Source of the DNA: an uncultured Pelagibacteraceae bacterium
GTDB lineage: Bacteria > Pseudomonadota > Alphaproteobacteria > Pelagibacterales > Pelagibacteraceae
Direction: 5' to 3'
Assembly: GCA_902540235.1 (NCBI GenBank)
Contig: CACBLI010000008.1
Span: 13,135 to 77,134, forward strand
DNA: 64,000 nucleotides
Part shown: one piece after another, positions 1 to 64,000 of the stretch
How the letters are laid out: the number at the start of each line of letters is the position of its first letter
Position numbering within the stretch: the stretch's first letter is position 1
Notes under the pieces: model-generated
Told to the model about the DNA's origin: nothing
Databases searched by the model: none
Seen by the model: only the letters and a program-made list of their open reading frames with translations
Translations under genes and position numbers: made by a program

Positions 1-1
1 T

Positions 2-1342
2 TTAATTGTTGACGATAATGCTGATATCAGAAATATTTTGAATGAACTTATTTCTGATCATGGATTTAAAACAAGAGTAGCTGCTAACTTTAGCCAAGCT
101 TTAATTGAGATTGATAAAAAGTTACCAGATGTTGCAATCATAGACGTTAAATTAGATAAGGGTGATAATGACGGCATAGAGCTGTTGTCCCACATTAAAA
201 AAAAAAATAAAGATGTTCCTGTAATTATCATCTCTGGTCACGCAAATATTGAAATGGCAGTTAAATCATTAAAATCTGGTGCATTTGAGTTTATAGAAAA
301 ACCATTTGATCAAGAGAGATTAATGAACTTTGTCAACAGAGCTGTTGAAAATTTTAATTTGAAAAAAGAAAATAAAGAGTATGAGACTAAGTTATTTTCT
401 TCGTATGATTTAATTGGAAATAGTAAGAATATTAATTCAATAAGAGATCAAATTGAAAAGATTTCACAAACTGAGAGCCGAATTTTTATTTATGGACCTT
501 CAGGCTCAGGTAAAGAACTTATAGCTAGAAAAATTCACAAAAAATCTAAACGAAATAAAAAACCTTTTATAATTTTGAATGGTGCACTTTTAGATACCAA
601 AAAGTACGAACAGGAATTATTCGGGGAAGAAAAAACTAATGGTGTTATCTCATATGGCGCATTAGAAAAAGCTAACAAGGGAACCTTACTCATAGAACAG
701 GTATCTGAAATACCGCTTGATATTCAATCAAAAATTCTAAGAGTCTTAATTGATCAAAAATTTAAAAGAATAAATGGAAATACAGATATTAATGTTGATG
801 TAAGATTAATTTGTTCATCGAGCGAGAATCTTAAAAATCAAATTGATTTAGGAAACTTTAGAGAAGATTTGTACCACAGATTGAATGTTTTTGAGATAAA
901 TATAGATCCTTTAAATCAAAGAATTTCAGACATACCTTTATTAATCAAATATTTTTCTAAAAAAATTTCAGAAAACTATAATATTAGAGAATTAGAAATT
1001 GATCAGAATAACAGCTATCTTTTAAATCATTTGTGGCCCGGTAATGTAAGAGAATTAAGAAATATGATTGAAAGAATTGCGATTCTTCAACCTGATACAA
1101 AAGATAAAGTTTCAAATATAATTAAAGAGTCAATAAAAACAGATAATTTGAGTGATAAAATTAAGGAAAATAGTTTATCTGTCCCGTTAAAAGAGGCTAG
1201 AGAAAAGTTTGAAAAAGAGTATTTAACAATACAACTTAAAAAGTTTAATGGAAATATATCTAAAACTGCAAATTTTGTTGGAATGGAAAGAAGTGCTTTA
1301 CATAGAAAATTAAAGGTTTTAGGAATAAAAGAATTTAATTAG
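2..1342 (+). CDS. ntrX: Response regulator with sigma-54-interaction-type AAA+ domain, NtrX-like (5' end cut by window edge)
   Basis: The frame is open from nt 2 (LIVDDNADIRNIL = receiver-domain start), so the TTG at 38 in the ORF track is not the true start. Receiver domain, Walker A GPSGSGKE and a C-terminal Fis-type HTH. ELFGEEKTNG lacks the GAFTGA loop, as in NtrX. Followed by trkA-trkH, as in many alphaproteobacteria. Confidence 0.8.
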   Translation, partial: LIVDDNADIRNILNELISDHGFKTRVAANFSQALIEIDKKLPDVAIIDVKLDKGDNDGIELLSHIKKKNKDVPVIIISGHANIEMAVKSLKSGAFEFIEKPFDQERLMNFVNRAVENFNLKKENKEYETKLFSSYDLIGNSKNINSIRDQIEKISQTESRIFIYGPSGSGKELIARKIHKKSKRNKKPFIILNGALLDTKKYEQELFGEEKTNGVISYGALEKANKGTLLIEQVSEIPLDIQSKILRVLIDQKFKRINGNTDINVDVRLICSSSENLKNQIDLGNFREDLYHRLNVFEINIDPLNQRISDIPLLIKYFSKKISENYNIRELEIDQNNSYLLNHLWPGNVRELRNMIERIAILQPDTKDKVSNIIKESIKTDNLSDKIKENSLSVPLKEAREKFEKEYLTIQLKKFNGNISKTANFVGMERSALHRKLKVLGIKEFN

Positions 1343-2734
1343 ATGAACATTATAATTTGTGGCGCTGGAAGAGTAGGCTTCACTATAGCAAAATTATTAA
1401 GTGAACAAGGTCACTCAATTACTGTAATTGATCTTTCGAGTGAAGATATTCAAAAAATTTCTGATACATTAGATGTTAAAGTAATCCTAGGAAAGGCCAC
1501 TTATCCATCAATTTTAGAAAAAGCGAATGCTTCAGAGGCAGATATGATAATCGCTGTGACTCGAAATGATGAAATCAACATGCTAATTTGTCAGATAGCA
1601 TTTTCAATATTCAATATACCCAAAAAAATAGCAAGAATAAGGTCTCAAGACTATCTAAATCCCAAATACACAAATGTTTATAATAAAGAGAACTTGCCAA
1701 TTGATGTAATTATTTCTCCAGAAATAGAAATAGCGAAGTCGATTCAACAGAAATTAGAAGCGCCTGGTGCTCTAGATAGCATCCCATTTGCAGAGAATAA
1801 GATAAGACTACTCGAAATTTTGATCAAGGATAATTGTTCGTTAATAAATGTTAAACTAAACGAAATTACGAAAAAATACCCTAAGTTAGATGCCAATATA
1901 ATTGGAATTATAAGAGATAATAAATTTATTATTTCCAAAAAAAACGACATTATAAATCATGGTGATAAAATTTATGTAATCATTAACTCTTCTCAAATGG
2001 CAGAAACCTTAGATGCATTTGGCCATAACGAGAAGATGACAAAAAAAATATTAATCATTGGTGGAGGAAATATTGGTTTTAATTTGGCTAAAAATCTTGA
2101 GGAAAGTTTAGACTCTTCTAGAATCAAAATTATCGAAAAAGACAAAATAAGAGCTGAATTTTTAGCTAATGAATTAAATAATACTATTGTAATTAATGGT
2201 AATGGATTAGATGAAGAGATTCTTGCAGAAGCGAATTTAGAAGAGGCTGAAACTGTTTTAGCACTAACTAATGATGATGAAGATAATTTGATGGTAAGTG
2301 TTTTAGTTGAAAAATTTACCAAAGATAATTCGTCCATTCAGGATAAAAGGACTATGGCTTTAATAAATAAACCTAATTATTCACTTTTACAAAACTCATT
2401 AAAGATTGATGATTTTATAGATCCTAGAATGAACACTGTTTCAAGTATTTTAAAACATATACATAAAGGAACAATTGAAACTGCACATACAATTTTAAAT
2501 GGTGAGTATGAAGTAATTGAAGCTGAAATAGTTGAAACATCGGAGCTTATAAACCAAAGCTTAAAAGACTCTAGTTTACCAGAGGAAATAAGAATTGGAG
2601 CAGTTTTAAGAAACGGTAAAGTTATAATACCCAGATCAGATTTTAAATTTAAAAAAAAAGATGCAGTTGTTTTTTTAGCGAAAAAAGACGCTATTTCAAT
2701 TGTAGAAAACTTATTCAGAATTAGTTCAATATAG
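1343..2734 (+). CDS. trkA: Trk potassium uptake system NAD-binding subunit TrkA
   Basis: 463-aa ORF with two Rossmann motifs (ICGAGRVG, IIGGGNIG) in the duplicated TrkA-N/TrkA-C layout. ATG abuts the ntrX stop and trkH follows. Confidence 0.9.
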   Translation: MNIIICGAGRVGFTIAKLLSEQGHSITVIDLSSEDIQKISDTLDVKVILGKATYPSILEKANASEADMIIAVTRNDEINMLICQIAFSIFNIPKKIARIRSQDYLNPKYTNVYNKENLPIDVIISPEIEIAKSIQQKLEAPGALDSIPFAENKIRLLEILIKDNCSLINVKLNEITKKYPKLDANIIGIIRDNKFIISKKNDIINHGDKIYVIINSSQMAETLDAFGHNEKMTKKILIIGGGNIGFNLAKNLEESLDSSRIKIIEKDKIRAEFLANELNNTIVINGNGLDEEILAEANLEEAETVLALTNDDEDNLMVSVLVEKFTKDNSSIQDKRTMALINKPNYSLLQNSLKIDDFIDPRMNTVSSILKHIHKGTIETAHTILNGEYEVIEAEIVETSELINQSLKDSSLPEEIRIGAVLRNGKVIIPRSDFKFKKKDAVVFLAKKDAISIVENLFRISSI

Positions 2735-2745
2735 CAAAATAACAA

Positions 2746-4152
2746 ATGTCTAAAATTAGATTAAAGTATATAAGTACTTTTTTAAGTCTTATTTCATTAT
2801 TATCATTTTTAAATATTTTGTACTCATATTACTTTAATCTGTACTTGAATGTTAACACATATTTTTACACACTATTAACTTCAGGCTTTTTTTCTTTCAT
2901 TTTTTTTAAGTTTCAATCTGATAAAAATAAACCATCTTTGTTTGAAAAAATTTTAACAATATTATTTGGCTATATTTTTATTCCTTTGATCTTAGCTATA
3001 CCTTTTTATTTTAGTATTTATAATTTAACTTTAATAAATTCATTATTTGAAAGTGTTTCTGGTTTTACTTCAACAGGTTTTTCAATATTCGATAATATTA
3101 AACAAATAGATCAAAGTTTAATAATGTGGCGATCAACAACTCAATGGATTGGTGGATTATATTTTTTATTTTCTATAATTTTTTTGATTGATATTTATGA
3201 TGAAAGTTTAAAAAGATCACTTACTAATTTCATTTCTTTTAATAATTCAGAGATTATTAAGCAGTCTGTGAAAATTTTTGTTTTATATTCTTCATTAACT
3301 TTTTTAATTTTTTTAATTTTTGAAATAATAGGTTTTAGAACTTTTAACTCCTTTAATTTAGCGTTAACATTAATATCATCAGGTGGCTTTTTACCCTTTA
3401 ATGATATATCAATTATATTAAACACAGATTTTAAAAAGATAGTTTTCTCAACTTTAATGTTAATTTCTTTTTTTAGTATCTTTTTTATTTACAATCTGAT
3501 TTTATTCAAAAATAGAGATAAAAATTTTTTCTATGAGGATTATAATCTTTTATTTTATGTAATAACACTAGTTTTAGTTTTTCTTCTTTTCTTTGGTTAT
3601 AATAATGATTTTATCAATATCTTATTTTCAATTTTTAGTAGTATCTCTAACATAGGAATTTCATTAAATAATGAATTCACTAATTTACATTTTATATTTC
3701 TTATATTAGTTATTATTGGAGGATCTTTTTTTTCAACTAGTTCCGGTTTAAGATTTATTAAAATATATTCTTTAATCAAATTTTCACTAAATCAGATACT
3801 TTCTTTTAGCAAACCAAGAAATATATTTATGAATCGATTACTATTTTCTAAAACAAATTTTGAAGTAAATGAAATTAATAAATATTTTCTTTCAATAATA
3901 ATCTTTATAATCTCATTATTTGTACTCACATCATTAATTTCTTTTTCAGGTATTAATTTTGAAAAATGTTTAACAATATCAGTGCTTACTTTAATGAATA
4001 CTGTGAATTCTTCTGCATATGGTGTTAATGATTTTGATTTTCAAAATATTCATTTTTTTGTTAAATATAGTCTAATTTTGTTTATGATTGTTGGTAGAAT
4101 TGAGTTATTAACATTGTTGTTAATTATGAAAAAATACCTTTTTAAAAATTAA
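2746..4152 (+). CDS. trkH: Trk-type potassium uptake membrane subunit TrkH
   Basis: 468-aa polytopic membrane ORF with TrkH-like pore-loop motifs (SGFTSTGFS, ISSGGF, STSSG). Directly downstream of trkA. Confidence 0.85.
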   Translation: MSKIRLKYISTFLSLISLLSFLNILYSYYFNLYLNVNTYFYTLLTSGFFSFIFFKFQSDKNKPSLFEKILTILFGYIFIPLILAIPFYFSIYNLTLINSLFESVSGFTSTGFSIFDNIKQIDQSLIMWRSTTQWIGGLYFLFSIIFLIDIYDESLKRSLTNFISFNNSEIIKQSVKIFVLYSSLTFLIFLIFEIIGFRTFNSFNLALTLISSGGFLPFNDISIILNTDFKKIVFSTLMLISFFSIFFIYNLILFKNRDKNFFYEDYNLLFYVITLVLVFLLFFGYNNDFINILFSIFSSISNIGISLNNEFTNLHFIFLILVIIGGSFFSTSSGLRFIKIYSLIKFSLNQILSFSKPRNIFMNRLLFSKTNFEVNEINKYFLSIIIFIISLFVLTSLISFSGINFEKCLTISVLTLMNTVNSSAYGVNDFDFQNIHFFVKYSLILFMIVGRIELLTLLLIMKKYLFKN

Positions 4153-4182
4153 ATTTATATTATAAAATTAGCTAATTTTAAT

Positions 4183-4259
4183 GCGCCCTTAGCTCAGCTG
4201 GATAGAGCATCGGTTTTCTAAACCGAGGGTCGTAGGTTCGAATCCTTCAGGGCGCGCCA
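4183..4259 (+). tRNA. tRNA-Arg (anticodon TCT)
   Basis: 77-nt cloverleaf read by eye. Acceptor GCGCCCT/AGGGCGC, D arm GCTC..GAGC, anticodon stem TCGGT/ACCGA with loop TT-TCT-AA, T loop TTCGAAT, encoded CCA. One U-U mismatch in the T stem. Confidence 0.9.
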
Positions 4260-4333
4260 TAATTCTATATTATTAAATATTATTATTAACTTGACTAGAT
4301 TTCCTTTTATATGAAAATCTTAATAAATTCCTC

Positions 4334-4362
4334 TTGAACAGTTTTTTTTAACGTGCTTAAAT
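4334..4362 (+). promoter_or_regulatory. Candidate sigma-70-type promoter for aapJ (TTGAAC-N17-TTAAAT)
   Basis: Hexamers 4334-4339 and 4357-4362 with a 17-nt spacer, in a 165-nt intergenic region upstream of aapJ. Weak evidence in AT-rich DNA. Confidence 0.25.
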
Positions 4363-4425
4363 TATGAATATTCAAATTAAGTTTTGAATTATTTGTTAAC
4401 AAATAAATAAACAATAGGAAGAAAT

Positions 4426-5466
4426 ATGTTTAAATACTTAAAACAATTAACTTCTTTAGTTGCTATGGTAGCTGTGTTGTTCACTTTTACAACAGAGTCT
4501 ATGGCTGCTAAAAAATCTAAAACACTTAAAAACACTCAAAAAAAGGGTTTTGTAAGATGTGGAGTATCTCAAGGTCTTCCAGGATTTTCTAACGCTGATG
4601 CTGCAGGAAATTGGACTGGTATAGATGTTGATGTATGTAGAGCGGTAGCTGCTGCAGTATTAGGTGATGCAAACAAGGTTAAGTTTACACCACTAAGTGC
4701 TAAAGAAAGATTTACAGCTTTAACTTCTGGTGAAATTGATATTTTATCCAGAAACACAACTTGGACTCTTTCTAGAGATGCTGATATCGGACTTACATTC
4801 GTAGGAGTAAATTTCTACGACGGTCAAGGTTTCATGGTTAGAAAAAGTTCTGGTATTACTTCAACAAGCCAATTCAAAGATGGTATCTCAGCTTGTACAA
4901 ATATTGGTACTACTACTGAGTTAAATATGAGAGATTTCTTTAATTCTAAAGGAATCAAATATGAACCAGTTGCTTTTGAAAAAGCTGATGAAGTTGTAGC
5001 TGCTTATGATGCAGGTAGATGTGATACTTACACTACTGATAAATCTGGTCTTGCTGCACAAAGAACAAAAATGTCTAATCCAGATGAGCATATAGTTTTA
5101 CCTGAAACTGTTTCAAAAGAGCCATTAGGCCCTGTTGTGAGACAAGGTGATTCTGTTTGGGAAGATATCGTAAGATGGTCATTAAATACTATGATCGAGG
5201 CAGAGGAGTATGGCATCACATCATCGAATGCGGATATGATGAAAACTTCAGACAACCCAGCAATAAAAAGATTAGTTGGTGCTGAGGGTGAATTAGGTGC
5301 TGCTTTTGGTCTTGATAATGACTGGAGCTTAAGAATTATTAAGCAAGTTGGTAACTATGGTGAAAGCTACAAAAGAAATATAGCTGACACTGGAATTTTA
5401 CCTGATAGAGGTCCAAATGAATTATGGACTAAAGGTGGAATTCTTTACGTACCACCTGCAAGATAA
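4426..5466 (+). CDS. aapJ: General L-amino acid ABC transporter, periplasmic substrate-binding protein (AapJ/YhdW type)
   Basis: 346-aa ORF with an N-terminal signal peptide. The sequence pattern is that of polar amino-acid-binding proteins. Followed by two permease genes and an ATPase gene. Confidence 0.85.
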   Translation: MFKYLKQLTSLVAMVAVLFTFTTESMAAKKSKTLKNTQKKGFVRCGVSQGLPGFSNADAAGNWTGIDVDVCRAVAAAVLGDANKVKFTPLSAKERFTALTSGEIDILSRNTTWTLSRDADIGLTFVGVNFYDGQGFMVRKSSGITSTSQFKDGISACTNIGTTTELNMRDFFNSKGIKYEPVAFEKADEVVAAYDAGRCDTYTTDKSGLAAQRTKMSNPDEHIVLPETVSKEPLGPVVRQGDSVWEDIVRWSLNTMIEAEEYGITSSNADMMKTSDNPAIKRLVGAEGELGAAFGLDNDWSLRIIKQVGNYGESYKRNIADTGILPDRGPNELWTKGGILYVPPAR

Positions 5467-5487
5467 TTGCATATTTAAATGATTAAA

Positions 5488-5518
5488 AAGGGCTAGATTT
5501 TTCTAGCCCTTTTTTTTA
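5488..5518 (+). terminator. Rho-independent terminator after aapJ
   Basis: Perfect stem AGGGCTAGA / TCTAGCCCT with a TTTT loop, followed by a T8 run, 22 nt after the aapJ stop. It could attenuate read-through into the permease genes and raise binding-protein stoichiometry. Confidence 0.85.
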
Positions 5519-5540
5519 TAAACTTTTATATTACTCCATT

Positions 5541-6692
5541 GTGAATTTTAAACTTAAAGACATTGTTCCTCAACTAATCACAGTTTTAGCTGTAATTTTT
5601 ATATTTGGTTTTTTTACTTACAATGCCCAAATAAACATGGAGAACAGGGGGATTGATTTTGGTTATGGATTTTTATCTCAAGAATCATCATTTGATGTAC
5701 AATTCTCTTTGATTGAATATGATGGATCTCATTCTTATTTTAGAGCGTATTTAGTAGGTTTACTTAATACTATTTTAGTTTCAGTAATTGGAATTATTAT
5801 TGCAACTATTCTTGGAGTAATTGTTGGTGTCGCAAGATTATCACCAAATTATTTAATCAATAAATTTGCTGCTTTTTATGTAGAATTTTTTAGAAATATT
5901 CCATTACTTTTACAAATATTTTTTTGGTATTTTGCTGCTCTTAGAGCGTTACCTCTACCACAAAACGCTGAAGCAATTTTTGGTGTTTTTTTTCTTACAA
6001 TTAAAGGATTATACGTCCCAGCTTTTATCTGGCAAAATTTAAGTATTTTTTTATACTCTATTATCGCCGCAGTATTAGCAATTGTTATTATAAGAATTCA
6101 CGCTAAGAAAGTTCAAGAAAATCAGGGAAAACAAATCCCTGTTTTTTATATTTCGTTGGGACTACTATTCATTCTTCCACTTCTGAGTTTTTTTATAGGT
6201 GGCGTTAGTCTCTCATTTGAAGTTCCTGTACTTAAACAATTAGCAACCACATCTTTTATATATGAGGGCGGAGTGAGTTTACCACCTGAGTTAATTGCAT
6301 TAACATTATCTTTATCTCTTTACACTGCAACTTTTATAGCTGAATGTGTTAGAGCTGGAATTCAAGGAGTCAGTAAAGGTCAAAAAGAAGCTGCAGCATC
6401 AATCGGATTAACACCCAACCAGGTATTAAAATTAGTGATTATGCCTCAAGCTTTAAGAATAATAATTCCACCCACAACTAATCAGTATCTTAATTTAACA
6501 AAAAATTCCTCTCTAGCGGCAGCTATAGCTTATCCAGATTTAGTTTTAGTATTTGCGGGTACAGCATTAATGCAAACTGGTAAAGCGATTGAAATAGTAT
6601 CAATCACTATGTTCACTTATCTTACTTTAAGTATATCAATTTCAATATTAATGAATTGGTACAATAAAAGAATAGCAATTCAGGAAAAATAA
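5541..6692 (+). CDS. aapQ: Amino acid ABC transporter permease (AapQ/YhdX type)
   Basis: 383-aa polytopic ORF with a GTG start and the EAA-type loop of polar amino-acid permeases (QKEAAASIGLTPNQVLKLVIMPQALR). Confidence 0.85.
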   Translation: MNFKLKDIVPQLITVLAVIFIFGFFTYNAQINMENRGIDFGYGFLSQESSFDVQFSLIEYDGSHSYFRAYLVGLLNTILVSVIGIIIATILGVIVGVARLSPNYLINKFAAFYVEFFRNIPLLLQIFFWYFAALRALPLPQNAEAIFGVFFLTIKGLYVPAFIWQNLSIFLYSIIAAVLAIVIIRIHAKKVQENQGKQIPVFYISLGLLFILPLLSFFIGGVSLSFEVPVLKQLATTSFIYEGGVSLPPELIALTLSLSLYTATFIAECVRAGIQGVSKGQKEAAASIGLTPNQVLKLVIMPQALRIIIPPTTNQYLNLTKNSSLAAAIAYPDLVLVFAGTALMQTGKAIEIVSITMFTYLTLSISISILMNWYNKRIAIQEK

Positions 6693-8134
6693 TGTCTAAA
6701 ATAAATTTTTTAAAACCAGATAAATCAAACTTATATACTTATCTGTATTTAGGTTCTTTTTTATTCTTTATAAGTATTCTAGATGTATTTCTTAATTCTT
6801 TTTTTAAGCTAAACTTAACTGGATTTTTACCAAATTTTTTAAGTTTTTTGTTACCATTAATTTTAGGTTTTATAGGATTATATTTTATAAGAATAGAATA
6901 CAGCGGTATTAACAAATTAGATTTATTAAATAAACACATAAATACGAATAACTTTAACGCTATTCTTTCTTTACTAATAATATTTGTAATAATTAAATCT
7001 ATACCTCCTTTGCTTAGTTGGTTTGTAATAGACGCAAGTTTTGCAGGTGACTCAAAAGATGTTTGCTCCGGTTCAGGTGCTTGTTGGACTTATATAAAAG
7101 TTTGGATTAGAAGATTTATGTATGGAATGTATCCAAATGCAGAGCAGTGGAGAATAAATTTATCATTTGTAGCATTAATGTTACTTGGATCTGTTGGTTA
7201 TTTCGCTACGGATAAATTTAAAAAATACTTAACTCTCTATTATGTTGTAATTTATCCTTTAATTGCTTTTTTATTTATCTTTTTCTTTATTTCAGGTGGT
7301 CCTGTTTTTTTTGATTTTTCTTATGGAATAATAGCGGCAATATTATCAATCATAATTGGTTTTTTTATTCCAAGTAGATTTAAATTCTATTATTTTTTAA
7401 TTGTTCCTTTAGCACTCTATATAATCTTAAAATATTTTCTTTTTTTTGATGAGTATATAGAATTAGGCAAGTTAGATGGTTTAAATTGGGTCGAAACTGG
7501 TGCTTGGGGTGGCTTATCATTAACATTCATAATTTCATTTTTCTGTCTAATTTTCTGTTTTCCTATTGGAATGGCATTTGCTCTTGGAAGAAGATCTAGC
7601 TTTCCTTTAATTAGATACATATCTATCGGTTTCATTGAATTTTGGAGAGGAGTGCCTTTAATTACAGTTTTGTTTATGTCAGCGGTAATGTTTCCAATGT
7701 TTTTACCAGCGGATTTTTTTATAGATAAACTAGTAAGATGCATTATAGCCATTTCATTGTTTGAAGCAGCATATGTTGCTGAGGTTATTAGAGGAGGGCT
7801 CCAAGCTCTTCCTAGAGGTCAATATGAGGCTGCAAAATCATTAGGAATGGGTTATTGGAGAATGCATATATTTGTAATTTTACCTCAAGCATTAAAATTA
7901 GTTATTCCTGGGATTGCAAATACTTTTCTTGCATTAGTAAAAGATACTCCGTTAATTTTTGTTGTGGGTCTATTGGAAATTGTAGGAATGCTTAATTTAG
8001 CAAAGACCAATCCAAAATGGTTAGGATTTGCAATGGAAGGTTATGTTTTTGCAGCAATAATTTTCTGGATTATTTGTTATGCAATGAGTAAATATAGTTA
8101 TAATTTAGAACAAAAATACAAAACTGATAGATAA
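6692..8134 (+). CDS. aapM: Amino acid ABC transporter permease (AapM/YhdY type) with extended N-terminus
   Basis: 480-aa ORF with a TAATG overlap with aapQ. EAA loop QYEAAKSLGMGYWRMHIFVILPQALK. The first ~85 aa are an extra hydrophobic extension. Confidence 0.8.
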   Translation: MSKINFLKPDKSNLYTYLYLGSFLFFISILDVFLNSFFKLNLTGFLPNFLSFLLPLILGFIGLYFIRIEYSGINKLDLLNKHINTNNFNAILSLLIIFVIIKSIPPLLSWFVIDASFAGDSKDVCSGSGACWTYIKVWIRRFMYGMYPNAEQWRINLSFVALMLLGSVGYFATDKFKKYLTLYYVVIYPLIAFLFIFFFISGGPVFFDFSYGIIAAILSIIIGFFIPSRFKFYYFLIVPLALYIILKYFLFFDEYIELGKLDGLNWVETGAWGGLSLTFIISFFCLIFCFPIGMAFALGRRSSFPLIRYISIGFIEFWRGVPLITVLFMSAVMFPMFLPADFFIDKLVRCIIAISLFEAAYVAEVIRGGLQALPRGQYEAAKSLGMGYWRMHIFVILPQALKLVIPGIANTFLALVKDTPLIFVVGLLEIVGMLNLAKTNPKWLGFAMEGYVFAAIIFWIICYAMSKYSYNLEQKYKTDR

Positions 8135-8137
8135 AAA

Positions 8138-8872
8138 ATGTCTGAAAGTATAATTCAAATTAATAATATGAACAAATGGTTTGGAGATTTTCAAGTTTTG
8201 AAAAGTATTAATTTAGAAGTTAAACCAAAAGAAAAAATTGTTGTTTGTGGTCCATCTGGATCAGGTAAGTCTACTTTAATCAGATGCATTAACAGATTAG
8301 AGGAACACCAAGAGGGTAATATAATAGTCGACGGCACAGAATTAACTGAAGATACAAAAAACATAGAACAAATTAGAGCGGAAGTGGGTATGGTTTTTCA
8401 ACAATTTAATTTATTTCCTCATTTATCTATTTTAGATAATTGTACATTAGCTCCTATATGGGTTAAAAAGATGCCAAAGAAAGAAGCTGAAGAATTAGCT
8501 TTGAAACATTTAGAAAGAGTTCAAATACTTGATCAAGCACAAAAATACCCAGGTCAATTATCTGGAGGGCAGCAACAAAGATGTGCTATTGCTAGGGCTT
8601 TATGCATGGAGCCAAAAATTATGCTTTTTGATGAACCAACTTCAGCATTAGATCCAGAAATGATTAAGGAAGTTCTTGATGTTATGGTTAATTTAGCAAA
8701 ACAAGGTATGACCATGATAGTTGTTACTCATGAAATGGGTTTTGCAAAAGAGGTGGCAGATCAAATGATATTTATGGATGAAGGAATGATAGTTGAGAAA
8801 GCTGATACCAAAGAGTTTTTTGCTAATCCAAAGAGCGATAGGACTAAACTTTTTTTAAGTCAGATACTATAG
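8138..8872 (+). CDS. aapP: Amino acid ABC transporter ATP-binding protein (AapP/YhdZ type)
   Basis: 244 aa with Walker [10 protein letters not shown], signature LSGGQQQR and Walker [12 protein letters not shown]. Confidence 0.92.
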
Positions 8873-9033
8873 ATATCAGTAAATTCAAGCTATATTTGTC
8901 AAATATTATCACAAGTATTGCTTGACATAAATTCTAGATAGTAGGTTTTTTCTTAAAAAATAAAAAAAAATTTAGTTGCAGGTAAGTTTAAAAACTTGTT
9001 CAATCTTACTTTAATAAATTAAGAGGGGTCTTA

Positions 9034-9405
9034 ATGGAAGATAATTTTAATAAGCATTTAGGCAACAAACTAAAGCTTAGAAGGCTAGCATTAGGTTTAA
9101 CGCAAACAAAAGTCGCGAAAGCAATAAATGTCACATTTCAGCAGATTCAGAAGTATGAGAAGGGCACCAACGGAGTAAGTTCAATAAGATTATTACAGCT
9201 TTCAAACTATTTAAAAGTTCCAATAAATTATTTCTTTGAGGATTTTTCAGAATATTTACTAAATTTAGAAAAGTCTCAGGAAGGGCATCTTAATGTAAAT
9301 TATAATTTTTTGGCTAAAGTTTATTCAGAATTAACAGCAGATCAAAAAATTAAGTTTAATAAATCCCTTCAAGCGAATAATCAAACAGTAACTAAAGTTG
9401 GTTAA
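9034..9405 (+). CDS. XRE-family helix-turn-helix transcriptional regulator
   Basis: 123 aa with an N-terminal HTH_3 pattern (LKLRRLALGLTQTKVAKAINVTFQQIQKYEKGTN). Strong SD-like AGAGGGG 6 nt upstream of the ATG. Confidence 0.75.
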   Translation: MEDNFNKHLGNKLKLRRLALGLTQTKVAKAINVTFQQIQKYEKGTNGVSSIRLLQLSNYLKVPINYFFEDFSEYLLNLEKSQEGHLNVNYNFLAKVYSELTADQKIKFNKSLQANNQTVTKVG

Positions 9406-9407
9406 GT

Positions 9408-9483
9408 TGGCTCCTCGGGCAGGACTCGAACCTGCGACCAATTGATTAACAGTCAACTGCTCTACCAACTGAGCTACCGAGGA
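9408..9483 (-). tRNA. tRNA-Asn (anticodon GTT)
   Basis: The reverse complement reads TCCTCGGTAGCTCAGTTGG...CTGTTAA...GGTTCGAGTCC...CCGAGGAGCCA. Acceptor TCCTCGG/CCGAGGA, encoded CCA. Confidence 0.9.
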
Positions 9484-9531
9484 ATATTAATAGCAACTTA
9501 CTTTCTTTTTAGACTAAAACAAGAATTTTTT

Positions 9532-9605
9532 TGGAGGCAACGCCCGGAATCGAACCGGGATACAAGGATTTGCAATCCTCTGCGTAACCATTCCGCCACG
9601 TTGCC
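9532..9605 (-). tRNA. tRNA-Cys (anticodon GCA)
   Basis: The reverse complement has acceptor GGCAACG/CGTTGCC, anticodon loop TT-GCA-AA, T arm CCCGG-TTCGATT-CCGGG and an encoded CCA. Confidence 0.9.
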
Positions 9606-9728
9606 TGATGTTTTAGATAATAGCTACATCAGTTTTATATAAAATTTTTAAGATTAGTCTATTAAATAACGTTTTAATTTGATTATTGTTAATTTAGATT
9701 AATAAATTATAAATTAACTATATCCAAG

Positions 9729-12353
9729 ATGAGTGATAAATATATACATTCCAATGTAGAAGATAAGATTTATTCATATTGGGAAAAAAATAAACTATTT
9801 AAACCTCAAAAAAATTCAAAAAAATTTTCAGTTGTAATTCCGCCACCAAATGTAACAGGAAGTTTGCATATGGGTCATGCTTTGAATAACTCGATTCAAG
9901 ACATGCTAGTTCGATATTATCGAATGAACAATTATGAAACCTTATGGCAACCAGGCACAGATCACGCTGGTATTGCAACTCAGGCACTTGTTGAGAGGAA
10001 ACTTGAAAATGAAAATCTAAATAAAAATAATCTAGGAAGAGAAAAATTTATTGAAAAAGTTTGGGAATGGAAAAATCAGTATGGCGATATAATTATCAAT
10101 CAATTAAAAAAACTAGGGTGTTCATGTGACTGGTCTAGAAATGCATTCACCATGGATGAAAATTTATCTAAATCTGTAATAAAAGTATTTGTTGAATTAC
10201 ACAAAAAGAAATTAATCTACAAAGCTGAGAAATTAGTAAATTGGGATACAGTACTAAAAACTGCAATTTCAGACTTAGAGGTAGATCAAAGAGAAATGAA
10301 TTCTAAAATATACTACATTAAGTATCCAATAGATAAATCATCTGAATTTATCACCATAGCCACAACAAGGCCTGAAACTATGCTTGGGGACACTGCTATT
10401 GCAGTCAATCCAAAAGATAAAAGATATAAAAATTTTGTTGGTAAAACAGTAACCATACCTATTGTGGGTAGAAAAATTAAAATAATAAAAGACAATTATG
10501 CAGATCCAGAGCAAGGAACGGGCGCATTAAAAATTACTCCTGCACATGATTTTAATGATTATGATGTAGGACAAAGAAACAATCTCGCTATTATAAATGT
10601 TTTTACAGAAGAAGGAAAAATAAACGATAATGCGCCAAAAGATTATGTAGGATTAGACAGATTTGATGCACGTAAAAAAATACTAAATGAACTTAAAGAA
10701 AAAGATTATTTTGTTAAAGAGGAAAATATAAAAAATAAGGTTCCTTATGGAGATAGATCTAATTCTGTTATTGAGCCTTTTTTAACTGAGCAATGGTTTG
10801 TTGATGCAAAAAAGTTAGCAGTTAAAGCAAAAAAAATTGTTAAATCTAAAAAAACAAATTTTTTTCCAAATAACTGGTCTAAAACTTATTTTCAATGGAT
10901 GAATAACATTGAGCCTTGGTGTGTTTCTAGACAGTTGTGGTGGGGTCATCAAATTCCAGCGTGGTATGGACCTGATGATAGAATATTTGTTGCATTAAAT
11001 GAAAAAGATGCAAGTAAACAAGCTAAGAAATATTATAAAAAAGAAGTAAAATTAGTTAGAGATCCTGACGTACTAGATACCTGGTTTTCCTCAGGGTTAT
11101 GGCCGTTTGCAACTTTAGGATGGCCAGATAAAAAAGATTTTGTAAAAAAGTTTTATCCAACAACAGTTTTAGTTACTGGTTTTGACATAATTTTTTTCTG
11201 GGTTGCAAGAATGATGATGTTTGGAATGGAATTTCTTAATAAAGAACCTTTTAAAGATATCTATGTTCATGCTTTAGTGAGAGATGAAAAAGGACAAAAA
11301 ATGTCTAAATCCAAAGGCAATGTTATTGATCCTTTAGATTTAATTGAAAAATATAGCGCGGATGCTTTACGATTTACATTACTTTCAATGGCCTCTCCCG
11401 GAACTGACGTTAAACTCTCTGAAGATAGAGTGAAAGGTTATAGAAATTTTTTAAATAAATTGTGGAATGCTAATAATTTTTTAATCACAAATAAGTGTGA
11501 TTTTAAAAAGACTGACAAAACTCCAAAAACAACTTTAAATATCAATAAATGGATTTATTCTGAATTAATAGAAATTAAAGATAAAATTCAAAAAAATATT
11601 AAAGACTACAGATTTGATGAGGCAGCAAAAAATGTATATCAATTTGCTTGGCATTCATATTGTGATTGGTATATCGAATTGTCAAAAACAATCCTTAATT
11701 CAGATGATGAAAAGTCAAAAAAGGAGGTAAAAGAAGTTTCAGCTTATGTTTTTAAACAAATACTTATCATGCTACATCCATTTATCCCATTTGTTACAGA
11801 GGAAATATGGTTAAAAAACAAGTTTGATAAATCGAATAAAAATTTCCTTATGTATAAAAACTGGCCTTCAGGTAAAATTAAAAAAGACAAATCTCAAAAA
11901 GATGTAGAGAAAATCATCAATATTATCTCCGAACTAAGAGTGTTTAAAAATGAGTTAAATGTCAGCCCAGGTTCATTTATAGATCTCTCTATGAACAAGA
12001 TAGCTAAAAAAAATCGATCTTTGATAGATAACAATGAAATAATCTTAAAAAAACTTGGTCGTATCAATAACTTTTTCGAAAAAGATCAAGATAAACCATC
12101 TGCAACTCTTGTAATTTCAGGTGATATATTCAAGATCTATTTTGATGAAAATGTTGACTTAAGTTTAATAAAAAAAAATTTACAAAAAAGACAAACTAAA
12201 TATCAAGATGAATTAGATAAGATTTCACAACGATTATCCAATAAAGGATTTGTCGATAGGGCACCAAAAAATATTGTTGAACAAGAAAAAACTAACTATA
12301 GTAACCTAAAAAATGATATCAAAAAAATATCTTTAACAATTGAAAGTTTATAA
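9729..12353 (+). CDS. valS: Valine--tRNA ligase
   Basis: 874 aa with a class I HIGH-type motif ([13 protein letters not shown]), KMSKSKGN and a C-terminal coiled-coil tail. Confidence 0.95.
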
Positions 12354-14071
12354 TGCGGAAATTTAATAAGAGGAAATTACCAAGTAGACACACATCTTTA
12401 GGACCAGATAGAGCTCCTCATAGATCTTTTTATTATGCAATGGGTGAAACTGAGAAAGATGTATCAAAACCTTTCGTAGGGGTTGTTTCTACATGGAACG
12501 AGGCTGCTCCTTGCAATATTGCTTTAATGAGACAAGCTCAATCAGTTAAAAAAGGTGTAAGAGCTTCAGGAGGAACTCCAAGAGAATTTTGTACAATCAC
12601 TGTTACTGATGGTATTGCAATGGGTCATGAAGGAATGAAATCCTCTCTCATTTCAAGAGAAGTTATTGCAGATAGTGCGGAGTTAACTGTAAGAGGTCAT
12701 TGTTATGATGCATTAGTCGGTATTGCTGGTTGTGATAAATCTTTACCAGGTTTAATGATGTCAATGGTAAGACTAAACGTACCAAGTGTTTTTATTTATG
12801 GAGGATCAATACTTCCAGGTAAATATAAAGGTAAAGATGTGACTGTTGTTGATGTTTTTGAGGCTGTTGGAAAACATTCATCAGGTCAAATGTCTGCAAA
12901 AGAATTAAGAAAATTGGAGTTAGTCGCATGTCCTACAGCTGGAGCTTGTGGTGGCCAATTTACTGCAAATACAATGGCGTGTGTATCAGAGGCAATTGGT
13001 TTAGCTTTACCTTATTCAGCAGGGACACCTGCTCCTTATGAAGAAAGAGATAAATATGCAAAAGCAAGTGGTAGAATGGTGATGGAATTATTAGCAAAAA
13101 GAATTAAACCGAGAGATATTGTTACAAGAAAAGCATTAGAAAACGCTGCGACTATAGTTGCTGCAACAGGTGGTTCAACTAATGCAGCCTTACATTTGCC
13201 AGCAATTGCAAATGAAGCAGGAATTAAATTTGATTTAATGGATGTTGCAAAAATTTTTAAAAAAACTCCTTACCTTGCAGATCTAAAACCAGGTGGAAAA
13301 TATGTTGCTAAAGATATGTGGTTAGCAGGTGGTGTACCAATGCTGCTGAAAACTCTGTATGATGGTGGTTATATTCATGGAGACTGCATGACAGTCACAG
13401 GTAAGACAATGAAAGAAAATCTTAAAGGAATTAAATTTAATCCAAAACAAAAAGTTTTAAGACCATATAATAAACCCCTATCACCAGATGGTGGTGTTGT
13501 TGGACTAAAAGGTAATTTAGCCCCTGAAGGTGGAATAGTTAAAATTGCAGGACTAAAAAAATTACAATTTACAGGAAAAGCAAGATGTTTTGATAACGAA
13601 GAAAGTGCAATGAGAGCAGTTCAAAGCAGAAGATATAAAGATGGTGATGTAATCATTATAAGATACGAAGGACCAGTTGGTGGTCCAGGTATGAGAGAGA
13701 TGCTTTCAACAACAGGCGCAATTTATGGTCAAGGTAAAGGAGAAAAAGTTGCTTTAATAACTGATGGAAGATTTTCAGGTGCAACAAGAGGTTTTTGTGT
13801 TGGTCATGTAGGACCTGAAGCTGCTTTGGGTGGACCCATTGCTCTTTTACGTAATGGCGATGTAATTGACATTGATGCTAAGAAGGGAACAATCAATGTT
13901 AGATTGACTAAAGTACAATTAGCTTCAAGAAGAAGAAGATGGAAGGCTAGAAAATCTGATTTTGGATCAGGCACACTTTGGAAATATGCACAAACAGTTG
14001 GTCCTGCATTTCTAGGAGCCCCAACTCATCCTGGTAAGAAAAAAGAAGTTAAAGACTATTCAAAAATTTAA
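12353..14071 (+). CDS. ilvD: Dihydroxy-acid dehydratase
   Basis: 572 aa with IlvD/Edd family motifs ([22 protein letters not shown]). TAATG overlap with valS. Confidence 0.95.
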
Positions 14072-14460
14072 TGAAAAAAAAAATTTTAATTGTAGTAGCT
14101 AAATATTATAAAGATATATCTAATGGATTATTATCAAGTTCAAAAAGATTTTTACCAAAAAGTTCAAATTTGAAGATAATCGAAGTTCCAGGTGTTTTTG
14201 AAATTCCTATTACAATTAAAAAGAATATTAAAAAGTATGATGCGTTCATCGCTTTAGGATGTGTAATAAAAGGACAAACTCCTCATTTTGATTTCATTAG
14301 TCAGTCCTCAATTAACGCAATCATGAATTTATCTATAGATAATAATAAACCAATTGGAAACGGTATAATTACCTGCTTAAATCTTAAACAAGCTAAAGCA
14401 AGAAAAAAAAAAGGTGCTGAAGCAACGAAAGCTATTTTATCGGTTCTAACGCAAAAATGA
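14071..14460 (+). CDS. ribH: 6,7-dimethyl-8-ribityllumazine synthase (short form)
   Basis: 129 aa with a lumazine synthase pattern (VPGVFEIP, ALGCVIKGQTPHFDF). Followed by nusB, the conserved ribH-nusB pair. Confidence 0.85.
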   Translation: MKKKILIVVAKYYKDISNGLLSSSKRFLPKSSNLKIIEVPGVFEIPITIKKNIKKYDAFIALGCVIKGQTPHFDFISQSSINAIMNLSIDNNKPIGNGIITCLNLKQAKARKKKGAEATKAILSVLTQK

Positions 14461-14852
14461 GAACTGTATTTAGCCCAAAAAATAATCCTAGAGTTATTAT
14501 CATTCAAAAATTATATGGAAATTTTTTTAATGATGATGCTCAATTATTATTTCCTAAACATAGATTTAAAAAGTTTATTAAAGATATAGTTTTGGGAACT
14601 ATAGAAAGAGAAGAGGTTCTAATTGAAGAAATAAAAAAAACTTTTGGAAATGAATTAAATTTTGAAAAAATGGATAAAGTATTTCAAGTAATTTTAAAAT
14701 CATTTGCTTATGAAATTTTATATAAGCCAAATGTTTCTATAAATATAATTATAAAAGAATATCTTGATGCATCAAATTTTTTTTTAGAATTATCTCAAAC
14801 GAAATATTTAAATGCATTAATAGATAAACTAGCTAAGAAATTAAGATCTTAA
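14457..14852 (+). CDS. nusB: Transcription antitermination factor NusB
   Basis: 131 aa, ATGA overlap with ribH, in the conserved ribH-nusB-thiL order. Confidence 0.8.
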   Translation: MRTVFSPKNNPRVIIIQKLYGNFFNDDAQLLFPKHRFKKFIKDIVLGTIEREEVLIEEIKKTFGNELNFEKMDKVFQVILKSFAYEILYKPNVSINIIIKEYLDASNFFLELSQTKYLNALIDKLAKKLRS

Positions 14853-14853
14853 G

Positions 14854-15813
14854 ATGAATGAGAGCAAAATTATAAATGATTATCTTAAGAAATTAGTAAT
14901 AAAAAATAATGGTTCACTAAATTTAAATGATGACGTTTTTTTTGATAAGTCAAAAAAAACAGTAATTTCAGTTGATACGTACATTGAAGGTTCTCACTTT
15001 ATTGATTTTAAGAAACCTGAATTAGTTATGAAAAAGATAATTAGATCCTCTATATCAGATCTTATTTGCAAAGGGGTATTACCTAGATATTATTTTATTG
15101 CTGGTGCTGGTGATAGAAAATCTTTCAGTCAATTTAATCTAAAAAAAATTTTAAGGTCACTTAGACAAGAGCAGAAGAAATATAATATTTCTCTGGGCGG
15201 AGGTGACACTGTTTTTTCAAAAAAACTTAGTTTTACCATAACTACAATTGGTTATTCAAAAAAGATTATCAATAGAAACAATGCAAAGTTAAATGATGAT
15301 ATTTATGTAACTGGTAATCTAGGCGATAGTTTTATCGGTCTTAATATTTTAAAAAAAAGGATTAAAGTAAAAAATAATTTAAAAAGATATTTTGAAAATA
15401 GTTTCTATCGTCCATCTTTACATTTGAGTTTTTCACAAAAATTAAGCATTTTTGCCAATACTACAATTGATATTTCAGATGGCCTTATTACAGATTTAGA
15501 AAAACTGATTAACAAACAAAAATTATCATATAGACTATTTATTGATAGAGTGCCAATTTCTACTCAACTTAAAGAATTAATAGTTTTAAAAAAATTAAGA
15601 AAAGAGTTATGTGTATCTAATGGCGATGATTATCAAATTTTATTTACTGCCAGACCTTCAAAAGCTAAAGTCATTAAGAATATTGCTAAGTCTTTAGGTC
15701 TTAAAATTTCAAAAATTGGTAAAATTTGTTCTTCATCAACTAAACCTGAAATTTTAGATCAAAAAGGGATAAAAATTAAGCTAAAAACCAAAGGTTATAT
15801 TCATAAATTTTAA
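14854..15813 (+). CDS. thiL: Thiamine-monophosphate kinase
   Basis: 319 aa with a PurM-like AIR synthase fold pattern (DDVFF..., ISVDTYIEGSHF, GGDT, TIDISDGL). Sits after nusB. Confidence 0.85.
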   Translation: MNESKIINDYLKKLVIKNNGSLNLNDDVFFDKSKKTVISVDTYIEGSHFIDFKKPELVMKKIIRSSISDLICKGVLPRYYFIAGAGDRKSFSQFNLKKILRSLRQEQKKYNISLGGGDTVFSKKLSFTITTIGYSKKIINRNNAKLNDDIYVTGNLGDSFIGLNILKKRIKVKNNLKRYFENSFYRPSLHLSFSQKLSIFANTTIDISDGLITDLEKLINKQKLSYRLFIDRVPISTQLKELIVLKKLRKELCVSNGDDYQILFTARPSKAKVIKNIAKSLGLKISKIGKICSSSTKPEILDQKGIKIKLKTKGYIHKF

Positions 15814-15894
15814 AAGAAATCATTGCCTTTTATCTTCTTTTTTGTATTGTGCGGATTTTAACAATTAACAACCAACTACTTAATTAAGGCTTTT

Positions 15895-18000
15895 ATGAAT
15901 TCATCTGTTGAAACAATATTATTATATACTATTGCTGCTGGCTTTTTATCAATTGTCTACGGATTTTTTACTGGAAAAAATATTTTAAATTCAAGTGCAG
16001 GTAATTCTAAAATGCAAGAAATTGCATCCGCAATACAAATTGGTGCAAAAGCTTATTTAGCCAGACAGTATAAAACTATTGCAATAGTAGGTGTTGTAGT
16101 TCTAGTTATCGTGAGTATTGCTTTTAGTCCTTTAGTTGGTTTAGGATACTTATTAGGAGCTGCTTTATCTGGAATAGCAGGTTACGTTGGAATGCTAGTT
16201 TCAGTTCAAGCAAATGTTAGAACTGCTGAAGCCTCAAGGAAAGGTTTGTCAGAGGGACTATCAGTAGCTTTTAAATCTGGTGCAGTAACTGGTATGTTGG
16301 TTGCAGGATTAGCACTGTTAGCTATTGCAGTTTATTACTATTTATTATTAAAATTTAATGTTGATGAGAGAGAAATTGTAAATGCACTTGTTGCTTTAGG
16401 TTTTGGTGCTTCTTTAATTTCAATTTTTGCTAGACTTGGTGGTGGAATATTTACAAAAGGTGCAGACGTAGGTGCAGATTTAGTTGGTAAAGTTGAAGCA
16501 GGAATTCCAGAAGATGATCCAAGAAATCCTGCAGTAATTGCTGACAACGTAGGAGATAATGTAGGTGATTGCGCAGGGATGGCTGCTGATTTATTTGAGA
16601 CTTATGCTGTAACAATAGTTGCAACTATGGTTTTATCCTCAATATTTTTTCCGAATGATATGACTATGATGATTTATCCTTTAACTATTGGTGGCGCTTG
16701 TATATTAACATCTATAATTGGAACTTTTTTTGTAAAATTAGGCAAAAGTAAAAATGTTATGAATGCTTTGTATAAAGGATTTGTTGTTTCTGCTATTTCA
16801 TCCCTTATAATTCTTTACCCTGTTACTGATTATGTTCTTGGTTTAGAAAATTCCTTCAGTTTAAATAACAAATCTTTCTCAGGTATGAGCTTGTATTATT
16901 GTGGAGTAATAGGTTTGGTTATTACAGGATTATTGATTTGGGTTACAGAATACTATACTGGAACTGGTTATAGACCTGTTAGAAGTGTTGCAAGCTCTTC
17001 AACTACTGGCCATGGAACAAACGTAATACAAGGATTAGCAATTTCATTAGAAGCTACAGCAATTCCAGCTCTTATTATTGTAGCTGGTATATTACTTACT
17101 AATCATATTGCAGGTCTATATGGTATAGCTATAGCAGTAACAACTATGCTTGCTTTAGCCGGTATGGTAGTTGCTTTAGATGCTTACGGTCCTGTTACTG
17201 ACAATGCTGGCGGTATAGCAGAAATGTCAAAATTACCCAACAATGTTAGAAAAACAACTGATGCTTTAGATGCGGTAGGTAATACAACTAAAGCAGTAAC
17301 CAAAGGATATGCTATTGGCTCAGCAGGATTAGGTGCACTTGTTCTTTTTGCTGCTTACACAGAGGACATTAAGCATTTTTCAAAAGTAGCTGGCTCTAAG
17401 CTTGAGGGTATAGTAGTTACTTTTGATTTATCAAATCCATATGTCGTTGTAGGTCTATTAATTGGTGGTATGTTACCATACTTATTTGGATCTATGGGAA
17501 TGCAGGCTGTAGGTAGAGCAGGTGGTGCAGTTGTTATTGAAGTTAGAAGGCAATTCAAAAAATATCCAGGAATAATGAAAAAGAAACAAAAACCTGATTA
17601 TGCTAAGTTGGTTGATTTATTAACTGTAGCAGCAATCAAAGAAATGATCATTCCATCTTTATTGCCTGTTTTGTCTCCAATAGTTTTATATTTTATAATT
17701 TTTGCAATTGGTGGCCAAGTGGCTGCTTTAGCTTCAGTCGGTGCGATGTTGCTAGGGGTAATTATAACAGGTTTGTTTGTTGCTGTCTCAATGACAGCTG
17801 GAGGTGGAGCATGGGATAATGCTAAAAAGTATATTGAAGATGGAAATCATGGCGGAAAAGGTTCCGAAGCCCATAAAGCAGCGGTTACAGGTGATACAGT
17901 TGGTGATCCATACAAAGATACTGCTGGTCCTGCAGTTAATCCAATGATTAAAATTACTAATATTGTTGCACTAATGCTGTTAGCTGTAATAGCAAATTAA
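15895..18000 (+). CDS. hppA: Membrane-bound ion-translocating pyrophosphatase
   Basis: 701 aa, polytopic, with V-PPase signatures ([42 protein letters not shown]). Confidence 0.95.
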
Positions 18001-18461
18001 TCTTTTTTTCTTTTTCCCAAAGGATCATTAACTTTTTGTCTCATACTTGATAAGAAGTCGTAAATAAAACTTTGTTTTTTATAATCGACAGTTGTTTCGC
18101 TAGATACAATTTTTATTTTTTTCATTTTATTTAAATCATAAAATTCTTTTTTTGATAAAATCCCTCTGTTATCAATCTCTAAAACTAAAACGTTATTTTC
18201 TAAATATTTTTTTTTACCTAATTTTATTAGTTTTCCCCTAGTTATTTTTCTTTCAATATAAAAGTATAAGTCGTTATTAAATGTACTCGTTACAGAGGGG
18301 GGGCCAAGTAATTTAATAATATCATTTTTATTTGTTTCTGATACAGTAATCATATCACTTTTTTTTTTTAATAAATGTACACCATGATGATCTACACGTT
18401 TTTTAAATCCACAGCTTGGGATCATTGCAAGAATAACAAGTGTCAAAAATAATTTTTTCAT
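17997..18461 (-). CDS. bamE: Outer membrane assembly lipoprotein BamE (SmpA/OmlA family)
   Basis: 154 aa with a lipobox (MIPSCG) and an SmpA/OmlA-like core ([26 protein letters not shown]). Its stop overlaps the hppA stop. Confidence 0.75.
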
Positions 18462-18927
18462 GGAGAAATCTTATATACATATTTATAATAAATTAATTGA
18501 ATTAGCTAGGAATAAAGATCTTTATAAAGATTTCAAAAATCAAGATATATTTTCAGATCGATTAACTTTTTTTTTAATACATTTTGCTCTTTTTTTTAAA
18601 GTTTTTAAAAATAATGATAATAGAAAAGAACTTCAAGATATCTATGATTTCACTTTCAGGCAACTAGAGCTAAGTATTAGAGAAATAGGTTATGGCGATC
18701 AGTCAATAAATAAAAAGATGAAAGATTACATAAATTTATTTCATGACATGATCGATAAATTTCATTTCTGGGATGATTTAAAAAAAGAACAAAAACAAGA
18801 AATTATAGGAAATTACACCTCTAATTCTAAAAATAGTTCATTCTTATTAGATTATTTTGAAAGTTATCTAAATTCTCTTAAAAAAAACACTTTAAATTCT
18901 TTTATAAAAAGTGTAATTAAAAACTAA
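18460..18927 (+). CDS. Ubiquinol-cytochrome c chaperone (Cbp3-like) domain protein
   Basis: 155 aa. The pattern F.DR..F..IH...F.....[25 protein letters not shown] resembles the Ubiq_cyt_C_chap family that sits between bamE and rpmF-plsX in alphaproteobacteria. Confidence 0.65.
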
Positions 18928-18929
18928 TT

Positions 18930-19112
18930 ATGGCAGTTCCAAAACGTAAACAAACACCTTCTAGAACAGGAATGAGAAGATCTAAGAATATGAAATTTTC
19001 ATCTAAAAATGTTGTCGAAGACAAAAAATCAGGTGAATATAGACTTTCTCATCATCTTGATTTAAAAACCGGTATGTATAAAGGCCGACAAGTCTTAGAT
19101 CCGAAAGAATAA
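18930..19112 (+). CDS. rpmF: 50S ribosomal protein L32
   Basis: 60 aa with an [19 protein letters not shown]-terminus. Precedes plsX. Confidence 0.93.
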
Positions 19113-19130
19113 TAAAAAATATTTTTTAAA

Positions 19131-20135
19131 ATGCATGACTTAATTAAAATTGCAGTTGATGCAATGGGTGGAGATGGATCACCTAAAAAAATTATAGATG
19201 GTATTATTCATAACCATAAACATAATAAAGAAAATTTTTTTAGAATTTTTGGTAAAAAAAATATAATCGAAAATGACCTTAATTCGAAAATTGACAAGAA
19301 GTTTTATGAAGTTATTGATACAGAAAATGCGGTTAAAAGTACGGATAGCCCTCTTGAAGCAGCTAAAAGAGGTAAAGATACAAGTATGTGGCTAGCTATA
19401 GAAAGTGTAAAAAAAAAAGATTCTGATATAGTCATATCTGCAGGAAATACTGGAGCACTTTTAGTTATCTCAAAATTAAATCTAAAGATGATCGAAAATA
19501 TAGACAAACCAGCTCTATCTGCATTATGGCCAAACAAAAAAGGCATGAGTGTTGTTCTTGATCTTGGAGCAAACATAGAATGCAGTGCAAAAAATTTAGT
19601 TGATTTTTCAATCATGGGAGCTTCGCTTTATAAATCTTTATATCCCCAAGAAAATCCAAATGTGGCTCTATTAAATATTGGATCTGAAGAATTAAAGGGG
19701 AATGAGACAATAAAAGAAACCTTTCAACTTATGAATAACAAAAAATCAGACAGTTATAATTTTGCTGGCTATATTGAAGGTAATGAAATTATGAACGGAG
19801 ATGTTAATGTAATAGTTTCAGATGGTTTTACTGGAAATGTAGCATTGAAAACTGCCGAAGGTACAGCAAATTTCATAACCAGTGAGCTTAAACATGCTCT
19901 TTCAGGATCTATTATTGGTAAACTTTCCTCACTTTTGAATATATCAAATTTAAGAAAATTTAAGAAAAGATTAGATCCAAGGTTATATAATGGTGCAATA
20001 TTCATTGGTCTTGACGCTCCGGTTGTTAAAAGCCACGGAGGAACTGATTATTTTGGTTTCTCAAATTCAATTGATGTATGTAACAAGATTGTTAAAGGAA
20101 ATCTGATTAAAAAGATAAATGAGAATATTGAATAA
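19131..20135 (+). CDS. plsX: Phosphate acyltransferase PlsX
   Basis: 334 aa with a PlsX pattern (IAVDAMGGDGSP, ISAGNTGAL, VSDGFTGNVALKT, VKSHGG). Confidence 0.93.
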   Translation: MHDLIKIAVDAMGGDGSPKKIIDGIIHNHKHNKENFFRIFGKKNIIENDLNSKIDKKFYEVIDTENAVKSTDSPLEAAKRGKDTSMWLAIESVKKKDSDIVISAGNTGALLVISKLNLKMIENIDKPALSALWPNKKGMSVVLDLGANIECSAKNLVDFSIMGASLYKSLYPQENPNVALLNIGSEELKGNETIKETFQLMNNKKSDSYNFAGYIEGNEIMNGDVNVIVSDGFTGNVALKTAEGTANFITSELKHALSGSIIGKLSSLLNISNLRKFKKRLDPRLYNGAIFIGLDAPVVKSHGGTDYFGFSNSIDVCNKIVKGNLIKKINENIE

Positions 20136-20141
20136 ATAATA

Positions 20142-21011
20142 ATGTTTTCAATAATCATTCCCACATTAAATAATCTATCATATCTTAAACTATGTATAAA
20201 AAGTATTCAGAAAAATTCAAAATATAATCACGAAATTATACCTCATGTTAATGTTGGCACAGATGGAACATTAGAATATCTAAAAAAAAATAACATAAAA
20301 TTTACTTACACAAAAGATAATTCAGGAATCTGCAAAGGTATGAATCTTGCAGCTAAAGAGTCAAAAAAAGAATACATCTTGTACGCTCATGATGATTTTT
20401 ATTTTTGTCCTAATTGGGATTTAATTTTGAAAGATGAAATTGAAAGGATAGGTCACAATCTATTTTATTTATCTGGAACAATGATGCATCGAGGCCAGAT
20501 TGATTTTGATTGTGGAAATACCTTTGAAGATTTCGATGAGAAAAAATTTTTATCAAATTATAAAGATTACAATTATTATGATTTTCAAGGATCAACATGG
20601 GCACCACATCTAATTCACAAGGATATTTGGAATAAAGTAAACGGTTTTAGTGAAGAATTTTATCCTGGTACTGGATCAGATCCAGATTTAAATATGAAAT
20701 TATGGAAATTAGGAGTGCGTATTTTTAAAGGTATTAATGATTTTAAAGTTTACCACTTTGGATCTATTGTCACAAGAAAATATAAGGGTGACTCAAAAAT
20801 TATAACTGAGTCAGGAAGCAAAGGTGGAAAGATATTTTTATTAAAATGGGGAATGACAATTAAGTTTTTTAAAAAATTTATAATGAAATCAGATACGAAA
20901 TTCAATGGTGAGCTTAAAGATCCAATTAGAAATTTTAATTTTTATATTAATCTATTTATTACAAAAATAAATTTTTTTTATGTAAAGTACTTTTATAAAA
21001 TTAAAATATAA
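20142..21011 (+). CDS. Family 2 glycosyltransferase
   Basis: 289 aa with an N-terminal FSIIIPTLNN start and an acidic AHDDF motif typical of GT-A/GT2 enzymes. Confidence 0.75.
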   Translation: MFSIIIPTLNNLSYLKLCIKSIQKNSKYNHEIIPHVNVGTDGTLEYLKKNNIKFTYTKDNSGICKGMNLAAKESKKEYILYAHDDFYFCPNWDLILKDEIERIGHNLFYLSGTMMHRGQIDFDCGNTFEDFDEKKFLSNYKDYNYYDFQGSTWAPHLIHKDIWNKVNGFSEEFYPGTGSDPDLNMKLWKLGVRIFKGINDFKVYHFGSIVTRKYKGDSKIITESGSKGGKIFLLKWGMTIKFFKKFIMKSDTKFNGELKDPIRNFNFYINLFITKINFFYVKYFYKIKI

Positions 21012-21016
21012 TAACT

Positions 21017-21721
21017 ATGTCAGAAAGACAAAATTTATTTATTAACATCAAATATAGATTTAAAAAATTTTTTTATCTATTCTATGGAGAGAAATTTTTT
21101 AAAAAAAAAAGATATGATTGGGGAAAGTACCCAAAGAGATTTGAGATAATTCAAGACATTATTGAATTTAAAAAATATAATTCCTATTTAGAAATTGGCT
21201 GTGATAGAAATCAAAGTTTTTCAAATATCAAGATTGAAAAAAGGGTAGGGGTAGATCCGGTTGAAGGTGGAACACATAAAATGACAAGCGATCATTTTTT
21301 TTCTATAAATAAGGATAATTTCGACATAATATTTATAGATGGACTTCATGAATATTCCCAGGTCATGAAAGATATAAAAAATTCACTAAAATTTATAAAT
21401 AAAAACGGGATAATTCTTCTTCATGATTGTTTACCTAGAACAATATGGAACCAAATCACTCCAAGACTAAATTCAGATTGGAATGGAGATGTTTGGAAGT
21501 CCATAGTGCATTGTAGAACACTAGAAAATATTGATACTTATACTTTTATTGCAGACCGAGGAATTGGATTAATTTTACCAAGAAAAAATAAGAATTTAAT
21601 TAAGTTTGAAAAAAAAGTAAATTTCAAAGATTTAACTTTTAAACAATATTTCATTGAACATGAATACCTAATGAATACGCTACATTATGATAAATCAAAA
21701 ATTCATGATTTATTTAAGTGA
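21017..21721 (+). CDS. Class I SAM-dependent methyltransferase (polysaccharide-cluster type)
   Basis: 234 aa. LEIGCD...VGVDP...FDIIFIDGLHEYSQVMKDIKNSLKFINKNGIILLHDCLP matches the Methyltransf_21/24-like pattern seen in surface-glycan loci. Confidence 0.7.
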   Translation: MSERQNLFINIKYRFKKFFYLFYGEKFFKKKRYDWGKYPKRFEIIQDIIEFKKYNSYLEIGCDRNQSFSNIKIEKRVGVDPVEGGTHKMTSDHFFSINKDNFDIIFIDGLHEYSQVMKDIKNSLKFINKNGIILLHDCLPRTIWNQITPRLNSDWNGDVWKSIVHCRTLENIDTYTFIADRGIGLILPRKNKNLIKFEKKVNFKDLTFKQYFIEHEYLMNTLHYDKSKIHDLFK

Positions 21722-21725
21722 TTAA

Positions 21726-22523
21726 ATGAAAAAAAAAATATTAGTTTCATATTTATTTACTAAATTTGATAATGAAGAATCTATAAATATTTTTAAAAAA
21801 AATTATTTAAAATTTAGTTCAGGCTATGATCATGATTTATTAATTTGTTTTAAAATGCTTGATGAAAAAAAAATTGAATATATTAAAAAAAATTTAGATG
21901 ATTTAAACTTCATTTCATTTGTAGATTACGTGCTTAAAAACGATTACGATTTTGGGAGTTATAAAAGAATAGCAGAAAAATATCCAGACAGAGATATCTT
22001 TTTCTTAAACAGTCACTCTTACCCAGTCTGTAATGACTGGTTAAATAAGTTAATGAAATTTAAAGACGAAATTACATTAATTGGAACTTCGGCTTCCAAT
22101 GAAAGTTTAATTGATAGTCTTGTTTTAAAAAAAAAATATAAAATACTCTCTTATTTTATAAAAAAATTTATTTATAGTAAATATTTTAACAAATTTCCCA
22201 ACCCACATATAAGAACTTCTAGTTTTTTAATTCATAGTCAAATTTTTTTAGATTTTATGGCAGATAAAAAAACTAATACTAAATTAGATGTATGGAAACT
22301 CGAAAGTGGAATAGGGAGTCTTACTAATTATTTTAAAGATAACAATTATAATGTATATGTTGTAAATTCTGATGGCAATAAATTTGAGCAAAAGGATTGG
22401 AAATTAAGTGAAACATATAATTATTATGAAAAATCAAAATTGATTATTTCCGATAAACACACAAGAAAATATGATGTATTGGACGAAAATGATAAATTAA
22501 TATCAAGAAGAAAGGTTTGGTGA
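21726..22523 (+). CDS. Hypothetical protein (possibly glycosyltransferase-like)
   Basis: 265-aa ORF tightly packed between a methyltransferase and a transporter. I recognise no diagnostic motif. Confidence 0.6.
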   Translation: MKKKILVSYLFTKFDNEESINIFKKNYLKFSSGYDHDLLICFKMLDEKKIEYIKKNLDDLNFISFVDYVLKNDYDFGSYKRIAEKYPDRDIFFLNSHSYPVCNDWLNKLMKFKDEITLIGTSASNESLIDSLVLKKKYKILSYFIKKFIYSKYFNKFPNPHIRTSSFLIHSQIFLDFMADKKTNTKLDVWKLESGIGSLTNYFKDNNYNVYVVNSDGNKFEQKDWKLSETYNYYEKSKLIISDKHTRKYDVLDENDKLISRRKVW

Positions 22524-22524
22524 T

Positions 22525-23421
22525 ATGGAAATTTATATCAAAATATTTGAGGTAATATTTCCAGTCTTTTTTGTAATTGGTATTGGTTATTATTTAGGTA
22601 AAAAAAACCCAAAATTTGATACCAATTTCATTACCAATTTCGCAGCTAACATAGGCACACCTGCCATGATTTTTTATACAGTTACTACTACAGGAATTAC
22701 TTTAGATATTTTCATAAGTTATTTTATTTATGCAATTATTATGATAGCTGGTTTTGCTATTATTGGTTTAGTACTACTTTTCTTACTTAGAAAAGATCTT
22801 TCTATGGAACTACCTCCGTTAATATTACCTAATACAGGTAATATGGGTATTCCTATCTGCCTTTTTGCATATGGTACTCAAGGTCTAGGTGTTGCATCTG
22901 CAGTGGCATCAGTAATTATTTTGTTTCATTTTACCCTAGGCGTATTTTTAGCAAAAAAAAAATTTTCATTAGATATATTGATAAAAAGTCCACCAGTTTA
23001 TGCTATAATTCTATCTGTTATTTTCTTATTTTTTAAAATTGATACTCCAATATTTTTAGAAAATACTACTTTTTTATTAACTTATGCTACAATTTTTTTA
23101 GTTTTAATGTCATTAGGCATAGCACTAACGCGATTTAAATTTTCATTTAAAAACTCAATAATAATGTCCATTTGTCGTGTCTTAATAGGACCTGTTATTG
23201 CTTATATCATCATATATAATTTTAAATTATCTGGATTAGCAGCTGGCGTATTACTGATACAAAGCGCTATGCCAAGTGCTATACTTAATTATTTAGTTGG
23301 AAGCATGTATTCACCAAAAAAAGTAGTTGATAGTATTGCCAGCACTATTGTAATATCAACTTTAATGTCTTTTGTAACAATTCCAATTGTTGTATTCTTT
23401 GCTTTAAAATACTTTAATTAA
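22525..23421 (+). CDS. AEC (auxin efflux carrier) family transporter
   Basis: 298 aa with about 10 TM segments. N- and C-terminal patterns are typical of the Mem_trans/AEC family (PVFFVIGIGY..., LIQSAMPSA). Confidence 0.7.
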   Translation: MEIYIKIFEVIFPVFFVIGIGYYLGKKNPKFDTNFITNFAANIGTPAMIFYTVTTTGITLDIFISYFIYAIIMIAGFAIIGLVLLFLLRKDLSMELPPLILPNTGNMGIPICLFAYGTQGLGVASAVASVIILFHFTLGVFLAKKKFSLDILIKSPPVYAIILSVIFLFFKIDTPIFLENTTFLLTYATIFLVLMSLGIALTRFKFSFKNSIIMSICRVLIGPVIAYIIIYNFKLSGLAAGVLLIQSAMPSAILNYLVGSMYSPKKVVDSIASTIVISTLMSFVTIPIVVFFALKYFN

Positions 23422-23439
23422 TATATATCCTTTAAGTTC

Positions 23440-24291
23440 ATGAAGGCCATAACTTTCAATCTTTTAGCATGGGTAATGCTTCCAATTATGGACGGATTTG
23501 CAAAATATTTGAGTACAGATCTTCCTGTTTTACAAATTACATGGGCAAGGTATTTTTTTACAGTTGCATTTACTCTTCCAATTATGTTTTTTTTTTTTAG
23601 AGCAAATCTTGTTTGGACAGATAAACCAAAATTACAAATTTTAAGAGGTCTAATTCTTTTAACAGCTAATATCTGTTTTTTTTATGCAATTTCAGTAATT
23701 TCTTTAGCAAAAGCATTAACTTTAGCTTTTGTTGCGCCTTTAATTGTTACAGCTTTTTCTCCAATTTTTTTAGGAGAAAAGGTTGGTTTTAGAAGATGGT
23801 CTGCAGTGATTATAGGTTTTATAGGTTCTTTGGTAGTTATAAGACCAGGTTTTGTTGAAATTAATTTAGCAAGTATAGCTGCACTCGGAACAGGAGTAAT
23901 GTATGGGTTTTATTTAATCATAACTCGGAAACTTAGTACTTCAGACAATCCTTTATTAACTTTATTGTTAACTGGCGTAGTAGGTGCCATAATTATATCC
24001 ATTGTTATGCCATTTGTGTGGGTTAAGCCTAACTTAAATCAGTGGTCTATGATGGCTGCGATAGGTATATTTGCGTGTATAGGCCATCTATTTTTAATAT
24101 TATCTCTTAAATATGCTGACGCCTCAAAATTGGCACCATTTAGCTACTTTGAGATCATTACAAATGTCATTATTGGCTATTATTTCTTTAATGATTTTCC
24201 TAATAATTGGACTTTCCTGGGTTTATTCATAATAATATTAAGTGGTATTTACATTTCAAGAAGAGAGAATTTAATTAGAAAAATTAAATAA
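23440..24291 (+). CDS. DMT superfamily (EamA-like) transporter
   Basis: 283 aa with 10 predicted TM segments and a duplicated EamA-like architecture. Confidence 0.7.
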   Translation: MKAITFNLLAWVMLPIMDGFAKYLSTDLPVLQITWARYFFTVAFTLPIMFFFFRANLVWTDKPKLQILRGLILLTANICFFYAISVISLAKALTLAFVAPLIVTAFSPIFLGEKVGFRRWSAVIIGFIGSLVVIRPGFVEINLASIAALGTGVMYGFYLIITRKLSTSDNPLLTLLLTGVVGAIIISIVMPFVWVKPNLNQWSMMAAIGIFACIGHLFLILSLKYADASKLAPFSYFEIITNVIIGYYFFNDFPNNWTFLGLFIIILSGIYISRRENLIRKIK

Positions 24292-24510
24292 TAGGTATTA
24301 TTTGTTTACTAATATCTAAAGTATTACATTAAGTATTATAATTAAAATGCTGTATTTATTAAATTTTATAAATTATATAATTTTATTTAATAATTAAAAA
24401 TATTGAGCTTAATATCATATGGAAGAGATGAGATTTTTAGCATATTATAAAAATACATCAAATAATCTGCTAAAATATGGGCTTTTACAAATCGTGGTTA
24501 TAAAAATTCC

Positions 24511-24650
24511 ATTAAAATAGGGTAGTGCAAAACCATTGATATAGTTGAATAGTAGAGCGATGCACTAATTGAATATACCATTTAAACGGCTTTAGAGGGG
24601 TCTAATTTAAGCATAGGCTCATATATGCTACAACTATAGGGTGAATTACG
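24511..24650 (-). repeat. Three-motif 3' module, copy A (downstream of the MGMT gene)
   Basis: Plus-strand motifs are ATTAAAATAGGGTA (24511-24524), ATAGTTGA (24541-24548) and GTGAATTACG (24641-24650). The same order and orientation occur in copy B at 25223-25284. Confidence 0.5.
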
Positions 24651-24733
24651 ATATTAATAGAAAAATTAGGTAAAAATGCAAAAAAACGTTGATTTTACTA
24701 ACTTTTTTAACATAAAAAAGCTTTAAAATACGG

Positions 24734-25009
24734 CTAAATCGCAACTTTTTCAGATTTAAGTAACTTGAGTTTTTGTTTGATTCCACCTCTTCCAGAGTAG
24801 CCTCCAACAGCTCCATCTGATCTAATCACTCTATGACAAGGTATTTTTGGAGCATATGGGTTTTTAGCACATGCATTAGCCACAGCACGAGCTGATTTAG
24901 GGTTTTTAATACCAATAGCCACCTGTTTGTAGGTTTTTACCCTACCTTTTGGTATGGTTTTAATAAACTTCCAGACTTTTAGTTGAAATTTAGTGCCCTT
25001 AAGTATCAT
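24734..25009 (-). CDS. ogt: Stand-alone methylated-DNA--protein-cysteine methyltransferase (MGMT/Ogt C-terminal domain only)
   Basis: GTKFQLKVW...YKQVA...ARAVANACAKNPYAPKIPCHRVIRSDGAVGGY carries the PCHRV active-site cysteine. I place the start at the ATG at 25009 (91 aa), because the track start at 25093 adds 28 residues that run through a terminator-like hairpin and a GC-rich block. The gene looks noticeably more GC-rich than its neighbours. Confidence 0.8.
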   Translation of the reverse strand: MILKGTKFQLKVWKFIKTIPKGRVKTYKQVAIGIKNPKSARAVANACAKNPYAPKIPCHRVIRSDGAVGGYSGRGGIKQKLKLLKSEKVAI

Positions 25010-25014
25010 TTTTG

Positions 25015-25059
25015 AAAAAAACCCCTGTTTCCTTGCACTTTTAAAGGTGCAAAGAACAG
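25015..25059 (-). terminator. Terminator-like hairpin plus U7, 5 nt upstream of the MGMT start codon (possible attenuator)
   Basis: The minus strand reads CUGUUCUUUGCAC-cuuuaaaa-GUGCAAGGAAACAG, about 13 bp with one bulge. GGG and UUUUUUU follow, then CAAAA-AUG. Confidence 0.45.
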
Positions 25060-25200
25060 TTGTTTTGGCACGTCGTTGATGCGCTACCGCCATGCCTCCC
25101 GCCCCACATGTTCAGCGATGCTTTGTGAAGCTTTCTGCCCCCTGGAATTGTACCTCTCGGCTTTTGTCCAATTGGCCAGTTAAGAGTTGCCTCTTAATTC
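25060..25200 (-). promoter_or_regulatory. GC-rich candidate structured RNA (5' leader/riboswitch-like element or sRNA)
   Basis: I counted 48 of 80 nt as G+C in 25081-25160, against a roughly 30% background. The minus strand starts with a 7-bp hairpin capped by a GNRA tetraloop (UUAAGAG-GCAA-CUCUUAA, 25180-25197). I found no convincing ORF in any frame. Confidence 0.4.
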
Positions 25201-25222
25201 ATAATTAACTTAACAAAGTTAA

Positions 25223-25284
25223 ATTAAATAGGGTATCACTAAATAGTTGATTTTCTAAATTCTGGTACTTTTGTGTGAATTACG
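25223..25284 (-). repeat. Three-motif 3' module, copy B (downstream of the 69-aa membrane-protein gene)
   Basis: Plus-strand motifs are ATTAAATAGGGTA (25223-25235), ATAGTTGA (25243-25250) and GTGAATTACG (25275-25284), co-linear with copy A. An imperfect palindrome ACTTAAC-AAA-GTTAAAT lies next to it at 25208-25224. Confidence 0.5.
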
Positions 25285-25295
25285 GTGATAACTCT

Positions 25296-25505
25296 CTATT
25301 TAGTAAGCAAAATCAGGTAACTGGCTAAAAATATAATTGCCATAATAGATAAAAATATTGTGTTGAAACTTTTACCAGTATTTCGATATTGAATAATACT
25401 CAAAAAAATAAAACCTATTGAGCTTATTAAAAACCAAATTGCAGGAATTTCTCCATCAATCGAACCCATAATTTTGTAATTTAAACTATTGACATTAAAA
25501 ATCAC
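25296..25505 (-). CDS. Small hypothetical membrane protein (2 TM)
   Basis: 69-aa ORF with two hydrophobic helices (IPAIWFLISSIGFIFLSII and IFLSIMAIIFLASYLILL). Divergent from the recombinase gene. No recognisable family. Confidence 0.5.
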   Translation of the reverse strand: MIFNVNSLNYKIMGSIDGEIPAIWFLISSIGFIFLSIIQYRNTGKSFNTIFLSIMAIIFLASYLILLTK

Positions 25506-25516
25506 CTAATATATAA

Positions 25517-25543
25517 TTTCCGATAATTAATGGTTATCGGAAA
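25517..25543. promoter_or_regulatory. Perfect 10-bp inverted repeat with 7-nt spacer (TTTCCGATAA-TTAATGG-TTATCGGAAA)
   Basis: Read directly from the sequence. It lies in the 43-nt divergent spacer between the small membrane-protein gene and the recombinase gene and ends 5 nt before the recombinase ATG. Confidence 0.7.
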
Positions 25544-25548
25544 GTTAT

Positions 25549-26463
25549 ATGAATGATTTAATTAAAGATGTAAAAAACTTAGAATTAGAAACTTTAAAAA
25601 ATTTAAAGAATTCAAAAGCTCATAACACCTTGCGAGCTTATCAGGCAGATTTTAAAGATTTTACAGAGTTTTGTACAAAAAATGGTTTTAATTCATTACC
25701 AACTGATTCAAAAATAATAGCATTATATCTTACACACTTAAGCGCATTTAGTAAATTTAGCACTTTAAAAAGAAGATTAGCCTCAATAAAAGTAATTCAC
25801 AGATTAAAAGGGCATTATATCGATACAAAACATCCAATTATTGCTGAAAATTTAATGGGAATAAAAAGAAAGATGGGAGTTAAACAAATATCTAAAAAAC
25901 CATTATTAATCAATGATTTAAAATTGATTATTAATCTAATAGATAAAGAAAAAAATGAGTATAAGAAACATCAAAATCGAGCTTTATTGTTAATTGGATT
26001 TGCAGGCGGCTTTCGAAGATCAGAATTAGTATCGATTGAATATGAAGATATTGATTTCGTGAATGAAGGAGTAAAAATCTTGATAAGAAGGTCAAAGACG
26101 GACCAAACTGGATTAGGAATGATAAAGGCAATCCCCTACTTCGAAAATAAAATCTATTGTCCCGTTATATCTTTAAAAGCATGGATAAAACATGCCAAAA
26201 TTTACAACGGTAAAATATTCAATATATCCGACAAAACGGTAGCTTTAACAATTCAAAAATATGCACTATTAGCTGGTTTGGATAAAACAAAATACGCAGG
26301 TCATAGCTTAAGATCTGGATTTGCAACATCAACAGCTGAAATTGGTGCAGATGAAAGAAGCATTATGGCAATGACAGGTCATAAAACAACTCAAATGGTA
26401 AGAAGATATATACAAGAGGCAAATTTATTTAAAAATAATGCTTTAAATAAAATTAAAATATGA
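25549..26463 (+). CDS. Tyrosine-type site-specific recombinase/integrase (Cre-like subfamily)
   Basis: 304 aa. N-terminal SAM-like core-binding domain (TLRAYQADFKDFTEFC, ALYLTHL...STLKRRLASI). Catalytic domain has Arg I (GGFRRSEL), IRRSKTDQ, HSLRSG (H-x-x-R) and the GHKTTQMVRRY tyrosine motif. Confidence 0.88.
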   Translation: MNDLIKDVKNLELETLKNLKNSKAHNTLRAYQADFKDFTEFCTKNGFNSLPTDSKIIALYLTHLSAFSKFSTLKRRLASIKVIHRLKGHYIDTKHPIIAENLMGIKRKMGVKQISKKPLLINDLKLIINLIDKEKNEYKKHQNRALLLIGFAGGFRRSELVSIEYEDIDFVNEGVKILIRRSKTDQTGLGMIKAIPYFENKIYCPVISLKAWIKHAKIYNGKIFNISDKTVALTIQKYALLAGLDKTKYAGHSLRSGFATSTAEIGADERSIMAMTGHKTTQMVRRYIQEANLFKNNALNKIKI

Positions 26464-27287
26464 ACGAAATAACAATTGTAATTATTACTTATAAAAGTGG
26501 AAATATAATATATGATTTTATTAAGAAAATTCCTTCAACTATAAAAACAATAATAATAGATAATTCACAAGATTATGAATTAAAAAAAAATATTGAAGAA
26601 AATTATAAGAATATATCAGTATATTTAAAAGAAAATAACGGTGTCAGCTCAGCATTAAATTATGCAGTAGAAAAAATTAAAACTAAATATTTTTTACAAA
26701 TAAGTCCCGATCTTGAATTTAATTTTGAAAATTTAAATATTTTTCTTGATTTTGCTAAGAAAAAAAAAAATAATTTTGCTGCTTTAGGACCAAGATTTTT
26801 AGATGTGAAACAAAAAAGTCACAAACAAATTAATGAGAACTTAAAATTGGGTAAAATTGACTCCATTCATGGATCTTGCATGTTTGTAGATAAAGATATT
26901 TTTCTTAAAATTGGAAAATTTGATGAAAATTTTTTTTTATATTTTGAAGAAACCGAATATTGCTATAGAGCAAAAAAAAAAGGTTATCTTTCATATCAAA
27001 TTAATGACATAAAAGTTACAACTAAAGGTAGATCTGTTGATTTAGAAAGTGAAAGTTTTTCTAATATTCTTATATGGCATTTCATTTGGTCAAAATTTTA
27101 TTTTCACAAAAAAAAATACGGAAAATTATTATCATTGATAATCTTTTTACCTTTATTAGTAAGAATATTATTTAGAATAATCTTATATACAATTACTAAA
27201 AACGAAATATCAACAACAAAGTACAAAACAAGGTTTGATGGTTTATTAAAATCAATTAAAGGTCAAAAATCAGATTTAAGGCCTTAA
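26460..27287 (+). CDS. Family 2 glycosyltransferase
   Basis: 275 aa with ITIVIITYKS, IIIDNS and SPDLEF acidic motifs of GT2. Its ATGA start overlaps the recombinase stop. Confidence 0.75.
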   Translation: MNEITIVIITYKSGNIIYDFIKKIPSTIKTIIIDNSQDYELKKNIEENYKNISVYLKENNGVSSALNYAVEKIKTKYFLQISPDLEFNFENLNIFLDFAKKKKNNFAALGPRFLDVKQKSHKQINENLKLGKIDSIHGSCMFVDKDIFLKIGKFDENFFLYFEETEYCYRAKKKGYLSYQINDIKVTTKGRSVDLESESFSNILIWHFIWSKFYFHKKKYGKLLSLIIFLPLLVRILFRIILYTITKNEISTTKYKTRFDGLLKSIKGQKSDLRP

Positions 27288-27292
27288 TTGGC

Positions 27293-28585
27293 TTAATTAT
27301 ATAATCTAATTAGGGTAGGAAATTTTAAGATATTTTTATTGCTTTTAAAAATAGAAAGACATTTTTTTGCATTTATTTCCTTAGTTTTATGAGTAATTAT
27401 AATAATTCTTGCTTTTTTATTCTTTTTATCAGGTGTTTGAATTATTCGGTCAACTGAAATTTTAAATTTTGCAAGTCTGTTTGTAATGTTTGATAAAACA
27501 CCCTGTTTATCTTTAACTTCAAATCGAATATAAAGAGAATTAGTATAATTATCTATATCAAATGGTTTGATAACTTTTCTTTTTTTTGATGATATTCCAA
27601 AAGGAAATTTGATATTTCCTCTTAATATTGACATCAAATCTGACAATAAAGAAGATGACGTGGGCCCAGGTCCAGCACCCTCCCCTTGTAAAACACTTTG
27701 TCCTACAGGTTTGCCCTCTGTAATAACTGCATTCATTACACCATTGACATTGCCTATATAGGTTTTTTTGCTTACGAGACACGGGTGTACTGTCTCAAAT
27801 AATTTTCCATCAATTATTTCAGATATACCAAGTAACTTAACTCTTAAACCTAATTGATTTGCAATTTTTATATCCTCTAGCTTAATATTCTCTATACCTT
27901 CCATGATACATTTGTTTTTAGAAATTTTTCCATTAAATGAAAGTGCGGATAATATTCTTATTTTAGCAAATGCATCAAATCCATTTAGATCAAGTTTTGG
28001 GTTACCTGGTTCTGCAAAACCTAATTTTTGTGCTTTCTGTAACACTTTATCAAATGTCTGATTTGAACTTTCCATTTCAGATAAAATATAATTTGTAGTG
28101 CCATTTAAAATACCGTAAACTTTATTAATTTTATTGGTTGATAAGCCCTCTTTAATAGTTCTTAAGATTGGAATACCTCCAGCTACTGAAGCCTCAAATT
28201 CTAAATTGACTTTGTTTTTCTCTGCTAATTTTGCAAGATTATCTCCATGTTTTGAAATTAATGCTTTATTAGGAGTAATTACATGAACTTTATTACTTAA
28301 TGCTCTTTCAACTAATTTTTTAGATATACCGTCTGAATACCCTATACACTCAAATAAAATATCAATTTTTTCTTTTTCAAAAATTTTTAGAGGATTTCTG
28401 TAAAAAATTTTCTTTGAAATAGAAAAACGTCTCTTTTTCTTCCTATTTTTAGCAGAAATAGCCACAATTTTAATTTTCTTCCCTGTTTTTTTTTCAATCT
28501 CATTTTTTTTAAGATTTAATTCGTTATAAAGATAAATTCCTATTTGACCTAAACCAACTATAGCAATATTAATATTTTTTTTCAT
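27293..28585 (-). CDS. hom: Homoserine dehydrogenase
   Basis: 430 aa with an N-terminal Rossmann motif (IAIVGLGQIG), a homoserine dehydrogenase catalytic core (GILNGTTNYIL, PKLDLNGFDAFAKI) and a C-terminal ACT domain. Confidence 0.92.
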   Translation of the reverse strand: MKKNINIAIVGLGQIGIYLYNELNLKKNEIEKKTGKKIKIVAISAKNRKKKRRFSISKKIFYRNPLKIFEKEKIDILFECIGYSDGISKKLVERALSNKVHVITPNKALISKHGDNLAKLAEKNKVNLEFEASVAGGIPILRTIKEGLSTNKINKVYGILNGTTNYILSEMESSNQTFDKVLQKAQKLGFAEPGNPKLDLNGFDAFAKIRILSALSFNGKISKNKCIMEGIENIKLEDIKIANQLGLRVKLLGISEIIDGKLFETVHPCLVSKKTYIGNVNGVMNAVITEGKPVGQSVLQGEGAGPGPTSSSLLSDLMSILRGNIKFPFGISSKKRKVIKPFDIDNYTNSLYIRFEVKDKQGVLSNITNRLAKFKISVDRIIQTPDKKNKKARIIIITHKTKEINAKKCLSIFKSNKNILKFPTLIRLYN

Positions 28586-28586
28586 T

Positions 28587-28760
28587 TTAGTTATCTATAT
28601 TAGGATAAGGTTGGTTTTTTGCATATTCTTCTAATTTTTCTTTAAATTCCTCGAAAGTTAAATCATTTGAAAAATCTAAATTTTGAAAATTTTTTTGAGT
28701 TACGCCACTATTTGAAGAACAGCTTATTAAAAACAAAAAAATTACTAAATATCTATTCAT
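28587..28760 (-). CDS. Small putative lipoprotein (57 aa, below the ORF-track cutoff)
   Basis: My translation is MNRYLVIFLFLISCSSNSGVTQKNFQNLDFSNDLTFEEFKEKLEEYAKNQPYPNIDN. It has a signal peptide with lipobox LISC. Its ATG overlaps the argC stop (ATGA) and its stop lies 1 nt before the hom start. Confidence 0.55.
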   Translation of the reverse strand: MNRYLVIFLFLISCSSNSGVTQKNFQNLDFSNDLTFEEFKEKLEEYAKNQPYPNIDN

Positions 28761-29779
28761 CTTAAACCTTCATTTATATCAAAGTTTTTCAAAATATTCA
28801 TATTTTGAATAGCTTGTCCAGCCCCTCCTTTGATTAAATTATCAATGCAAGATAATATTATCGCTTTATCTTTATATTTTGATTTGCAAATTGATATTTT
28901 GCAATTATTTGTATTGATTACATCATTAGTACTTACAGATGAATTCAATTTGGCAATTTTTACAAATTTTTCTTTTTTGTAAAATTTTTTTAGTTCATTA
29001 AATAAATTATTAATCGTTTTTCCTCTTGCTAAATCTACATAAATTGTTGATAAAATTCCTCTAAACATTGGAGACAAATGAGGTGTAAAAGTAAATTTAA
29101 ATTTATTTTTTGTAAAATTTTTAATCATTTGTTCAATTTCAGAATTATGTCTATGAAATCCAACTCCATAAGCGCTTATTGACTCGTATAAGTTTTTATT
29201 TTTATGTTTTTTATGCACACTTCTTCCAGCGCCTGAATAACCAGATTTTGAGTCTATAATAATACTGTCTTTTATGATTAAATTTTTTTTAATTAGTGGA
29301 ATAATTGGTATTAAAATAGATGTTGGATAACAACCAGGACATCCAATTATTTTAAATTTTTTTATCTTGTCACCTGTTAATTCTGGTAACGAATAAATTG
29401 ATTTTTTGATTAATTTTGGTGCTTTATGTTTTTTTTTATACCATTTTAAATATGAGGATGCTTTATCAAGTCTAAAATCGGCAGCTAAATCTATTAAGAT
29501 ATTTTTTTTTAAAAGTTTTTTTGAAATTAATTGTGCTTCACCATTTGGAAGAGCAGTAAATATAATTTCAACATCTTTCAATAAATGTTCATTAAATTTA
29601 ATAATTTTTGGTAATTTTTTGTTTCTCAGTGATTTTTGATACAAAGAAATATCTTTACCTGCTGAACTATTACCACATAAATATTTTATATTAATTTTTT
29701 TATGCTTAATTAATAAATTTATAAGTTGAACACCTATATAACCTGTTGATCCAGCAATTAGTACATTTATCTTAGACAT
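28757..29779 (-). CDS. argC: N-acetyl-gamma-glutamyl-phosphate reductase
   Basis: ArgC pattern (VLIAGSTGYIGVQL, GCPGCYPTS active-site Cys). I start at MSKINV (29779), because the longer track ORF (to 29875) would overlap rpsI. Confidence 0.88.
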   Translation of the reverse strand: MSKINVLIAGSTGYIGVQLINLLIKHKKINIKYLCGNSSAGKDISLYQKSLRNKKLPKIIKFNEHLLKDVEIIFTALPNGEAQLISKKLLKKNILIDLAADFRLDKASSYLKWYKKKHKAPKLIKKSIYSLPELTGDKIKKFKIIGCPGCYPTSILIPIIPLIKKNLIIKDSIIIDSKSGYSGAGRSVHKKHKNKNLYESISAYGVGFHRHNSEIEQMIKNFTKNKFKFTFTPHLSPMFRGILSTIYVDLARGKTINNLFNELKKFYKKEKFVKIAKLNSSVSTNDVINTNNCKISICKSKYKDKAIILSCIDNLIKGGAGQAIQNMNILKNFDINEGLR

Positions 29780-29813
29780 TGAATATAATAACAGTTTAAA
29801 TAAAAAAAAAAAA

Positions 29814-30251
29814 TTATCTTTTAGAAAATTGAAAGCTTCTTCTTGCTTTTCTTCTACCGGGTTTTTTTCTTTCAACTGCTCTTGGATCCCTAGTAGTAAG
29901 GTTCTGAGTTTTTAAGGTGGTTTTTAGGTTTTCATCAAATAAAACTAAAGCTTTAGAAATACCATGAACCATAGCACCTGCTTGGCCAGTGTGACCGCCT
30001 CCACTTACACTGCATTTTACATCATAAGCAGTAGGTTGATTAATAATATCAAAAGGTCTTGTTATTTGCATTTTGTGATTTTCACTTACGAAATAATCAC
30101 TAAAGAGTTTACCATTAACATAGATCTTACCAGAGCCTTTTTTTAACCAAACCTTAGCAATGGAGGTTTTTCGTCTGCCTGTAGCATACTTACTATCTTT
30201 AAAATCCAATTTTAATTTTGACTTGTTATTATCTAACTGAGTATTTTCCAT
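29814..30251 (-). CDS. rpsI: 30S ribosomal protein S9
   Basis: 145 aa ending in ...GRRKARRSFQFSKR. Downstream of rplM, as in the conserved rplM-rpsI operon. Confidence 0.95.
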   Translation of the reverse strand: MENTQLDNNKSKLKLDFKDSKYATGRRKTSIAKVWLKKGSGKIYVNGKLFSDYFVSENHKMQITRPFDIINQPTAYDVKCSVSGGGHTGQAGAMVHGISKALVLFDENLKTTLKTQNLTTRDPRAVERKKPGRRKARRSFQFSKR

Positions 30252-30252
30252 G

Positions 30253-30711
30253 TTAGTTTCGCACCAAATTTTTATTATTTAATTTTGCTAATTCTATAAT
30301 TTTTGGATTTTGTGCGGTATGAGGGTGATCATTTCCAGAATAAATTTTTAATTTTGAAAGTTGTTTTTTTCCTAATACACCGCCTGGAAGCATTCTTTTA
30401 ACAGCTAGTTTCAGAGCTTCATCTGGTTTTTTTTCATAAAGTTTTTCAGGTGTAGTCACTTTAATTCCCCCAGGATATCCAGTGTGCCGATAATATTTTT
30501 TATCCTGAAATTTTTTTCCAGTAAATTTTGCATGTTCTATATTTTTCACAACTACAAAATCACCATTATCCATATGAGGTGTAAATGTAGTTTTGTTTTT
30601 TCCTCTTATAATCTTTGTAATAATAGCTGCTAATCGGCCAATCACAGCATTTTTAGCATCAATTTCATACCAATTATTATTGATTTGGTTTTTGTTAACA
30701 AATTTAGTCAT
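30253..30711 (-). CDS. rplM: 50S ribosomal protein L13
   Basis: 152 aa with an L13 pattern (WYEIDAKNAVIGRLA, HTGYPGG). 1-nt spacer to rpsI. Confidence 0.95.
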   Translation of the reverse strand: MTKFVNKNQINNNWYEIDAKNAVIGRLAAIITKIIRGKNKTTFTPHMDNGDFVVVKNIEHAKFTGKKFQDKKYYRHTGYPGGIKVTTPEKLYEKKPDEALKLAVKRMLPGGVLGKKQLSKLKIYSGNDHPHTAQNPKIIELAKLNNKNLVRN

Positions 30712-30721
30712 GATTGGCGCG

Positions 30722-30750
30722 ATTAATACTGATAAATGTCATATTGTCAA
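30722..30750 (-). promoter_or_regulatory. Candidate promoter for rplM-rpsI (TTGACA-N17-ATTAAT)
   Basis: On the minus strand there is a consensus -35 hexamer (30750-30745), a 17-nt spacer and a -10-like ATTAAT (30727-30722). It would give a leader of only a few nt. Confidence 0.3.
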
Positions 30751-30802
30751 TTTATATTAATATTGATACTTAACTATTAACATTTAAAAATAAGGATAAT
30801 TT

Positions 30803-32137
30803 ATGAAAGATAAAAAAAATAAAAGCACAGATGCTAAAACGTACAAATTTGATACATTAAGTCTACACGCCGGATATCAACCTCACAAAAATGCTGGGTC
30901 TAGACAAGTGCCAATTTACCAAACAACTTCATATTTATTTGATGACGTAGATCACGCTGCAGCACTATTTAATCTTGAAAGAGGTGGTCACATATATAGT
31001 CGAATATCGAACCCAACAGTTGCGGTTCTGGAAGAAAGAGTTGCATCACTTGAGGGTGGTACAGCAGCTTTAGCTACTTCTTCAGGGATGAGTGCAATAT
31101 TCCTAGCTGTAATGACATTGTGTGAGGCTGGAGATCATTTAGTTGTATCATCACAATTATATGGAGGTACAGTAAATCTTTTTAGACTAACCTTACCAAA
31201 ATTCGGAATAAAAACAACTTTTGTAAAACCAAGAGACACAGAAGGATTTAAAAAAGCAATACAAAAAAATACTAAAGGTATTTTTGGGGAGCTCGTTGGA
31301 AATCCTGGAAATGAATTGATGGATATGCCAGCAATAGCAAATATTGCTCATGAAGCAGGTATACCTTTAATGGTTGATGCAACATACCAAACACCCTACT
31401 TATGTCGACCAATTGAACACGGTGCAGATATTGTAGTTCACTCATTAACCAAATGGATGGCTGGTCATGGATCTTCAATGGCAGGAATAATTGTTGAAGG
31501 TGGAAAATTTGACTGGATGCAAAACGATAAGTTTCCTACAATGACACAACCTTACGAAGGTTATCATGGTTTATCTTTTGCTGAAGAGTTTGGACCAACT
31601 GCATTTACCATGAAAGCAAGAGCCGAAGGGATGAGAGATTTCGGACCTTGTTTAAGTCCTCAAAATGCTTGGAATGTTTTACAGGGTATTGAAACTTTAT
31701 CAGTAAGGATGCAAAAACATTGTGCTAATGCTGAAAAAATGGTCGAATATCTATTAGGACATGAAAGTGTTGCTTGGGTTTCACATCCGAGTGTCCCTGA
31801 TCATCCTGATCATGAACTAGCAAATAAATTATTACCAAATGGCAAAGGTTCAATGATAGCTTTTGGTATTAAAGGTGGTAAAGAAGCTGGTGAGGCTTTT
31901 ATTAATAATGTTAAATTAGCTTCTCATTTAGCAAATGTTGGTGACACAAGAACGCTTGTTATTCATCCTGCTTCAGCGACTCACTCTCAAATGGATGAGG
32001 CTACATTGAAGTTTGCAGGATTATCTCATGACATGATTAGACTTTCTGTTGGGATTGAAGATATTGATGATATCAAGAATGATTTTGAGAATGGATTTAG
32101 AGCTGCTAGAAAACCTAGGCTCGTATCCAATCAATGA
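30803..32137 (+). CDS. metY: O-acetylhomoserine sulfhydrylase (PLP-dependent)
   Basis: 444 aa of the Cys/Met-metabolism PLP family, with the PLP-lysine context SLTKWMAGHG and an MetY-like N-terminus (FDTLSLHAGYQP). Confidence 0.9.
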   Translation: MKDKKNKSTDAKTYKFDTLSLHAGYQPHKNAGSRQVPIYQTTSYLFDDVDHAAALFNLERGGHIYSRISNPTVAVLEERVASLEGGTAALATSSGMSAIFLAVMTLCEAGDHLVVSSQLYGGTVNLFRLTLPKFGIKTTFVKPRDTEGFKKAIQKNTKGIFGELVGNPGNELMDMPAIANIAHEAGIPLMVDATYQTPYLCRPIEHGADIVVHSLTKWMAGHGSSMAGIIVEGGKFDWMQNDKFPTMTQPYEGYHGLSFAEEFGPTAFTMKARAEGMRDFGPCLSPQNAWNVLQGIETLSVRMQKHCANAEKMVEYLLGHESVAWVSHPSVPDHPDHELANKLLPNGKGSMIAFGIKGGKEAGEAFINNVKLASHLANVGDTRTLVIHPASATHSQMDEATLKFAGLSHDMIRLSVGIEDIDDIKNDFENGFRAARKPRLVSNQ

Positions 32138-32949
32138 AATTTAAAGTAAATAATCATGAGGTCTATGCATCAACTGGTGGCAGACCATTCGATAAAAGTA
32201 AACCTTTAATAATATTTGTTCACGGTAGTGGACTTACCCATATGACCTGGGTATTGCAAACAAGATATTTTGCTTTCCATGGTTATAGTGTTTTGGCATT
32301 AGATATGCCTGGGCACGGTTTATCTGGAGGGGAAAGTTTAAAATCTATTGAGGCAATGGCGGATTGGATTAATGATGTTATAGATGTAGTAGGATACAAA
32401 GAAGCATCATTAGTTGGTCACTCGCAAGGGTGTTTAGTTACAGTTGAATGTACCGCAAGATATCCTAATAGAATAAAAACTTTGAGTCTTATGGGAGGTG
32501 CTGGTGCAATTCCAATGAACCCTGAGCTATTATCTTTAGCGGAGAATGATAACCCTAAAGCAGTAGAACTGATGATGGATTGGGCGCATGGACCAGCTGG
32601 TCATTTTGGAGGACACCCAGTGCCAGGTCTTTATCATATAAATACTGGTTCTATGTTGGCAAAAACTAGAACAATTAAGAATACGCTTGGAGTTGATTTT
32701 AGAGCTTGCGATAACTACAAGAATGGATTCGAAGCTGCAAAAAAAATAAAAATCCCCACCCTATCAATACTAGCAACCGATGATAAAATGTGCCCAGTTA
32801 AAGAGGGGAAAAAACTTGCTGATTTGATTGAAGGTAGTCAAGTGGATATTATTGATAACTGTGGACATATGATGTTATTAGAAGAAGCTGATAGAGTTCT
32901 TAAAGTTCTAAAAAAATTTATAACAACAAATTATCCACCAAAAAAATAA
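32134..32949 (+). CDS. Alpha/beta-fold hydrolase
   Basis: 271 aa with an HGSG oxyanion motif, nucleophile elbow GHSQG and a C-terminal CGHM histidine. ATGA overlap with metY. Confidence 0.75.
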   Translation: MKFKVNNHEVYASTGGRPFDKSKPLIIFVHGSGLTHMTWVLQTRYFAFHGYSVLALDMPGHGLSGGESLKSIEAMADWINDVIDVVGYKEASLVGHSQGCLVTVECTARYPNRIKTLSLMGGAGAIPMNPELLSLAENDNPKAVELMMDWAHGPAGHFGGHPVPGLYHINTGSMLAKTRTIKNTLGVDFRACDNYKNGFEAAKKIKIPTLSILATDDKMCPVKEGKKLADLIEGSQVDIIDNCGHMMLLEEADRVLKVLKKFITTNYPPKK

Positions 32950-32963
32950 GCACTTATTTACTT

Positions 32964-34073
32964 ATGAAGAAGAATTTTAGATTTTTTGATAATAGGCAAA
33001 AGTATTTACTTTTTGTAACTACTACAAATGAAAAAAATAAAATTGCTGATGCTTTAAAACCAATAATTCGAAAGCTAAAACCTAAATATCCTGCATTAAA
33101 AGTCTTTGATGCAGGTATGGGAGATGGATCTTTATTAATGAGTATTATGAGACAATGTCATCAAAAAATGCCACACATTCCCATGCTAATAAGCACTAAA
33201 GAAATAAGTTTAGAAGATGTTAGGTTGGGCCTTGAAAAACTTCCTGACAGATTTGTAGAACATAAAAATACAGTATTTGTCATTTCAAATCTAAACTATG
33301 TTGAGTCTACTTCATTAAAGTCAAATAATAAGATGAAACAAAAAAAATTGAATTGGAAAATTGTAAAACTAAAAGGAAATTCATCCCTTGATTTTTCTGA
33401 TCAACTAAGAAAACTTAACCAAGGGTTTTTAAGTAAAAAATGGCAAATTGAAAGAAACCCAATAAATGGTAATCCAACTTATAAAGAGCCCTCAGTAATT
33501 ATAATTTATAGAAAAGATCAGGAATTTTCTTTAAAAAATATCATTCCAAAAAAAAATAATGGTAAAAATAATTTTGATTTGATCATAGCTTCACAGCCTT
33601 ATAGATCAAGAATATCTGTTGAAAAAAAAGTAAGATATGTGATTGATCCAATGATCAAGTCATTAAATAAAAAAGGTAAATTAGCAGTTATTCATGCCTG
33701 TGGAAATGACCCTGGTAACCAAATAATTAAGAAAATTTGGCCAAAAGAAAAACCATTTCCCTCATTATACAGATCAATTTTAAGATATATTAGAAAAAAT
33801 ACTGACAAAAATTTATTAAAAAATCTTAAATTTAACAAAAAAACAAATATAAGATATGTATTAAGAGCTTTACCTAATGAAATCAGTGGAGGTATCGCTA
33901 CTTCACTCATATTTTCGGCATGGAACGCTGCAATTTATGTAAATCAAATATCAGATAAACAGATACTGAGTGCTGAAAAAAAAAAAGATTATCAAAAAAT
34001 TGTCCAACAAATTGTTAACAAAAATAAAGGATTATATTTTAATAATGAATTATTTGTTATTGAGAGAAAGTAA
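32964..34073 (+). CDS. Hypothetical protein, possibly a class I methyltransferase-like fold
   Basis: 369-aa ORF. The only motif I recognise is VFDAGMGDGS, which resembles SAM-binding motif I. The function call is weak. Confidence 0.55.
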   Translation: MKKNFRFFDNRQKYLLFVTTTNEKNKIADALKPIIRKLKPKYPALKVFDAGMGDGSLLMSIMRQCHQKMPHIPMLISTKEISLEDVRLGLEKLPDRFVEHKNTVFVISNLNYVESTSLKSNNKMKQKKLNWKIVKLKGNSSLDFSDQLRKLNQGFLSKKWQIERNPINGNPTYKEPSVIIIYRKDQEFSLKNIIPKKNNGKNNFDLIIASQPYRSRISVEKKVRYVIDPMIKSLNKKGKLAVIHACGNDPGNQIIKKIWPKEKPFPSLYRSILRYIRKNTDKNLLKNLKFNKKTNIRYVLRALPNEISGGIATSLIFSAWNAAIYVNQISDKQILSAEKKKDYQKIVQQIVNKNKGLYFNNELFVIERK

Positions 34074-35093
34074 TTAAAATTTATACTTGTTTTTATATAA
34101 AAAAAATAATGAAGCAGTTATTAGTAAAATTGAACTAAACTGGTGTAACGAGGAAATAAATATACCTGCCCCACTTAACAACGTGAATATACCCAACAAA
34201 ATTTGTAAAAAGATAGTAAAACCTAAAATTATTATAGGTTTAAATAAAAAAACAATTTTTTTTTTATAAATTATAAAGGTAATAATAATGTACAAAATCA
34301 ATATCAAATAAGCCATATTCCGATGTAAGTATTGAACTAATGACGGATCACTGAATGCAGAAAGCTTAAATAAATCAATTATTTTATTATCGTCTGGAAA
34401 ATACGAATAACCCATCAACGGCCATGTATTATAAATTTTTCCCGCATCCATTCCAGAAACAAAAGCACCAAATATAATTTGTAAAAAAATTGCAATTATA
34501 AAAATCTCAGGTAAGAAATTTTTCATTTTTTTATCTTTTTTTCTAAGATACATTAAATCCAAAAAGTTCCAGAAAATTAAAGATAAAATTATGAAAGCAA
34601 ATAAAAGATGGATTGATAATCTAAAATGACTAACATCAACGTTATCTACTAACCCACTTTTAACCATATACCAGCCCAAAAACCCTTGAAAACATATTAA
34701 TAGAAAAATTAAATGCAGGTTGGTAAGTTTTTTAAATCCAATCTTGACGCTAAAATAAATTAAAGGCACTAAAAAAAATAATCCAATTAACCGACCAAAA
34801 AATCTGTGTGCCCATTCCCACCAAAAAATAAATTTAAATTCATTCAAATTCATTGAGAAGTTTTGTAATTCAAATTCTGGAATTTTTTTGTATAAATTAA
34901 AATATTCATTCCATGTCTCATTAGTTAAAGGCGGTAAAAAACCCCTAAAAATTTCCCATTCTGTAATTGATAGACCAGAATCTGTTAACCTTGTTAATCC
35001 ACCAACAACAATCATTGATGACACTAAGAAAAACATAAATAATAACCAATTAGACATATACAATCTGTATTTGTTATTAATTTGAGTATACAT
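34074..35093 (-). CDS. ctaA: Heme A synthase (COX15/CtaA)
   Basis: 339 aa, about 8 TM, with a COX15/CtaA pattern (VVGGLTRLTDSGLSITEW, WEWAHR, conserved His residues). Confidence 0.85.
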   Translation of the reverse strand: MYTQINNKYRLYMSNWLLFMFFLVSSMIVVGGLTRLTDSGLSITEWEIFRGFLPPLTNETWNEYFNLYKKIPEFELQNFSMNLNEFKFIFWWEWAHRFFGRLIGLFFLVPLIYFSVKIGFKKLTNLHLIFLLICFQGFLGWYMVKSGLVDNVDVSHFRLSIHLLFAFIILSLIFWNFLDLMYLRKKDKKMKNFLPEIFIIAIFLQIIFGAFVSGMDAGKIYNTWPLMGYSYFPDDNKIIDLFKLSAFSDPSLVQYLHRNMAYLILILYIIITFIIYKKKIVFLFKPIIILGFTIFLQILLGIFTLLSGAGIFISSLHQFSSILLITASLFFLYKNKYKF

Positions 35094-35136
35094 ACCTGTT
35101 TAAATATAATATTTATTGATAATTCCAATTGAACAA

Positions 35137-35427
35137 ATGTCGCCTAATAAAAAAAAAAGATTAAATATACTAAGAAAAAAGCTTGATAGTCTTGATAATA
35201 AACTTATTAAATTGATTAAACAGAGAACCAATATAGTCAGTGATGTTCTTAAACTCAAAACGCATAAATATGAAATTGTAGATAAAAAAAGGATATCAAT
35301 TATTCTTAAAAATATTAAAAATAAATCTATAAAAAATAAAATCGACCCCAAAATAACTAGCAGGATTTGGAAAAATATGATTTCAGCTTATATAGATTTC
35401 GAGAGAAGAAATTTTAAAAAAAAATAG
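35137..35427 (+). CDS. Chorismate mutase (AroQ class)
   Basis: LNILRKKLDSLDNKLIKLIKQRTNIVSDVLKLK matches the CM_2 helix 1 pattern. I prefer the ATG at 35137 over the TTG at 35116 used in the track. Confidence 0.7.
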   Translation: MSPNKKKRLNILRKKLDSLDNKLIKLIKQRTNIVSDVLKLKTHKYEIVDKKRISIILKNIKNKSIKNKIDPKITSRIWKNMISAYIDFERRNFKKK

Positions 35428-35619
35428 TTATTTACTATGAGGAGGAAGTTTTTTTTCAACAAAAACTTCATGTTTACGAGTAGATGGATTATATTTTTTT
35501 ACTTTTAATTTTACTTTAGCTTTTTCTCCACCTGCAGGTTTTTTAACATAGTAAAAAAAAGAGCTATCTGGTTTAGCTTCAGGGACAAGTCTTACTTTAA
35601 TATGAGTTTTTTTAGCCAT
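35428..35619 (-). CDS. rpmG: 50S ribosomal protein L33
   Basis: 63 aa. MAKKTHIKVRLV...FFYYVKK...KLKVKKYNPSTRKHEVFVEKK matches the L33 pattern. Confidence 0.8.
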   Translation of the reverse strand: MAKKTHIKVRLVPEAKPDSSFFYYVKKPAGGEKAKVKLKVKKYNPSTRKHEVFVEKKLPPHSK

Positions 35620-35624
35620 AAGTA

Positions 35625-35990
35625 TTACTTTTTTAAATTCTTAACAATATTTGAAATCTTTATTAATCTATTTTTAATTTTTAGTGCATTTATAGAGTGA
35701 TTTAAATTTTCGTCAAGATTTAAAGAATTTTCCTCGTCTAAGAATTTTTTTACGCCATTAATAGTCATTCCTTTGTTTTTTAAAAGAAAATGAACTTTTA
35801 TAATAGTTTCTATAGATTTTTCATCGTAGTATCTTCTATTACCATTAAATATTTTAGGTCGTATCTGCTTAAATTTTGTCTCCCAAAATCTGATTGTATG
35901 AGTTGGTAGTGATTGACCTTTTTTAGATTTAAGACCAATAATTTTGACCACTTCACCAATTGTTTTATATGCATTTAAAGATTTAATCAT
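35625..35990 (-). CDS. MerR-family transcriptional regulator
   Basis: 121 aa with an N-terminal MerR HTH (YKTIGEVVKIIGLKSKKGQSLPTHTIRFWE). Directly downstream of ihfA, as in other alphaproteobacteria. Confidence 0.8.
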   Translation of the reverse strand: MIKSLNAYKTIGEVVKIIGLKSKKGQSLPTHTIRFWETKFKQIRPKIFNGNRRYYDEKSIETIIKVHFLLKNKGMTINGVKKFLDEENSLNLDENLNHSINALKIKNRLIKISNIVKNLKK

Positions 35991-36285
35991 TGTTCGTTGA
36001 ATTTATAAAAATTTTAAATTCTCTTGATGGCTTGAATAAAACTACATTTCTTTTTGAAATTTCTTTTTTTTCTCTAGTTTTTGGATTTCTCCCAATTCTG
36101 GGATTTTTGGCTCTTAATGTGAATGTTCCAAAGTTAGATAGTTTTACAATTTTTTCTTTTTTTAAGTTTAATAAAATTAGGGAGAAAAATTCATCGATTA
36201 AGCTTTCGGAAACTTGTTTAGAAAAACCTATTTGCATATATATTGAGTTTGTTAAATCCTTTTTAGTTAGATTGATTCTTGTCAT
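35983..36285 (-). CDS. ihfA: Integration host factor subunit alpha
   Basis: 100 aa of the HU/IHF family (LTKKDLTNSI..., GFGTF-like NFGTFTLRAKNPRIGRNPKTREKKEISKRNVVLFKPS). Confidence 0.88.
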   Translation of the reverse strand: MTRINLTKKDLTNSIYMQIGFSKQVSESLIDEFFSLILLNLKKEKIVKLSNFGTFTLRAKNPRIGRNPKTREKKEISKRNVVLFKPSREFKIFINSTNND

Positions 36286-38399
36286 TTACTCTCCCATAAA
36301 ATTTTCTTTTCTGGTTTTAGATCAAAAGTTTTACAAATCATATAATCTGAAACTATTGATGAATTAAAATATTTAAAATATTTTTTTTTCCCTAATCGAG
36401 CTATTTTTTTTCCAATTTTTGTATCTTTTTTATACTTGTTAATTTTATAACTTAAATCATCTATATCTTTATAAAAAATCATTTCTTTGTTTGAAAAAAA
36501 ATCACTCAAAAAAGTTTTCTTATCAATAAAAGTTAACAAGCCATTACCTATTAATTGTGCAATTCTATCGCTACTATAATATTTAATAGGTTTGCCTCTA
36601 CTTAAGTTAATTCCCATGTAGCAATTTGATATTTTTTTTAAGAATTGTTCTCCCCATATAGGTTGCACATTATTCATACCATATACATCAAATCTGATAT
36701 CTAAATTTTTTTTTATCAACTTGTTGATAAAAATTTCTCTATTGTCAATTTTACCTTTTTTAAGTTCTCCTCTATGCACACCATGACTCATTGCAAAAAA
36801 AACATCAAAATCACATTTATTTTTATAATTTTCTAAAACTTCAAAAGATCTATCACACGGATTAGGAATAAAATATGAATTTGGAATTTTCAAAGATAAA
36901 GAATTAGGGTCTGTTGTTAAGAAGGTTTTATCTAAAAATTCAATTTTATCTATAATCCTTTTAGAATTATTAGCATGATCAGGACCATGCCTTGAAAGTG
37001 GATCTAAAAACCACTGAGAAATCTTTAGATTTTTATCTAAATTTTTCATTTTTTCCAAAGTTAGTGATGATACTTTATCCGCATGGCCTAACACGATTAA
37101 ATCAGGTTTAAAGTTATCGTATGTATCCAATATTTTTTTCTGTAAATTATTTAAACCATTTAAGTCAGTTAAAGATTTGTTGTTATGTATTATATCTCGA
37201 TCACTTATTGATAAAACGTTGTGACCTAATCTTATAAATCCATTATTAATTCTTCTTCCAGTATTATAATGTAATCTTCCATTAAATCTCTCATTAAAAT
37301 TTGTAATATGCATTATTTTTAATTTTCTTTCTGCGTTAATGTTAAAAAGATTTATGTTTTGAAATTGATCTCTAATGTCATCAATTATTTTTGAAATGTA
37401 TTTATGATCAAATTTAAAATTTTTATAATTCAATTTTTGACAATGTTTTAATTTTTTTGGATTCAAAATTAAATTTTCAATTACATTATAGATATTTTTT
37501 GAGCTCAATTCTTTAAGCAAAATTGCTGATTTAGATGTTTCAGGCAAACCACCTTTTTTACTAATTATAACTGCTGAGCCTCTGCTAGCTGCCTCAAGAC
37601 TGGTTCTTCCAAAGGGTTCCTCCCACCTTGAACAAACAACTGAAATACTTACATCCTTTAATCTTCTAAGTACATTTTCGTGAGATGTAAAACCTAATAT
37701 CTTCAAATTCTTATGCTGAAAATTAATTTTTTCTCTAGGTTCATCTCCAATAACAATTGATTTCCAATATGAATATTTATTTAATATTTTTATTATTGCA
37801 TCACCAAATAAATCATATCCTTTTGCTCTATTTAACTTTCCAACAAATGAAATCAATTTTTTTTTTTTTGAAAAATTTACTTTAACTTTTGAAGTTGATT
37901 GATAACAAACTGATGTTTTTTGTTTTAATAAATTTTCATTATCTATTCCAATAAAAAATCTTTTCTGTGACCACTTACTATTAAATAAAATTTTATCAAT
38001 ATTATTCAATAAATATAATCTGTCTGTAATTTTTTTAGATCCATTCATAGTTAATGGATCATTATGAAAATATAGTATTATTTTTTTATTTTTGATATTT
38101 TCTAGGTGCCGAATATAATTTGGTCTATTATGTATTTCAATAATATCCGAATTATTTATTTTTTCTTGTTCAAGAAATTTAGATACATAATTTTTACTAT
38201 TACTTTGTAAAATTTTTTTATCTAGTTTTATATTTATATAATTTTTTAAGAATGGTTTTGAATAACTCATATTTCCATATACATAAATTGATCGTTTATA
38301 TTTACTGTTTAAAGATGTGTCTTTCACAAACAAAGATACAGCCCCTGCATATTTTGATGAAAAATTTTCTTTATAAGGTAATAGAATTGATATTTTCAT
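36282..38399 (-). CDS. Large two-module glycosyltransferase (N-terminal GT4/GT-B module plus second GT-B-like module)
   Basis: 705 aa. The N-terminal half has the GT1/GT4 signature EPFGRTSLEAASRGSAVIISKKGGLPE. The C-terminal half resembles CgeB-type Glyco_trans_1_2 domains. ATGA-type overlap with ihfA. Confidence 0.75.
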   Translation of the reverse strand: MKISILLPYKENFSSKYAGAVSLFVKDTSLNSKYKRSIYVYGNMSYSKPFLKNYINIKLDKKILQSNSKNYVSKFLEQEKINNSDIIEIHNRPNYIRHLENIKNKKIILYFHNDPLTMNGSKKITDRLYLLNNIDKILFNSKWSQKRFFIGIDNENLLKQKTSVCYQSTSKVKVNFSKKKKLISFVGKLNRAKGYDLFGDAIIKILNKYSYWKSIVIGDEPREKINFQHKNLKILGFTSHENVLRRLKDVSISVVCSRWEEPFGRTSLEAASRGSAVIISKKGGLPETSKSAILLKELSSKNIYNVIENLILNPKKLKHCQKLNYKNFKFDHKYISKIIDDIRDQFQNINLFNINAERKLKIMHITNFNERFNGRLHYNTGRRINNGFIRLGHNVLSISDRDIIHNNKSLTDLNGLNNLQKKILDTYDNFKPDLIVLGHADKVSSLTLEKMKNLDKNLKISQWFLDPLSRHGPDHANNSKRIIDKIEFLDKTFLTTDPNSLSLKIPNSYFIPNPCDRSFEVLENYKNKCDFDVFFAMSHGVHRGELKKGKIDNREIFINKLIKKNLDIRFDVYGMNNVQPIWGEQFLKKISNCYMGINLSRGKPIKYYSSDRIAQLIGNGLLTFIDKKTFLSDFFSNKEMIFYKDIDDLSYKINKYKKDTKIGKKIARLGKKKYFKYFNSSIVSDYMICKTFDLKPEKKILWESK

Positions 38400-38655
38400 A
38401 ATTAATCAAAGTAATTCTTTTTATCATATTTCTTTTTTTTGTGTTTTTTTTAAGAAGATATTCTTCTCTCATTGCCTTTTTTTTGGTTAAATATTCTTGA
38501 AAATATGCAATTTTCCATTTATTGCCCTTGGTAAATTTTGCTCCCTTTGAAGAATTGTGTAAATGAAGTCTTTTTTTTAGATTATTAGTGTAACCGACAT
38601 AAGAAACTAATTTTTTGTTTCTGAACGAAACTAGAAGATATACATAATACTTCAT
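38371..38655 (-). CDS. GIY-YIG nuclease-domain protein (UPF0213/YhbQ-like)
   Basis: 94 aa. YVYLLVS...LVSYVGYTNNLKKRLHLHN...GAKFT matches the GIY-YIG motif. It starts 7 nt after the tRNA-Glu 3' end, and its last 29 nt overlap the glycosyltransferase start. Confidence 0.8.
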   Translation of the reverse strand: MKYYVYLLVSFRNKKLVSYVGYTNNLKKRLHLHNSSKGAKFTKGNKWKIAYFQEYLTKKKAMREEYLLKKNTKKRNMIKRITLINYENINSITL

Positions 38656-38662
38656 AAAAAAT

Positions 38663-38737
38663 TGGCGGTCCCTAGGGGAATCGAACCCCTCTTTCGAGGA
38701 TGAAAACCACGTGTCCTAACCGATAGACGAAGGGACC
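38663..38737 (-). tRNA. tRNA-Glu (anticodon TTC)
   Basis: The reverse complement reads GGTCCCTTCGTCTATCGGTTAGGACACGTGGTTTTCATCCTCGAAAGAGGGGTTCGATTCCCCTAGGGACCGCCA. Anticodon loop TT-TTC-AT, encoded CCA. Confidence 0.88.
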
Positions 38738-38818
38738 AAGAAGCTGTTTTTTATTGTATAAATTATTATTAATCAAGCTTAATTAAATATATAATCTTAA
38801 CCTGATACAGCTCTTCAT

Positions 38819-39760
38819 TTAAATTTTTTCATGTTTTTTAATAATCTTTTTTAAACCAGATGATTTATGTGTAATTAAAGTTTCTGAAAAAAAGATATTA
38901 CCATCAATTTTAATACCTGAGACTAAATCTCCAGATGTTATTCCTGTCGCACAAAAAATAGAATCACCAGATACAATTTCATCTAAATTGTACTTTTTTT
39001 GGAAATCATTTATACCCATTGATTTAGCTCTCTTTTTATCAATATCTGTTTTAAATAGAAATCTACCTTGAAAAAAACAATCAAATGCATCAAGTGCCGC
39101 TGCAGTAAGGACACCTTCTGGTCCTCCTCCCTCACCTAGAAATAAATCAACCTTGTGTTTATCATCTGAAACTAATAGAGCTCCTGAAACGTCACCATCT
39201 GTAATTAATTTTAGTTTAACTCCTATATTATTTAACTCATCAATAATTCTTTTATGTCTTGGACGATCTAAAAGACACACTGTTACATCTTTAGGATCTT
39301 TATTTTTATAATCAGCTAAATTAAAAATATTTTTTTTTAATGTAAAATCTAAGTCTACAACATTTTTTTCATTTACATTTGCAGAAATTTTATCCATATA
39401 AGTCTCAGGAGCATTAAATAAATTTGATTTTTCTGCAACTGCTATTACTGATAAAGCTCCAGGTAAATTATTTGCTACAAAATTTGTACCCTCTAATGGA
39501 TCTACAGCTATATCCAATTCTGGACCATTCTTATTACCCAAATTTTCTCCAATATAAAGCATTGGAGCTTCATCAAGTTCACCCTCTCCAATAACAATAT
39601 TTCCTCTCATATCAATTTTATTTAATTCAGTTCTCATTGTATCAACTGCGGCTTTATCAGCGGCTATTTTATCTTTCTTACCTATAAAGTAATAACTAGC
39701 TAATGCTGCTCTAGTTGAAACTTTTATAAATAAATCCTGAAATTTTTTATCTATTCCCAT
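38819..39760 (-). CDS. glpX: Class II fructose-1,6-bisphosphatase (GlpX)
   Basis: 313 aa with a GlpX pattern (AALASYYFIGKKDKIAADKAAVD, GEGELDEAPMLYIGE, DPLEGTN). Confidence 0.92.
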   Translation of the reverse strand: MGIDKKFQDLFIKVSTRAALASYYFIGKKDKIAADKAAVDTMRTELNKIDMRGNIVIGEGELDEAPMLYIGENLGNKNGPELDIAVDPLEGTNFVANNLPGALSVIAVAEKSNLFNAPETYMDKISANVNEKNVVDLDFTLKKNIFNLADYKNKDPKDVTVCLLDRPRHKRIIDELNNIGVKLKLITDGDVSGALLVSDDKHKVDLFLGEGGGPEGVLTAAALDAFDCFFQGRFLFKTDIDKKRAKSMGINDFQKKYNLDEIVSGDSIFCATGITSGDLVSGIKIDGNIFFSETLITHKSSGLKKIIKKHEKI

Positions 39761-40752
39761 TAAGTAATAGTTTCTAAAGATGTATTTTTTTCTAATCTAT
39801 TTTCAAATTCCCTCAATCTTTTCCATACGGATATTAACTCAACAATAATCGGCCAACTTCGTACTAAATATTGGAGCGAAGTTTCGACTCTACCAAAAGC
39901 TCTTATAATTTGTTGTACAAATCCTAATGTAATTGCTCCTGTAACTATTGTGGGTGCTAAAGCCAAATAAGGAACAATAACCATTCCTTGAAGATAACTC
40001 CACTTAACAGCATTAAAATAAAGATAATGAAAATACATTTTGTAATGAATTTTACGAACTCCGCCATAAAGATCGGTAATTTTTTCTGGTTGTGCACTTT
40101 CTTTAAAATCTTCCCCTAAAACTAATTCTTTTCTATACGCTGCTTCCTCTTTTTGAATATCATATTCAATTCCTGGTAATTTAATTCCAACACTGGCTAA
40201 TATTATAGTCCCTCCTAATGCTGAAACAATTGCAACCCAAACTAGCGCGTGGTCAACTGGCCCAATCCATGGAAGAACAGTAATACTTTTTGATAAACCC
40301 CATAATATAGGTGTAAATGCTACTAAGGTCATCAAGCTCCTTAAGAGTTCAGCCCCTAAGCCTTCCATAATTCTTGCAAATTTTAATGTGTCTTCTTGAA
40401 CTCTTTGTGATGCTCCTTCTATAGAAGAAGCATAATCCCACTTATCATGATAAAAATCAGCCATAGCTGTTCTCCATCTGAAAGTCCAATGGCTTGTAAA
40501 ATAATCACTAAAGATAACAACTAAAATATAAACAGCAGCTATTTTTGCAAAAGTAAACAAGTATGCAATAAAATCTTTCTCTGAAACTGAATTAGGTTCT
40601 GTTAATGCTTTTTGAAGAGTATCATAAAATTCTCCAAACCATTCGTTTATTCTAACATCTAATTGAACTTGATACCATGTAGCAAGTAAAATCAAAATAG
40701 TTCCACCTATACTCCAAAGATGCCATTTTTTTTGAGTAAAAAATTTAAACAT
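39760..40752 (-). CDS. SbmA/BacA-like inner-membrane transporter
   Basis: 330 aa. The N-terminal region (WHLWSIGGTILILLATWYQVQLDVRINEWFGEFYDTLQKAL) parallels the E. coli SbmA core. No ATPase domain. Confidence 0.75.
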   Translation of the reverse strand: MFKFFTQKKWHLWSIGGTILILLATWYQVQLDVRINEWFGEFYDTLQKALTEPNSVSEKDFIAYLFTFAKIAAVYILVVIFSDYFTSHWTFRWRTAMADFYHDKWDYASSIEGASQRVQEDTLKFARIMEGLGAELLRSLMTLVAFTPILWGLSKSITVLPWIGPVDHALVWVAIVSALGGTIILASVGIKLPGIEYDIQKEEAAYRKELVLGEDFKESAQPEKITDLYGGVRKIHYKMYFHYLYFNAVKWSYLQGMVIVPYLALAPTIVTGAITLGFVQQIIRAFGRVETSLQYLVRSWPIIVELISVWKRLREFENRLEKNTSLETIT

Positions 40753-41034
40753 TTATTTTAAAAAATTATCTGCATAAGATTTTTTTACAATCTTTCTTTT
40801 CCTCGGTTCAATAATTTCTACATTAATTTTATTTTTTTTTGCATATTCTATTGCTAATTCTTTTGAGGAAAATTCTAATATTAACTCAGATAAAGTATCA
40901 TTTGAACTTTCCCATCCCATTAATGGATTTCTTGTTGGATCTCTTGTTTCAAACTCCAAAATCCATTTATTAGACTTTCCTCTTCCGGACTGCATAGGAC
41001 TTTTATTTGGCATGTAAATTTTTGCTTTTCTCAT
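40753..41034 (-). CDS. ETC complex I NDUFS4-like (ETC_C1_NDUFA4 family) protein
   Basis: 93 aa. AKIYMPNKSPMQSGRGKSNKWILEFE...NPLMGWESSNDT is the conserved alphaproteobacterial NDUFS4-homologue pattern. Its ATG lies 3 nt after the tRNA-Pro CCA. Confidence 0.85.
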   Translation of the reverse strand: MRKAKIYMPNKSPMQSGRGKSNKWILEFETRDPTRNPLMGWESSNDTLSELILEFSSKELAIEYAKKNKINVEIIEPRKRKIVKKSYADNFLK

Positions 41035-41037
41035 AAA

Positions 41038-41114
<77 letters not shown>

Positions 41115-41208
41115 AGTGATGTACTAATACAGCACTTATTAATTATTTCAATGTATAAAGGTAGAGAAATTTAAAAGAAATTTGGAAAAAATCTGCTATA
41201 TAAAGCTT

Positions 41209-41664
41209 ATGATTATCGACTGTCCTTGTGGTGAAAAAAGATTTGAAATTGATGCTAATTTAATTCCTGAAAAAGGAAGAACACTACAATGTGGAGCTTG
41301 TGATCGAAAATGGTTTTATAAAAATACTTATATTGAAGAGACTGTTGAAAAACCTATTGAATTACCACAAACTCAAGACGAAGTAGATGTTGAAATTAAA
41401 AAGAGCTTAAAAACGACTCTGCATAATAACTCTCAAATAAAACAAATAAAGGACACTAATTACAATAATGGAATAAATCTTAATTTGTCAAAAATTTTTA
41501 GTTATTTTATAGTCCTAATTATCACATCAATAGCAGCAATAATTTTTTTGGATACATTCAAAAATAATTTATCCTCTATATTTCCGAATCTGGAATTATT
41601 ATTATTTAATTTATTTGAGACTATTAAAGACATAAATCTATTTATAAAAGATTTAATAAGATAA
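41209..41664 (+). CDS. MJ0042-type zinc-ribbon membrane protein
   Basis: MIIDCPCGEKRFEID...GRTLQCGACDRKW is the zinc-finger pattern (CxC...CxxC). There is a C-terminal TM segment. I prefer the ATG at 41209 over the TTG at 41182. Confidence 0.7.
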   Translation: MIIDCPCGEKRFEIDANLIPEKGRTLQCGACDRKWFYKNTYIEETVEKPIELPQTQDEVDVEIKKSLKTTLHNNSQIKQIKDTNYNNGINLNLSKIFSYFIVLIITSIAAIIFLDTFKNNLSSIFPNLELLLFNLFETIKDINLFIKDLIR

Positions 41665-41665
41665 A

Positions 41666-42838
41666 ATGATTAATTATTTATCAAAACCTTTTAGATGGTT
41701 TTTTAAGCTTGAAGCAGCAAGTGGTTTAGTATTGTTATTTGCGGCTATTATTGCTCTAATAATAAGTAATTCAGATTTATCCGAACTATATTTCTCAACA
41801 TTAAATAAATATTTATTCATAGGTATTAATAATTTTGGATTAAAATTATCTGTTATTCACTGGATTAATGATGCTTTAATGGCAATATTCTTTTTCTTTG
41901 TTACATTAGAAATAAAAAGAGAATTTTTACAAGGCGAACTTTCTAACATTAAACAAGCTTTACTTCCGATAATTGCTGCTGTTGGTGGAATGTTGATACC
42001 TGCTCTATTTTACATTTTTATAAATTTTGGTGATCCTGAAACTTTAAATGGATGGGCAATTCCTTCAGCTACTGATATCGCTTTTTCTCTTGGTGTACTT
42101 TCTTTATTAGGTAAAAGAGTTCCATTATCCTTAAAAGTTTTTTTAACAGCTCTTGCAATTATTGATGATTTAGGTGCTATTGTCATTATTGCCATATTTT
42201 ATTCAGGGGATTTAAGTATAAAATATTTAAGCCTAATGTTATTAGCTTTTATAATTCTATTAATTATAAACAAATTTAATATTAAAAAGTTTTTACCTTA
42301 CCTTATAGTTGGTATATTTCTTTGGGATTTCACACACAATTCAGGTATACATGCAACAATAGCTGGTGTTTTATTAGCTATGACAATACCTCACAGGAAA
42401 AAAGAAAAAGATTTTTCACTATTAATAAAAGTTGAACATGCAATTAGTCCATATGTTGCATTTGGTATAATGCCTCTTTTCGCTTTTGCGAATGCTGGCG
42501 TTTCATTGGAAGGTTTATCACTTAGTTCACTTCTTGATAAGGTACCTTTAGGTATTGTTTTAGGATTATTTGTTGGAAAACAATTAGGAGTCTTTGTGTT
42601 TTCGTATGTAGCAATTAAAACAAAAATAGCTCAAATGCCTAATAATTCAAATTGGTTTAATTTTTATGGGGTTGGAGTTCTTACAGGAATTGGTTTTACG
42701 ATGAGCCTTTTCGTTGGTAATTTAGCCTTTGTAGAAAACATGCAATATATGGATGGTGTAAAAATAGGTGTATTAACTGGGTCGCTTTTGTCCACTTTAT
42801 TTGGATACTTTTTAATATTACTAACACCTAATAAATGA
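41666..42838 (+). CDS. nhaA: Na+/H+ antiporter NhaA
   Basis: 390 aa with an NhaA pattern (WINDALMAIFFF, LEIKREF, ALAIIDDLGAI). Confidence 0.92.
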   Translation: MINYLSKPFRWFFKLEAASGLVLLFAAIIALIISNSDLSELYFSTLNKYLFIGINNFGLKLSVIHWINDALMAIFFFFVTLEIKREFLQGELSNIKQALLPIIAAVGGMLIPALFYIFINFGDPETLNGWAIPSATDIAFSLGVLSLLGKRVPLSLKVFLTALAIIDDLGAIVIIAIFYSGDLSIKYLSLMLLAFIILLIINKFNIKKFLPYLIVGIFLWDFTHNSGIHATIAGVLLAMTIPHRKKEKDFSLLIKVEHAISPYVAFGIMPLFAFANAGVSLEGLSLSSLLDKVPLGIVLGLFVGKQLGVFVFSYVAIKTKIAQMPNNSNWFNFYGVGVLTGIGFTMSLFVGNLAFVENMQYMDGVKIGVLTGSLLSTLFGYFLILLTPNK

Positions 42839-43380
42839 AAAAAAAATTAATTTTATGTTTAACGATAATCATGTTTTTTTTTAAAAGCTCTGTTCTAGCG
42901 AATTATGAAAAAACTTTTTTTGATTTAAAAATTGAAAATATATCAGGTGGGATAATTAATTTTAAAAATTTTAAAAACAAGGTGGTTTTAGTCGTTAACA
43001 CAGCAAGTTATTGTGGATTTACAAACCAATATAATGAGCTTCAAGCTCTTTGGGACAAATATAATAAAAAAGGTTTGATTGTTCTTGGTGTTCCATCAGA
43101 TACATTTAATCAAGAAAAAAAAAGCAATTCTGAAGTAAAAGAATTTTGTGAAGTAAATTTTGATATTACTTTTCCTATTTCAGCAATTACTGAAGTTAAA
43201 GGAACTAATGCTCATGAACTTTTTAAATGGGCTAAGACTAATTATGGTAATTCAGCGGTTCCAAAATGGAATTTTCATAAAATTTTGATTAATAAAGAAG
43301 GTAAAGTAGCAGATACATTTTCTTCGTTTACAAAGCCAATGTCAAAAAAAATAATTAATAAAATTGAAAGTATCTTATAG
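42835..43380 (+). CDS. Glutathione peroxidase (Cys-type, secreted)
   Basis: 181 aa with a signal peptide and GPx motifs (NTASYCGFT, LGVPSDTFNQE, WNFHKILI). Confidence 0.88.
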   Translation: MKKKLILCLTIIMFFFKSSVLANYEKTFFDLKIENISGGIINFKNFKNKVVLVVNTASYCGFTNQYNELQALWDKYNKKGLIVLGVPSDTFNQEKKSNSEVKEFCEVNFDITFPISAITEVKGTNAHELFKWAKTNYGNSAVPKWNFHKILINKEGKVADTFSSFTKPMSKKIINKIESIL

Positions 43381-44145
43381 TTTGATTGATAGCCCATCAT
43401 GTGCAGGAACTACATTTTTAGGTAATAATTTCATCAGAGCTTTATAATCTAATACAGGTGATAAATTAGTTAAAATTGCGTTTTTTGGATTAAATTTTGA
43501 AATTATTGACAGCGAAGTTTCAAGATTAAAATGCGATGGATGAGGTTTATACCATAAACAATCAATGATTAGATATTTCAAATTTTTAAAATATTTATAA
43601 TCGCTATTATAAATTTTACTCACATCACTTATGTAGGCTAATTTTTTGTCAATTATAAAACAGTTAGATTTTACATTACCATGCTCAACTTGAACTGATT
43701 TGATCTTTATCTTTTTTTTATTATTAGTTATAAAAATACTTCTTGGTAAATTGTTCAATTTTAATGTAGCCGGATATTCTTTTGAATAACTTTTGAAAAT
43801 ATACGAAAAACTTTTTTTTAGATATTTTGAGGTTGATCTGTCAGCATAAACATTAATTTGATTTTTGGTATTTATATAGAAAGATCTTAAATCATTAATT
43901 CCATGAGTTTGATCGCCATGCATATGAGAGTAAAGTACTTTATCTACTCTTTTTATCTTGTGCCTTAATAATTGTTGTCTCAAATCAGGTGATGTGTCTA
44001 TTAATATATTTTGATTTGATGTTTTAATAATAGCTGAGCATCTTGTTCTATGGTTTTTTAAGTTTTTTGGATCACAATTACCAAAAAATCCATCTGGTCT
44101 TGGTACACCCATTGAACTTCCACAACCGAGTATAATGAATTCCAT
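43375..44145 (-). CDS. MBL-fold metallo-hydrolase (PhnP-like)
   Basis: 256 aa with ILGCGSS and HMHGDQTHG (HxHxDH) motifs. Sits next to tatD-metG, as commonly seen in alphaproteobacteria. Confidence 0.8.
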   Translation of the reverse strand: MEFIILGCGSSMGVPRPDGFFGNCDPKNLKNHRTRCSAIIKTSNQNILIDTSPDLRQQLLRHKIKRVDKVLYSHMHGDQTHGINDLRSFYINTKNQINVYADRSTSKYLKKSFSYIFKSYSKEYPATLKLNNLPRSIFITNNKKKIKIKSVQVEHGNVKSNCFIIDKKLAYISDVSKIYNSDYKYFKNLKYLIIDCLWYKPHPSHFNLETSLSIISKFNPKNAILTNLSPVLDYKALMKLLPKNVVPAHDGLSIKL

Positions 44146-44150
44146 TGATC

Positions 44151-44912
44151 TTAATTAAAAAAAAGATTGTTAAAGTTTTTAGTCGTAATTTTAATTATTT
44201 CTTGTTTCGATAGATCTTTGATATCAGCTAATTTTTGAGCTGTATAACTTAAAAAGGATGGTTCATTTTTTTTACCACGATTAGGGACAGGCGCTAAATA
44301 AGGGCTATCTGTTTCAATCAAAATTTTTTCTAGTGGTAAAATTTTAAATGTTTCCTGCAGATCTATTGAATTTTTAAAAGTTATAATGCCACTTGCAGAA
44401 AAAAAAGCATTTAATTTCAATAATTTTTCAGCGAAATTTTTTGAGCCTGTAAAACAATGCATCAAAATTTTTAATTTCTCACTTTGATATTTATTCAGAA
44501 TTTCAAATGTTTCTTCCTCTGCGTTTCTTGAATGAACTATCAACGGTGAGTTCGTTTTTATAGAAGCTTCTATATGTTTCTTAAAACTTTTAATTTGTTT
44601 TTCTTTATCACTGTTATTGTAATAAAAATCCAATCCAGTTTCACCGATACCAATTATCTTAGGATTTTCCTCAAAATTTTTAATAATATAATCAATTGAA
44701 ATTTCATTATTATTAGTTTCATGTGGATGAATTCCAATTGTACCAAAAATAATTTCGTCCTCATTTATGATATCTTTGATTTTCTGAAAACTTTCAACAG
44801 ATGTAGAAATTGTCAATAATTTTTCTATTCCCACATCTTTTGAACGTTTAATTATATTTGATAAATCACTTTTCAACGGTTCATGGTCTAGATGGCAATG
44901 TGAATCAATCAT
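44151..44912 (-). CDS. tatD: TatD-family metal-dependent hydrolase/DNase
   Basis: 253 aa with IDSHCHLD, GIGETGLD and ETDSPYL motifs. Confidence 0.88.
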   Translation of the reverse strand: MIDSHCHLDHEPLKSDLSNIIKRSKDVGIEKLLTISTSVESFQKIKDIINEDEIIFGTIGIHPHETNNNEISIDYIIKNFEENPKIIGIGETGLDFYYNNSDKEKQIKSFKKHIEASIKTNSPLIVHSRNAEEETFEILNKYQSEKLKILMHCFTGSKNFAEKLLKLNAFFSASGIITFKNSIDLQETFKILPLEKILIETDSPYLAPVPNRGKKNEPSFLSYTAQKLADIKDLSKQEIIKITTKNFNNLFFN

Positions 44913-46446
44913 TATTTTTTTCTATTTTTTTAAATAATATATCTATTTTATTTATTTTTTTGTCTTTAATTAGAAACTCATTATTTTCAATTGAAGAAAA
45001 ATCAATATCTTTTTCATTTATATTAAAAATTTTTAGTGCTTTAACAGAAGACTCTGGGATAATAGGATATAATAAATAACTTATTTTTCTCACTATTTCT
45101 AACGTTGTATAAACTATTGTATTTAATCTTATTAGATCATCTTTCTTTTTCCAAGGCTCTTGATCATTAAAATATTTGTTTGCCTCAAATAAAGAATTTA
45201 CAATAAAGTCTATGTAAAAATTAATATCTTGGTTATCAATTTTTTCCCTAATAGTATTTAAATTATTCTTAAATTTATCTAATATTTTAAGATCATCTGA
45301 GTGAAATTCTATTTTATTTGGAATTTTCCCGTCACAATTTTTTAGAGAAAAAGCAACTACTCGTTGACACAAGTTCCCAAAATTGTTCGCTAAATCACTA
45401 TTGATACAATCTTCAAGTCTCTCTTGTGAAATATTTCCGTCATTTCCAAAAGAAACTTCTTTAATAAGATAATATCTTAAGGCATCTATGCCATAATTTT
45501 CTATAATATCAATTGGATCTAATATGTTACCTTTTGACTTTGACATCTTTTCGTCTCCTGAAAGTATCCAGCCATGACCATAAACCCTTAGTGGAGGTTT
45601 AATTTTAGCTGCTAACAAAAAAGCTGGCCAATAAATCGCATGAAATCTTAATATATCTTTACCAATAATGTGTAATGAGGCAGGCCAAAAATTATTAAGC
45701 AACTTATCGTTTTTATCAGGATAATTCAAAGCACTTAAATAATTAGTTAGCGCATCAAGCCATACATATATAACATGATCTTTGTTGCCAGGGACTTTAA
45801 TACCCCAGGAGAAACTCTTCCGACTTACAGATAAATCTTTCAAACCACTTTTTACAAAACTAATAACTTCATTTTTTCTAGATTCTGGTGAAATAAATTG
45901 TGGATTTTTTTCATAAAAATTTAGTAAAGGCTTTTCCCATTTTGATAATCTAAAAAAAAAAGACTCCTCATCAACCCACTCGACTAAAGATTTTGAAGAA
46001 ATTGCTATTTTTTTTCCATTATTTTCCTCAATTTCATCTTCATTATAAAATGCTTCATCTGATACAGAGTACCATCCAGAATATTTAGAAAGATAAATGT
46101 CATCATTTTTTGCTAGTTCATTCCATAAATATTGCACAGATTTTAAATGTCTTTTTTCAGTAGTTCTTATAAAATCAGTATTTGATAAATTTAAAGTTTT
46201 TGAAAGATTCTTAAAAGTTTGACTAATAGTATCGCAAAATTTTAGTGTATCCATCCCCTCTTTTTCAGCAGCTCTTTGAATCTTTAATCCATGTTCGTCA
46301 GTGCCAGTTAAAAAATGTACTTGAAAACCATCGATTCTTTTAAATCTTGCAAAAAAATCTGCAACAATACTTGAGTATGCGTGGCCCATATGAGGTTTTC
46401 CTGATGGATAATAAATCGGTGTTGTAATATAAAAATATTTAGTCAT
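44905..46446 (-). CDS. metG: Methionine--tRNA ligase
   Basis: 513 aa with a HIGH-type motif (PSGKPHMGHAYS) and KMSKSKGN. Confidence 0.95.
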   Translation of the reverse strand: MTKYFYITTPIYYPSGKPHMGHAYSSIVADFFARFKRIDGFQVHFLTGTDEHGLKIQRAAEKEGMDTLKFCDTISQTFKNLSKTLNLSNTDFIRTTEKRHLKSVQYLWNELAKNDDIYLSKYSGWYSVSDEAFYNEDEIEENNGKKIAISSKSLVEWVDEESFFFRLSKWEKPLLNFYEKNPQFISPESRKNEVISFVKSGLKDLSVSRKSFSWGIKVPGNKDHVIYVWLDALTNYLSALNYPDKNDKLLNNFWPASLHIIGKDILRFHAIYWPAFLLAAKIKPPLRVYGHGWILSGDEKMSKSKGNILDPIDIIENYGIDALRYYLIKEVSFGNDGNISQERLEDCINSDLANNFGNLCQRVVAFSLKNCDGKIPNKIEFHSDDLKILDKFKNNLNTIREKIDNQDINFYIDFIVNSLFEANKYFNDQEPWKKKDDLIRLNTIVYTTLEIVRKISYLLYPIIPESSVKALKIFNINEKDIDFSSIENNEFLIKDKKINKIDILFKKIEKNND

Positions 46447-47359
46447 TAATTATTTGATATCTTAATTGGATAAATACACTCTCAATATCTAAATTAAATC
46501 TTTTAATTTCATTAATTGAATTTACAAATTTTGTATAAACTGAATAGTTGTCTAGACTGTTAATTTCTTTGATAAAATACATTTGAAAAAAAGCAAATAT
46601 AAGATTAATGCTTAAAATATCATTTTTATAATACTGATTGTCAATTATTTTTAACAAGAACTCTTTGAGATTCATATTCGTTAAGTCAATTTTTTTTTCA
46701 AAAGAAAAATTATACAAATTTATTAGATCGCCTGGAGTAAAATAATGTGAAATTAAATCATTATTTATCAAACTATTAATATCTTGATCAATAATCTTAT
46801 TAAAAATTTTAATACTTTCTTGTTGTGATAACGTAATTTTAAAAAACAAACATCTAGATTTAATAGTTTGTAAAATTTTTGATGAATTGTTAATGATAAT
46901 AAAAAATATATTATCATTTGGTTCTTCTAGAGTTTTAAGTAAAGCATTATTTGAATTTAAATTCATTAACTCGTGATTATCTATCAAAACAAATCTGGGC
47001 TTTTTATTAAAAGAAGATTTATTGCAAAAACTTATTAATTCTCTTATTTGATCAACTTCGATATTCTTTTTTTCTTTTTTGATATCAATTAAATAAAAAT
47101 TTGGTGACGTATTGTTTTTAATTAATTTAAAAGATCTATTTTTATCATTAATTTGTAAATTTTGAACATTATAGGAATAATCCTCATTTTTAGATAAAAT
47201 ATAATTAATTAAATGTAGTGATAATGTAAATTTACCTGATCCTTTTTGACCTGATAATAATATCTTATTAGGTAATTTATTATTATCAAATAAATACTTT
47301 AATTCATTGAAATAATTATTTAATCCAAAGAGTCTAGTCTGATTAATGGGATCATTCAT
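46439..47359 (-). CDS. holB: DNA polymerase III subunit delta'
   Basis: 306 aa. AAA+-like LSGQKGSGKFTL, a clamp-loader box (LLKTLEEP) and the conserved tmk-holB-metG-tatD order. Confidence 0.82.
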   Translation of the reverse strand: MNDPINQTRLFGLNNYFNELKYLFDNNKLPNKILLSGQKGSGKFTLSLHLINYILSKNEDYSYNVQNLQINDKNRSFKLIKNNTSPNFYLIDIKKEKKNIEVDQIRELISFCNKSSFNKKPRFVLIDNHELMNLNSNNALLKTLEEPNDNIFFIIINNSSKILQTIKSRCLFFKITLSQQESIKIFNKIIDQDINSLINNDLISHYFTPGDLINLYNFSFEKKIDLTNMNLKEFLLKIIDNQYYKNDILSINLIFAFFQMYFIKEINSLDNYSVYTKFVNSINEIKRFNLDIESVFIQLRYQIIND

Positions 47360-47361
47360 AT

Positions 47362-47976
47362 CTAAATCAAGTCTTTAACTTTATTTATAATTAATTTTTC
47401 ATTAGATTTAACTTCTAAATTAGAGTTAACAATGAAATATTTTTTGGGTTTTTTTTTAGCCATTTTTATGAAACCTTTTTGGACTTTTTTATAAAAATTT
47501 TTATTAAATTTATCATATCTATTTAATCTTTTTCTTTTTTTTAGTCTTTTTATCATATTTTTTTCGCTTACTAGGTTAAGGAAGGTGAAATCAACTTTTA
47601 GTCTGTCTAAAATAAATTTGTTTATATTGTTTATAAAATTAATATTTAAACCCATTCCATAATGCTGATAAGCAATTGTTGAGTCTACAAATCTATCAAT
47701 CAAAATTATTTTTTTTTTATAATTTTTCTTAAGAATTGAAATATTCTCATTTCTTGCAGCTATATATAATAATAAATCTGTTTTTGGTCGAAATTTTGTT
47801 TTTTTACTTAAGATTAATTTTCTTATTTTTTCGGAATTTGGATTTCCACCTGGTTCTCTTAAATATAAAAAATCAATTTTTTTTTTTTTTAAAAAACTTA
47901 CAATTTTTTTAATATGGTGAGATTTACCAGAACCCTCAATGCCTTCAAAAACAATGATTGGTTTTTTAGACATCAC
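47362..47976 (-). CDS. tmk: Thymidylate kinase
   Basis: 204 aa with P-loop FEGIEGSGKS and DRF(V)DST motifs. Confidence 0.9.
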   Translation of the reverse strand: MMSKKPIIVFEGIEGSGKSHHIKKIVSFLKKKKIDFLYLREPGGNPNSEKIRKLILSKKTKFRPKTDLLLYIAARNENISILKKNYKKKIILIDRFVDSTIAYQHYGMGLNINFINNINKFILDRLKVDFTFLNLVSEKNMIKRLKKRKRLNRYDKFNKNFYKKVQKGFIKMAKKKPKKYFIVNSNLEVKSNEKLIINKVKDLI

Positions 47977-49117
47977 CCCAAATCAAATAATTTAATGATC
48001 TAATTAATCTAGAGAAAATATTTAATCTTTTAATTTCCTCTTTTGCGTAAAGATCATATTCTCCTACCAGCTCATCATCATAAACCATCTTAAGTTTAGC
48101 AATAACTTGATCCTTTTTAATTGGAGCTTCGATTGGTCCGTTATAATTTACTGATATTTTAAGACGATTTTTTCTGGCTTTTTTAATAGTTTTGTAAATA
48201 TTTTGATTTGAATAGACTTGAACATTATTTTTTTGACCCAACCATACCTCCACTTCAGAAATTACTTGATTGGCCTCTGTAATTTTTACTAAATCAAAAT
48301 TTGTTAAACCGTAGGTTAAGATTTTTGTACTCTCTCTAGATCTTTGTTTTTTTGTGTCAAAACCACTACCAACTGCAATTAAGCGTCTTCCATTTCTATT
48401 TATGGACGAAGCCAATGAATATTTTTCAACAGCTAAATATCCTGTTTTAATTCCATCAGCACCAATATTTTTATAAAGAAGCGGATTTCTATTACCCTGA
48501 GTTATTGGATCACCTCCAGTCCGGTCCCAAGTAAACTCTAATTCAGCAAAATATTCATAAAAATTTGGATGAGTTTTTATAAGATAATTAGACATTATTA
48601 GTATATCTCTAACAGTAGAATAATTGTCTGGATCATTAATTCCTGAAGAATTTGCAAAATTAGTATTTTCCATACCAAGTTCTTTTGCTTTAGATGTCAT
48701 TAAAATAGCAAACTCTTCTTCGGTACCCGCTATACCTTCAGCTAACGCAACGCATGCATCATTACCCGAAGCAACAATTATTCCTCTTAACAAATCTTCT
48801 ACTGAAACCTCATCATTTACCATAATAAACATAGATGAGTATCCAGAGGTAGATAAACGCCATGCCTTTTCAGAAACAATGAATTTGTCATCTAAATTAA
48901 TATCTCCAGATTTAATAAAATCAAAAGCTATAATAGCAGTCATTATTTTGGTCATCGAAGCAGGATATATAGAAATATCCGGTTCTTTTTCATACAAAAT
49001 TTCACCAGAATAAAAATCTTGTAAAATTGCTGTTCGAGCTTTTGTTTGAAATTCACAAAATGCATTTGTTGTGAATAAAAATAAAAAAAACAAAATATGT
49101 ATGAATTTTTTAGTCAT
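47966..49117 (-). CDS. D-alanyl-D-alanine carboxypeptidase (PBP5/6 class)
   Basis: SMTKIMTA (SxxK) and SGN motifs, plus a signal peptide. I prefer the start at MTKKFIH (49117), because the track start at 49141 would overlap the upstream gene by 32 nt. Confidence 0.85.
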   Translation of the reverse strand: MTKKFIHILFFLFLFTTNAFCEFQTKARTAILQDFYSGEILYEKEPDISIYPASMTKIMTAIIAFDFIKSGDINLDDKFIVSEKAWRLSTSGYSSMFIMVNDEVSVEDLLRGIIVASGNDACVALAEGIAGTEEEFAILMTSKAKELGMENTNFANSSGINDPDNYSTVRDILIMSNYLIKTHPNFYEYFAELEFTWDRTGGDPITQGNRNPLLYKNIGADGIKTGYLAVEKYSLASSINRNGRRLIAVGSGFDTKKQRSRESTKILTYGLTNFDLVKITEANQVISEVEVWLGQKNNVQVYSNQNIYKTIKKARKNRLKISVNYNGPIEAPIKKDQVIAKLKMVYDDELVGEYDLYAKEEIKRLNIFSRLIRSLNYLIWGDV

Positions 49118-49868
49118 GGCGAATAATTTCAAGGTTTTCAAAATCTAGTATAGCAGCTTTATTATAAGAATTTTTTAAAGAATTAATATCATTAAAAGGA
49201 CCTAAAATAACTCTATAATTTGTTTTCGAAAGAGGCAGTACTTTAAAATTTTTAATTGAAGTTTCGTTTTTAATTCTTTTAATCATTTCTAAGGCTGATT
49301 TTTCGTAATAAAAATCAGCAATTTTTATTGAATATGAAAATTTTTTAGTCTTAATAGTTTTCTTATTAGTTTTTACTTTATTTAGATCATTTATCTCAAT
49401 TCCATCAATTGGAGCTTTTTCAGCCACTTCTTTTTCTTCTTCCCAGGTTTTAGTTTTTTTTGCAATAAATGACGAATTATTCGATATCAATGAAATTGAT
49501 ATATAAGGTTCATCTGGGTCAATATCTAAATCTTCTGCAATTCTTTGAGATATAACTGAATTATAAAAATAAGGATAATTTGTCTTATTTGAAGCAACTT
49601 TTGCTAAAATTGTTTTATTATTTAACATATTTGTTATTTTAACACTTGAATTTTTTTTTAAATTTTTTTGAAAAATTAGATATGAGCGATTATCAATTTT
49701 TTTATCAATAATTTTATCTTTATAAAATTTATCTTCAAAAACTAAAGTAAAACCTTTATTTGAAAAATTTTCTACTATTGTAAATTTTTTTAAATTGACT
49801 TTATTTGAACAATTACTAAGAAATAATATTATAGGTATAATTAGATAATATTTAAAGTTCATTTTCAA
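49110..49868 (-). CDS. SPOR-domain lipoprotein, RlpA-like
   Basis: 252 aa with lipobox LSNC. A degenerate RlpA-type barrel segment (VKITNMLNNKTILAKV...) and a C-terminal SPOR-like domain (YSIKIADFYYEKSALEMIKRI...YRVILGPFNDINS). Confidence 0.6.
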   Translation of the reverse strand: MKMNFKYYLIIPIILFLSNCSNKVNLKKFTIVENFSNKGFTLVFEDKFYKDKIIDKKIDNRSYLIFQKNLKKNSSVKITNMLNNKTILAKVASNKTNYPYFYNSVISQRIAEDLDIDPDEPYISISLISNNSSFIAKKTKTWEEEKEVAEKAPIDGIEINDLNKVKTNKKTIKTKKFSYSIKIADFYYEKSALEMIKRIKNETSIKNFKVLPLSKTNYRVILGPFNDINSLKNSYNKAAILDFENLEIIRHD

Positions 49869-50853
49869 ATTTGTCCTTTAAAGTACATACAGCTAAACTA
49901 AACCTTAAAGATCTATTCCATTTAAGAATAACTTCATAGTTATCATAAACAATATAAGCTGGTGTAAGTTTTTCAGCATCTTTAACAATATCTTTATCTG
50001 GAGTTACTATTGCAACTTTATAATTAAAATTTAAATTGCTAGGTAGGTTATCTTTCTCTATATATTTCATAAAAAAACTTAATTTTTTTTTGTTTTTTAT
50101 TTTTTGTGCAGATGTATTCAAATATTTATTTGGAATATTATCTTTAAGCACTACTTTATAAAAGCATGGACTTTCCGTCCTCCACCCTATTCTTGATAAA
50201 TAATTTGCTGCAGATGCAAATGCATCTATATTATTTTTCAAATTTATTTTCTTATTATTGTTATAATCAATAGCATAATTATCAATAGTGCTTGGCATAA
50301 ATTGAAAAAATCCAAAAGCACCAGCCCATGATCCATATAAACTTTTATGATCAACTTTTTTGGTTTCTATTAACTTTAGAAGAGTGATTAGTTCATTTGT
50401 AAAAAACTCAGATCTTCTTTTATCAAAACTTAGTGTTGCAAGAGAAGAAAGAATATCCATTTTTCCAACATAATTACCAAAATTTGTTTCGATACCCATC
50501 AAAGCTAACATTAATTCTTTTTCAACTTTGAATTCTTTTTCTATTTTGTTTATTAATTCCTTGTTCTGTTCATATAGTTCTAGGCCTTGTTTCAATTTTT
50601 TTAATGAAGCTCTTTTGCTAATATATGTTTTTGTATCTTCATAAAACTCAGGTTGGTATCTATCGTATTTAATTACGTTTGGTAAATATCTGGTATTTTC
50701 AATTGCTATATTAAAAGTTTCTTCTGATATATCTTTAGATAATGCTACTTTTTTGAAATCTTTTTTCCAGTTTTCAAATTCTATATTGATATCAGCATAA
50801 GTTAAATTACAATAAAATATACTTATGAATAATAATGTCTTAATTATTTTCAT
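49852..50853 (-). CDS. Lytic murein transglycosylase (MltB/SLT_2 family)
   Basis: 333 aa with a signal peptide, a catalytic-region pattern (LALMGIETNFG) and GSWAGAFGFFQFMPST. Confidence 0.82.
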   Translation of the reverse strand: MKIIKTLLFISIFYCNLTYADINIEFENWKKDFKKVALSKDISEETFNIAIENTRYLPNVIKYDRYQPEFYEDTKTYISKRASLKKLKQGLELYEQNKELINKIEKEFKVEKELMLALMGIETNFGNYVGKMDILSSLATLSFDKRRSEFFTNELITLLKLIETKKVDHKSLYGSWAGAFGFFQFMPSTIDNYAIDYNNNKKINLKNNIDAFASAANYLSRIGWRTESPCFYKVVLKDNIPNKYLNTSAQKIKNKKKLSFFMKYIEKDNLPSNLNFNYKVAIVTPDKDIVKDAEKLTPAYIVYDNYEVILKWNRSLRFSLAVCTLKDKFENEL

Positions 50854-51718
50854 ATAAGTCTTTCAAATATATAATTACAGCTATCCATATAATAATAAAA
50901 CTAATAAATTTTACTAAAGAAAAACTCTCATTGTAATAGAAATAGCCCATAATGAACTGTAGAGTGGGTGTTATGTAAAATATCATGCCTGTTGGCCCCA
51001 ACCCTATTAACTCAACACCCCTAACATAAAGAAATAAAGGAATTACTGTCATTGGTCCTGCTAGGATTAGAAATAAACTTAGACTAGGATTTGATAGGTT
51101 AAAATCATTTAAACCATTTTTATATATTAAATAAAACGCAATTAAAGCAAATGGAAATATAAAAAAACTCTCAATTAAAAGTCCAATATCAGTATCAACA
51201 TTAATTTTTTTTCTAACAAGATTATAAAAAGCCCAACTAAAAGCTACTATTAAACCAACCCATGGTAGACTTTTTAGATTAAAAAAAATTATAAATAAAA
51301 TTGAAATAATGACCAAAATTACAGAAAAAATTCTTTTATCATTTAATTTTTCTTTAAAAAAAATTTTACCTAATAAAACACTAATAATTGGCATTATGAA
51401 ATATCCAAAACTTGCATCTATTATTCTTTCAGTTGCGACAGCATATATCCAAATAGCCCAATTAATAAAAATTAGAGCTCCTGAGATAAATAAGTAGATC
51501 AAATTTTTTTTGATGATTGCAATTTTAAAAAATATTTTCCATTTCGATATAAATGTTGTAGTTAAAATTAACATCAAAGTTGTCCATAAACATCTATGAA
51601 CCACCAATTCTATGTGACCAATAAAAGATACATATTCAAAGTAAATTACTCCAATAAAACCCCACCAAAAAGATCCTAATGAAGTTAATAATAAACCTTT
51701 GTTAAAATCTTTATTCAT
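50840..51718 (-). CDS. rarD: RarD/EamA-family DMT transporter
   Basis: 292 aa, 10 TM, with a RarD-like N-terminus (GLLLTSLGSFWWGFIGVIYF...HRCLW). Confidence 0.72.
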   Translation of the reverse strand: MNKDFNKGLLLTSLGSFWWGFIGVIYFEYVSFIGHIELVVHRCLWTTLMLILTTTFISKWKIFFKIAIIKKNLIYLFISGALIFINWAIWIYAVATERIIDASFGYFIMPIISVLLGKIFFKEKLNDKRIFSVILVIISILFIIFFNLKSLPWVGLIVAFSWAFYNLVRKKINVDTDIGLLIESFFIFPFALIAFYLIYKNGLNDFNLSNPSLSLFLILAGPMTVIPLFLYVRGVELIGLGPTGMIFYITPTLQFIMGYFYYNESFSLVKFISFIIIWIAVIIYLKDLYENN

Positions 51719-51805
51719 AGAATTTTATAGAATTAAATAATACTTAAGGTAAATAGACTATTTTATGGTTGAATTATATATTTTTAATAATAAAACCTTG
51801 CTCAT

Positions 51806-51895
51806 GGAGAGATGGCTGAGCGGTTGAAAGCACCGGTCTTGAAAACCGGCAAAGGGGCAACTCTTTCCTGGGTTCGAATCCCAGTCTCTCCGCCA
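51806..51895 (+). tRNA. tRNA-Ser (anticodon TGA)
   Basis: 90 nt. Acceptor GGAGAGA/TCTCTCC, anticodon stem CCGGT/ACCGG with loop CT-TGA-AA, a long variable arm, T loop GGTTCGAATCC and an encoded CCA. Confidence 0.9.
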
Positions 51896-51898
51896 TTC

Positions 51899-52165
51899 TT
51901 AATCAACCACATATTTAAATTTTTTAAATAAAGAATTAACATTATTGTCCTCAAATTCTATGTTTGTATTCAATCCTTTATAAAAATTAAATAGATCTTC
52001 GTCCTCAAAACTTAGGAGCTTTTGTAAATCTAGTAGATCCTTCTCATTTAGTTGATTAATATAAGCATTTGTGAATGCTCCTAGTAATTTATCCATTTCT
52101 TTTGTGCCACGATAATTTGATCTATAGATAATTTTTTTTTTTAATTGTTCTATTTCAGAATTCAT
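51899..52165 (-). CDS. sdhE: Succinate dehydrogenase flavinylation factor (SdhE/SDHAF2 family)
   Basis: KKKIIYRSNYRGTKEMDKLLGAF matches the SdhE RGxxE motif. Divergent from recG, as in other alphaproteobacteria. I start at MNSEIE (52165), because the track start at 52204 overlaps recG. Confidence 0.75.
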   Translation of the reverse strand: MNSEIEQLKKKIIYRSNYRGTKEMDKLLGAFTNAYINQLNEKDLLDLQKLLSFEDEDLFNFYKGLNTNIEFEDNNVNSLFKKFKYVVD

Positions 52166-52187
52166 AATTAGAATATATAAGTTGTAA

Positions 52188-54239
52188 ATGTATAATAAAA
52201 GCAATTATCAATATCTGTTAAAAGATTTATCAACTTTAAAAGGAGTTGGTGCTAAAACGTCTCAAATTTTAAAAAAAAAAAAAATAAATAGTATTTTTGA
52301 TATATTATGGAAACTACCTAAATCATTTACAGATCGAACTCTATCTTCAAAAGTTAAAGATTTGAAAATAGGTGAAAATCAAACAATAACAATTTTTCCA
52401 AAAAAGTATTTATTTCCCAGGGTAAGAAATCTACCAAACAGGGTTGTTTGCTCAGATGATACTGGAGAATTGGACTGTGTTTTTTTTAACAGTTATGAAG
52501 GATATATAAGAAAGATCCTGCCTTTAGGTAAAGAGGTTACAATAAATGGAAAAATTGGAATGTTTAAAAATAAATACCAAATAACCAACCCAAAATACAT
52601 CTCAGAGGATTCCTCGTTAATAAAACAAAAACATAACAAATATGAACTATCAGATGGTATTTCAGAGAAAGTTTACAACAAAATAATAAATCAAATAATT
52701 GAAACGCTCCCAATCTTAGATGAGTGGCATTCCAGGGACATATTAGCTAAGTTTGATAATATAAGCTGGATCACATCAATAAAAGAATTACATAAACCAG
52801 AAAATATTGGAAAGTATAAAAAAAATTTTTATCAAAGACTCGCTTATGATGAAATTTTTTCAACATTTTTAGTTAATTCAGAAATAAGAAAAAAAATTAA
52901 GAAGAATAAGAAGAAAAATAAAATTTTACATTTAAATAAACAAAATAAGATTATAAACAAACTTGATTTTTCATTAACTAAAGATCAATTAAAATCATTG
53001 AAAGAAATCAATCAAGATTTGTGTTCAACAACCAAGATGTTTAGACTTTTACAGGGTGATGTTGGAAGTGGAAAAACAATTGTTTCTCTTTTAGCCGCAT
53101 ATAACACTGTTAATTCAGGTTTTCAAGTTGCAGTCATGGCTCCGACTGAAATTTTATCAAGACAACATTTTAATCTTGCAAAGAAAATTTTTGCTGACGA
53201 ATTAAATATTGCTCTGATTTCTGGAAAAACTGAATATAAAGAAAAAAAAGATATACTCAGTAGACTTTTACAAAATAAAATTAATATAATCTTTGGTACA
53301 CATGCAATATTTCAAAAAAAAGTAATCTTTAAAAATCTTGGATTGATAATCATTGATGAACAACACAAATTTGGTGTAAGTCAAAGAAAACGTTTATCTG
53401 ATAAGGGAGGAAAAGATTGCGATATATTACTGATGACTGCTACACCAATACCTAGAACCTTAACAATGACTGTTTATGGTGATATGGACATTTCTATAAT
53501 AAAAGAAAAACCTAAATCAAGAAAATCTATCAAAACTTATAGTAAATTAGAAAATAAGATAGATGATGTCATAAAATTTGTACAAAAAGAAATTAGTCTT
53601 GGAAATCAAATATTTTGGGTTTGCCCACTAATAGAGGAGTCTAAAAGAATTGATCATACTTCAGCTATTAAAAAATTTGAATATTTAAAAAAATTGTTCC
53701 CAAAACAAGTTTTATTATTACACGGAAAGACCACTATCGATGAAAAAGAAAATATTTTAAACAGTTTTTTAAAAAATGAATTTAAAATATTAGTGTCAAC
53801 TACAATCATAGAAGTTGGTATAGATTTTCCAAATGCTAATGTAATAATCATAGAAAATGCAAATAAGTTTGGGTTATCACAATTACATCAACTTAGAGGA
53901 CGTGTTGGTAGAGGTTCTAAAGCGTCCTCATGTATTTTGATGTTTAAATCAAATTTAAGTGAGAATGCAAAAAAAAGAATTAATATTTTGAAAGACTCTA
54001 ATGATGGTTTTACAATTTCAGAGGCAGATATGGCTATAAGAGGTTTTGGAGATTTATTGGGTTTTAAGCAAAGTGGTATTAAAAATTTTAGATTAGCTGA
54101 TCCCATTCATAATAAAGATCTTTTTTTATTAGCTGAAAAAGAGATTAAAAGAATTGAAAAATCAAACGAAGATATAAAAAAATTTAAACCACTCATTAAA
54201 CTTTATGATAGAGCTGATATAATAAATGATATTGCTTAA
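52188..54239 (+). CDS. recG: ATP-dependent DNA helicase RecG
   Basis: 683 aa with an N-terminal wedge/OB region and helicase motifs GDVGSGKT, DEQHKFG and QLRGRVGRG. Confidence 0.93.
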   Translation: MYNKSNYQYLLKDLSTLKGVGAKTSQILKKKKINSIFDILWKLPKSFTDRTLSSKVKDLKIGENQTITIFPKKYLFPRVRNLPNRVVCSDDTGELDCVFFNSYEGYIRKILPLGKEVTINGKIGMFKNKYQITNPKYISEDSSLIKQKHNKYELSDGISEKVYNKIINQIIETLPILDEWHSRDILAKFDNISWITSIKELHKPENIGKYKKNFYQRLAYDEIFSTFLVNSEIRKKIKKNKKKNKILHLNKQNKIINKLDFSLTKDQLKSLKEINQDLCSTTKMFRLLQGDVGSGKTIVSLLAAYNTVNSGFQVAVMAPTEILSRQHFNLAKKIFADELNIALISGKTEYKEKKDILSRLLQNKINIIFGTHAIFQKKVIFKNLGLIIIDEQHKFGVSQRKRLSDKGGKDCDILLMTATPIPRTLTMTVYGDMDISIIKEKPKSRKSIKTYSKLENKIDDVIKFVQKEISLGNQIFWVCPLIEESKRIDHTSAIKKFEYLKKLFPKQVLLLHGKTTIDEKENILNSFLKNEFKILVSTTIIEVGIDFPNANVIIIENANKFGLSQLHQLRGRVGRGSKASSCILMFKSNLSENAKKRINILKDSNDGFTISEADMAIRGFGDLLGFKQSGIKNFRLADPIHNKDLFLLAEKEIKRIEKSNEDIKKFKPLIKLYDRADIINDIA

Positions 54240-54853
54240 TTCTTACCAGTAGAAGTACCAGCAGATACAATAAATTTAGATGCTTCTTCAAAAGTCATAT
54301 CTAAATAGATCACTTCATCTAAAGGAAACATAAGTAAAAAACCACTTGTAGGATTAGGTGTCGTTGGAACAAAGACGCTTATTAATTTTTGATTAGTTTT
54401 TTGAGCCATCTCACCTTTATTTTCTTTTGTTGCAAAACCAACTGCCCAAACTCCTTTCCTTGGATATTGAATCAATACAACACTTTTCTTGTCATTTTTG
54501 CTATTAGAGAACGTTTCAGTCATTTGTAAAATAGCAGAATAAATTGTTCTTAAGAAAGGTATTCGTTTAAATAGATCATCAATTAACTTTAAAATTTTCT
54601 TACCTAAAAAAGATAATGATAATCCACCAACAATTGTAATGATGACTACAGATATTAAAATTTCAAGTCCTGGGACGGCATAAGGAAGATAGTTATTTGG
54701 ATTTATGTTCTCAGGTATAATTTTAGATGAAATTCCAATGAAAAATTTTGTGAGATATAAAGTAATTCCAATTGGAATTAATACAACAACTCCTGTAATA
54801 AAGTAATTTCTTAAAACAAGTGTTAATGATCTTTTTTTTTTATTTTTATTCAT
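54236..54853 (-). CDS. DUF502-family membrane protein
   Basis: 205 aa. The N-terminal LRNYFITGVVVLIPIGITLY pattern and two TM segments are typical of DUF502. Confidence 0.7.
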   Translation of the reverse strand: MNKNKKKRSLTLVLRNYFITGVVVLIPIGITLYLTKFFIGISSKIIPENINPNNYLPYAVPGLEILISVVIITIVGGLSLSFLGKKILKLIDDLFKRIPFLRTIYSAILQMTETFSNSKNDKKSVVLIQYPRKGVWAVGFATKENKGEMAQKTNQKLISVFVPTTPNPTSGFLLMFPLDEVIYLDMTFEEASKFIVSAGTSTGKN

Positions 54854-54965
54854 AATTTTATCTAAAACTTGAATAGATTACGAATGAAATTGCTACTATG
54901 AAAAGTACTAATAATATTTTATTATTTAGATTCATTAATTAATATAATATCAATGTATTTATAAA

Positions 54966-55793
54966 ATGAATAGAAGAAAATTTTTGTCATATGTTGGTTG
55001 TAGTTGTGGAGGGTTGCTTTTAAATTCTTGTTCTACTGCTCCTATCACAGAGAGAAAACAGCTAAAAATAATACCCGAAGCTAAACTAAATGCTCAAGCT
55101 GCTAAGATTTTTGAAAAAGTGAAAGAAAAAGAAAAGTTAAGTAAAGACACAAAGACGCTTGATTTGATTAAAAATATTGGAAAAAAAATGGAGGATTCTA
55201 TTAGTGAATATTTTTATGTATCAAAACTTGACGACCCAACTCAAAATTTCGATTGGGAATACATTTTAATAGAAAATAAAAAAGTAAGAAATGCCTGGTG
55301 TATGCCTGGTGGTAAAATTGCAGTCTATACTGGAATGCTTGAGGTCACTAAAAATACAAATGGTTTGGCAGCGGTCATGGGTCATGAAATAGCTCATGCA
55401 GTTGCAAAACATTCTGTTGAAAGAGCTAGTAGAGGGGCAATACTTAATACTGGAACACAATTATTAGATATTTTTACAGGAGGAAAGTTATCCCAAGTAA
55501 ATAGAGCTACTGGAATGGATACAATAGGTTTGCTTTCTCAACTTGGCATAATGAACCCTTTCACAAGAAAACAAGAAAGTGAAGCGGATTATTTAGGAAT
55601 GATTTTTTCTTCTCTGTCGGGTTATGATATAAGAGAGACTACTAAAATTTGGGAAAGAATGAAAGAATTTAACAAAGGAAAGTCGCAACCGGAATTTTTA
55701 AGCACCCATCCATCTGCTGACAATCGTATAAAAAAGATAAATGAGTGGACAAACAAGATTATTCTAGAATACCCACCAATAAAAATTTCCTAA
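54966..55793 (+). CDS. M48-family zinc metallopeptidase lipoprotein
   Basis: 275 aa with lipobox LLNSCS and an HEIAHAV zinc motif with a downstream E (QESEADYLG). Confidence 0.85.
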   Translation: MNRRKFLSYVGCSCGGLLLNSCSTAPITERKQLKIIPEAKLNAQAAKIFEKVKEKEKLSKDTKTLDLIKNIGKKMEDSISEYFYVSKLDDPTQNFDWEYILIENKKVRNAWCMPGGKIAVYTGMLEVTKNTNGLAAVMGHEIAHAVAKHSVERASRGAILNTGTQLLDIFTGGKLSQVNRATGMDTIGLLSQLGIMNPFTRKQESEADYLGMIFSSLSGYDIRETTKIWERMKEFNKGKSQPEFLSTHPSADNRIKKINEWTNKIILEYPPIKIS

Positions 55794-55797
55794 AAAT

Positions 55798-55873
<76 letters not shown>

Positions 55874-55953
55874 AAAATTTAAAGGATTGAAGCTTATATA
55901 TAGATAAATTTATATATTTCAAATGACATTTTTGACAAATTTTTTACCAAAAT

Positions 55954-57060
55954 TTACAACTTATCTATGTATTTATCATGAAATTTGTCAAAGGTACCTT
56001 TTTGTATATTTAATCTAATTGATCTCATCAACTCTTGGTAAAAATTAATATTATGTAAAGTTAGAATCATTGATGCGAGAATTTCATTAGTGTTGAAAAG
56101 ATGATTTAAATAATTCAAAGAATATTTGTTTAATTCTAAATTGTCACAATCTTTGTCTAGTGGAGAATTATCATTTTGATATTTTTTATTTTTAACATTA
56201 ACTCTACCATTCCAAGTAAAGGCTAAACCTGTTCTTCCTGATCTTGTCGGTAAAACACAATCAAACATATCAATGCCTCTTTTAACTGCTCCTAAAATAT
56301 CAGAAGGAGTCCCAACACCCATCAAATATCTAGGTTTTAGCTCTGGTAGATTTGATTTAATATCATCTAAAACTTGAAACATCTCTTTTTGAGTTTCCCC
56401 AACTGCTAAACCACCAAGCGCGTATCCATCAAAACCAATTTCAATTAGGGAATTTAACGATTCAAGTCTTAAATCTTTGAATAAACCCCCTTGTACTATT
56501 CCAAATAAAGCTTTGTGCGGATTTTTACCAAAAGCTTTTTTTGATCTTTTTGCCCAATATAACGACAAATTCATAGAGTCTTTTATCAAATTATAGTCAT
56601 TACTTTTTTTAGGGCATTCATCCATAATCATTACAATATCAGAATCTAAACCCAATTGAATTTTGATACTTTCCTCTGGACTTAAACTAAATTTTTTCCC
56701 ATCAACATGTGAATTAAAAATTGCACCCTTTTCTCTATCAATTTTATTTAATTTAGATAAAGACATAACTTGAAAACCACCAGAGTCTGTCAAAATAGGA
56801 AGATCACAATTCATAAATTTATGTAATCCTCCAGCATTTTTAACACGGTCTACGCCTGGTCTAATCATTAAATGATAAGTATTAGAGAGAATAATTTCTG
56901 AACCAGTTTTTTTAATATCTCTGATTGTACAAGCCTTAACAGTCGCTTGGGTACCGACTGGCATGAAAGCTGGTGTATTAATATTTCCTCTATGTGTTTC
57001 GATTAACCCTGATCTTGCAAAATTATCATTAGCTAAAACTTTAAAGGCAAATTTTTTCAA
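55954..57060 (-). CDS. tgt: Queuine tRNA-ribosyltransferase
   Basis: 368 aa with a Tgt pattern (TPAFMPVGT, LTDSGGFQ, GLAVGE, CVLPTR). Confidence 0.93.
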   Translation of the reverse strand: MKKFAFKVLANDNFARSGLIETHRGNINTPAFMPVGTQATVKACTIRDIKKTGSEIILSNTYHLMIRPGVDRVKNAGGLHKFMNCDLPILTDSGGFQVMSLSKLNKIDREKGAIFNSHVDGKKFSLSPEESIKIQLGLDSDIVMIMDECPKKSNDYNLIKDSMNLSLYWAKRSKKAFGKNPHKALFGIVQGGLFKDLRLESLNSLIEIGFDGYALGGLAVGETQKEMFQVLDDIKSNLPELKPRYLMGVGTPSDILGAVKRGIDMFDCVLPTRSGRTGLAFTWNGRVNVKNKKYQNDNSPLDKDCDNLELNKYSLNYLNHLFNTNEILASMILTLHNINFYQELMRSIRLNIQKGTFDKFHDKYIDKL

Positions 57061-57072
57061 ATTAATTAAAGT

Positions 57073-57633
57073 TTATAAGGATTTAAAACTAATTATTTTG
57101 TCAGGATCAGAAACTGAACCATTATTGTTTTCATCGCCTCTTTTAATTTTATCAACAAACTCCATGCCTTCAATAACTTTTCCAAAAACTGTATATTGTC
57201 TATCTAAAAAAGGAGCGGGTTTAAAACAAATAAAGAATTGACTGTTCGCACTATTAGGATCAGATGAACGAGCCATTGATAAAGTTCCTCTATCATGAGG
57301 TAGACCACTAAACTCTTGTTTTAGATCAGGCAAATCTGATCCTCCCATACCAGCTCTATTTAGATCAAAATTATTTGAGTCTGATTTGCCAAATTGAACA
57401 TCACCGGTTTGTGCCATAAAGCCATCTATTACTCTATGAAAAACAACATTGTCATATTTCCCAGAGTTGGCTAATTCTTTTATTCTATTTACGTGATTTG
57501 GTGCAACATCTGGAAATAATTCAATTTTTACATCTCCATCTTTTAATTTTAAAATCATAATATTCTCCTGTGCTATTGTTTGATTGATTAATAAAGAAAA
57601 AATAAATAATATTTTTAGAAAAAGCTTATTCAT
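57073..57633 (-). CDS. Cyclophilin-type peptidyl-prolyl cis-trans isomerase (secreted)
   Basis: 186 aa with a signal peptide and a cyclophilin core (FHRVIDGFMAQTGD, GTLSMARS, NSQFFIC). Confidence 0.9.
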   Translation of the reverse strand: MNKLFLKILFIFSLLINQTIAQENIMILKLKDGDVKIELFPDVAPNHVNRIKELANSGKYDNVVFHRVIDGFMAQTGDVQFGKSDSNNFDLNRAGMGGSDLPDLKQEFSGLPHDRGTLSMARSSDPNSANSQFFICFKPAPFLDRQYTVFGKVIEGMEFVDKIKRGDENNNGSVSDPDKIISFKSL

Positions 57634-58120
57634 ATTTTTCTTTTAAAGATTTAATTGTACTTTTTGTAGTAAACTTTTTTATATCACCTTTTAGTTTGAC
57701 AATTTCTTTAACAAATTTCGATGAAATTATCTGATTTTCTACATCAGACATTAAAAAAATTGTCTCAATCTTGTTATTGAGCTTCCGATTCATGCCTGCC
57801 AATTGAAATTCATATTCAAAATCTGAAACTGCCCTCAAACCTCTTAAAATAATATTGGATTTATATTTTTTACATAAATCAGTAGTTAAGGAAGAAAAAG
57901 AAACTACAACTATTTTTTTTTTATCTAATTTGAGATCTGAAAAAAGAGCTTTTTTGACAATTTCTATTCTCTCAAAAGGGTTGAAAAGATAGTTTTTGTT
58001 TTCACTGTCTGACACACCAACAACTAATCTATCAAATAATTTTAAAGATTTTTTTATAACATCAATATGTCCAAAGGTTATTGGATCAAAGGTACCTGGA
58101 TAAATAGCAACTTTTGGCAT
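57626..58120 (-). CDS. coaD: Phosphopantetheine adenylyltransferase
   Basis: 164 aa. YPGTFDPITFGHIDV is the nucleotidyltransferase (T/H)xGH motif. Confidence 0.92.
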   Translation of the reverse strand: MPKVAIYPGTFDPITFGHIDVIKKSLKLFDRLVVGVSDSENKNYLFNPFERIEIVKKALFSDLKLDKKKIVVVSFSSLTTDLCKKYKSNIILRGLRAVSDFEYEFQLAGMNRKLNNKIETIFLMSDVENQIISSKFVKEIVKLKGDIKKFTTKSTIKSLKEKYE

Positions 58121-60699
58121 TATATCAAATTATCATCAATCTTTATTGATGAAACAACTTTTTCATCACCCGAAAGTTTAATTATTCTAACCCCTTGAGT
58201 GTTTCTACCAGCTGTTCTAATTTCTTTAACTGCAACTCTTATTACTCTTCCTTTGTTTGTCGATATCATAATTTCATCACCCTCAAAGACTGGAAATGAA
58301 GAGGCTATATTCCCATTTCTTGGTGAATTTACAATTCCAATTATCCCCTTTCCACCTCTATTGGTAACCCTGTAATCTTTATGAGATGTTTTCTTACCGA
58401 AACCATTTTCTGTAATTGATAAAATAAATTTTTCAGTAGCCTTTAATTCAGATTTTTCGTCTTTCCCATTTTTAGTGCTTTTTTTAATTTTATCATTATC
58501 AATAATTGATAATGATACAATTTCATCATTTGGTGTTAATTCAAGACCTTTAATTCCTTTAGAGGATCTGCCTTTAAATATTCTCAGTTTTTTAGATTCA
58601 AATCTTATACATTTACCAAATTTTGTGCTTAAAATAATATCTTGATCATCTTTGCAAATTTTAACTCCTACTATCTTATCGTTACTGTCGAGTTTCATAG
58701 CAATCTTTCCAGAAGCATTGATTGATGAAAAATCCTCCAAACTATTTTTTCTAATTTTTCCTTTAGAAGTTGCAAAGACTATTTGAAAATCTTTTAAGCT
58801 ATTACTATCATCAGGAAATGGCATTATAGAGCTTATAGATTGATGATTTTTTAAGGGTAAAATGTTAAATAAAGATTTTCCCTTGGAAGAAGCTGAGCCT
58901 TCAGGAATTTTCCAAGCTTTTAACCTATATACCAAACCTTCTGTAGAAAAGAAAAGCATAGATGTATGGGTATTTACAGACAAAGTTTGAATTACTGAGT
59001 CTTCGTTTCTGGTTGTTATGCCAGTCTTACCCTTGCCGCCCCTTTTTTGAGTCTTTAGATTATTTAAAGATCCTCTTTTTATATAACCTTGTAATGTTAC
59101 GGTTATTATAACTGATTGTTTTTGAATAGTTTCCTCTATGTCATAGTTGAGCACTGCATCAATAATTTTTGTTCTTCTAGGAGTAGAATATTTATCTTTA
59201 ATTGTTTTTAATTCCTCACTAATTACTTTTAATAATTCTTTTTTAGACGAAATTATCTTTTTATATTTTGAAATTAGCTCAGCCAGTTTTTTTATCTCAA
59301 CTTCTATTTCGTTAATTCCTAAAGCAGTAAGTTTTTGCAATCTTAGTTCTAAAATAGCATTAACTTGTTTCTCAGATAGATTATAAATATCTTTTTTACT
59401 TTTATCTTCTACTAATGAAATTAATTTTTTAGATTTGTTAATTTTCCACTTAGTTTTTGAAATAGATATTTTTGCCTCTTCAGGATTTTTTGAATTTCTA
59501 ATAATCTTTATAACTTTATCTAAATTTTCAACTGATACTGAAAGACCTATTAAAATATGAGCTCTATCCTCAGCCTTGCTTAAATCAAATTTTGTTTTTT
59601 TAATTACTACATCTTCTCTAAAATTTAAAAAACTTGAAAGAAAATCTTTTAGATTACATGTTTCTGGTTTTCCATCTACTATGGCTAAAGTATTAAAACC
59701 AAAAGAACTCTCTATCTGTGTATTTTTATACAATTGTCTTTTTACTGTTTCTGGCTCAACTCCACTTCTCAAATCTATTGAAACTCTAATACCTTCTCTA
59801 TTTGACTCATCTCTTATGTCTCTAATGCCCTCTATTTTCTTTTCTCGAACTAACTGAGCTATTCTCTCATTTAAAACTGATTTATTCACTTGATATGGTA
59901 TAGAAGTTATAACCAATCTTTCTCTATTATTTTTTAAACTTTCAATTGTTATTTCACCTCTTATTTTGAAAGATCCTCTGCCTTTATTATAGCCTTGCTT
60001 GATTATATCTTTGCCTATTATTACCCCTCCTGTAGGAAAATCTGGACCAGGAATGTGTTTCATAAGATCTTTAATCTTAATATCTTTATTTTCGATTAAA
60101 GCTAATGTTCCATCAATAACCTCTCCTAAATTATGCGGAGGTATACTTGTTGCCATTCCAACTGCGATACCACCCGCACCATTGACCAATAAATTTGGAA
60201 ATTGTGCTGGTAAAACAGTTGGTTCTCTTTCTGTTTCATCATAATTACTTTTGAAATCAATTGTATTTTTTTCTATATCATCAATCAAAAATTGAGAGAC
60301 TTTAGACAATCGTGTTTCAGTATATCTCATTGCCGCAGCTGGATCGCCATCTATAGACCCAAAATTACCTTGGCCATCAACTAATGGAAGACTCATTGAA
60401 AAGTCTTGAACCATCCTTACTAATGCATCATATACAGATTGGTCACCATGAGGATGATATTTACCAATAACATCTCCAACTATTCTAGCAGATTTTCTAA
60501 ATTGTTTCGACCAATCATAGCCACCCTTATACATTGCATATAATATTCTTCTATGAACTGGCTTTAATCCATCTCTTATATCTGGCAAAGCTCTACTTAC
60601 TATAACGCTCATTGCATAAGAGAGATAAGATGAGCTCATCTCATCATGAACGGAAATTAGTTTTATATTTTGATCTTTAGAAGTTTCTGATTTTTCCAT
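58120..60699 (-). CDS. gyrA: DNA gyrase subunit A
   Basis: 859 aa with the active-site region AAMRYTE, a QRDR-like [13 protein letters not shown] segment and C-terminal beta-pinwheel repeats. Confidence 0.96.
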
Positions 60700-60704
60700 A
60701 AAGT

Positions 60705-61160
60705 TTAAAAGGGAATATCGTCATCCATATCATTCGATATTTGAGACATTTCCTCATTATTTTTAGAAGACTGTGTATTGTCGTTAGCAATTCCTCCTCC
60801 AGAATTGCCGCCTCCTAACATTGTAAGAGATGAATTATAACCTTGAATAACTATCTCTGTGGAAAATTTATCTTGACCAGATTGTTCGTCTTTCCATTTC
60901 CTGGTCGCGATTTGACCCTCAACATAAATTTGCGCTCCTTTTTTTAAATATTGTTGCACAACATTCACTAATCCCTCATTAAATACAACTATACGGTGCC
61001 ACTCTGTTTTTTCTTTTTTTTCACCTGTATTTTTATCTTTCCAAGTTTGGCTTGTTGCTAAGCTTAACCTAGCTACATTTTTTCCGTTAACCATTTGTTT
61101 AATCTCAGGATCTGCGCCCAAACGACCAATTAAAAGTACTTTATTTAAACTGCCAGCCAT
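60705..61160 (-). CDS. ssb: Single-stranded DNA-binding protein
   Basis: 151 aa with an OB fold ([15 protein letters not shown]), a Gly-rich linker and an acidic tail DDDIPF. Divergent from uvrA. Confidence 0.95.
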
Positions 61161-61250
61161 AATATTTTAATATTTGTTATTTTAATTTATAGGATTTATA
61201 CCACAATTTACTCTGAATAATAATTTTATTAAGTCAAAGCAACAAAAATT

Positions 61251-64000
61251 ATGATTAAAAAGATAGTTATTAAGGGAGCTAAAGAACATAATTTGAAGAA
61301 TATTTCTTTAGAGATTCCTAAAGACAAATTTGTTGTAATAACAGGTCTATCTGGCTCGGGAAAATCTTCTTTAGCCTTTGACACAGTTTATGCAGAAGGC
61401 CAAAGAAGATATGTTGAAAGTTTATCTGCCTATGCCAGACAATTTTTAGATAAAATGAAAAAACCTAATGTGGATTTAATAGAGGGATTAAGTCCTGCTA
61501 TATCCATTGAGCAAAAAAATACCTCAAAAAATCCAAGATCTACTGTTGCAACTGTTACAGAGATTTATGATTACATGAGAGTTTTATATGCAAGAGCAGG
61601 AATTCCTTATTCACCTTTTACAGGTAAACCAATAGAATCACAAACCGTAACACAAATAGTTGACAAAATTAAAACCTTACCAAAAAAATCAACCATCTAT
61701 CTTTATGCACCAATTGTTAGAGGGCGTAAGGGTGAATATAAGAAAGAAATTTTAGGGTATAAAAAAAGAGGCTTTAGAAAAATTATGATTGACGAAATTC
61801 TTTATGATATAGAGAAAGTTCCTGAATTAAATAAGAAAATTAAACATGATATATCAATTCTTGTAGATAGAATTGTTTTGAATTCGTCTTTAGGAAATAG
61901 ATTGGCTGAAGGTATTGAGACGGCCATAAATTTAGCTAATGGTTTACTTTTTGTTGAATATGAAGACGAGACCTTACCAAAAAAATTCAGAAAAACTGAA
62001 AAATTAATATTTTCTACTAAATTTGCTTGTCCTGAAAGTGGTTTCACTATTGAAGAAATTGAGCCTAGACTTTTCTCTTTTAATAGTCCTTTTGGTGCAT
62101 GTGAGGAATGTGAGGGAATAGGTATAAAACTTAATGTTGATCCAAATTTAGTAATTCCAAATGAAAAAAAAAGTATCGCTGATGGTGCAATAGAACCGTG
62201 GGCTAAAACAACTACATTATATTATGCACAAACATTAACATCTTTATCAAAACATTATGGTTTCTCAATGGATGATAAATGGTCAAAACTCTCAAAAAAA
62301 ATCAAGGATATTATTTTATATGGTTCAGATGAAGAGGAAATTAAATTTACATACGATGATGGCTACGAAAAATATTCCCATAAAAAGACATTTGAGGGCG
62401 TTATCAATAATTTGGAGAGAAGGTATCTTGAAACTGATAGTGATTGGAAAAGAGAAGAAATAGCTCAATATCAGTCTGACACAAAATGTGAAAGATGTAA
62501 TGGCCATAGACTAAAAGATGAGGCGCTATGTGTAAAAATTGATGGAATGCATATAAGTGAAGTCACAGAAAAATCTATATTAGATGCTGCAAAATGGTTT
62601 GAGAATCTCAAAAATAAGCTTGATAAAAGACAATTTAAAATAGCTGAACATATCTTGAAAGAAATTAATGAAAGACTAAATTTTCTTTTAAATGTTGGTT
62701 TAGATTATTTAACTCTTTCAAGAGAATCCGGAACACTGTCTGGTGGTGAGGCTCAAAGAATAAGATTAGCTTCACAAATAGGATCTGGATTAACAGGTGT
62801 ACTTTATGTTTTAGATGAACCATCAATTGGTTTGCACCAAAAAGATAATGTTAAACTTATTAATGCTCTAAAAAGATTGAGAGATTTAGGAAACACAGTA
62901 ATTGTAGTAGAGCACGACACTGAAACAATGGAAAATGCAGATCATATCATTGATCTTGGTCCAGAAGCAGGAAATAAAGGAGGCGAGGTTGTTGCTCAGG
63001 GGACATTTCAAGATATAAGTAAAAATAAAAACAGTATTACAGGTAAATATCTTTCAAATAAATTTAAAATAAATATCCCAGCTAAAAGACGTTTAGCTAA
63101 AAACGGTAGATTTTTAGAAATTACTGGAGCAAGTGGAAATAATTTAGATAATGTTAATTTAAAAATACCTTTAGGAAGTTTAACCTGTGTTACCGGTGTG
63201 TCTGGAAGTGGTAAATCTACACTTGTATTACAAACTTTGTATAACGCTCTTAATTTAACTTTAAATAATAATAAGTCTAGAAAAATTCCAAAACCTTTTA
63301 AAGGTTTCAAGGGAACAGAATTAATTGACAAGATAATAGATATTGATCAATCACCCATTGGAAGAACTCCTAGATCAAATCCAGCAACTTATACTGGTGC
63401 TTTTGGACCAATCAGAGACTGGTTTACCGGATTACCAGAGTCAAAGACGCGTGGTTATAAACCAGGAAGATTTTCATTTAACGTTAGAGGAGGTAGATGT
63501 GAGGCTTGTGAAGGAGATGGTGTTATTACTTATGAAATGCATTTTCTTCCTGATGTTTATATTCAATGTGATGAATGTAAAGGTACTCGTTATAACCGAG
63601 AAACTTTAGAAATTAAATTTAAAGACAAAAGTATTGCTGATGTTTTAAATATGACTGTTGATGAGGGATGTGAATATTTTGAAAATATTTCAAATATAAA
63701 AACTAAGTTGTTAACTCTGAAAAAAGTTGGCTTGGGATATATCAAAATAGGACAACAAGCGACAACACTATCGGGAGGAGAGGCTCAAAGAATCAAGCTT
63801 GCAAAAGAATTATCTAAAAGATCCACTGGAAGAACAATGTACATTCTGGACGAGCCGACAACAGGTCTTCATCAGCACGATATTAAGAAGTTACTTGAAA
63901 TTTTGCATACTTTTGTGGCCTTAGGTAATACGGTAGTTGTTATAGAGCATAATTTGGATGTGATTAAAACCGCTGATTATATAGTTGATATGGGCCCTGA
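61251..64000 (+). CDS. uvrA: Excinuclease ABC subunit A (3' end cut by window edge)
   Basis: Not in the ORF track because no stop is reached. My translation from the ATG at 61251 stays open to nt 64000. It gives [66 protein letters not shown], zinc-finger Cys pairs, LSGGEAQRI twice and a second Walker [10 protein letters not shown]. Confidence 0.95.

Follow-up and report, generated by a model that had tools for sequence, protein, structure and literature searches.

We analyzed a window of 64,000 nucleotides (64 kb) on contig CACBLI010000008.1 of an uncultured Pelagibacteraceae bacterium. At the locus discussed here (Table 1), a tyrosine recombinase faces co-oriented small units on the minus strand, with a palindromic site between them. 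This arrangement had been described in a sequence-only reading of the window, and its recombinase, small membrane ORF and 91-aa MGMT gene all proved to be real; an RNA gene in the middle of the array, IMES-2, had been overlooked. We compared the recombinase-to-EamA arrays of 80 Pelagibacteraceae species.

Read from the site, the array of the window consists of mp58; IMES-2 with its own boxes, extended −10 element and terminator; ogt/MGMT; and the non-coding module A. The EamA gene lies to the left of the array in 62 of the 80 species loci (tblastn). The mp58 family, with 47 members across loci, had no Pfam or NCBIfam match in profile searches; the gene of the window starts at an ATG at 25469 (57 aa) or, alternatively, at a GTG at 25505 (69 aa). 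Its assignment to DUF6356 was rejected, as it shows no similarity to the 66-aa DUF6356 gene of HIMB1623. The ogt/MGMT gene encodes a stand-alone alkyltransferase domain with a PCHR active site, was found in 71 of 79 loci, and is usually the final gene of the array. The DNA flanking the recombinase gene varies greatly on either side, and the strongest variability begins at the stop codon of the gene, that is, on the side away from the site, where the first neighbor belongs to 24 families among 74 species.

Table 1. Features of the recombinase locus, in window coordinates.
Feature	Position	Strand	Remarks
EamA-family transporter gene	23440-24291	+	Pfam PF00892; conserved left flank
Module A core, conserved non-coding element	24555-24650	−	Alignment of 66 loci
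ogt/MGMT gene, 91 aa	24734-25009	−	PF01035, 2.2e-31; TIGR00589, 96 bits
IMES-2 intrinsic terminator	25015-25059	−	CTGTTCTTTGCAC / loop / GTGCAAGGAAACAG, then GGG + T7
IMES-2 RNA gene (Rfam RF02035)	25065-25204	−	cmscan 139.6 bits, E = 7e-37
Module B, IMES-2 5' regulatory/promoter region	25205-25295	−	Boxes conserved upstream of IMES-2
Small membrane-protein gene (mp58 family)	25296-25505	−	ORF list; array unit 1
Consensus sigma-70 promoter of recombinase gene	25489-25517	+	TTGACA-17-TATAAT, 12/12; abuts palindrome
Recombination-site candidate TTTCCGATAA-TTAATGG-TTATCGGAAA	25517-25543		10-7-10; attA/lox/dif type
Tyrosine recombinase gene, 304 aa	25549-26463	+	PF00589 + PF02899
Family-2 glycosyltransferase gene	26460-27287	+	PF00535; opens variable right flank

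The IMES-2 RNA gene and the modules of the array

The sequence-only reading had proposed an integron-like array, in which each cassette ends in the same three-motif recombination module, present in two copies (A and B). All six motif copies are found where they had been placed (B: 25275-25284, 25243-25250, and 25223-25235; A: 24641-24650, 24541-24548, and 24511-24524), and ATAGGGT recurs in copy A, at 24636-24642 rather than at 24635. Both CGTAATTCAC and TACCCTATTT occur twice in the 64 kb, always at this locus. When exact matches of at least 8 nt were chained co-linearly and the best chain was compared with dinucleotide-preserving shuffles, it was equaled in 9 of 5000 shuffles for the regions originally proposed and in 34 of 5000 with IMES-2 excluded. 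The co-linearity is thus unusual in this window (p ~0.002-0.007), but the motifs were chosen after the fact and are limited to one clade: the same test was non-significant in most of 43 other IMES-2-bearing loci, and the words shared by A and B recur only in the closest relatives of the window (L014, L015, L016, L018, L082, and L087). In most lineages, A and B have no motifs in common.

IMES-2 is a very abundant marine RNA. The gene in the window covers the full model (positions 1-141), with a score to be compared with a gathering score of 54.7, and relatives carry it at the same position. Upstream of it, module B contains box 1 (GTTATCACCGTAATTCACAC, at about 25273-25292, including the first B motif), box 2 (AATCAACTATTTAGTGATAC, at about 25234-25253, including the second), and an extended −10 element (TG at 25214-25215 and TAAGTT at 25207-25212). 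Both boxes are kept upstream of IMES-2 in 44 genome loci, regardless of the preceding gene. Because module B accompanies IMES-2 at varied loci, including the unrelated mnmA locus, and is deleted jointly with it, being absent wherever IMES-2 is absent, we assign it to the 5' region of IMES-2; it had been mistaken for the 3' end of the 69-aa unit. The terminator, which ends 5 nt ahead of the MGMT ATG, is likewise kept across 44 loci, in which changes in the stem compensate each other (CTGAT..ATCAG and TTTGTGCC..GGTACAAG).

Together, these parts make up a discrete block of ~285 nt that is found in at least two genomic contexts, namely the recombinase array upstream of ogt and the mnmA locus. A restriction of IMES-2 to the recombinase locus was rejected, as most metagenome copies follow mnmA. 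Mapped on the recombinase tree, its presence or absence has to change 18 times or more. The RNA itself is no different from the known IMES-2 motif (RF02035); what is new is its context beside a recombinase site and upstream of ogt.

Module A is a separate conserved non-coding element of the locus backbone or flank, and is also present in loci without MGMT. On the minus strand, its core reads CACCCTWYAGTTGTAC...CCCCTCTATGGCCGTTTAAATGGTATATTC...TGCA..GCTC. The first A motif overlaps the start of this core, and the other two (24511-24548) lie outside the deeply conserved part. The idea that module A is a structured RNA was rejected: folds were weak both for 66 sequences with RNAalifold and for single sequences (z-scores −2.0 and −0.7), and no Rfam match was found at E ≤ 1. 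The proposed cassette boundary dissolves into two separate things, an IMES-2 promoter region (B) and a conserved-flank element (A).

The expectation that related genomes gain, lose, and reorder units was borne out, with more than 20 architectures among the 80 species; for example, locus L047 has the order mp54, IMES-2, mp58, MGMT, as opposed to mp58, mp54, IMES-2, MGMT elsewhere. This compact, co-oriented, species-variable array lies on the site side of the recombinase, and over half of its ORF-ORF gaps fall in the range from −188 to +9 nt. Since many unit junctions measure 9 nt or less or overlap, they leave no room for attC-like sites. A repeat scan of the locus for attC-like or other repeats gave only AT-rich chance pairs, without the imperfect palindromes typical of attC, and a boundary motif common to the array units was not found. 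The simplest account would be that the array varies through deletion, insertion, and homologous exchange between conserved flanks, and not through cassette recombination.

The locus does resemble integrons in that the recombinase is divergent from co-oriented short genes whose spacers leave little room for separate promoters, in that a recombination-type site lies between gene and array, as attI would, and in that array content differs among genomes. Conversely, the site (25517-25543) is of the attA/lox/dif type, the units abut or overlap, and one would-be cassette, IMES-2, encodes an RNA and brings its own promoter and terminator. In addition, the recombinase is not an IntI and lacks the IntI-specific insertion, a domain of ~35 aa between the catalytic K and the H-x-x-R motif: the NCBIfam integron-integrase model reached 33 bits (cut-off 265) over residues 225-282 only, the IntI4 structure matched at residues 230-284 only, and the distance from K183 to H252 is 69 aa, an XerD-like spacing, whereas that in IntI is ~106 aa. 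Despite the real geometry, the between-genome variation and the co-linear motifs, an integron-like array with A and B as recombination modules is very improbable.

The recombinase and the palindromic site

The catalytic set R-K-H-R-H-Y of the recombinase is complete (R156, K183, H252, R255, H278, and Y287), and these six residues are invariant in 20 homologues. We found the recombinase in 80 of the 80 Pelagibacteraceae species sampled, at 70-97% identity. Its nearest solved relatives in a PDB search were XerD (3e-10), with which it aligns along its length, and XerA (1e-7); XerH was not among the PDB matches, and Cre matched weakly (6e-4) in the N-terminal part only. The best NCBIfam matches were XerD, XerC, XerA, and XerS, none of which came near its cut-off (XerD: 74.5 bits vs 329.6). 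An AlphaFold model built from a 20-sequence alignment was too poor for use (mean pLDDT 56.6). The earlier description of the protein as Cre-like and not IntI-like is reasonable, and the site resembles lox sites and attA. Upstream of the gene, TTGACA and a −10 element reading TATAAT or TATAGT are seen in the alignment of the window and its relatives.

The 10-7-10 palindrome noted between the recombinase and the first unit was confirmed, and its counterpart, TTCCGATAA-TTAATGG-TTATCGGAA, was located 5-14 nt before the recombinase ATG in 81 loci. Across these loci, the arms are invariant and the center is TTAATGG in 78 of 81, with flanks that are 50-80% conserved; the recombinases diverge to 70% identity, yet the site is kept. 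The palindrome extends into the promoter and 5' UTR, where it overlaps the −10 element and the likely sites of transcription start and ribosome binding. However, the conserved loop and the lack of compensatory changes in the arms favor protein-DNA recognition over an RNA hairpin. The palindrome is very probably the recombination site of the adjacent recombinase.

Each of the loci L001-L013 has one copy of the site, and no sequence among 93 loci and the window has more than one full site. A second copy, even with up to one mismatch per arm, was found neither in the window nor in the 93 loci (1.28 Mb of flanks). Extra or degenerate palindromes at island borders were considered and rejected, with none in the 1.28 Mb and isolated 9-mers at about the chance rate. 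In short, the SAR11 recombinase and its site are chromosomal, single in every flank examined, strongly conserved, and present in every sampled species.

Outside SAR11, homologues of the recombinase are found in 1,855 plasmid records, compared with 6 phage records, with up to 42% identity (1e-65) among the plasmid homologues. One on a Skermanella plasmid (38% identity, 5e-80) has an upstream 13-8-13 site, TAACTTCCGATAA-CGCCCCCT-TTATCGGAAGTTA, and similar sites lie upstream of homologues on Protochlamydia, Rickettsiales, and Alicyclobacillus plasmids. The exact 25-mer site is absent from 2.9 million IMG/VR contigs. The arm pattern with an N7 center gave more than 120 matches there, mostly unrelated hairpins; among 80 arm-bearing contigs, 12 also encode a recombinase homologue, and in most of those 12 the homologue gene follows the site at 3-74 nt; the centers of these sites differ. 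By these comparisons of sequence, the SAR11 recombinase belongs to a large, mostly plasmid-borne family that appears to recognize TCCGATAA-N6-8-TTATCGGA and whose type example is IntA of Rhizobium etli.

IntA of R. etli CFN42, which has been characterized by experiment, is a bidirectional recombinase that needs just a 23-bp site (PMC4928290). On plasmid p42a, intA is preceded at a distance of 108 nt by its site attA (TCCGATAAGCAGTACTTATCGGA). IntA and the SAR11 protein are 22% identical (E = 6e-17). Like IntA with attA/attD, the SAR11 module combines a tyrosine recombinase with a simple, self-sufficient site upstream of the gene, with the same arms and a 7-bp center (TCCGATAA-N7-TTATCGGA). Unlike the SAR11 protein, IntA is longer (382 aa) and plasmid-borne, and its documented role is the cointegration of two plasmids, not dimer resolution; the SAR11 module is chromosomal, vertically conserved, and found in every species sampled. 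The Cre/loxP, SCre/SloxP, and VCre/VloxP systems also have, near the gene, a site made of inverted repeats around a short asymmetric spacer, and the natural role of Cre/loxP-type systems is replicon dimer resolution, as in phage P1. SloxP of the Shewanella ANA-3 plasmid (checked at 100% identity) has GTCCGATAA arms, and the SCre-like protein of that plasmid is 23% identical to the SAR11 recombinase. The lox sites, like that of the Skermanella homologue, are 13-8-13, whereas the SAR11 arms are 9-10 bp around an asymmetric 7-bp center.

XerS/difSL, XerH/difH, and archaeal XerA/dif likewise each consist of a single recombinase linked to a single palindromic, AT-rich intergenic site, with genetic linkage of gene and site as described for these systems (PMC2731167). 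In addition, the XerC-side arm of the canonical dif of Myxococcus and Anaeromyxobacter is the same as the SAR11 arm. The differences are that the SAR11 protein falls below all Xer equivalog cut-offs and that the center is 7 bp and not 6.

A candidate dimer-resolution module and its alternatives

Most likely, the SAR11 module would serve to resolve dimers in the manner of a single-recombinase dif/Xer system. Two recombinase dimers would bind the arms, and strand exchange would take place across the 7-bp center between two copies of the site. With a single copy per chromosome, the enzyme would naturally act on the two sites that a chromosome dimer contains. This would make the module the SAR11 functional equivalent of XerCD/dif, in the gene-plus-site layout of XerS/difSL and XerH/difH, and binding at the site would probably also repress the recombinase promoter. 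Taking the locus as a whole, we regard a recombinase with its cognate site acting as an XerCD/dif equivalent, beside a variable array that is not made of cassettes, as the best explanation and a reasonably probable one.

The position of the site on the chromosome bears on this proposal. In the 46 loci flanked on both sides by 6 kb or more, 84% of the pooled ORFs to the left of the site are on the plus strand and 69% of those to the right are on the minus strand, and this convergence holds in four loci with different left flanks (L040, L046, L061, and L091). Cumulative skew in the window also peaks at the locus. The sign change in GC skew is real, but we rejected it as evidence of a terminus: because the skew at third codon positions follows the coding strand on both sides, it adds nothing independent. 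Gene orientation suggests the terminus as a candidate placement for the site. For one complete SAR11 genome, with dnaA as the anchor, a single integrase was reported, at the 35th of 61 islands (PMC11796062). In P. ubique HTCC1062, the integrase SAR11_0551 lies inside HVR2 (Wilhelm 2007), and if it is orthologous, the site would not be at the terminus in that strain.

Alternatively, the site may be a landing pad, an integron analogue without attC, at which the recombinase encoded beside it inserts circular DNA that bears a matching site; units added beside the palindrome would build up the variable array, and one of the two sites would later decay. Enzymes of the IntA family work in both directions, integrating and excising, and have already served as a landing-pad system (PMC4928290). 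The co-orientation of the array and its divergence from the recombinase would fit such capture, as would the site-proximal positions, which look most variable, whereas MGMT and module A, farthest from the site, are conserved. The repeated changes of IMES-2 on the recombinase tree, its block-like form in several contexts, and the high variability on both sides of the gene point the same way. However, the search for a second site came back empty, as did that for the exact 25-mer among IMG/VR contigs, many junctions are tight or overlapping, the units share no boundary motif, and variability is strongest from the recombinase stop codon, opposite the site. We therefore consider the landing pad unlikely.

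Slightly less likely still, the recombinase could be a domesticated remnant of a plasmid or other mobile element, with the palindrome a mere operator or 5' UTR hairpin that has no role in recombination. The mainly plasmid-borne family and the overlap of the palindrome with the promoter and the start of the transcript agree with this. Conversely, the gene is present in all 80 sampled species with its six catalytic residues invariant, an intact catalytic tyrosine would be superfluous in a pure regulator, and the invariant loop and the absence of compensatory arm changes speak against a hairpin. Equally doubtful, in our judgment, is a combined role, in which a plasmid-type IntA/Cre-like recombinase would both resolve SAR11 dimers at the lox-like site beside its gene and capture small circular DNAs, seeding the array that contains IMES-2; the locus would then be an integron analogue that has no attC sites.

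The comparison gives IMES-2 a genomic home, a defined variable array in which it lies by a recombinase site and precedes the DNA-repair gene ogt. The recombinase and its 25-bp target also form a compact pair that may be of use as a tool. No bacterial group in the ocean is more abundant than SAR11, which also has high recombination rates. A dif/Xer system has been reported absent from P. ubique HTCC1062 (PMC2731167), and the recombinase with its invariant 25-bp site is a concrete candidate for the chromosome-dimer resolution that SAR11 reportedly lacks. If this is true, a housekeeping chromosome function of SAR11 would derive from a plasmid-type IntA/Cre-like module.

Content of the locus and the integron question

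The locus holds ogt, a conserved non-coding element, a chromosomal recombinase-plus-site module and the IMES-2 RNA gene (Rfam RF02035), which has a promoter and a terminator of its own. The sequence-only reading had proposed an integron-like array in which the recombinase faces minus-strand units that each end in the same three-motif module (motifs A1–A3 in copy A, B1–B3 in copy B). The array geometry, the site and the variation between genomes were borne out, but the modules are not cassette ends, the comparison with attC fails and the locus is not an integron.

Features of the recombinase locus (window positions)
Feature	Position	Strand	Remarks
Module A core	24555–24650		Conserved non-coding element between convergent EamA and ogt; kept in 66 loci
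ogt/MGMT	24734–25009	minus	91 aa; PF01035 at 2.2e-31
IMES-2 terminator	25015–25059		Intrinsic; 3′ of IMES-2
IMES-2 RNA gene	25065–25204	minus	Full-length; 139.6 bits (gathering score 54.7), E = 7e-37
Module B	25205–25295		5′ region of IMES-2
Small membrane-protein ORF	25296–25469 or 25296–25505	minus	Extent depends on start codon
Palindrome TTTCCGATAA-TTAATGG-TTATCGGAAA	25517–25543		Five bases 5′ of recombinase ATG
Tyrosine recombinase	25549–26463		304 aa; PF00589 and PF02899

We rejected integron identity on the integrase model, the K-to-H spacing, the junction lengths and the absence of attC. The recombinase (catalytic residues R156, K183, H252, R255, H278 and Y287) scored 33 bits on the integron-integrase model, against a cut-off of 265, and its match to the IntI4 structure was restricted to residues 230–284. 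Its K-to-H spacing is 69 aa, like that of XerD, indicating that the IntI insertion is absent. More than half of the ORF–ORF junctions in the arrays were 9 nt or shorter or overlapping, no motif common to unit boundaries was found in the arrays, and a repeat scan of the locus detected no attC-like repeats. Integrons are marked by the insertion in the integrase and by attC sites, whereas the SAR11 locus is without both. SAR11 hypervariable regions have been described as lacking associated attC sites (Wilhelm et al. 2007).

The array between the site and the EamA gene differed between related genomes, and was thus not the invariant locus that the sequence-only reading had held would count against its model. 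Among 80 Pelagibacteraceae species representatives, more than 20 architectures were made up of IMES-2 and about ten gene families, with every unit in the same orientation; some were reorderings. The presence or absence of IMES-2 required at least 18 changes on the recombinase tree (79 taxa), near the value for randomly assigned labels. On the right, the first gene beyond the recombinase belonged to 24 families among 74 species. Variability there begins at the recombinase stop codon (window 26460 onward), many of these first genes being glycosyltransferases and methyltransferases, and in several of the species' genomes (L014–L093) a GIY-YIG gene and a tRNA mark the end of the island. In five loci (L049, L055, L057, L060 and L072), the 65–69-nt gap between the small array genes mp58 and mp54 contains a small palindrome, AGATAA-GCGGCCTT-TTATCT, imperfect in L055; its inner arms (GATAA/TTATC) resemble those of the recombinase site, but it may be merely a hairpin.

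Modules A and B

All six motifs lie in the window where the sequence-only reading had placed them, and its additional ATAGGGT was misplaced by one base. CGTAATTCAC and TACCCTATTT have two copies each in the 64 kb, all within the recombinase locus. Against dinucleotide-preserving shuffles, the best chain of co-linear exact matches (at least 8 nt each) was equalled in 9 of 5000 shuffles of the regions originally compared, and in 34 of 5000 when IMES-2 was left out. The co-linearity of A and B is therefore unusual, beyond the usual shuffle outcome, although the regions were picked post hoc. In most of 43 further IMES-2 loci, all from other species, the chain statistic was non-significant, and CGTAATTCAC and TACCCTATTT were common to both regions solely in the nearest relatives of the window. 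Since A and B do not co-vary in every genome, they do not behave as recombination modules delimiting cassettes would.

Module B is instead the 5′ region of IMES-2 itself, and the stretch between the small ORF and MGMT, previously taken for spacer, is GC-rich and holds the full-length RNA gene. In 44 genome loci, the 83–100 nt upstream of IMES-2 hold three common elements, independent of whether the preceding gene belongs to the small array families mp58, mp54, mp157 or p72, or is lacking: box 1 (TTATCCCCACTATTCACAG; in the window the variant GTTATCACCGTAATTCAC, which is B1), box 2 (AAWTCAACnATnAAGTGATAC, which includes B2) and an extended −10 (TGnTAnnnT) about 8 nt 5′ of the RNA. Module B was missing wherever IMES-2 was missing, and the indel starts in the final codons of the small ORF and ends in the initial codons of MGMT. 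In marine metagenomes (JGI; loci L222–L341), IMES-2 was seen in at least two genomic settings: of 105 contigs, 71 have it at an unrelated position following mnmA, with a 353-aa gene converging on it from downstream, and 24 have it in the recombinase/ogt array. The upstream boxes are alike in both, so that module B, being lost with IMES-2 and present after mnmA too, does not serve as a cassette end.

The terminator stem 3′ of IMES-2 shows compensatory changes across lineages. The ogt ATG lies 5 nt past the terminator T-run, which leaves no room for an ogt promoter of its own, and this IMES-2–terminator–ogt layout would suit a free sRNA and a leader or attenuator equally well. In the array (window 25009–25204, minus strand), IMES-2 is followed by the conserved terminator and then ogt/MGMT; in one locus (L047), another small gene lies between.

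For module A, core conservation takes in loci without MGMT, and A2 and A3 fall outside that core. Folding gave no convincing RNA structure for module A, and it had no Rfam match. Its sequence includes the DNA palindrome CGTTTAAA(C/T)G as well as a candidate promoter, TTGTAC-18-TAAAAT. Outside the window's clade, it shares with IMES-2 box 1 only the short word pair ATTCAC...AGTTGT.

The candidate recombination site and its relatives

The 25-bp core of the site, TTCCGATAA-TTAATGG-TTATCGGAA, was present in 81 loci, with arms 100% conserved, the centre identical in 78 of the 81 and adjoining bases 50–80% conserved, among recombinases that diverge down to 70% identity. The invariant loop and the lack of compensatory arm changes favor protein–DNA recognition over an RNA hairpin. 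The candidate site adjoins a perfect TTGACA-17-TATAAT promoter, and protein binding at the site would thus regulate the recombinase gene too.

The attA/attD sites of Rhizobium etli IntA share their arms with the SAR11 site and likewise have a 7-bp centre. IntA is a bidirectional tyrosine recombinase for which a 23-bp site suffices (PMC4928290); plasmid p42a carries attA 108 nt 5′ of intA, and IntA is distantly related to the SAR11 recombinase (E = 6e-17). Closer homologues (to 42% identity, 1e-65) came from 1,855 plasmid records versus only 6 phage records. In five of six plasmid loci inspected, a similar palindrome lay 70–880 nt 5′ of the gene, and one of these palindromes is a true 13-8-13 site (TAACTTCCGATAA-CGCCCCCT-TTATCGGAAGTTA). 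In IMG/VR, 12 of the 80 stored arm-carrying contigs encode a homologue, mostly with the site 3–74 nt upstream of the gene and with a centre that differs by lineage. Such a combination of lineage-specific centres and kept arms is expected if protein binds the arms and the crossover region between them is free to vary.

The arms of SloxP, a site confirmed on the plasmid of Shewanella ANA-3, read GTCCGATAA, and the XerC-side arm of the canonical dif of Myxococcus and Anaeromyxobacter is the same as the SAR11 site arm. The nearest solved proteins by sequence were XerD (3e-10) and XerA (1e-7); Cre matched weakly, in the N-terminal half. On the ANA-3 plasmid (NC_008573.1; L221), a 335-aa recombinase (10707–11714) is 30% identical (4e-42) to the SAR11 protein and lies 3.5 kb from SloxP. 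The SCre-like 371-aa protein of that plasmid is less similar to the SAR11 protein (23%).

A candidate dimer-resolution module in SAR11

The recombinase module is chromosomal, was found in every species sampled and is about as conserved as the neighbouring EamA and MGMT genes. Each locus has a single site, and neither a second copy nor a degenerate one was found in 1.28 Mb of flanking sequence. Pooled over the 46 loci that extend at least 6 kb to either side, 84% of ORFs left of the site were on the plus strand and 69% of those to the right on the minus strand; this convergence was also seen in four listed loci with other left flanks (L040, L046, L061 and L091). In the window (27293–32137), the hom–argC–rpsI–rplM–metY genes are on the minus strand and lie to the right of the recombinase; in HIMB1623 (L342, 1689–6692) they are on the plus strand and lie to its left, a rearrangement across the site with the genes still pointing at it. 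HIMB1623 has a SAM-V riboswitch 5′ of the metY-like gene (L342, 3020–3086); at the gathering threshold, no SAM-V match preceded the equivalent gene of the window (30803–32137). Measured along the coding strand, GC3 skew was between about +0.05 and +0.09, irrespective of the side of the site and of the strand of the gene (window and L014–L093 flanks). GC skew in these flanks mirrors gene orientation, not replication direction, and is thus not independent support for a terminus.

We consider it unlikely that the module is a landing pad at which the recombinase captures DNA and the array grows. In favor of such a role, IntA-type enzymes are capable of both integration and excision, and the DNA to either side of the module is variable; against it, duplicated sites were absent from the flanks, the exact site had no match in IMG/VR, seamless unit junctions are frequent in the array, and variability is strongest on the recombinase side facing away from the site.

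The SAR11 module is best read as a putative single-recombinase dimer-resolution system, probably descended from the plasmid-type IntA/lox family. XerS/difSL and XerH/difH have the same gene-plus-site layout. In a complete dnaA-anchored SAR11 genome, the sole integrase lies at island 35 of 61 (PMC11796062), and P. ubique has been reported to be without dif/Xer altogether (PMC2731167). An integrase of HTCC1062, SAR11_0551, has been placed within HVR2 (Wilhelm et al. 2007); if it is the orthologue, the site of that strain would lie away from the terminus. This recombinase-plus-site module of the IntA/lox/dif-like class is a credible candidate for the missing dimer-resolution system of SAR11.

Follow-up and report, generated by a model that had tools for sequence, protein, structure and literature searches.

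The G+C-rich block that lies directly upstream of an MGMT-family gene in the 64,000-nucleotide stretch of Pelagibacteraceae DNA analysed here (the window) is a gene for IMES-2, a structured non-coding RNA that is already catalogued, and it adds no new RNA class. The fold of the RNA and a terminator hairpin behind it are conserved among its relatives, which occupy two main chromosomal neighbourhoods; in one of these, that of the window, the start codon of MGMT abuts the hairpin. We consider it likely that IMES-2 is a stand-alone RNA gene of a known family, which has promoter-like boxes and a terminator of its own, and that the MGMT gene behind it is served by read-through in one lineage.

SAR11 bacteria are the most abundant heterotrophic bacteria of the sea. 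IMES-2 was reportedly described from marine metagenomes by Weinberg, Perreault, Meyer and Breaker in 2009, and the original papers behind it are said to be those of Weinberg and of Shi, both of 2009. We take the RNA to be very abundant in ocean metatranscriptomes and, as has been reported, to accumulate as a discrete RNA; it was presumably seen later in an isolate of the SAR11 clade. We know of no function and no ligand for IMES-2.

Identity of the G+C-rich block

In the interval 25081-25160, 48 of 80 nucleotides are G or C, which reproduces the count of the initial annotation, compared with 28.2% across the whole window. This block is the second-highest 80-nt G+C peak of the window, the highest being tRNA-Pro. 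When the region was scanned against Rfam with cmscan, the minus strand at 25065-25204 matched the IMES-2 RNA motif (RF02035) with 139.6 bits (gathering score 54.7, E-value 2.4e-37), and the match spanned the full model (positions 1-141 of 141). All other Rfam matches in the scan of positions 23500-27000, where E-values up to 10 were admitted, were at chance level. The initial annotation had stated that the block belonged to no known class, which is wrong; its choice of the minus strand and its boundaries were right, and P1, the G-runs, the 3' hairpin, GGG-U7 and CAAAA-AUG were all found where it had placed them (Table 1). A tmRNA or tRNA identity was rejected, as ARAGORN gives seven tRNAs only, none of them at the block.

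Eighteen homologous loci were rescanned with RF02035, and each matched the full model with 143-164 bits. The window copy thus has the lowest score among the copies tested, which is explained by two features of its clade, a variant P3 loop and the loss of 1 nt from the P4 loop.

Table 1. Features of the IMES-2 locus, in window positions
Feature	Position	Strand	Basis or remark
57-aa hydrophobic ORF, ends about 90 nt upstream of IMES-2	25296-25469	-	tblastn
Upstream boxes TTATCACCG-TAATTCACACAA (TTATCCAC-like)	25271-25291	-	far end of the upstream homology
Upstream box AGTGATA (RGTGATW), 37-43 nt before P1	25234-25240	-	fixed distance
Extended -10-like box TGTTAAGTT (TGnTAnnnT), 9 nt before P1	25207-25215	-	putative IMES-2 promoter
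IMES-2 RNA core, RF02035	25065-25204	-	cmscan, full length
P1, UUAAGAG-GCAA-CUCUUAA, 7-bp hairpin with GCAA (GNRA) tetraloop	25180-25197	-	sequence
P2/P2a/P2b domain, ends in C-GAGA-G (GNRA) loop	25135-25179	-	Rfam consensus structure mapped on the window
P3, 8-bp stem and large loop	25101-25131	-	alignment A1
P4, 9-position stem with one invariant G-A, invariant loop GUAGCGCAU-CAA	25067-25096	-	model, alignment A1
Palindromic loop of IMES-2, UAGCGCUA
Predicted intrinsic terminator, 13-bp hairpin, GGG and U7	25015-25059	-	sequence, MFE
MGMT-family gene, 91 aa, ATG 5 nt after the U-tract	24734-25009	-	Pfam, NCBIfam

Relatives were fetched from a species-representative genome collection with a pattern built on the conserved loops (at least 119 loci), and from metagenomes with a looser pattern (at least 120 marine contigs). 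All 119 genome matches listed belong to Pelagibacteraceae or Pelagibacter, and each comes from a different assembly, that is, IMES-2 is present as one copy per assembly in at least 119 loci. As far as the sampled loci show, IMES-2 is an RNA specific to the SAR11 (Pelagibacteraceae) lineage; this restriction, like the restriction to the genomic contexts described below, describes the genome and contig matches listed and not totals. Scanning a viral contig collection with the pattern gave 0 matches, and a phage origin of IMES-2 was rejected on this ground.

Conservation of the IMES-2 fold

The minimum free energy (MFE) structure of 202 nt of the minus strand has -66.6 kcal/mol (z = -4.68), a value that none of 200 shuffled sequences reached, and its helices coincide with the consensus helices of RF02035. 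We aligned 106 distinct IMES-2 cores (alignment A1) and projected the Rfam structure on them. Standard pairs occupied 94.3% of the cells, compared with 31-44% in controls in which the partners had been slid; 23 of 39 pairs had changed on both sides, and the covariation score was reached by 0 of 500 shuffles. The four-helix fold of IMES-2 is strongly supported by this covariation. The changes are distributed over the helices as follows: in P1, every cell is paired (100%), with changes on both sides at 2 of 7 pairs; in the P2 domain, double changes affect 7 of the 11 pairs of helix 2 and 3 of the 4 pairs of helix 3; and all 8 pairs of P3 have changed on both sides, with 96.8% of cells paired. 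A scan of A1 for mutual information between any two columns revealed no convincing pseudoknot or extra helix: the top pairs were known helices or register shifts of P3, and the single new pairable pair (columns 54 and 87) has changes in one clade only.

The loops are also conserved. GGCAAC, CGAGAG, GGGCAGAAAG, GGCGGUAGCGC and AACGAC are all present in the window and invariant in A1, and G114-C124 and A128-C133 (numbering of the first sequence) are invariant in 106 of 106 sequences, an invariance that is in part circular because the search pattern that fetched the loci required GGCGGTAGCGC and other blocks. The blocks partly required by the pattern, for which invariance in A1 is not independent, are four: GGCAAC, CGAGAG, GCNGAAA and GGTAGCGC. 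In most relatives the motif GUAGCGC is found in both large loops, P3 and P4. The P3 loop reads AAGCAUCGCUGAACA in the window versus AGUAGCGCUAAAAU in most relatives aligned in A1; the variant of the window's clade has AUCGCUGAAC in place of UAGCGCUAAA, so that GUAGCGC is absent from its P3 loop and AUCGC is found instead. The P4 loop of the same clade carries a 1-nt deletion.

Genomic neighbourhoods of IMES-2

Neighbouring ORFs were clustered and annotated with Pfam for 120 genome loci, the window included, among the matches listed. Two main conserved neighbourhoods, contexts A and B, hold IMES-2 in the genome loci and metagenome contigs listed. Context A comprises 83 of the 120 genome loci listed, the window among them, and about 52 of the 120 metagenome contigs listed. 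On its upstream side are variable glycosyltransferase and methyltransferase genes, a non-Xer tyrosine recombinase gene on the opposite strand and a 57-aa hydrophobic ORF (orf57); this ORF is followed by IMES-2, the hairpin and MGMT, and beyond these by EamA, a Mem_trans transporter and homoserine dehydrogenase on the opposite strand. The 57-aa ORF was detected by tblastn in 57 context-A loci listed, with 43-95% identity and mostly at -277 to -107 relative to the RNA; it has no match in Pfam, NCBIfam or PHROG.

Context B accounts for 37 of the 120 genome loci and about 65 of the 120 metagenome contigs listed. Here the order is recX, a gene of the inositol-monophosphatase family, mnmA, IMES-2 and the hairpin, beyond which lie a convergent membrane-protein gene, a PLP enzyme of Cys/Met metabolism and an MFS transporter. 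Neither MGMT nor the recombinase is among the context-B neighbours; IMES-2 is therefore not tied to MGMT. Other arrangements were found on metagenome contigs: both neighbours of IMES-2 are on the opposite strand on contig L145, the upstream neighbour is on the opposite strand on contig L221, and an extra gene is inserted downstream of IMES-2 on contig L195.

A predicted intrinsic terminator behind the RNA

The 3' hairpin of the window (CUGUUCUUUGCAC...GUGCAAGGAAACAG, 25059-25025) has 13 bp and one bulge, because of which a simple terminator scanner missed it. It is followed by GGG, U7 (25021-25015), CAAAA and the ATG at 25009-25007, and it lies outside the RF02035 model. Its predicted energy is -20.8 kcal/mol, and it forms in the MFE structure along with all IMES-2 helices. 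A hairpin of -18 to -25 kcal/mol was found directly after CCAAAAC in all 119 listed loci with enough 3' flank (82 of 82 in context A and 37 of 37 in context B). The hairpins comprise 44 different sequences for context A and 15 for context B. Among the 82 context-A loci listed, 79 have a longest U run of 4-10. The sequence of the context-A hairpin is well conserved across the loci listed. The context-B stems are unrelated in sequence and often have GNRA loops, with an A-tract and a U-tract at their sides, the form expected for a bidirectional terminator between convergent genes.

Judged by sequence and predicted stability, the element at 25059-25015 is the putative terminator of IMES-2 and would form the 3' end of its transcript. 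Its sequence conservation in context A goes far beyond the ordinary need of a terminator, which hints at an added role that might consist, for example, in masking the ribosome-binding region of MGMT or in conditional termination.

Conserved boxes upstream of P1

About 100 nt upstream of P1 are homologous between contexts A and B. Within this region, RGTGATW was found in all 81 context-A loci and in 34 of the 37 context-B loci listed (115 of 118), for a background of 1.9%. Of the 81 context-A loci listed, 77 have the extended -10-like motif TGnTAnnnT with its end 7-10 nt before P1, compared with a background of 5.6%, and a related box, TGATTTAAT, occupies the same position in context B. Boxes conserved at fixed distances before P1 make it likely that transcription starts at P1. 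Together with the position of the U-tract, they indicate an IMES-2 transcript of probably about 185-190 nt, starting at or just before P1, near 25200. The initial annotation had offered, as its second choice, a separate sRNA, about 185 nt long and terminated at the U-tract, and the comparative data support this proposal.

Two other assignments of the boxes were rejected. AGTGATA is not a sigma-70 -35 element, its distance to the -10 box (20-21 nt) being too long. A DnaA-box reading of TTATCCAC was discarded: the window copy reads TTATCACCG / TAATTCACA, the strict form TTATNCACA shows no enrichment in the window, and the TTATCCAC-like box of context B is just the last part of the coding region of mnmA, whose final codons (LST*) it encodes.

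In both main contexts a co-directional ORF (orf57 or mnmA) ends 60-105 nt upstream of IMES-2, and the RNA could therefore come in part from the processing of a longer transcript. Taken to its full extent, this explanation would make IMES-2 a processed 3'-UTR or intercistronic RNA that has no promoter of its own and is cut from an orf57-IMES-2-MGMT or an mnmA-IMES-2 transcript. We consider it unlikely, as the only gene upstream of IMES-2 on contigs L145 and L221 is on the opposite strand, so that a promoter of its own is needed at least sometimes; the -10-like boxes before P1 in both contexts also argue against it, as does the extent of the homology between the A and B upstream regions, which reaches back no further than about 100 nt from P1, a length that fits a promoter region.

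Relation between IMES-2 and the MGMT gene

The 91-aa MGMT-family protein of the window consists of the C-terminal domain alone (PF01035, 109 bits; TIGR00589, 97 bits) and has an intact PCHR motif. Its gene is tightly apposed to the hairpin: in 80 of the 81 context-A loci listed, 66-74 nt separate GGTAGCGC from the ATG, which puts the start codon 0-9 nt past the U run, and in several context-A loci the two touch directly. In the exception, L050, the 57-aa ORF is inserted between GGTAGCGC and the MGMT ATG. Because there is no room for a separate promoter after the terminator, MGMT is likely transcribed by read-through, and in this lineage its mRNA probably arises by read-through of the IMES-2 terminator. 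A terminator in this position must gate MGMT transcription in the lineage, at least passively; that the gating is conditional we judge quite unlikely.

The spacing between the RNA and the ATG also bears on the possibility that the block is not an RNA, and is instead a decayed N-terminal (PF02870-type) domain of ogt or an N-terminal extension of MGMT. The window does contain an in-frame ATG at 25093, which opens a 119-aa ORF. However, the extended ORF has no Pfam match beyond PF01035, and the spacings of 66-74 nt are not multiples of three, the frame being kept in only about one-third of the loci listed; there is therefore no conserved N-terminal extension. In addition, the substitutions in the block are those of compensatory base pairing, and IMES-2 exists without MGMT in context B. 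The decayed ogt domain, which the initial annotation had itself named as the finding that would speak against its RNA, is refuted by the missing Pfam match, the variable spacing and the compensatory changes, and we give practically no credence to a protein-coding origin of the block.

The first choice of the initial annotation had been a transcription-attenuating riboswitch for MGMT. In such a cis-acting device, the occupancy of IMES-2 by a ligand or a protein would decide on termination at 25059-25015, before MGMT. The layout of context A agrees with it: a large, highly conserved structured domain is followed by a terminator of unusually conserved sequence that ends within a few nucleotides of the MGMT start in 80 of 81 loci. 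The distribution of the RNA does not, since IMES-2 copies with equally good scores are found in context B and in other places where the downstream gene is convergent or unrelated. IMES-2 is thus not the leader of one functional gene class, MGMT being behind the RNA only in context A among the loci listed, and Rfam classes it as 'Gene', not as 'Cis-reg'.

A search for mutually exclusive terminator and antiterminator folds gave nothing beyond shuffled background. No conserved alternative partner was found for the 5' arm of the terminator, and the duplexes of this arm with the core fall at inconsistent sites; the best of them has -12.9 kcal/mol, close to the -10.8 kcal/mol obtained with shuffled arms and far from the -20.8 kcal/mol of the terminator, which is moreover compatible with all IMES-2 helices in the MFE structure. 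A riboswitch or attenuator acting in cis is on these grounds distinctly improbable. IMES-2 also lies behind mnmA without MGMT and next to genes of the opposite strand, and the riboswitch-type switch is not supported; what stands of the attenuator idea is the terminator abutting the MGMT start, with passive gating at least.

The neighbouring recombinase

Among the matches listed for the tyrosine recombinase encoded at 25549-26463, all with at least 87% identity, are proteins from metagenomes and genome databases that share 87-93% identity with it; one of them bears the name site-specific integrase of Candidatus Pelagibacter sp. In 73 context-A loci listed, this recombinase is the divergent neighbour, and the block of int, orf57, IMES-2, MGMT and EamA is intact in several genomes in which the flanks are rearranged. 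In many loci AGTGATA resembles the half-arm TAGTGATAA of the palindromic site of the recombinase. IMES-2 could on this basis be regarded as a recombinase-linked element, either a guide or accessory RNA or an attachment site. This explanation is very improbable: contexts other than A have no recombinase within 4-8 kb, the upstream boxes have no direct repeat in the window and no significant inverted repeats surround the block, and the recombinase has a complete 33-bp core-like site of its own elsewhere (25517-25543). To our knowledge, no RNA-guided tyrosine recombinase has been described. An integrative island was likewise rejected, as the upstream boxes are unrepeated in the window and positions 20000-30000 contain no meaningful direct or inverted repeats.

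Several observations concern the recombinase itself. It is not XerC or XerD (74 bits for a cutoff of 330). The 33-bp site is located 10-12 nt before the recombinase ATG in 73 of 73 listed loci that carry the recombinase; it consists of inverted arms of 13 bp around GATAA-N7-TTATC, and its 7-bp spacer is nearly invariant. The GATAA-N7-TTATC core motif occurs once in the window, and the site of the window overlaps a perfect TTGACA-17-TATAAT promoter. Around 24-36 kb the GC skew of the window, until then positive, becomes mostly negative, and the strands of the genes converge at 24-27 kb. Pelagibacter ubique has been reported to be without a dif/Xer system (Carnoy and Roten, 2009, PMC2731167). 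The sequence features suggest that the recombinase and its site may form a gene-linked recombinase and dif-like module at a replication terminus.

Discussion

IMES-2 would, in the reading that we favour, be transcribed from a promoter of the extended -10 type, ahead of which lie two conserved boxes. The RNA would fold into P1 with its GCAA loop, a three-part P2 domain with a GAGA loop, and the hairpins P3 and P4, and the transcript would end at its own intrinsic terminator, 25059-25015. Those polymerases that read through the terminator would express MGMT. A protein or nucleic-acid partner would bind to a surface formed by the two invariant loops, which the compact fold would expose.

The RNA probably acts in trans. 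Our best guess, an inference from the conservation of the loops, is that it might be a decoy or scaffold RNA to which a partner binds. The P3 loop of the window's clade has no GUAGCGC, and the idea of twin binding sites is therefore weakened. A dual-function RNA may also be envisaged, that is, an abundant trans-acting RNA in which the occupancy by a partner or ligand also sets the read-through into MGMT; we hold this to be highly doubtful. If it were true, alkylation repair in the most abundant bacteria of the ocean would be under the control of an attenuator that is riboswitch-like or depends on a protein. In a weaker variant of the same proposal IMES-2 might be a mimic of a tRNA D-arm: both GUAGCGC loops are identical to the two halves of the D-stem of tRNA-Pro.

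IMES-2 is one of the structurally well-supported bacterial RNA classes without an assigned function, and a copy in SAR11 was to be expected. What the comparison of loci adds is a complete transcription unit, in which promoter boxes and a terminator extend beyond the Rfam model, together with the presence of a single copy per sampled assembly in just two main chromosomal neighbourhoods. The order RNA, terminator, MGMT predicts a DNA-repair gene that would be expressed only via read-through of a highly expressed RNA gene.

Compared with the IMES-2 motif as defined by RF02035, the window copy shares the four-helix architecture, the GNRA loops, the conserved loop sequences and a marine genome of the SAR11 type. 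It differs by the variant P3 loop and the 1-nt deletion in the P4 loop, and the unit described here differs by the terminator and the upstream boxes that the model leaves out. Nothing excludes membership in the family.

Terminating riboswitches, such as the purine, SAM-I and glycine leaders, have in common with the locus a structured domain followed by a stem-loop with a U-tract and a start codon, but IMES-2 has neither a conserved association with one gene class nor a mutually exclusive antiterminator.

The 6S RNA gene of Escherichia coli (ssrS) is an abundant stable RNA located directly upstream of a small housekeeping ORF, ygfA, which depends on transcription through the RNA gene. By analogy, the IMES-2 unit would begin with the RNA gene, and the ORF downstream on the same strand would yield little mRNA. 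The two systems differ in that IMES-2 has no 6S match in the Rfam scan at E-values up to 10, and in that 6S RNA is one long helix with a central bubble whereas IMES-2 consists of four hairpin domains. A strong predicted intrinsic terminator separates IMES-2 from the ORF, and the link with the ORF exists in only one of two major lineages.

With the orphan RNAs IMES-1, raiA, OLE, GOLLD and ROOL, IMES-2 shares a fold supported by covariation, invariant loops and a discovery by comparative genomics or metagenomics. It differs from them in being small, with a core of about 140 nt, in belonging to one bacterial family and in being present as a single copy in the assemblies sampled.

Variation in the IMES-2 RNA

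In A1, the alignment of 106 distinct cores of the small RNA IMES-2, columns 54 and 87 can pair in all 106 sequences (U:G in 75, A:U in 18 and C:G in 13). The double change is confined to one clade, that of the window, and therefore represents one event only.

Most relatives carry the heptamer GUAGCGC in both large IMES-2 loops. Outside IMES-2, its only occurrences in the window are the two halves of the tRNA-Pro D stem, against a chance expectation of 0.39 copies, and GGUAGCGCAU is common to the IMES-2 P4 loop and tRNA-Pro. This sharing could reflect a loop-loop helix resembling a D-arm, or be coincidental.

A divergent IMES-2 was observed in the metagenomic locus L145, which represents a third genomic context, with both IMES-2 neighbours on the opposite strand. 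In this copy CCAAUGG replaces the CCGAGAGG loop; the TGATTTAAT box and the 3' hairpin with its U run are retained.

Features of the IMES-2 region and of related loci (window coordinates unless a contig is named)
Feature	Position	Strand	Remark
A1 columns 54 and 87	25151 and 25118		last P2b nucleotide and one P3-loop position
GUAGCGC, IMES-2 copy	25081-25087
GUAGCGC, tRNA-Pro copies	41089-41095 and 41102-41108		D-stem halves
orf57, hydrophobic 57-aa ORF (MGSIDGEIPAIWFLISS...)	25296-25469	(-)	between recombinase and IMES-2
Tyrosine recombinase with preceding site	25489-26463	(+)	adjoining IMES-2
Palindromic recombinase site	25517-25543		before recombinase ATG
L145 IMES-2	~960-1220 of oriented locus		contig Ga0208411_1006953

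Gene neighbourhood and block inversion

Among the matches listed, orf57 is kept in 57 loci of context A, the arrangement found in the window, with the recombinase on one side and IMES-2 on the other; in two IMES-2 loci (L050 and L214), it is placed between IMES-2 and the MGMT gene instead. No family match was found for orf57. Beyond the recombinase, as seen from IMES-2, context-A loci carry variable glycosyltransferases (GT1, GT2 and GT11 families) and methyltransferases, a set that differs from genome to genome (in the window, for example, 26460-27287). This places the recombinase at the edge of a small, flexible cell-envelope island.

Comparison of window ~22500-27300 with five other IMES-2 loci (L005, L015, L089, L104 and L113) revealed a block inversion in the window and in a few other genomes: the recombinase, orf57, IMES-2, MGMT, EamA and, in some cases, Mem_trans are inverted as a unit with respect to the flanking homoserine dehydrogenase and glycosyltransferases, whereas the majority of genomes are arranged otherwise. 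No inverted repeats flanking the block were found in the window.

Along the window (1-64000), the first ~24 kb show a GC skew of +0.10 to +0.19; the skew is close to zero between 22 and 36 kb and mostly negative past 34 kb, with the switch near 24000-36000. Gene orientation is convergent at 24-27 kb. The replication terminus may therefore lie within the window, in which case the recombinase site and IMES-2 would be located at it, a reading that is not conclusive because GC skew locally tracks gene strand as well.

The recombinase and its palindromic site

An identity of the tyrosine recombinase as XerC or XerD was rejected. In all 73 recombinase-bearing loci among the matches listed, the recombinase ATG is preceded, at a distance of 10-12 nt, by a 33-bp palindromic site, whose 13-bp arms are arranged around GATAA-N7-TTATC and whose spacer is TTAATTG or TTAATGG. 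In the window copy, a perfect TTGACA-17-TATAAT promoter overlaps the site. The 33-bp element resembles a core site linked to the gene of its recombinase, with a layout that appears similar to that of XerS/difSL. A site of this kind is of interest because dif/Xer has been reported absent from P. ubique (PMC2731167).
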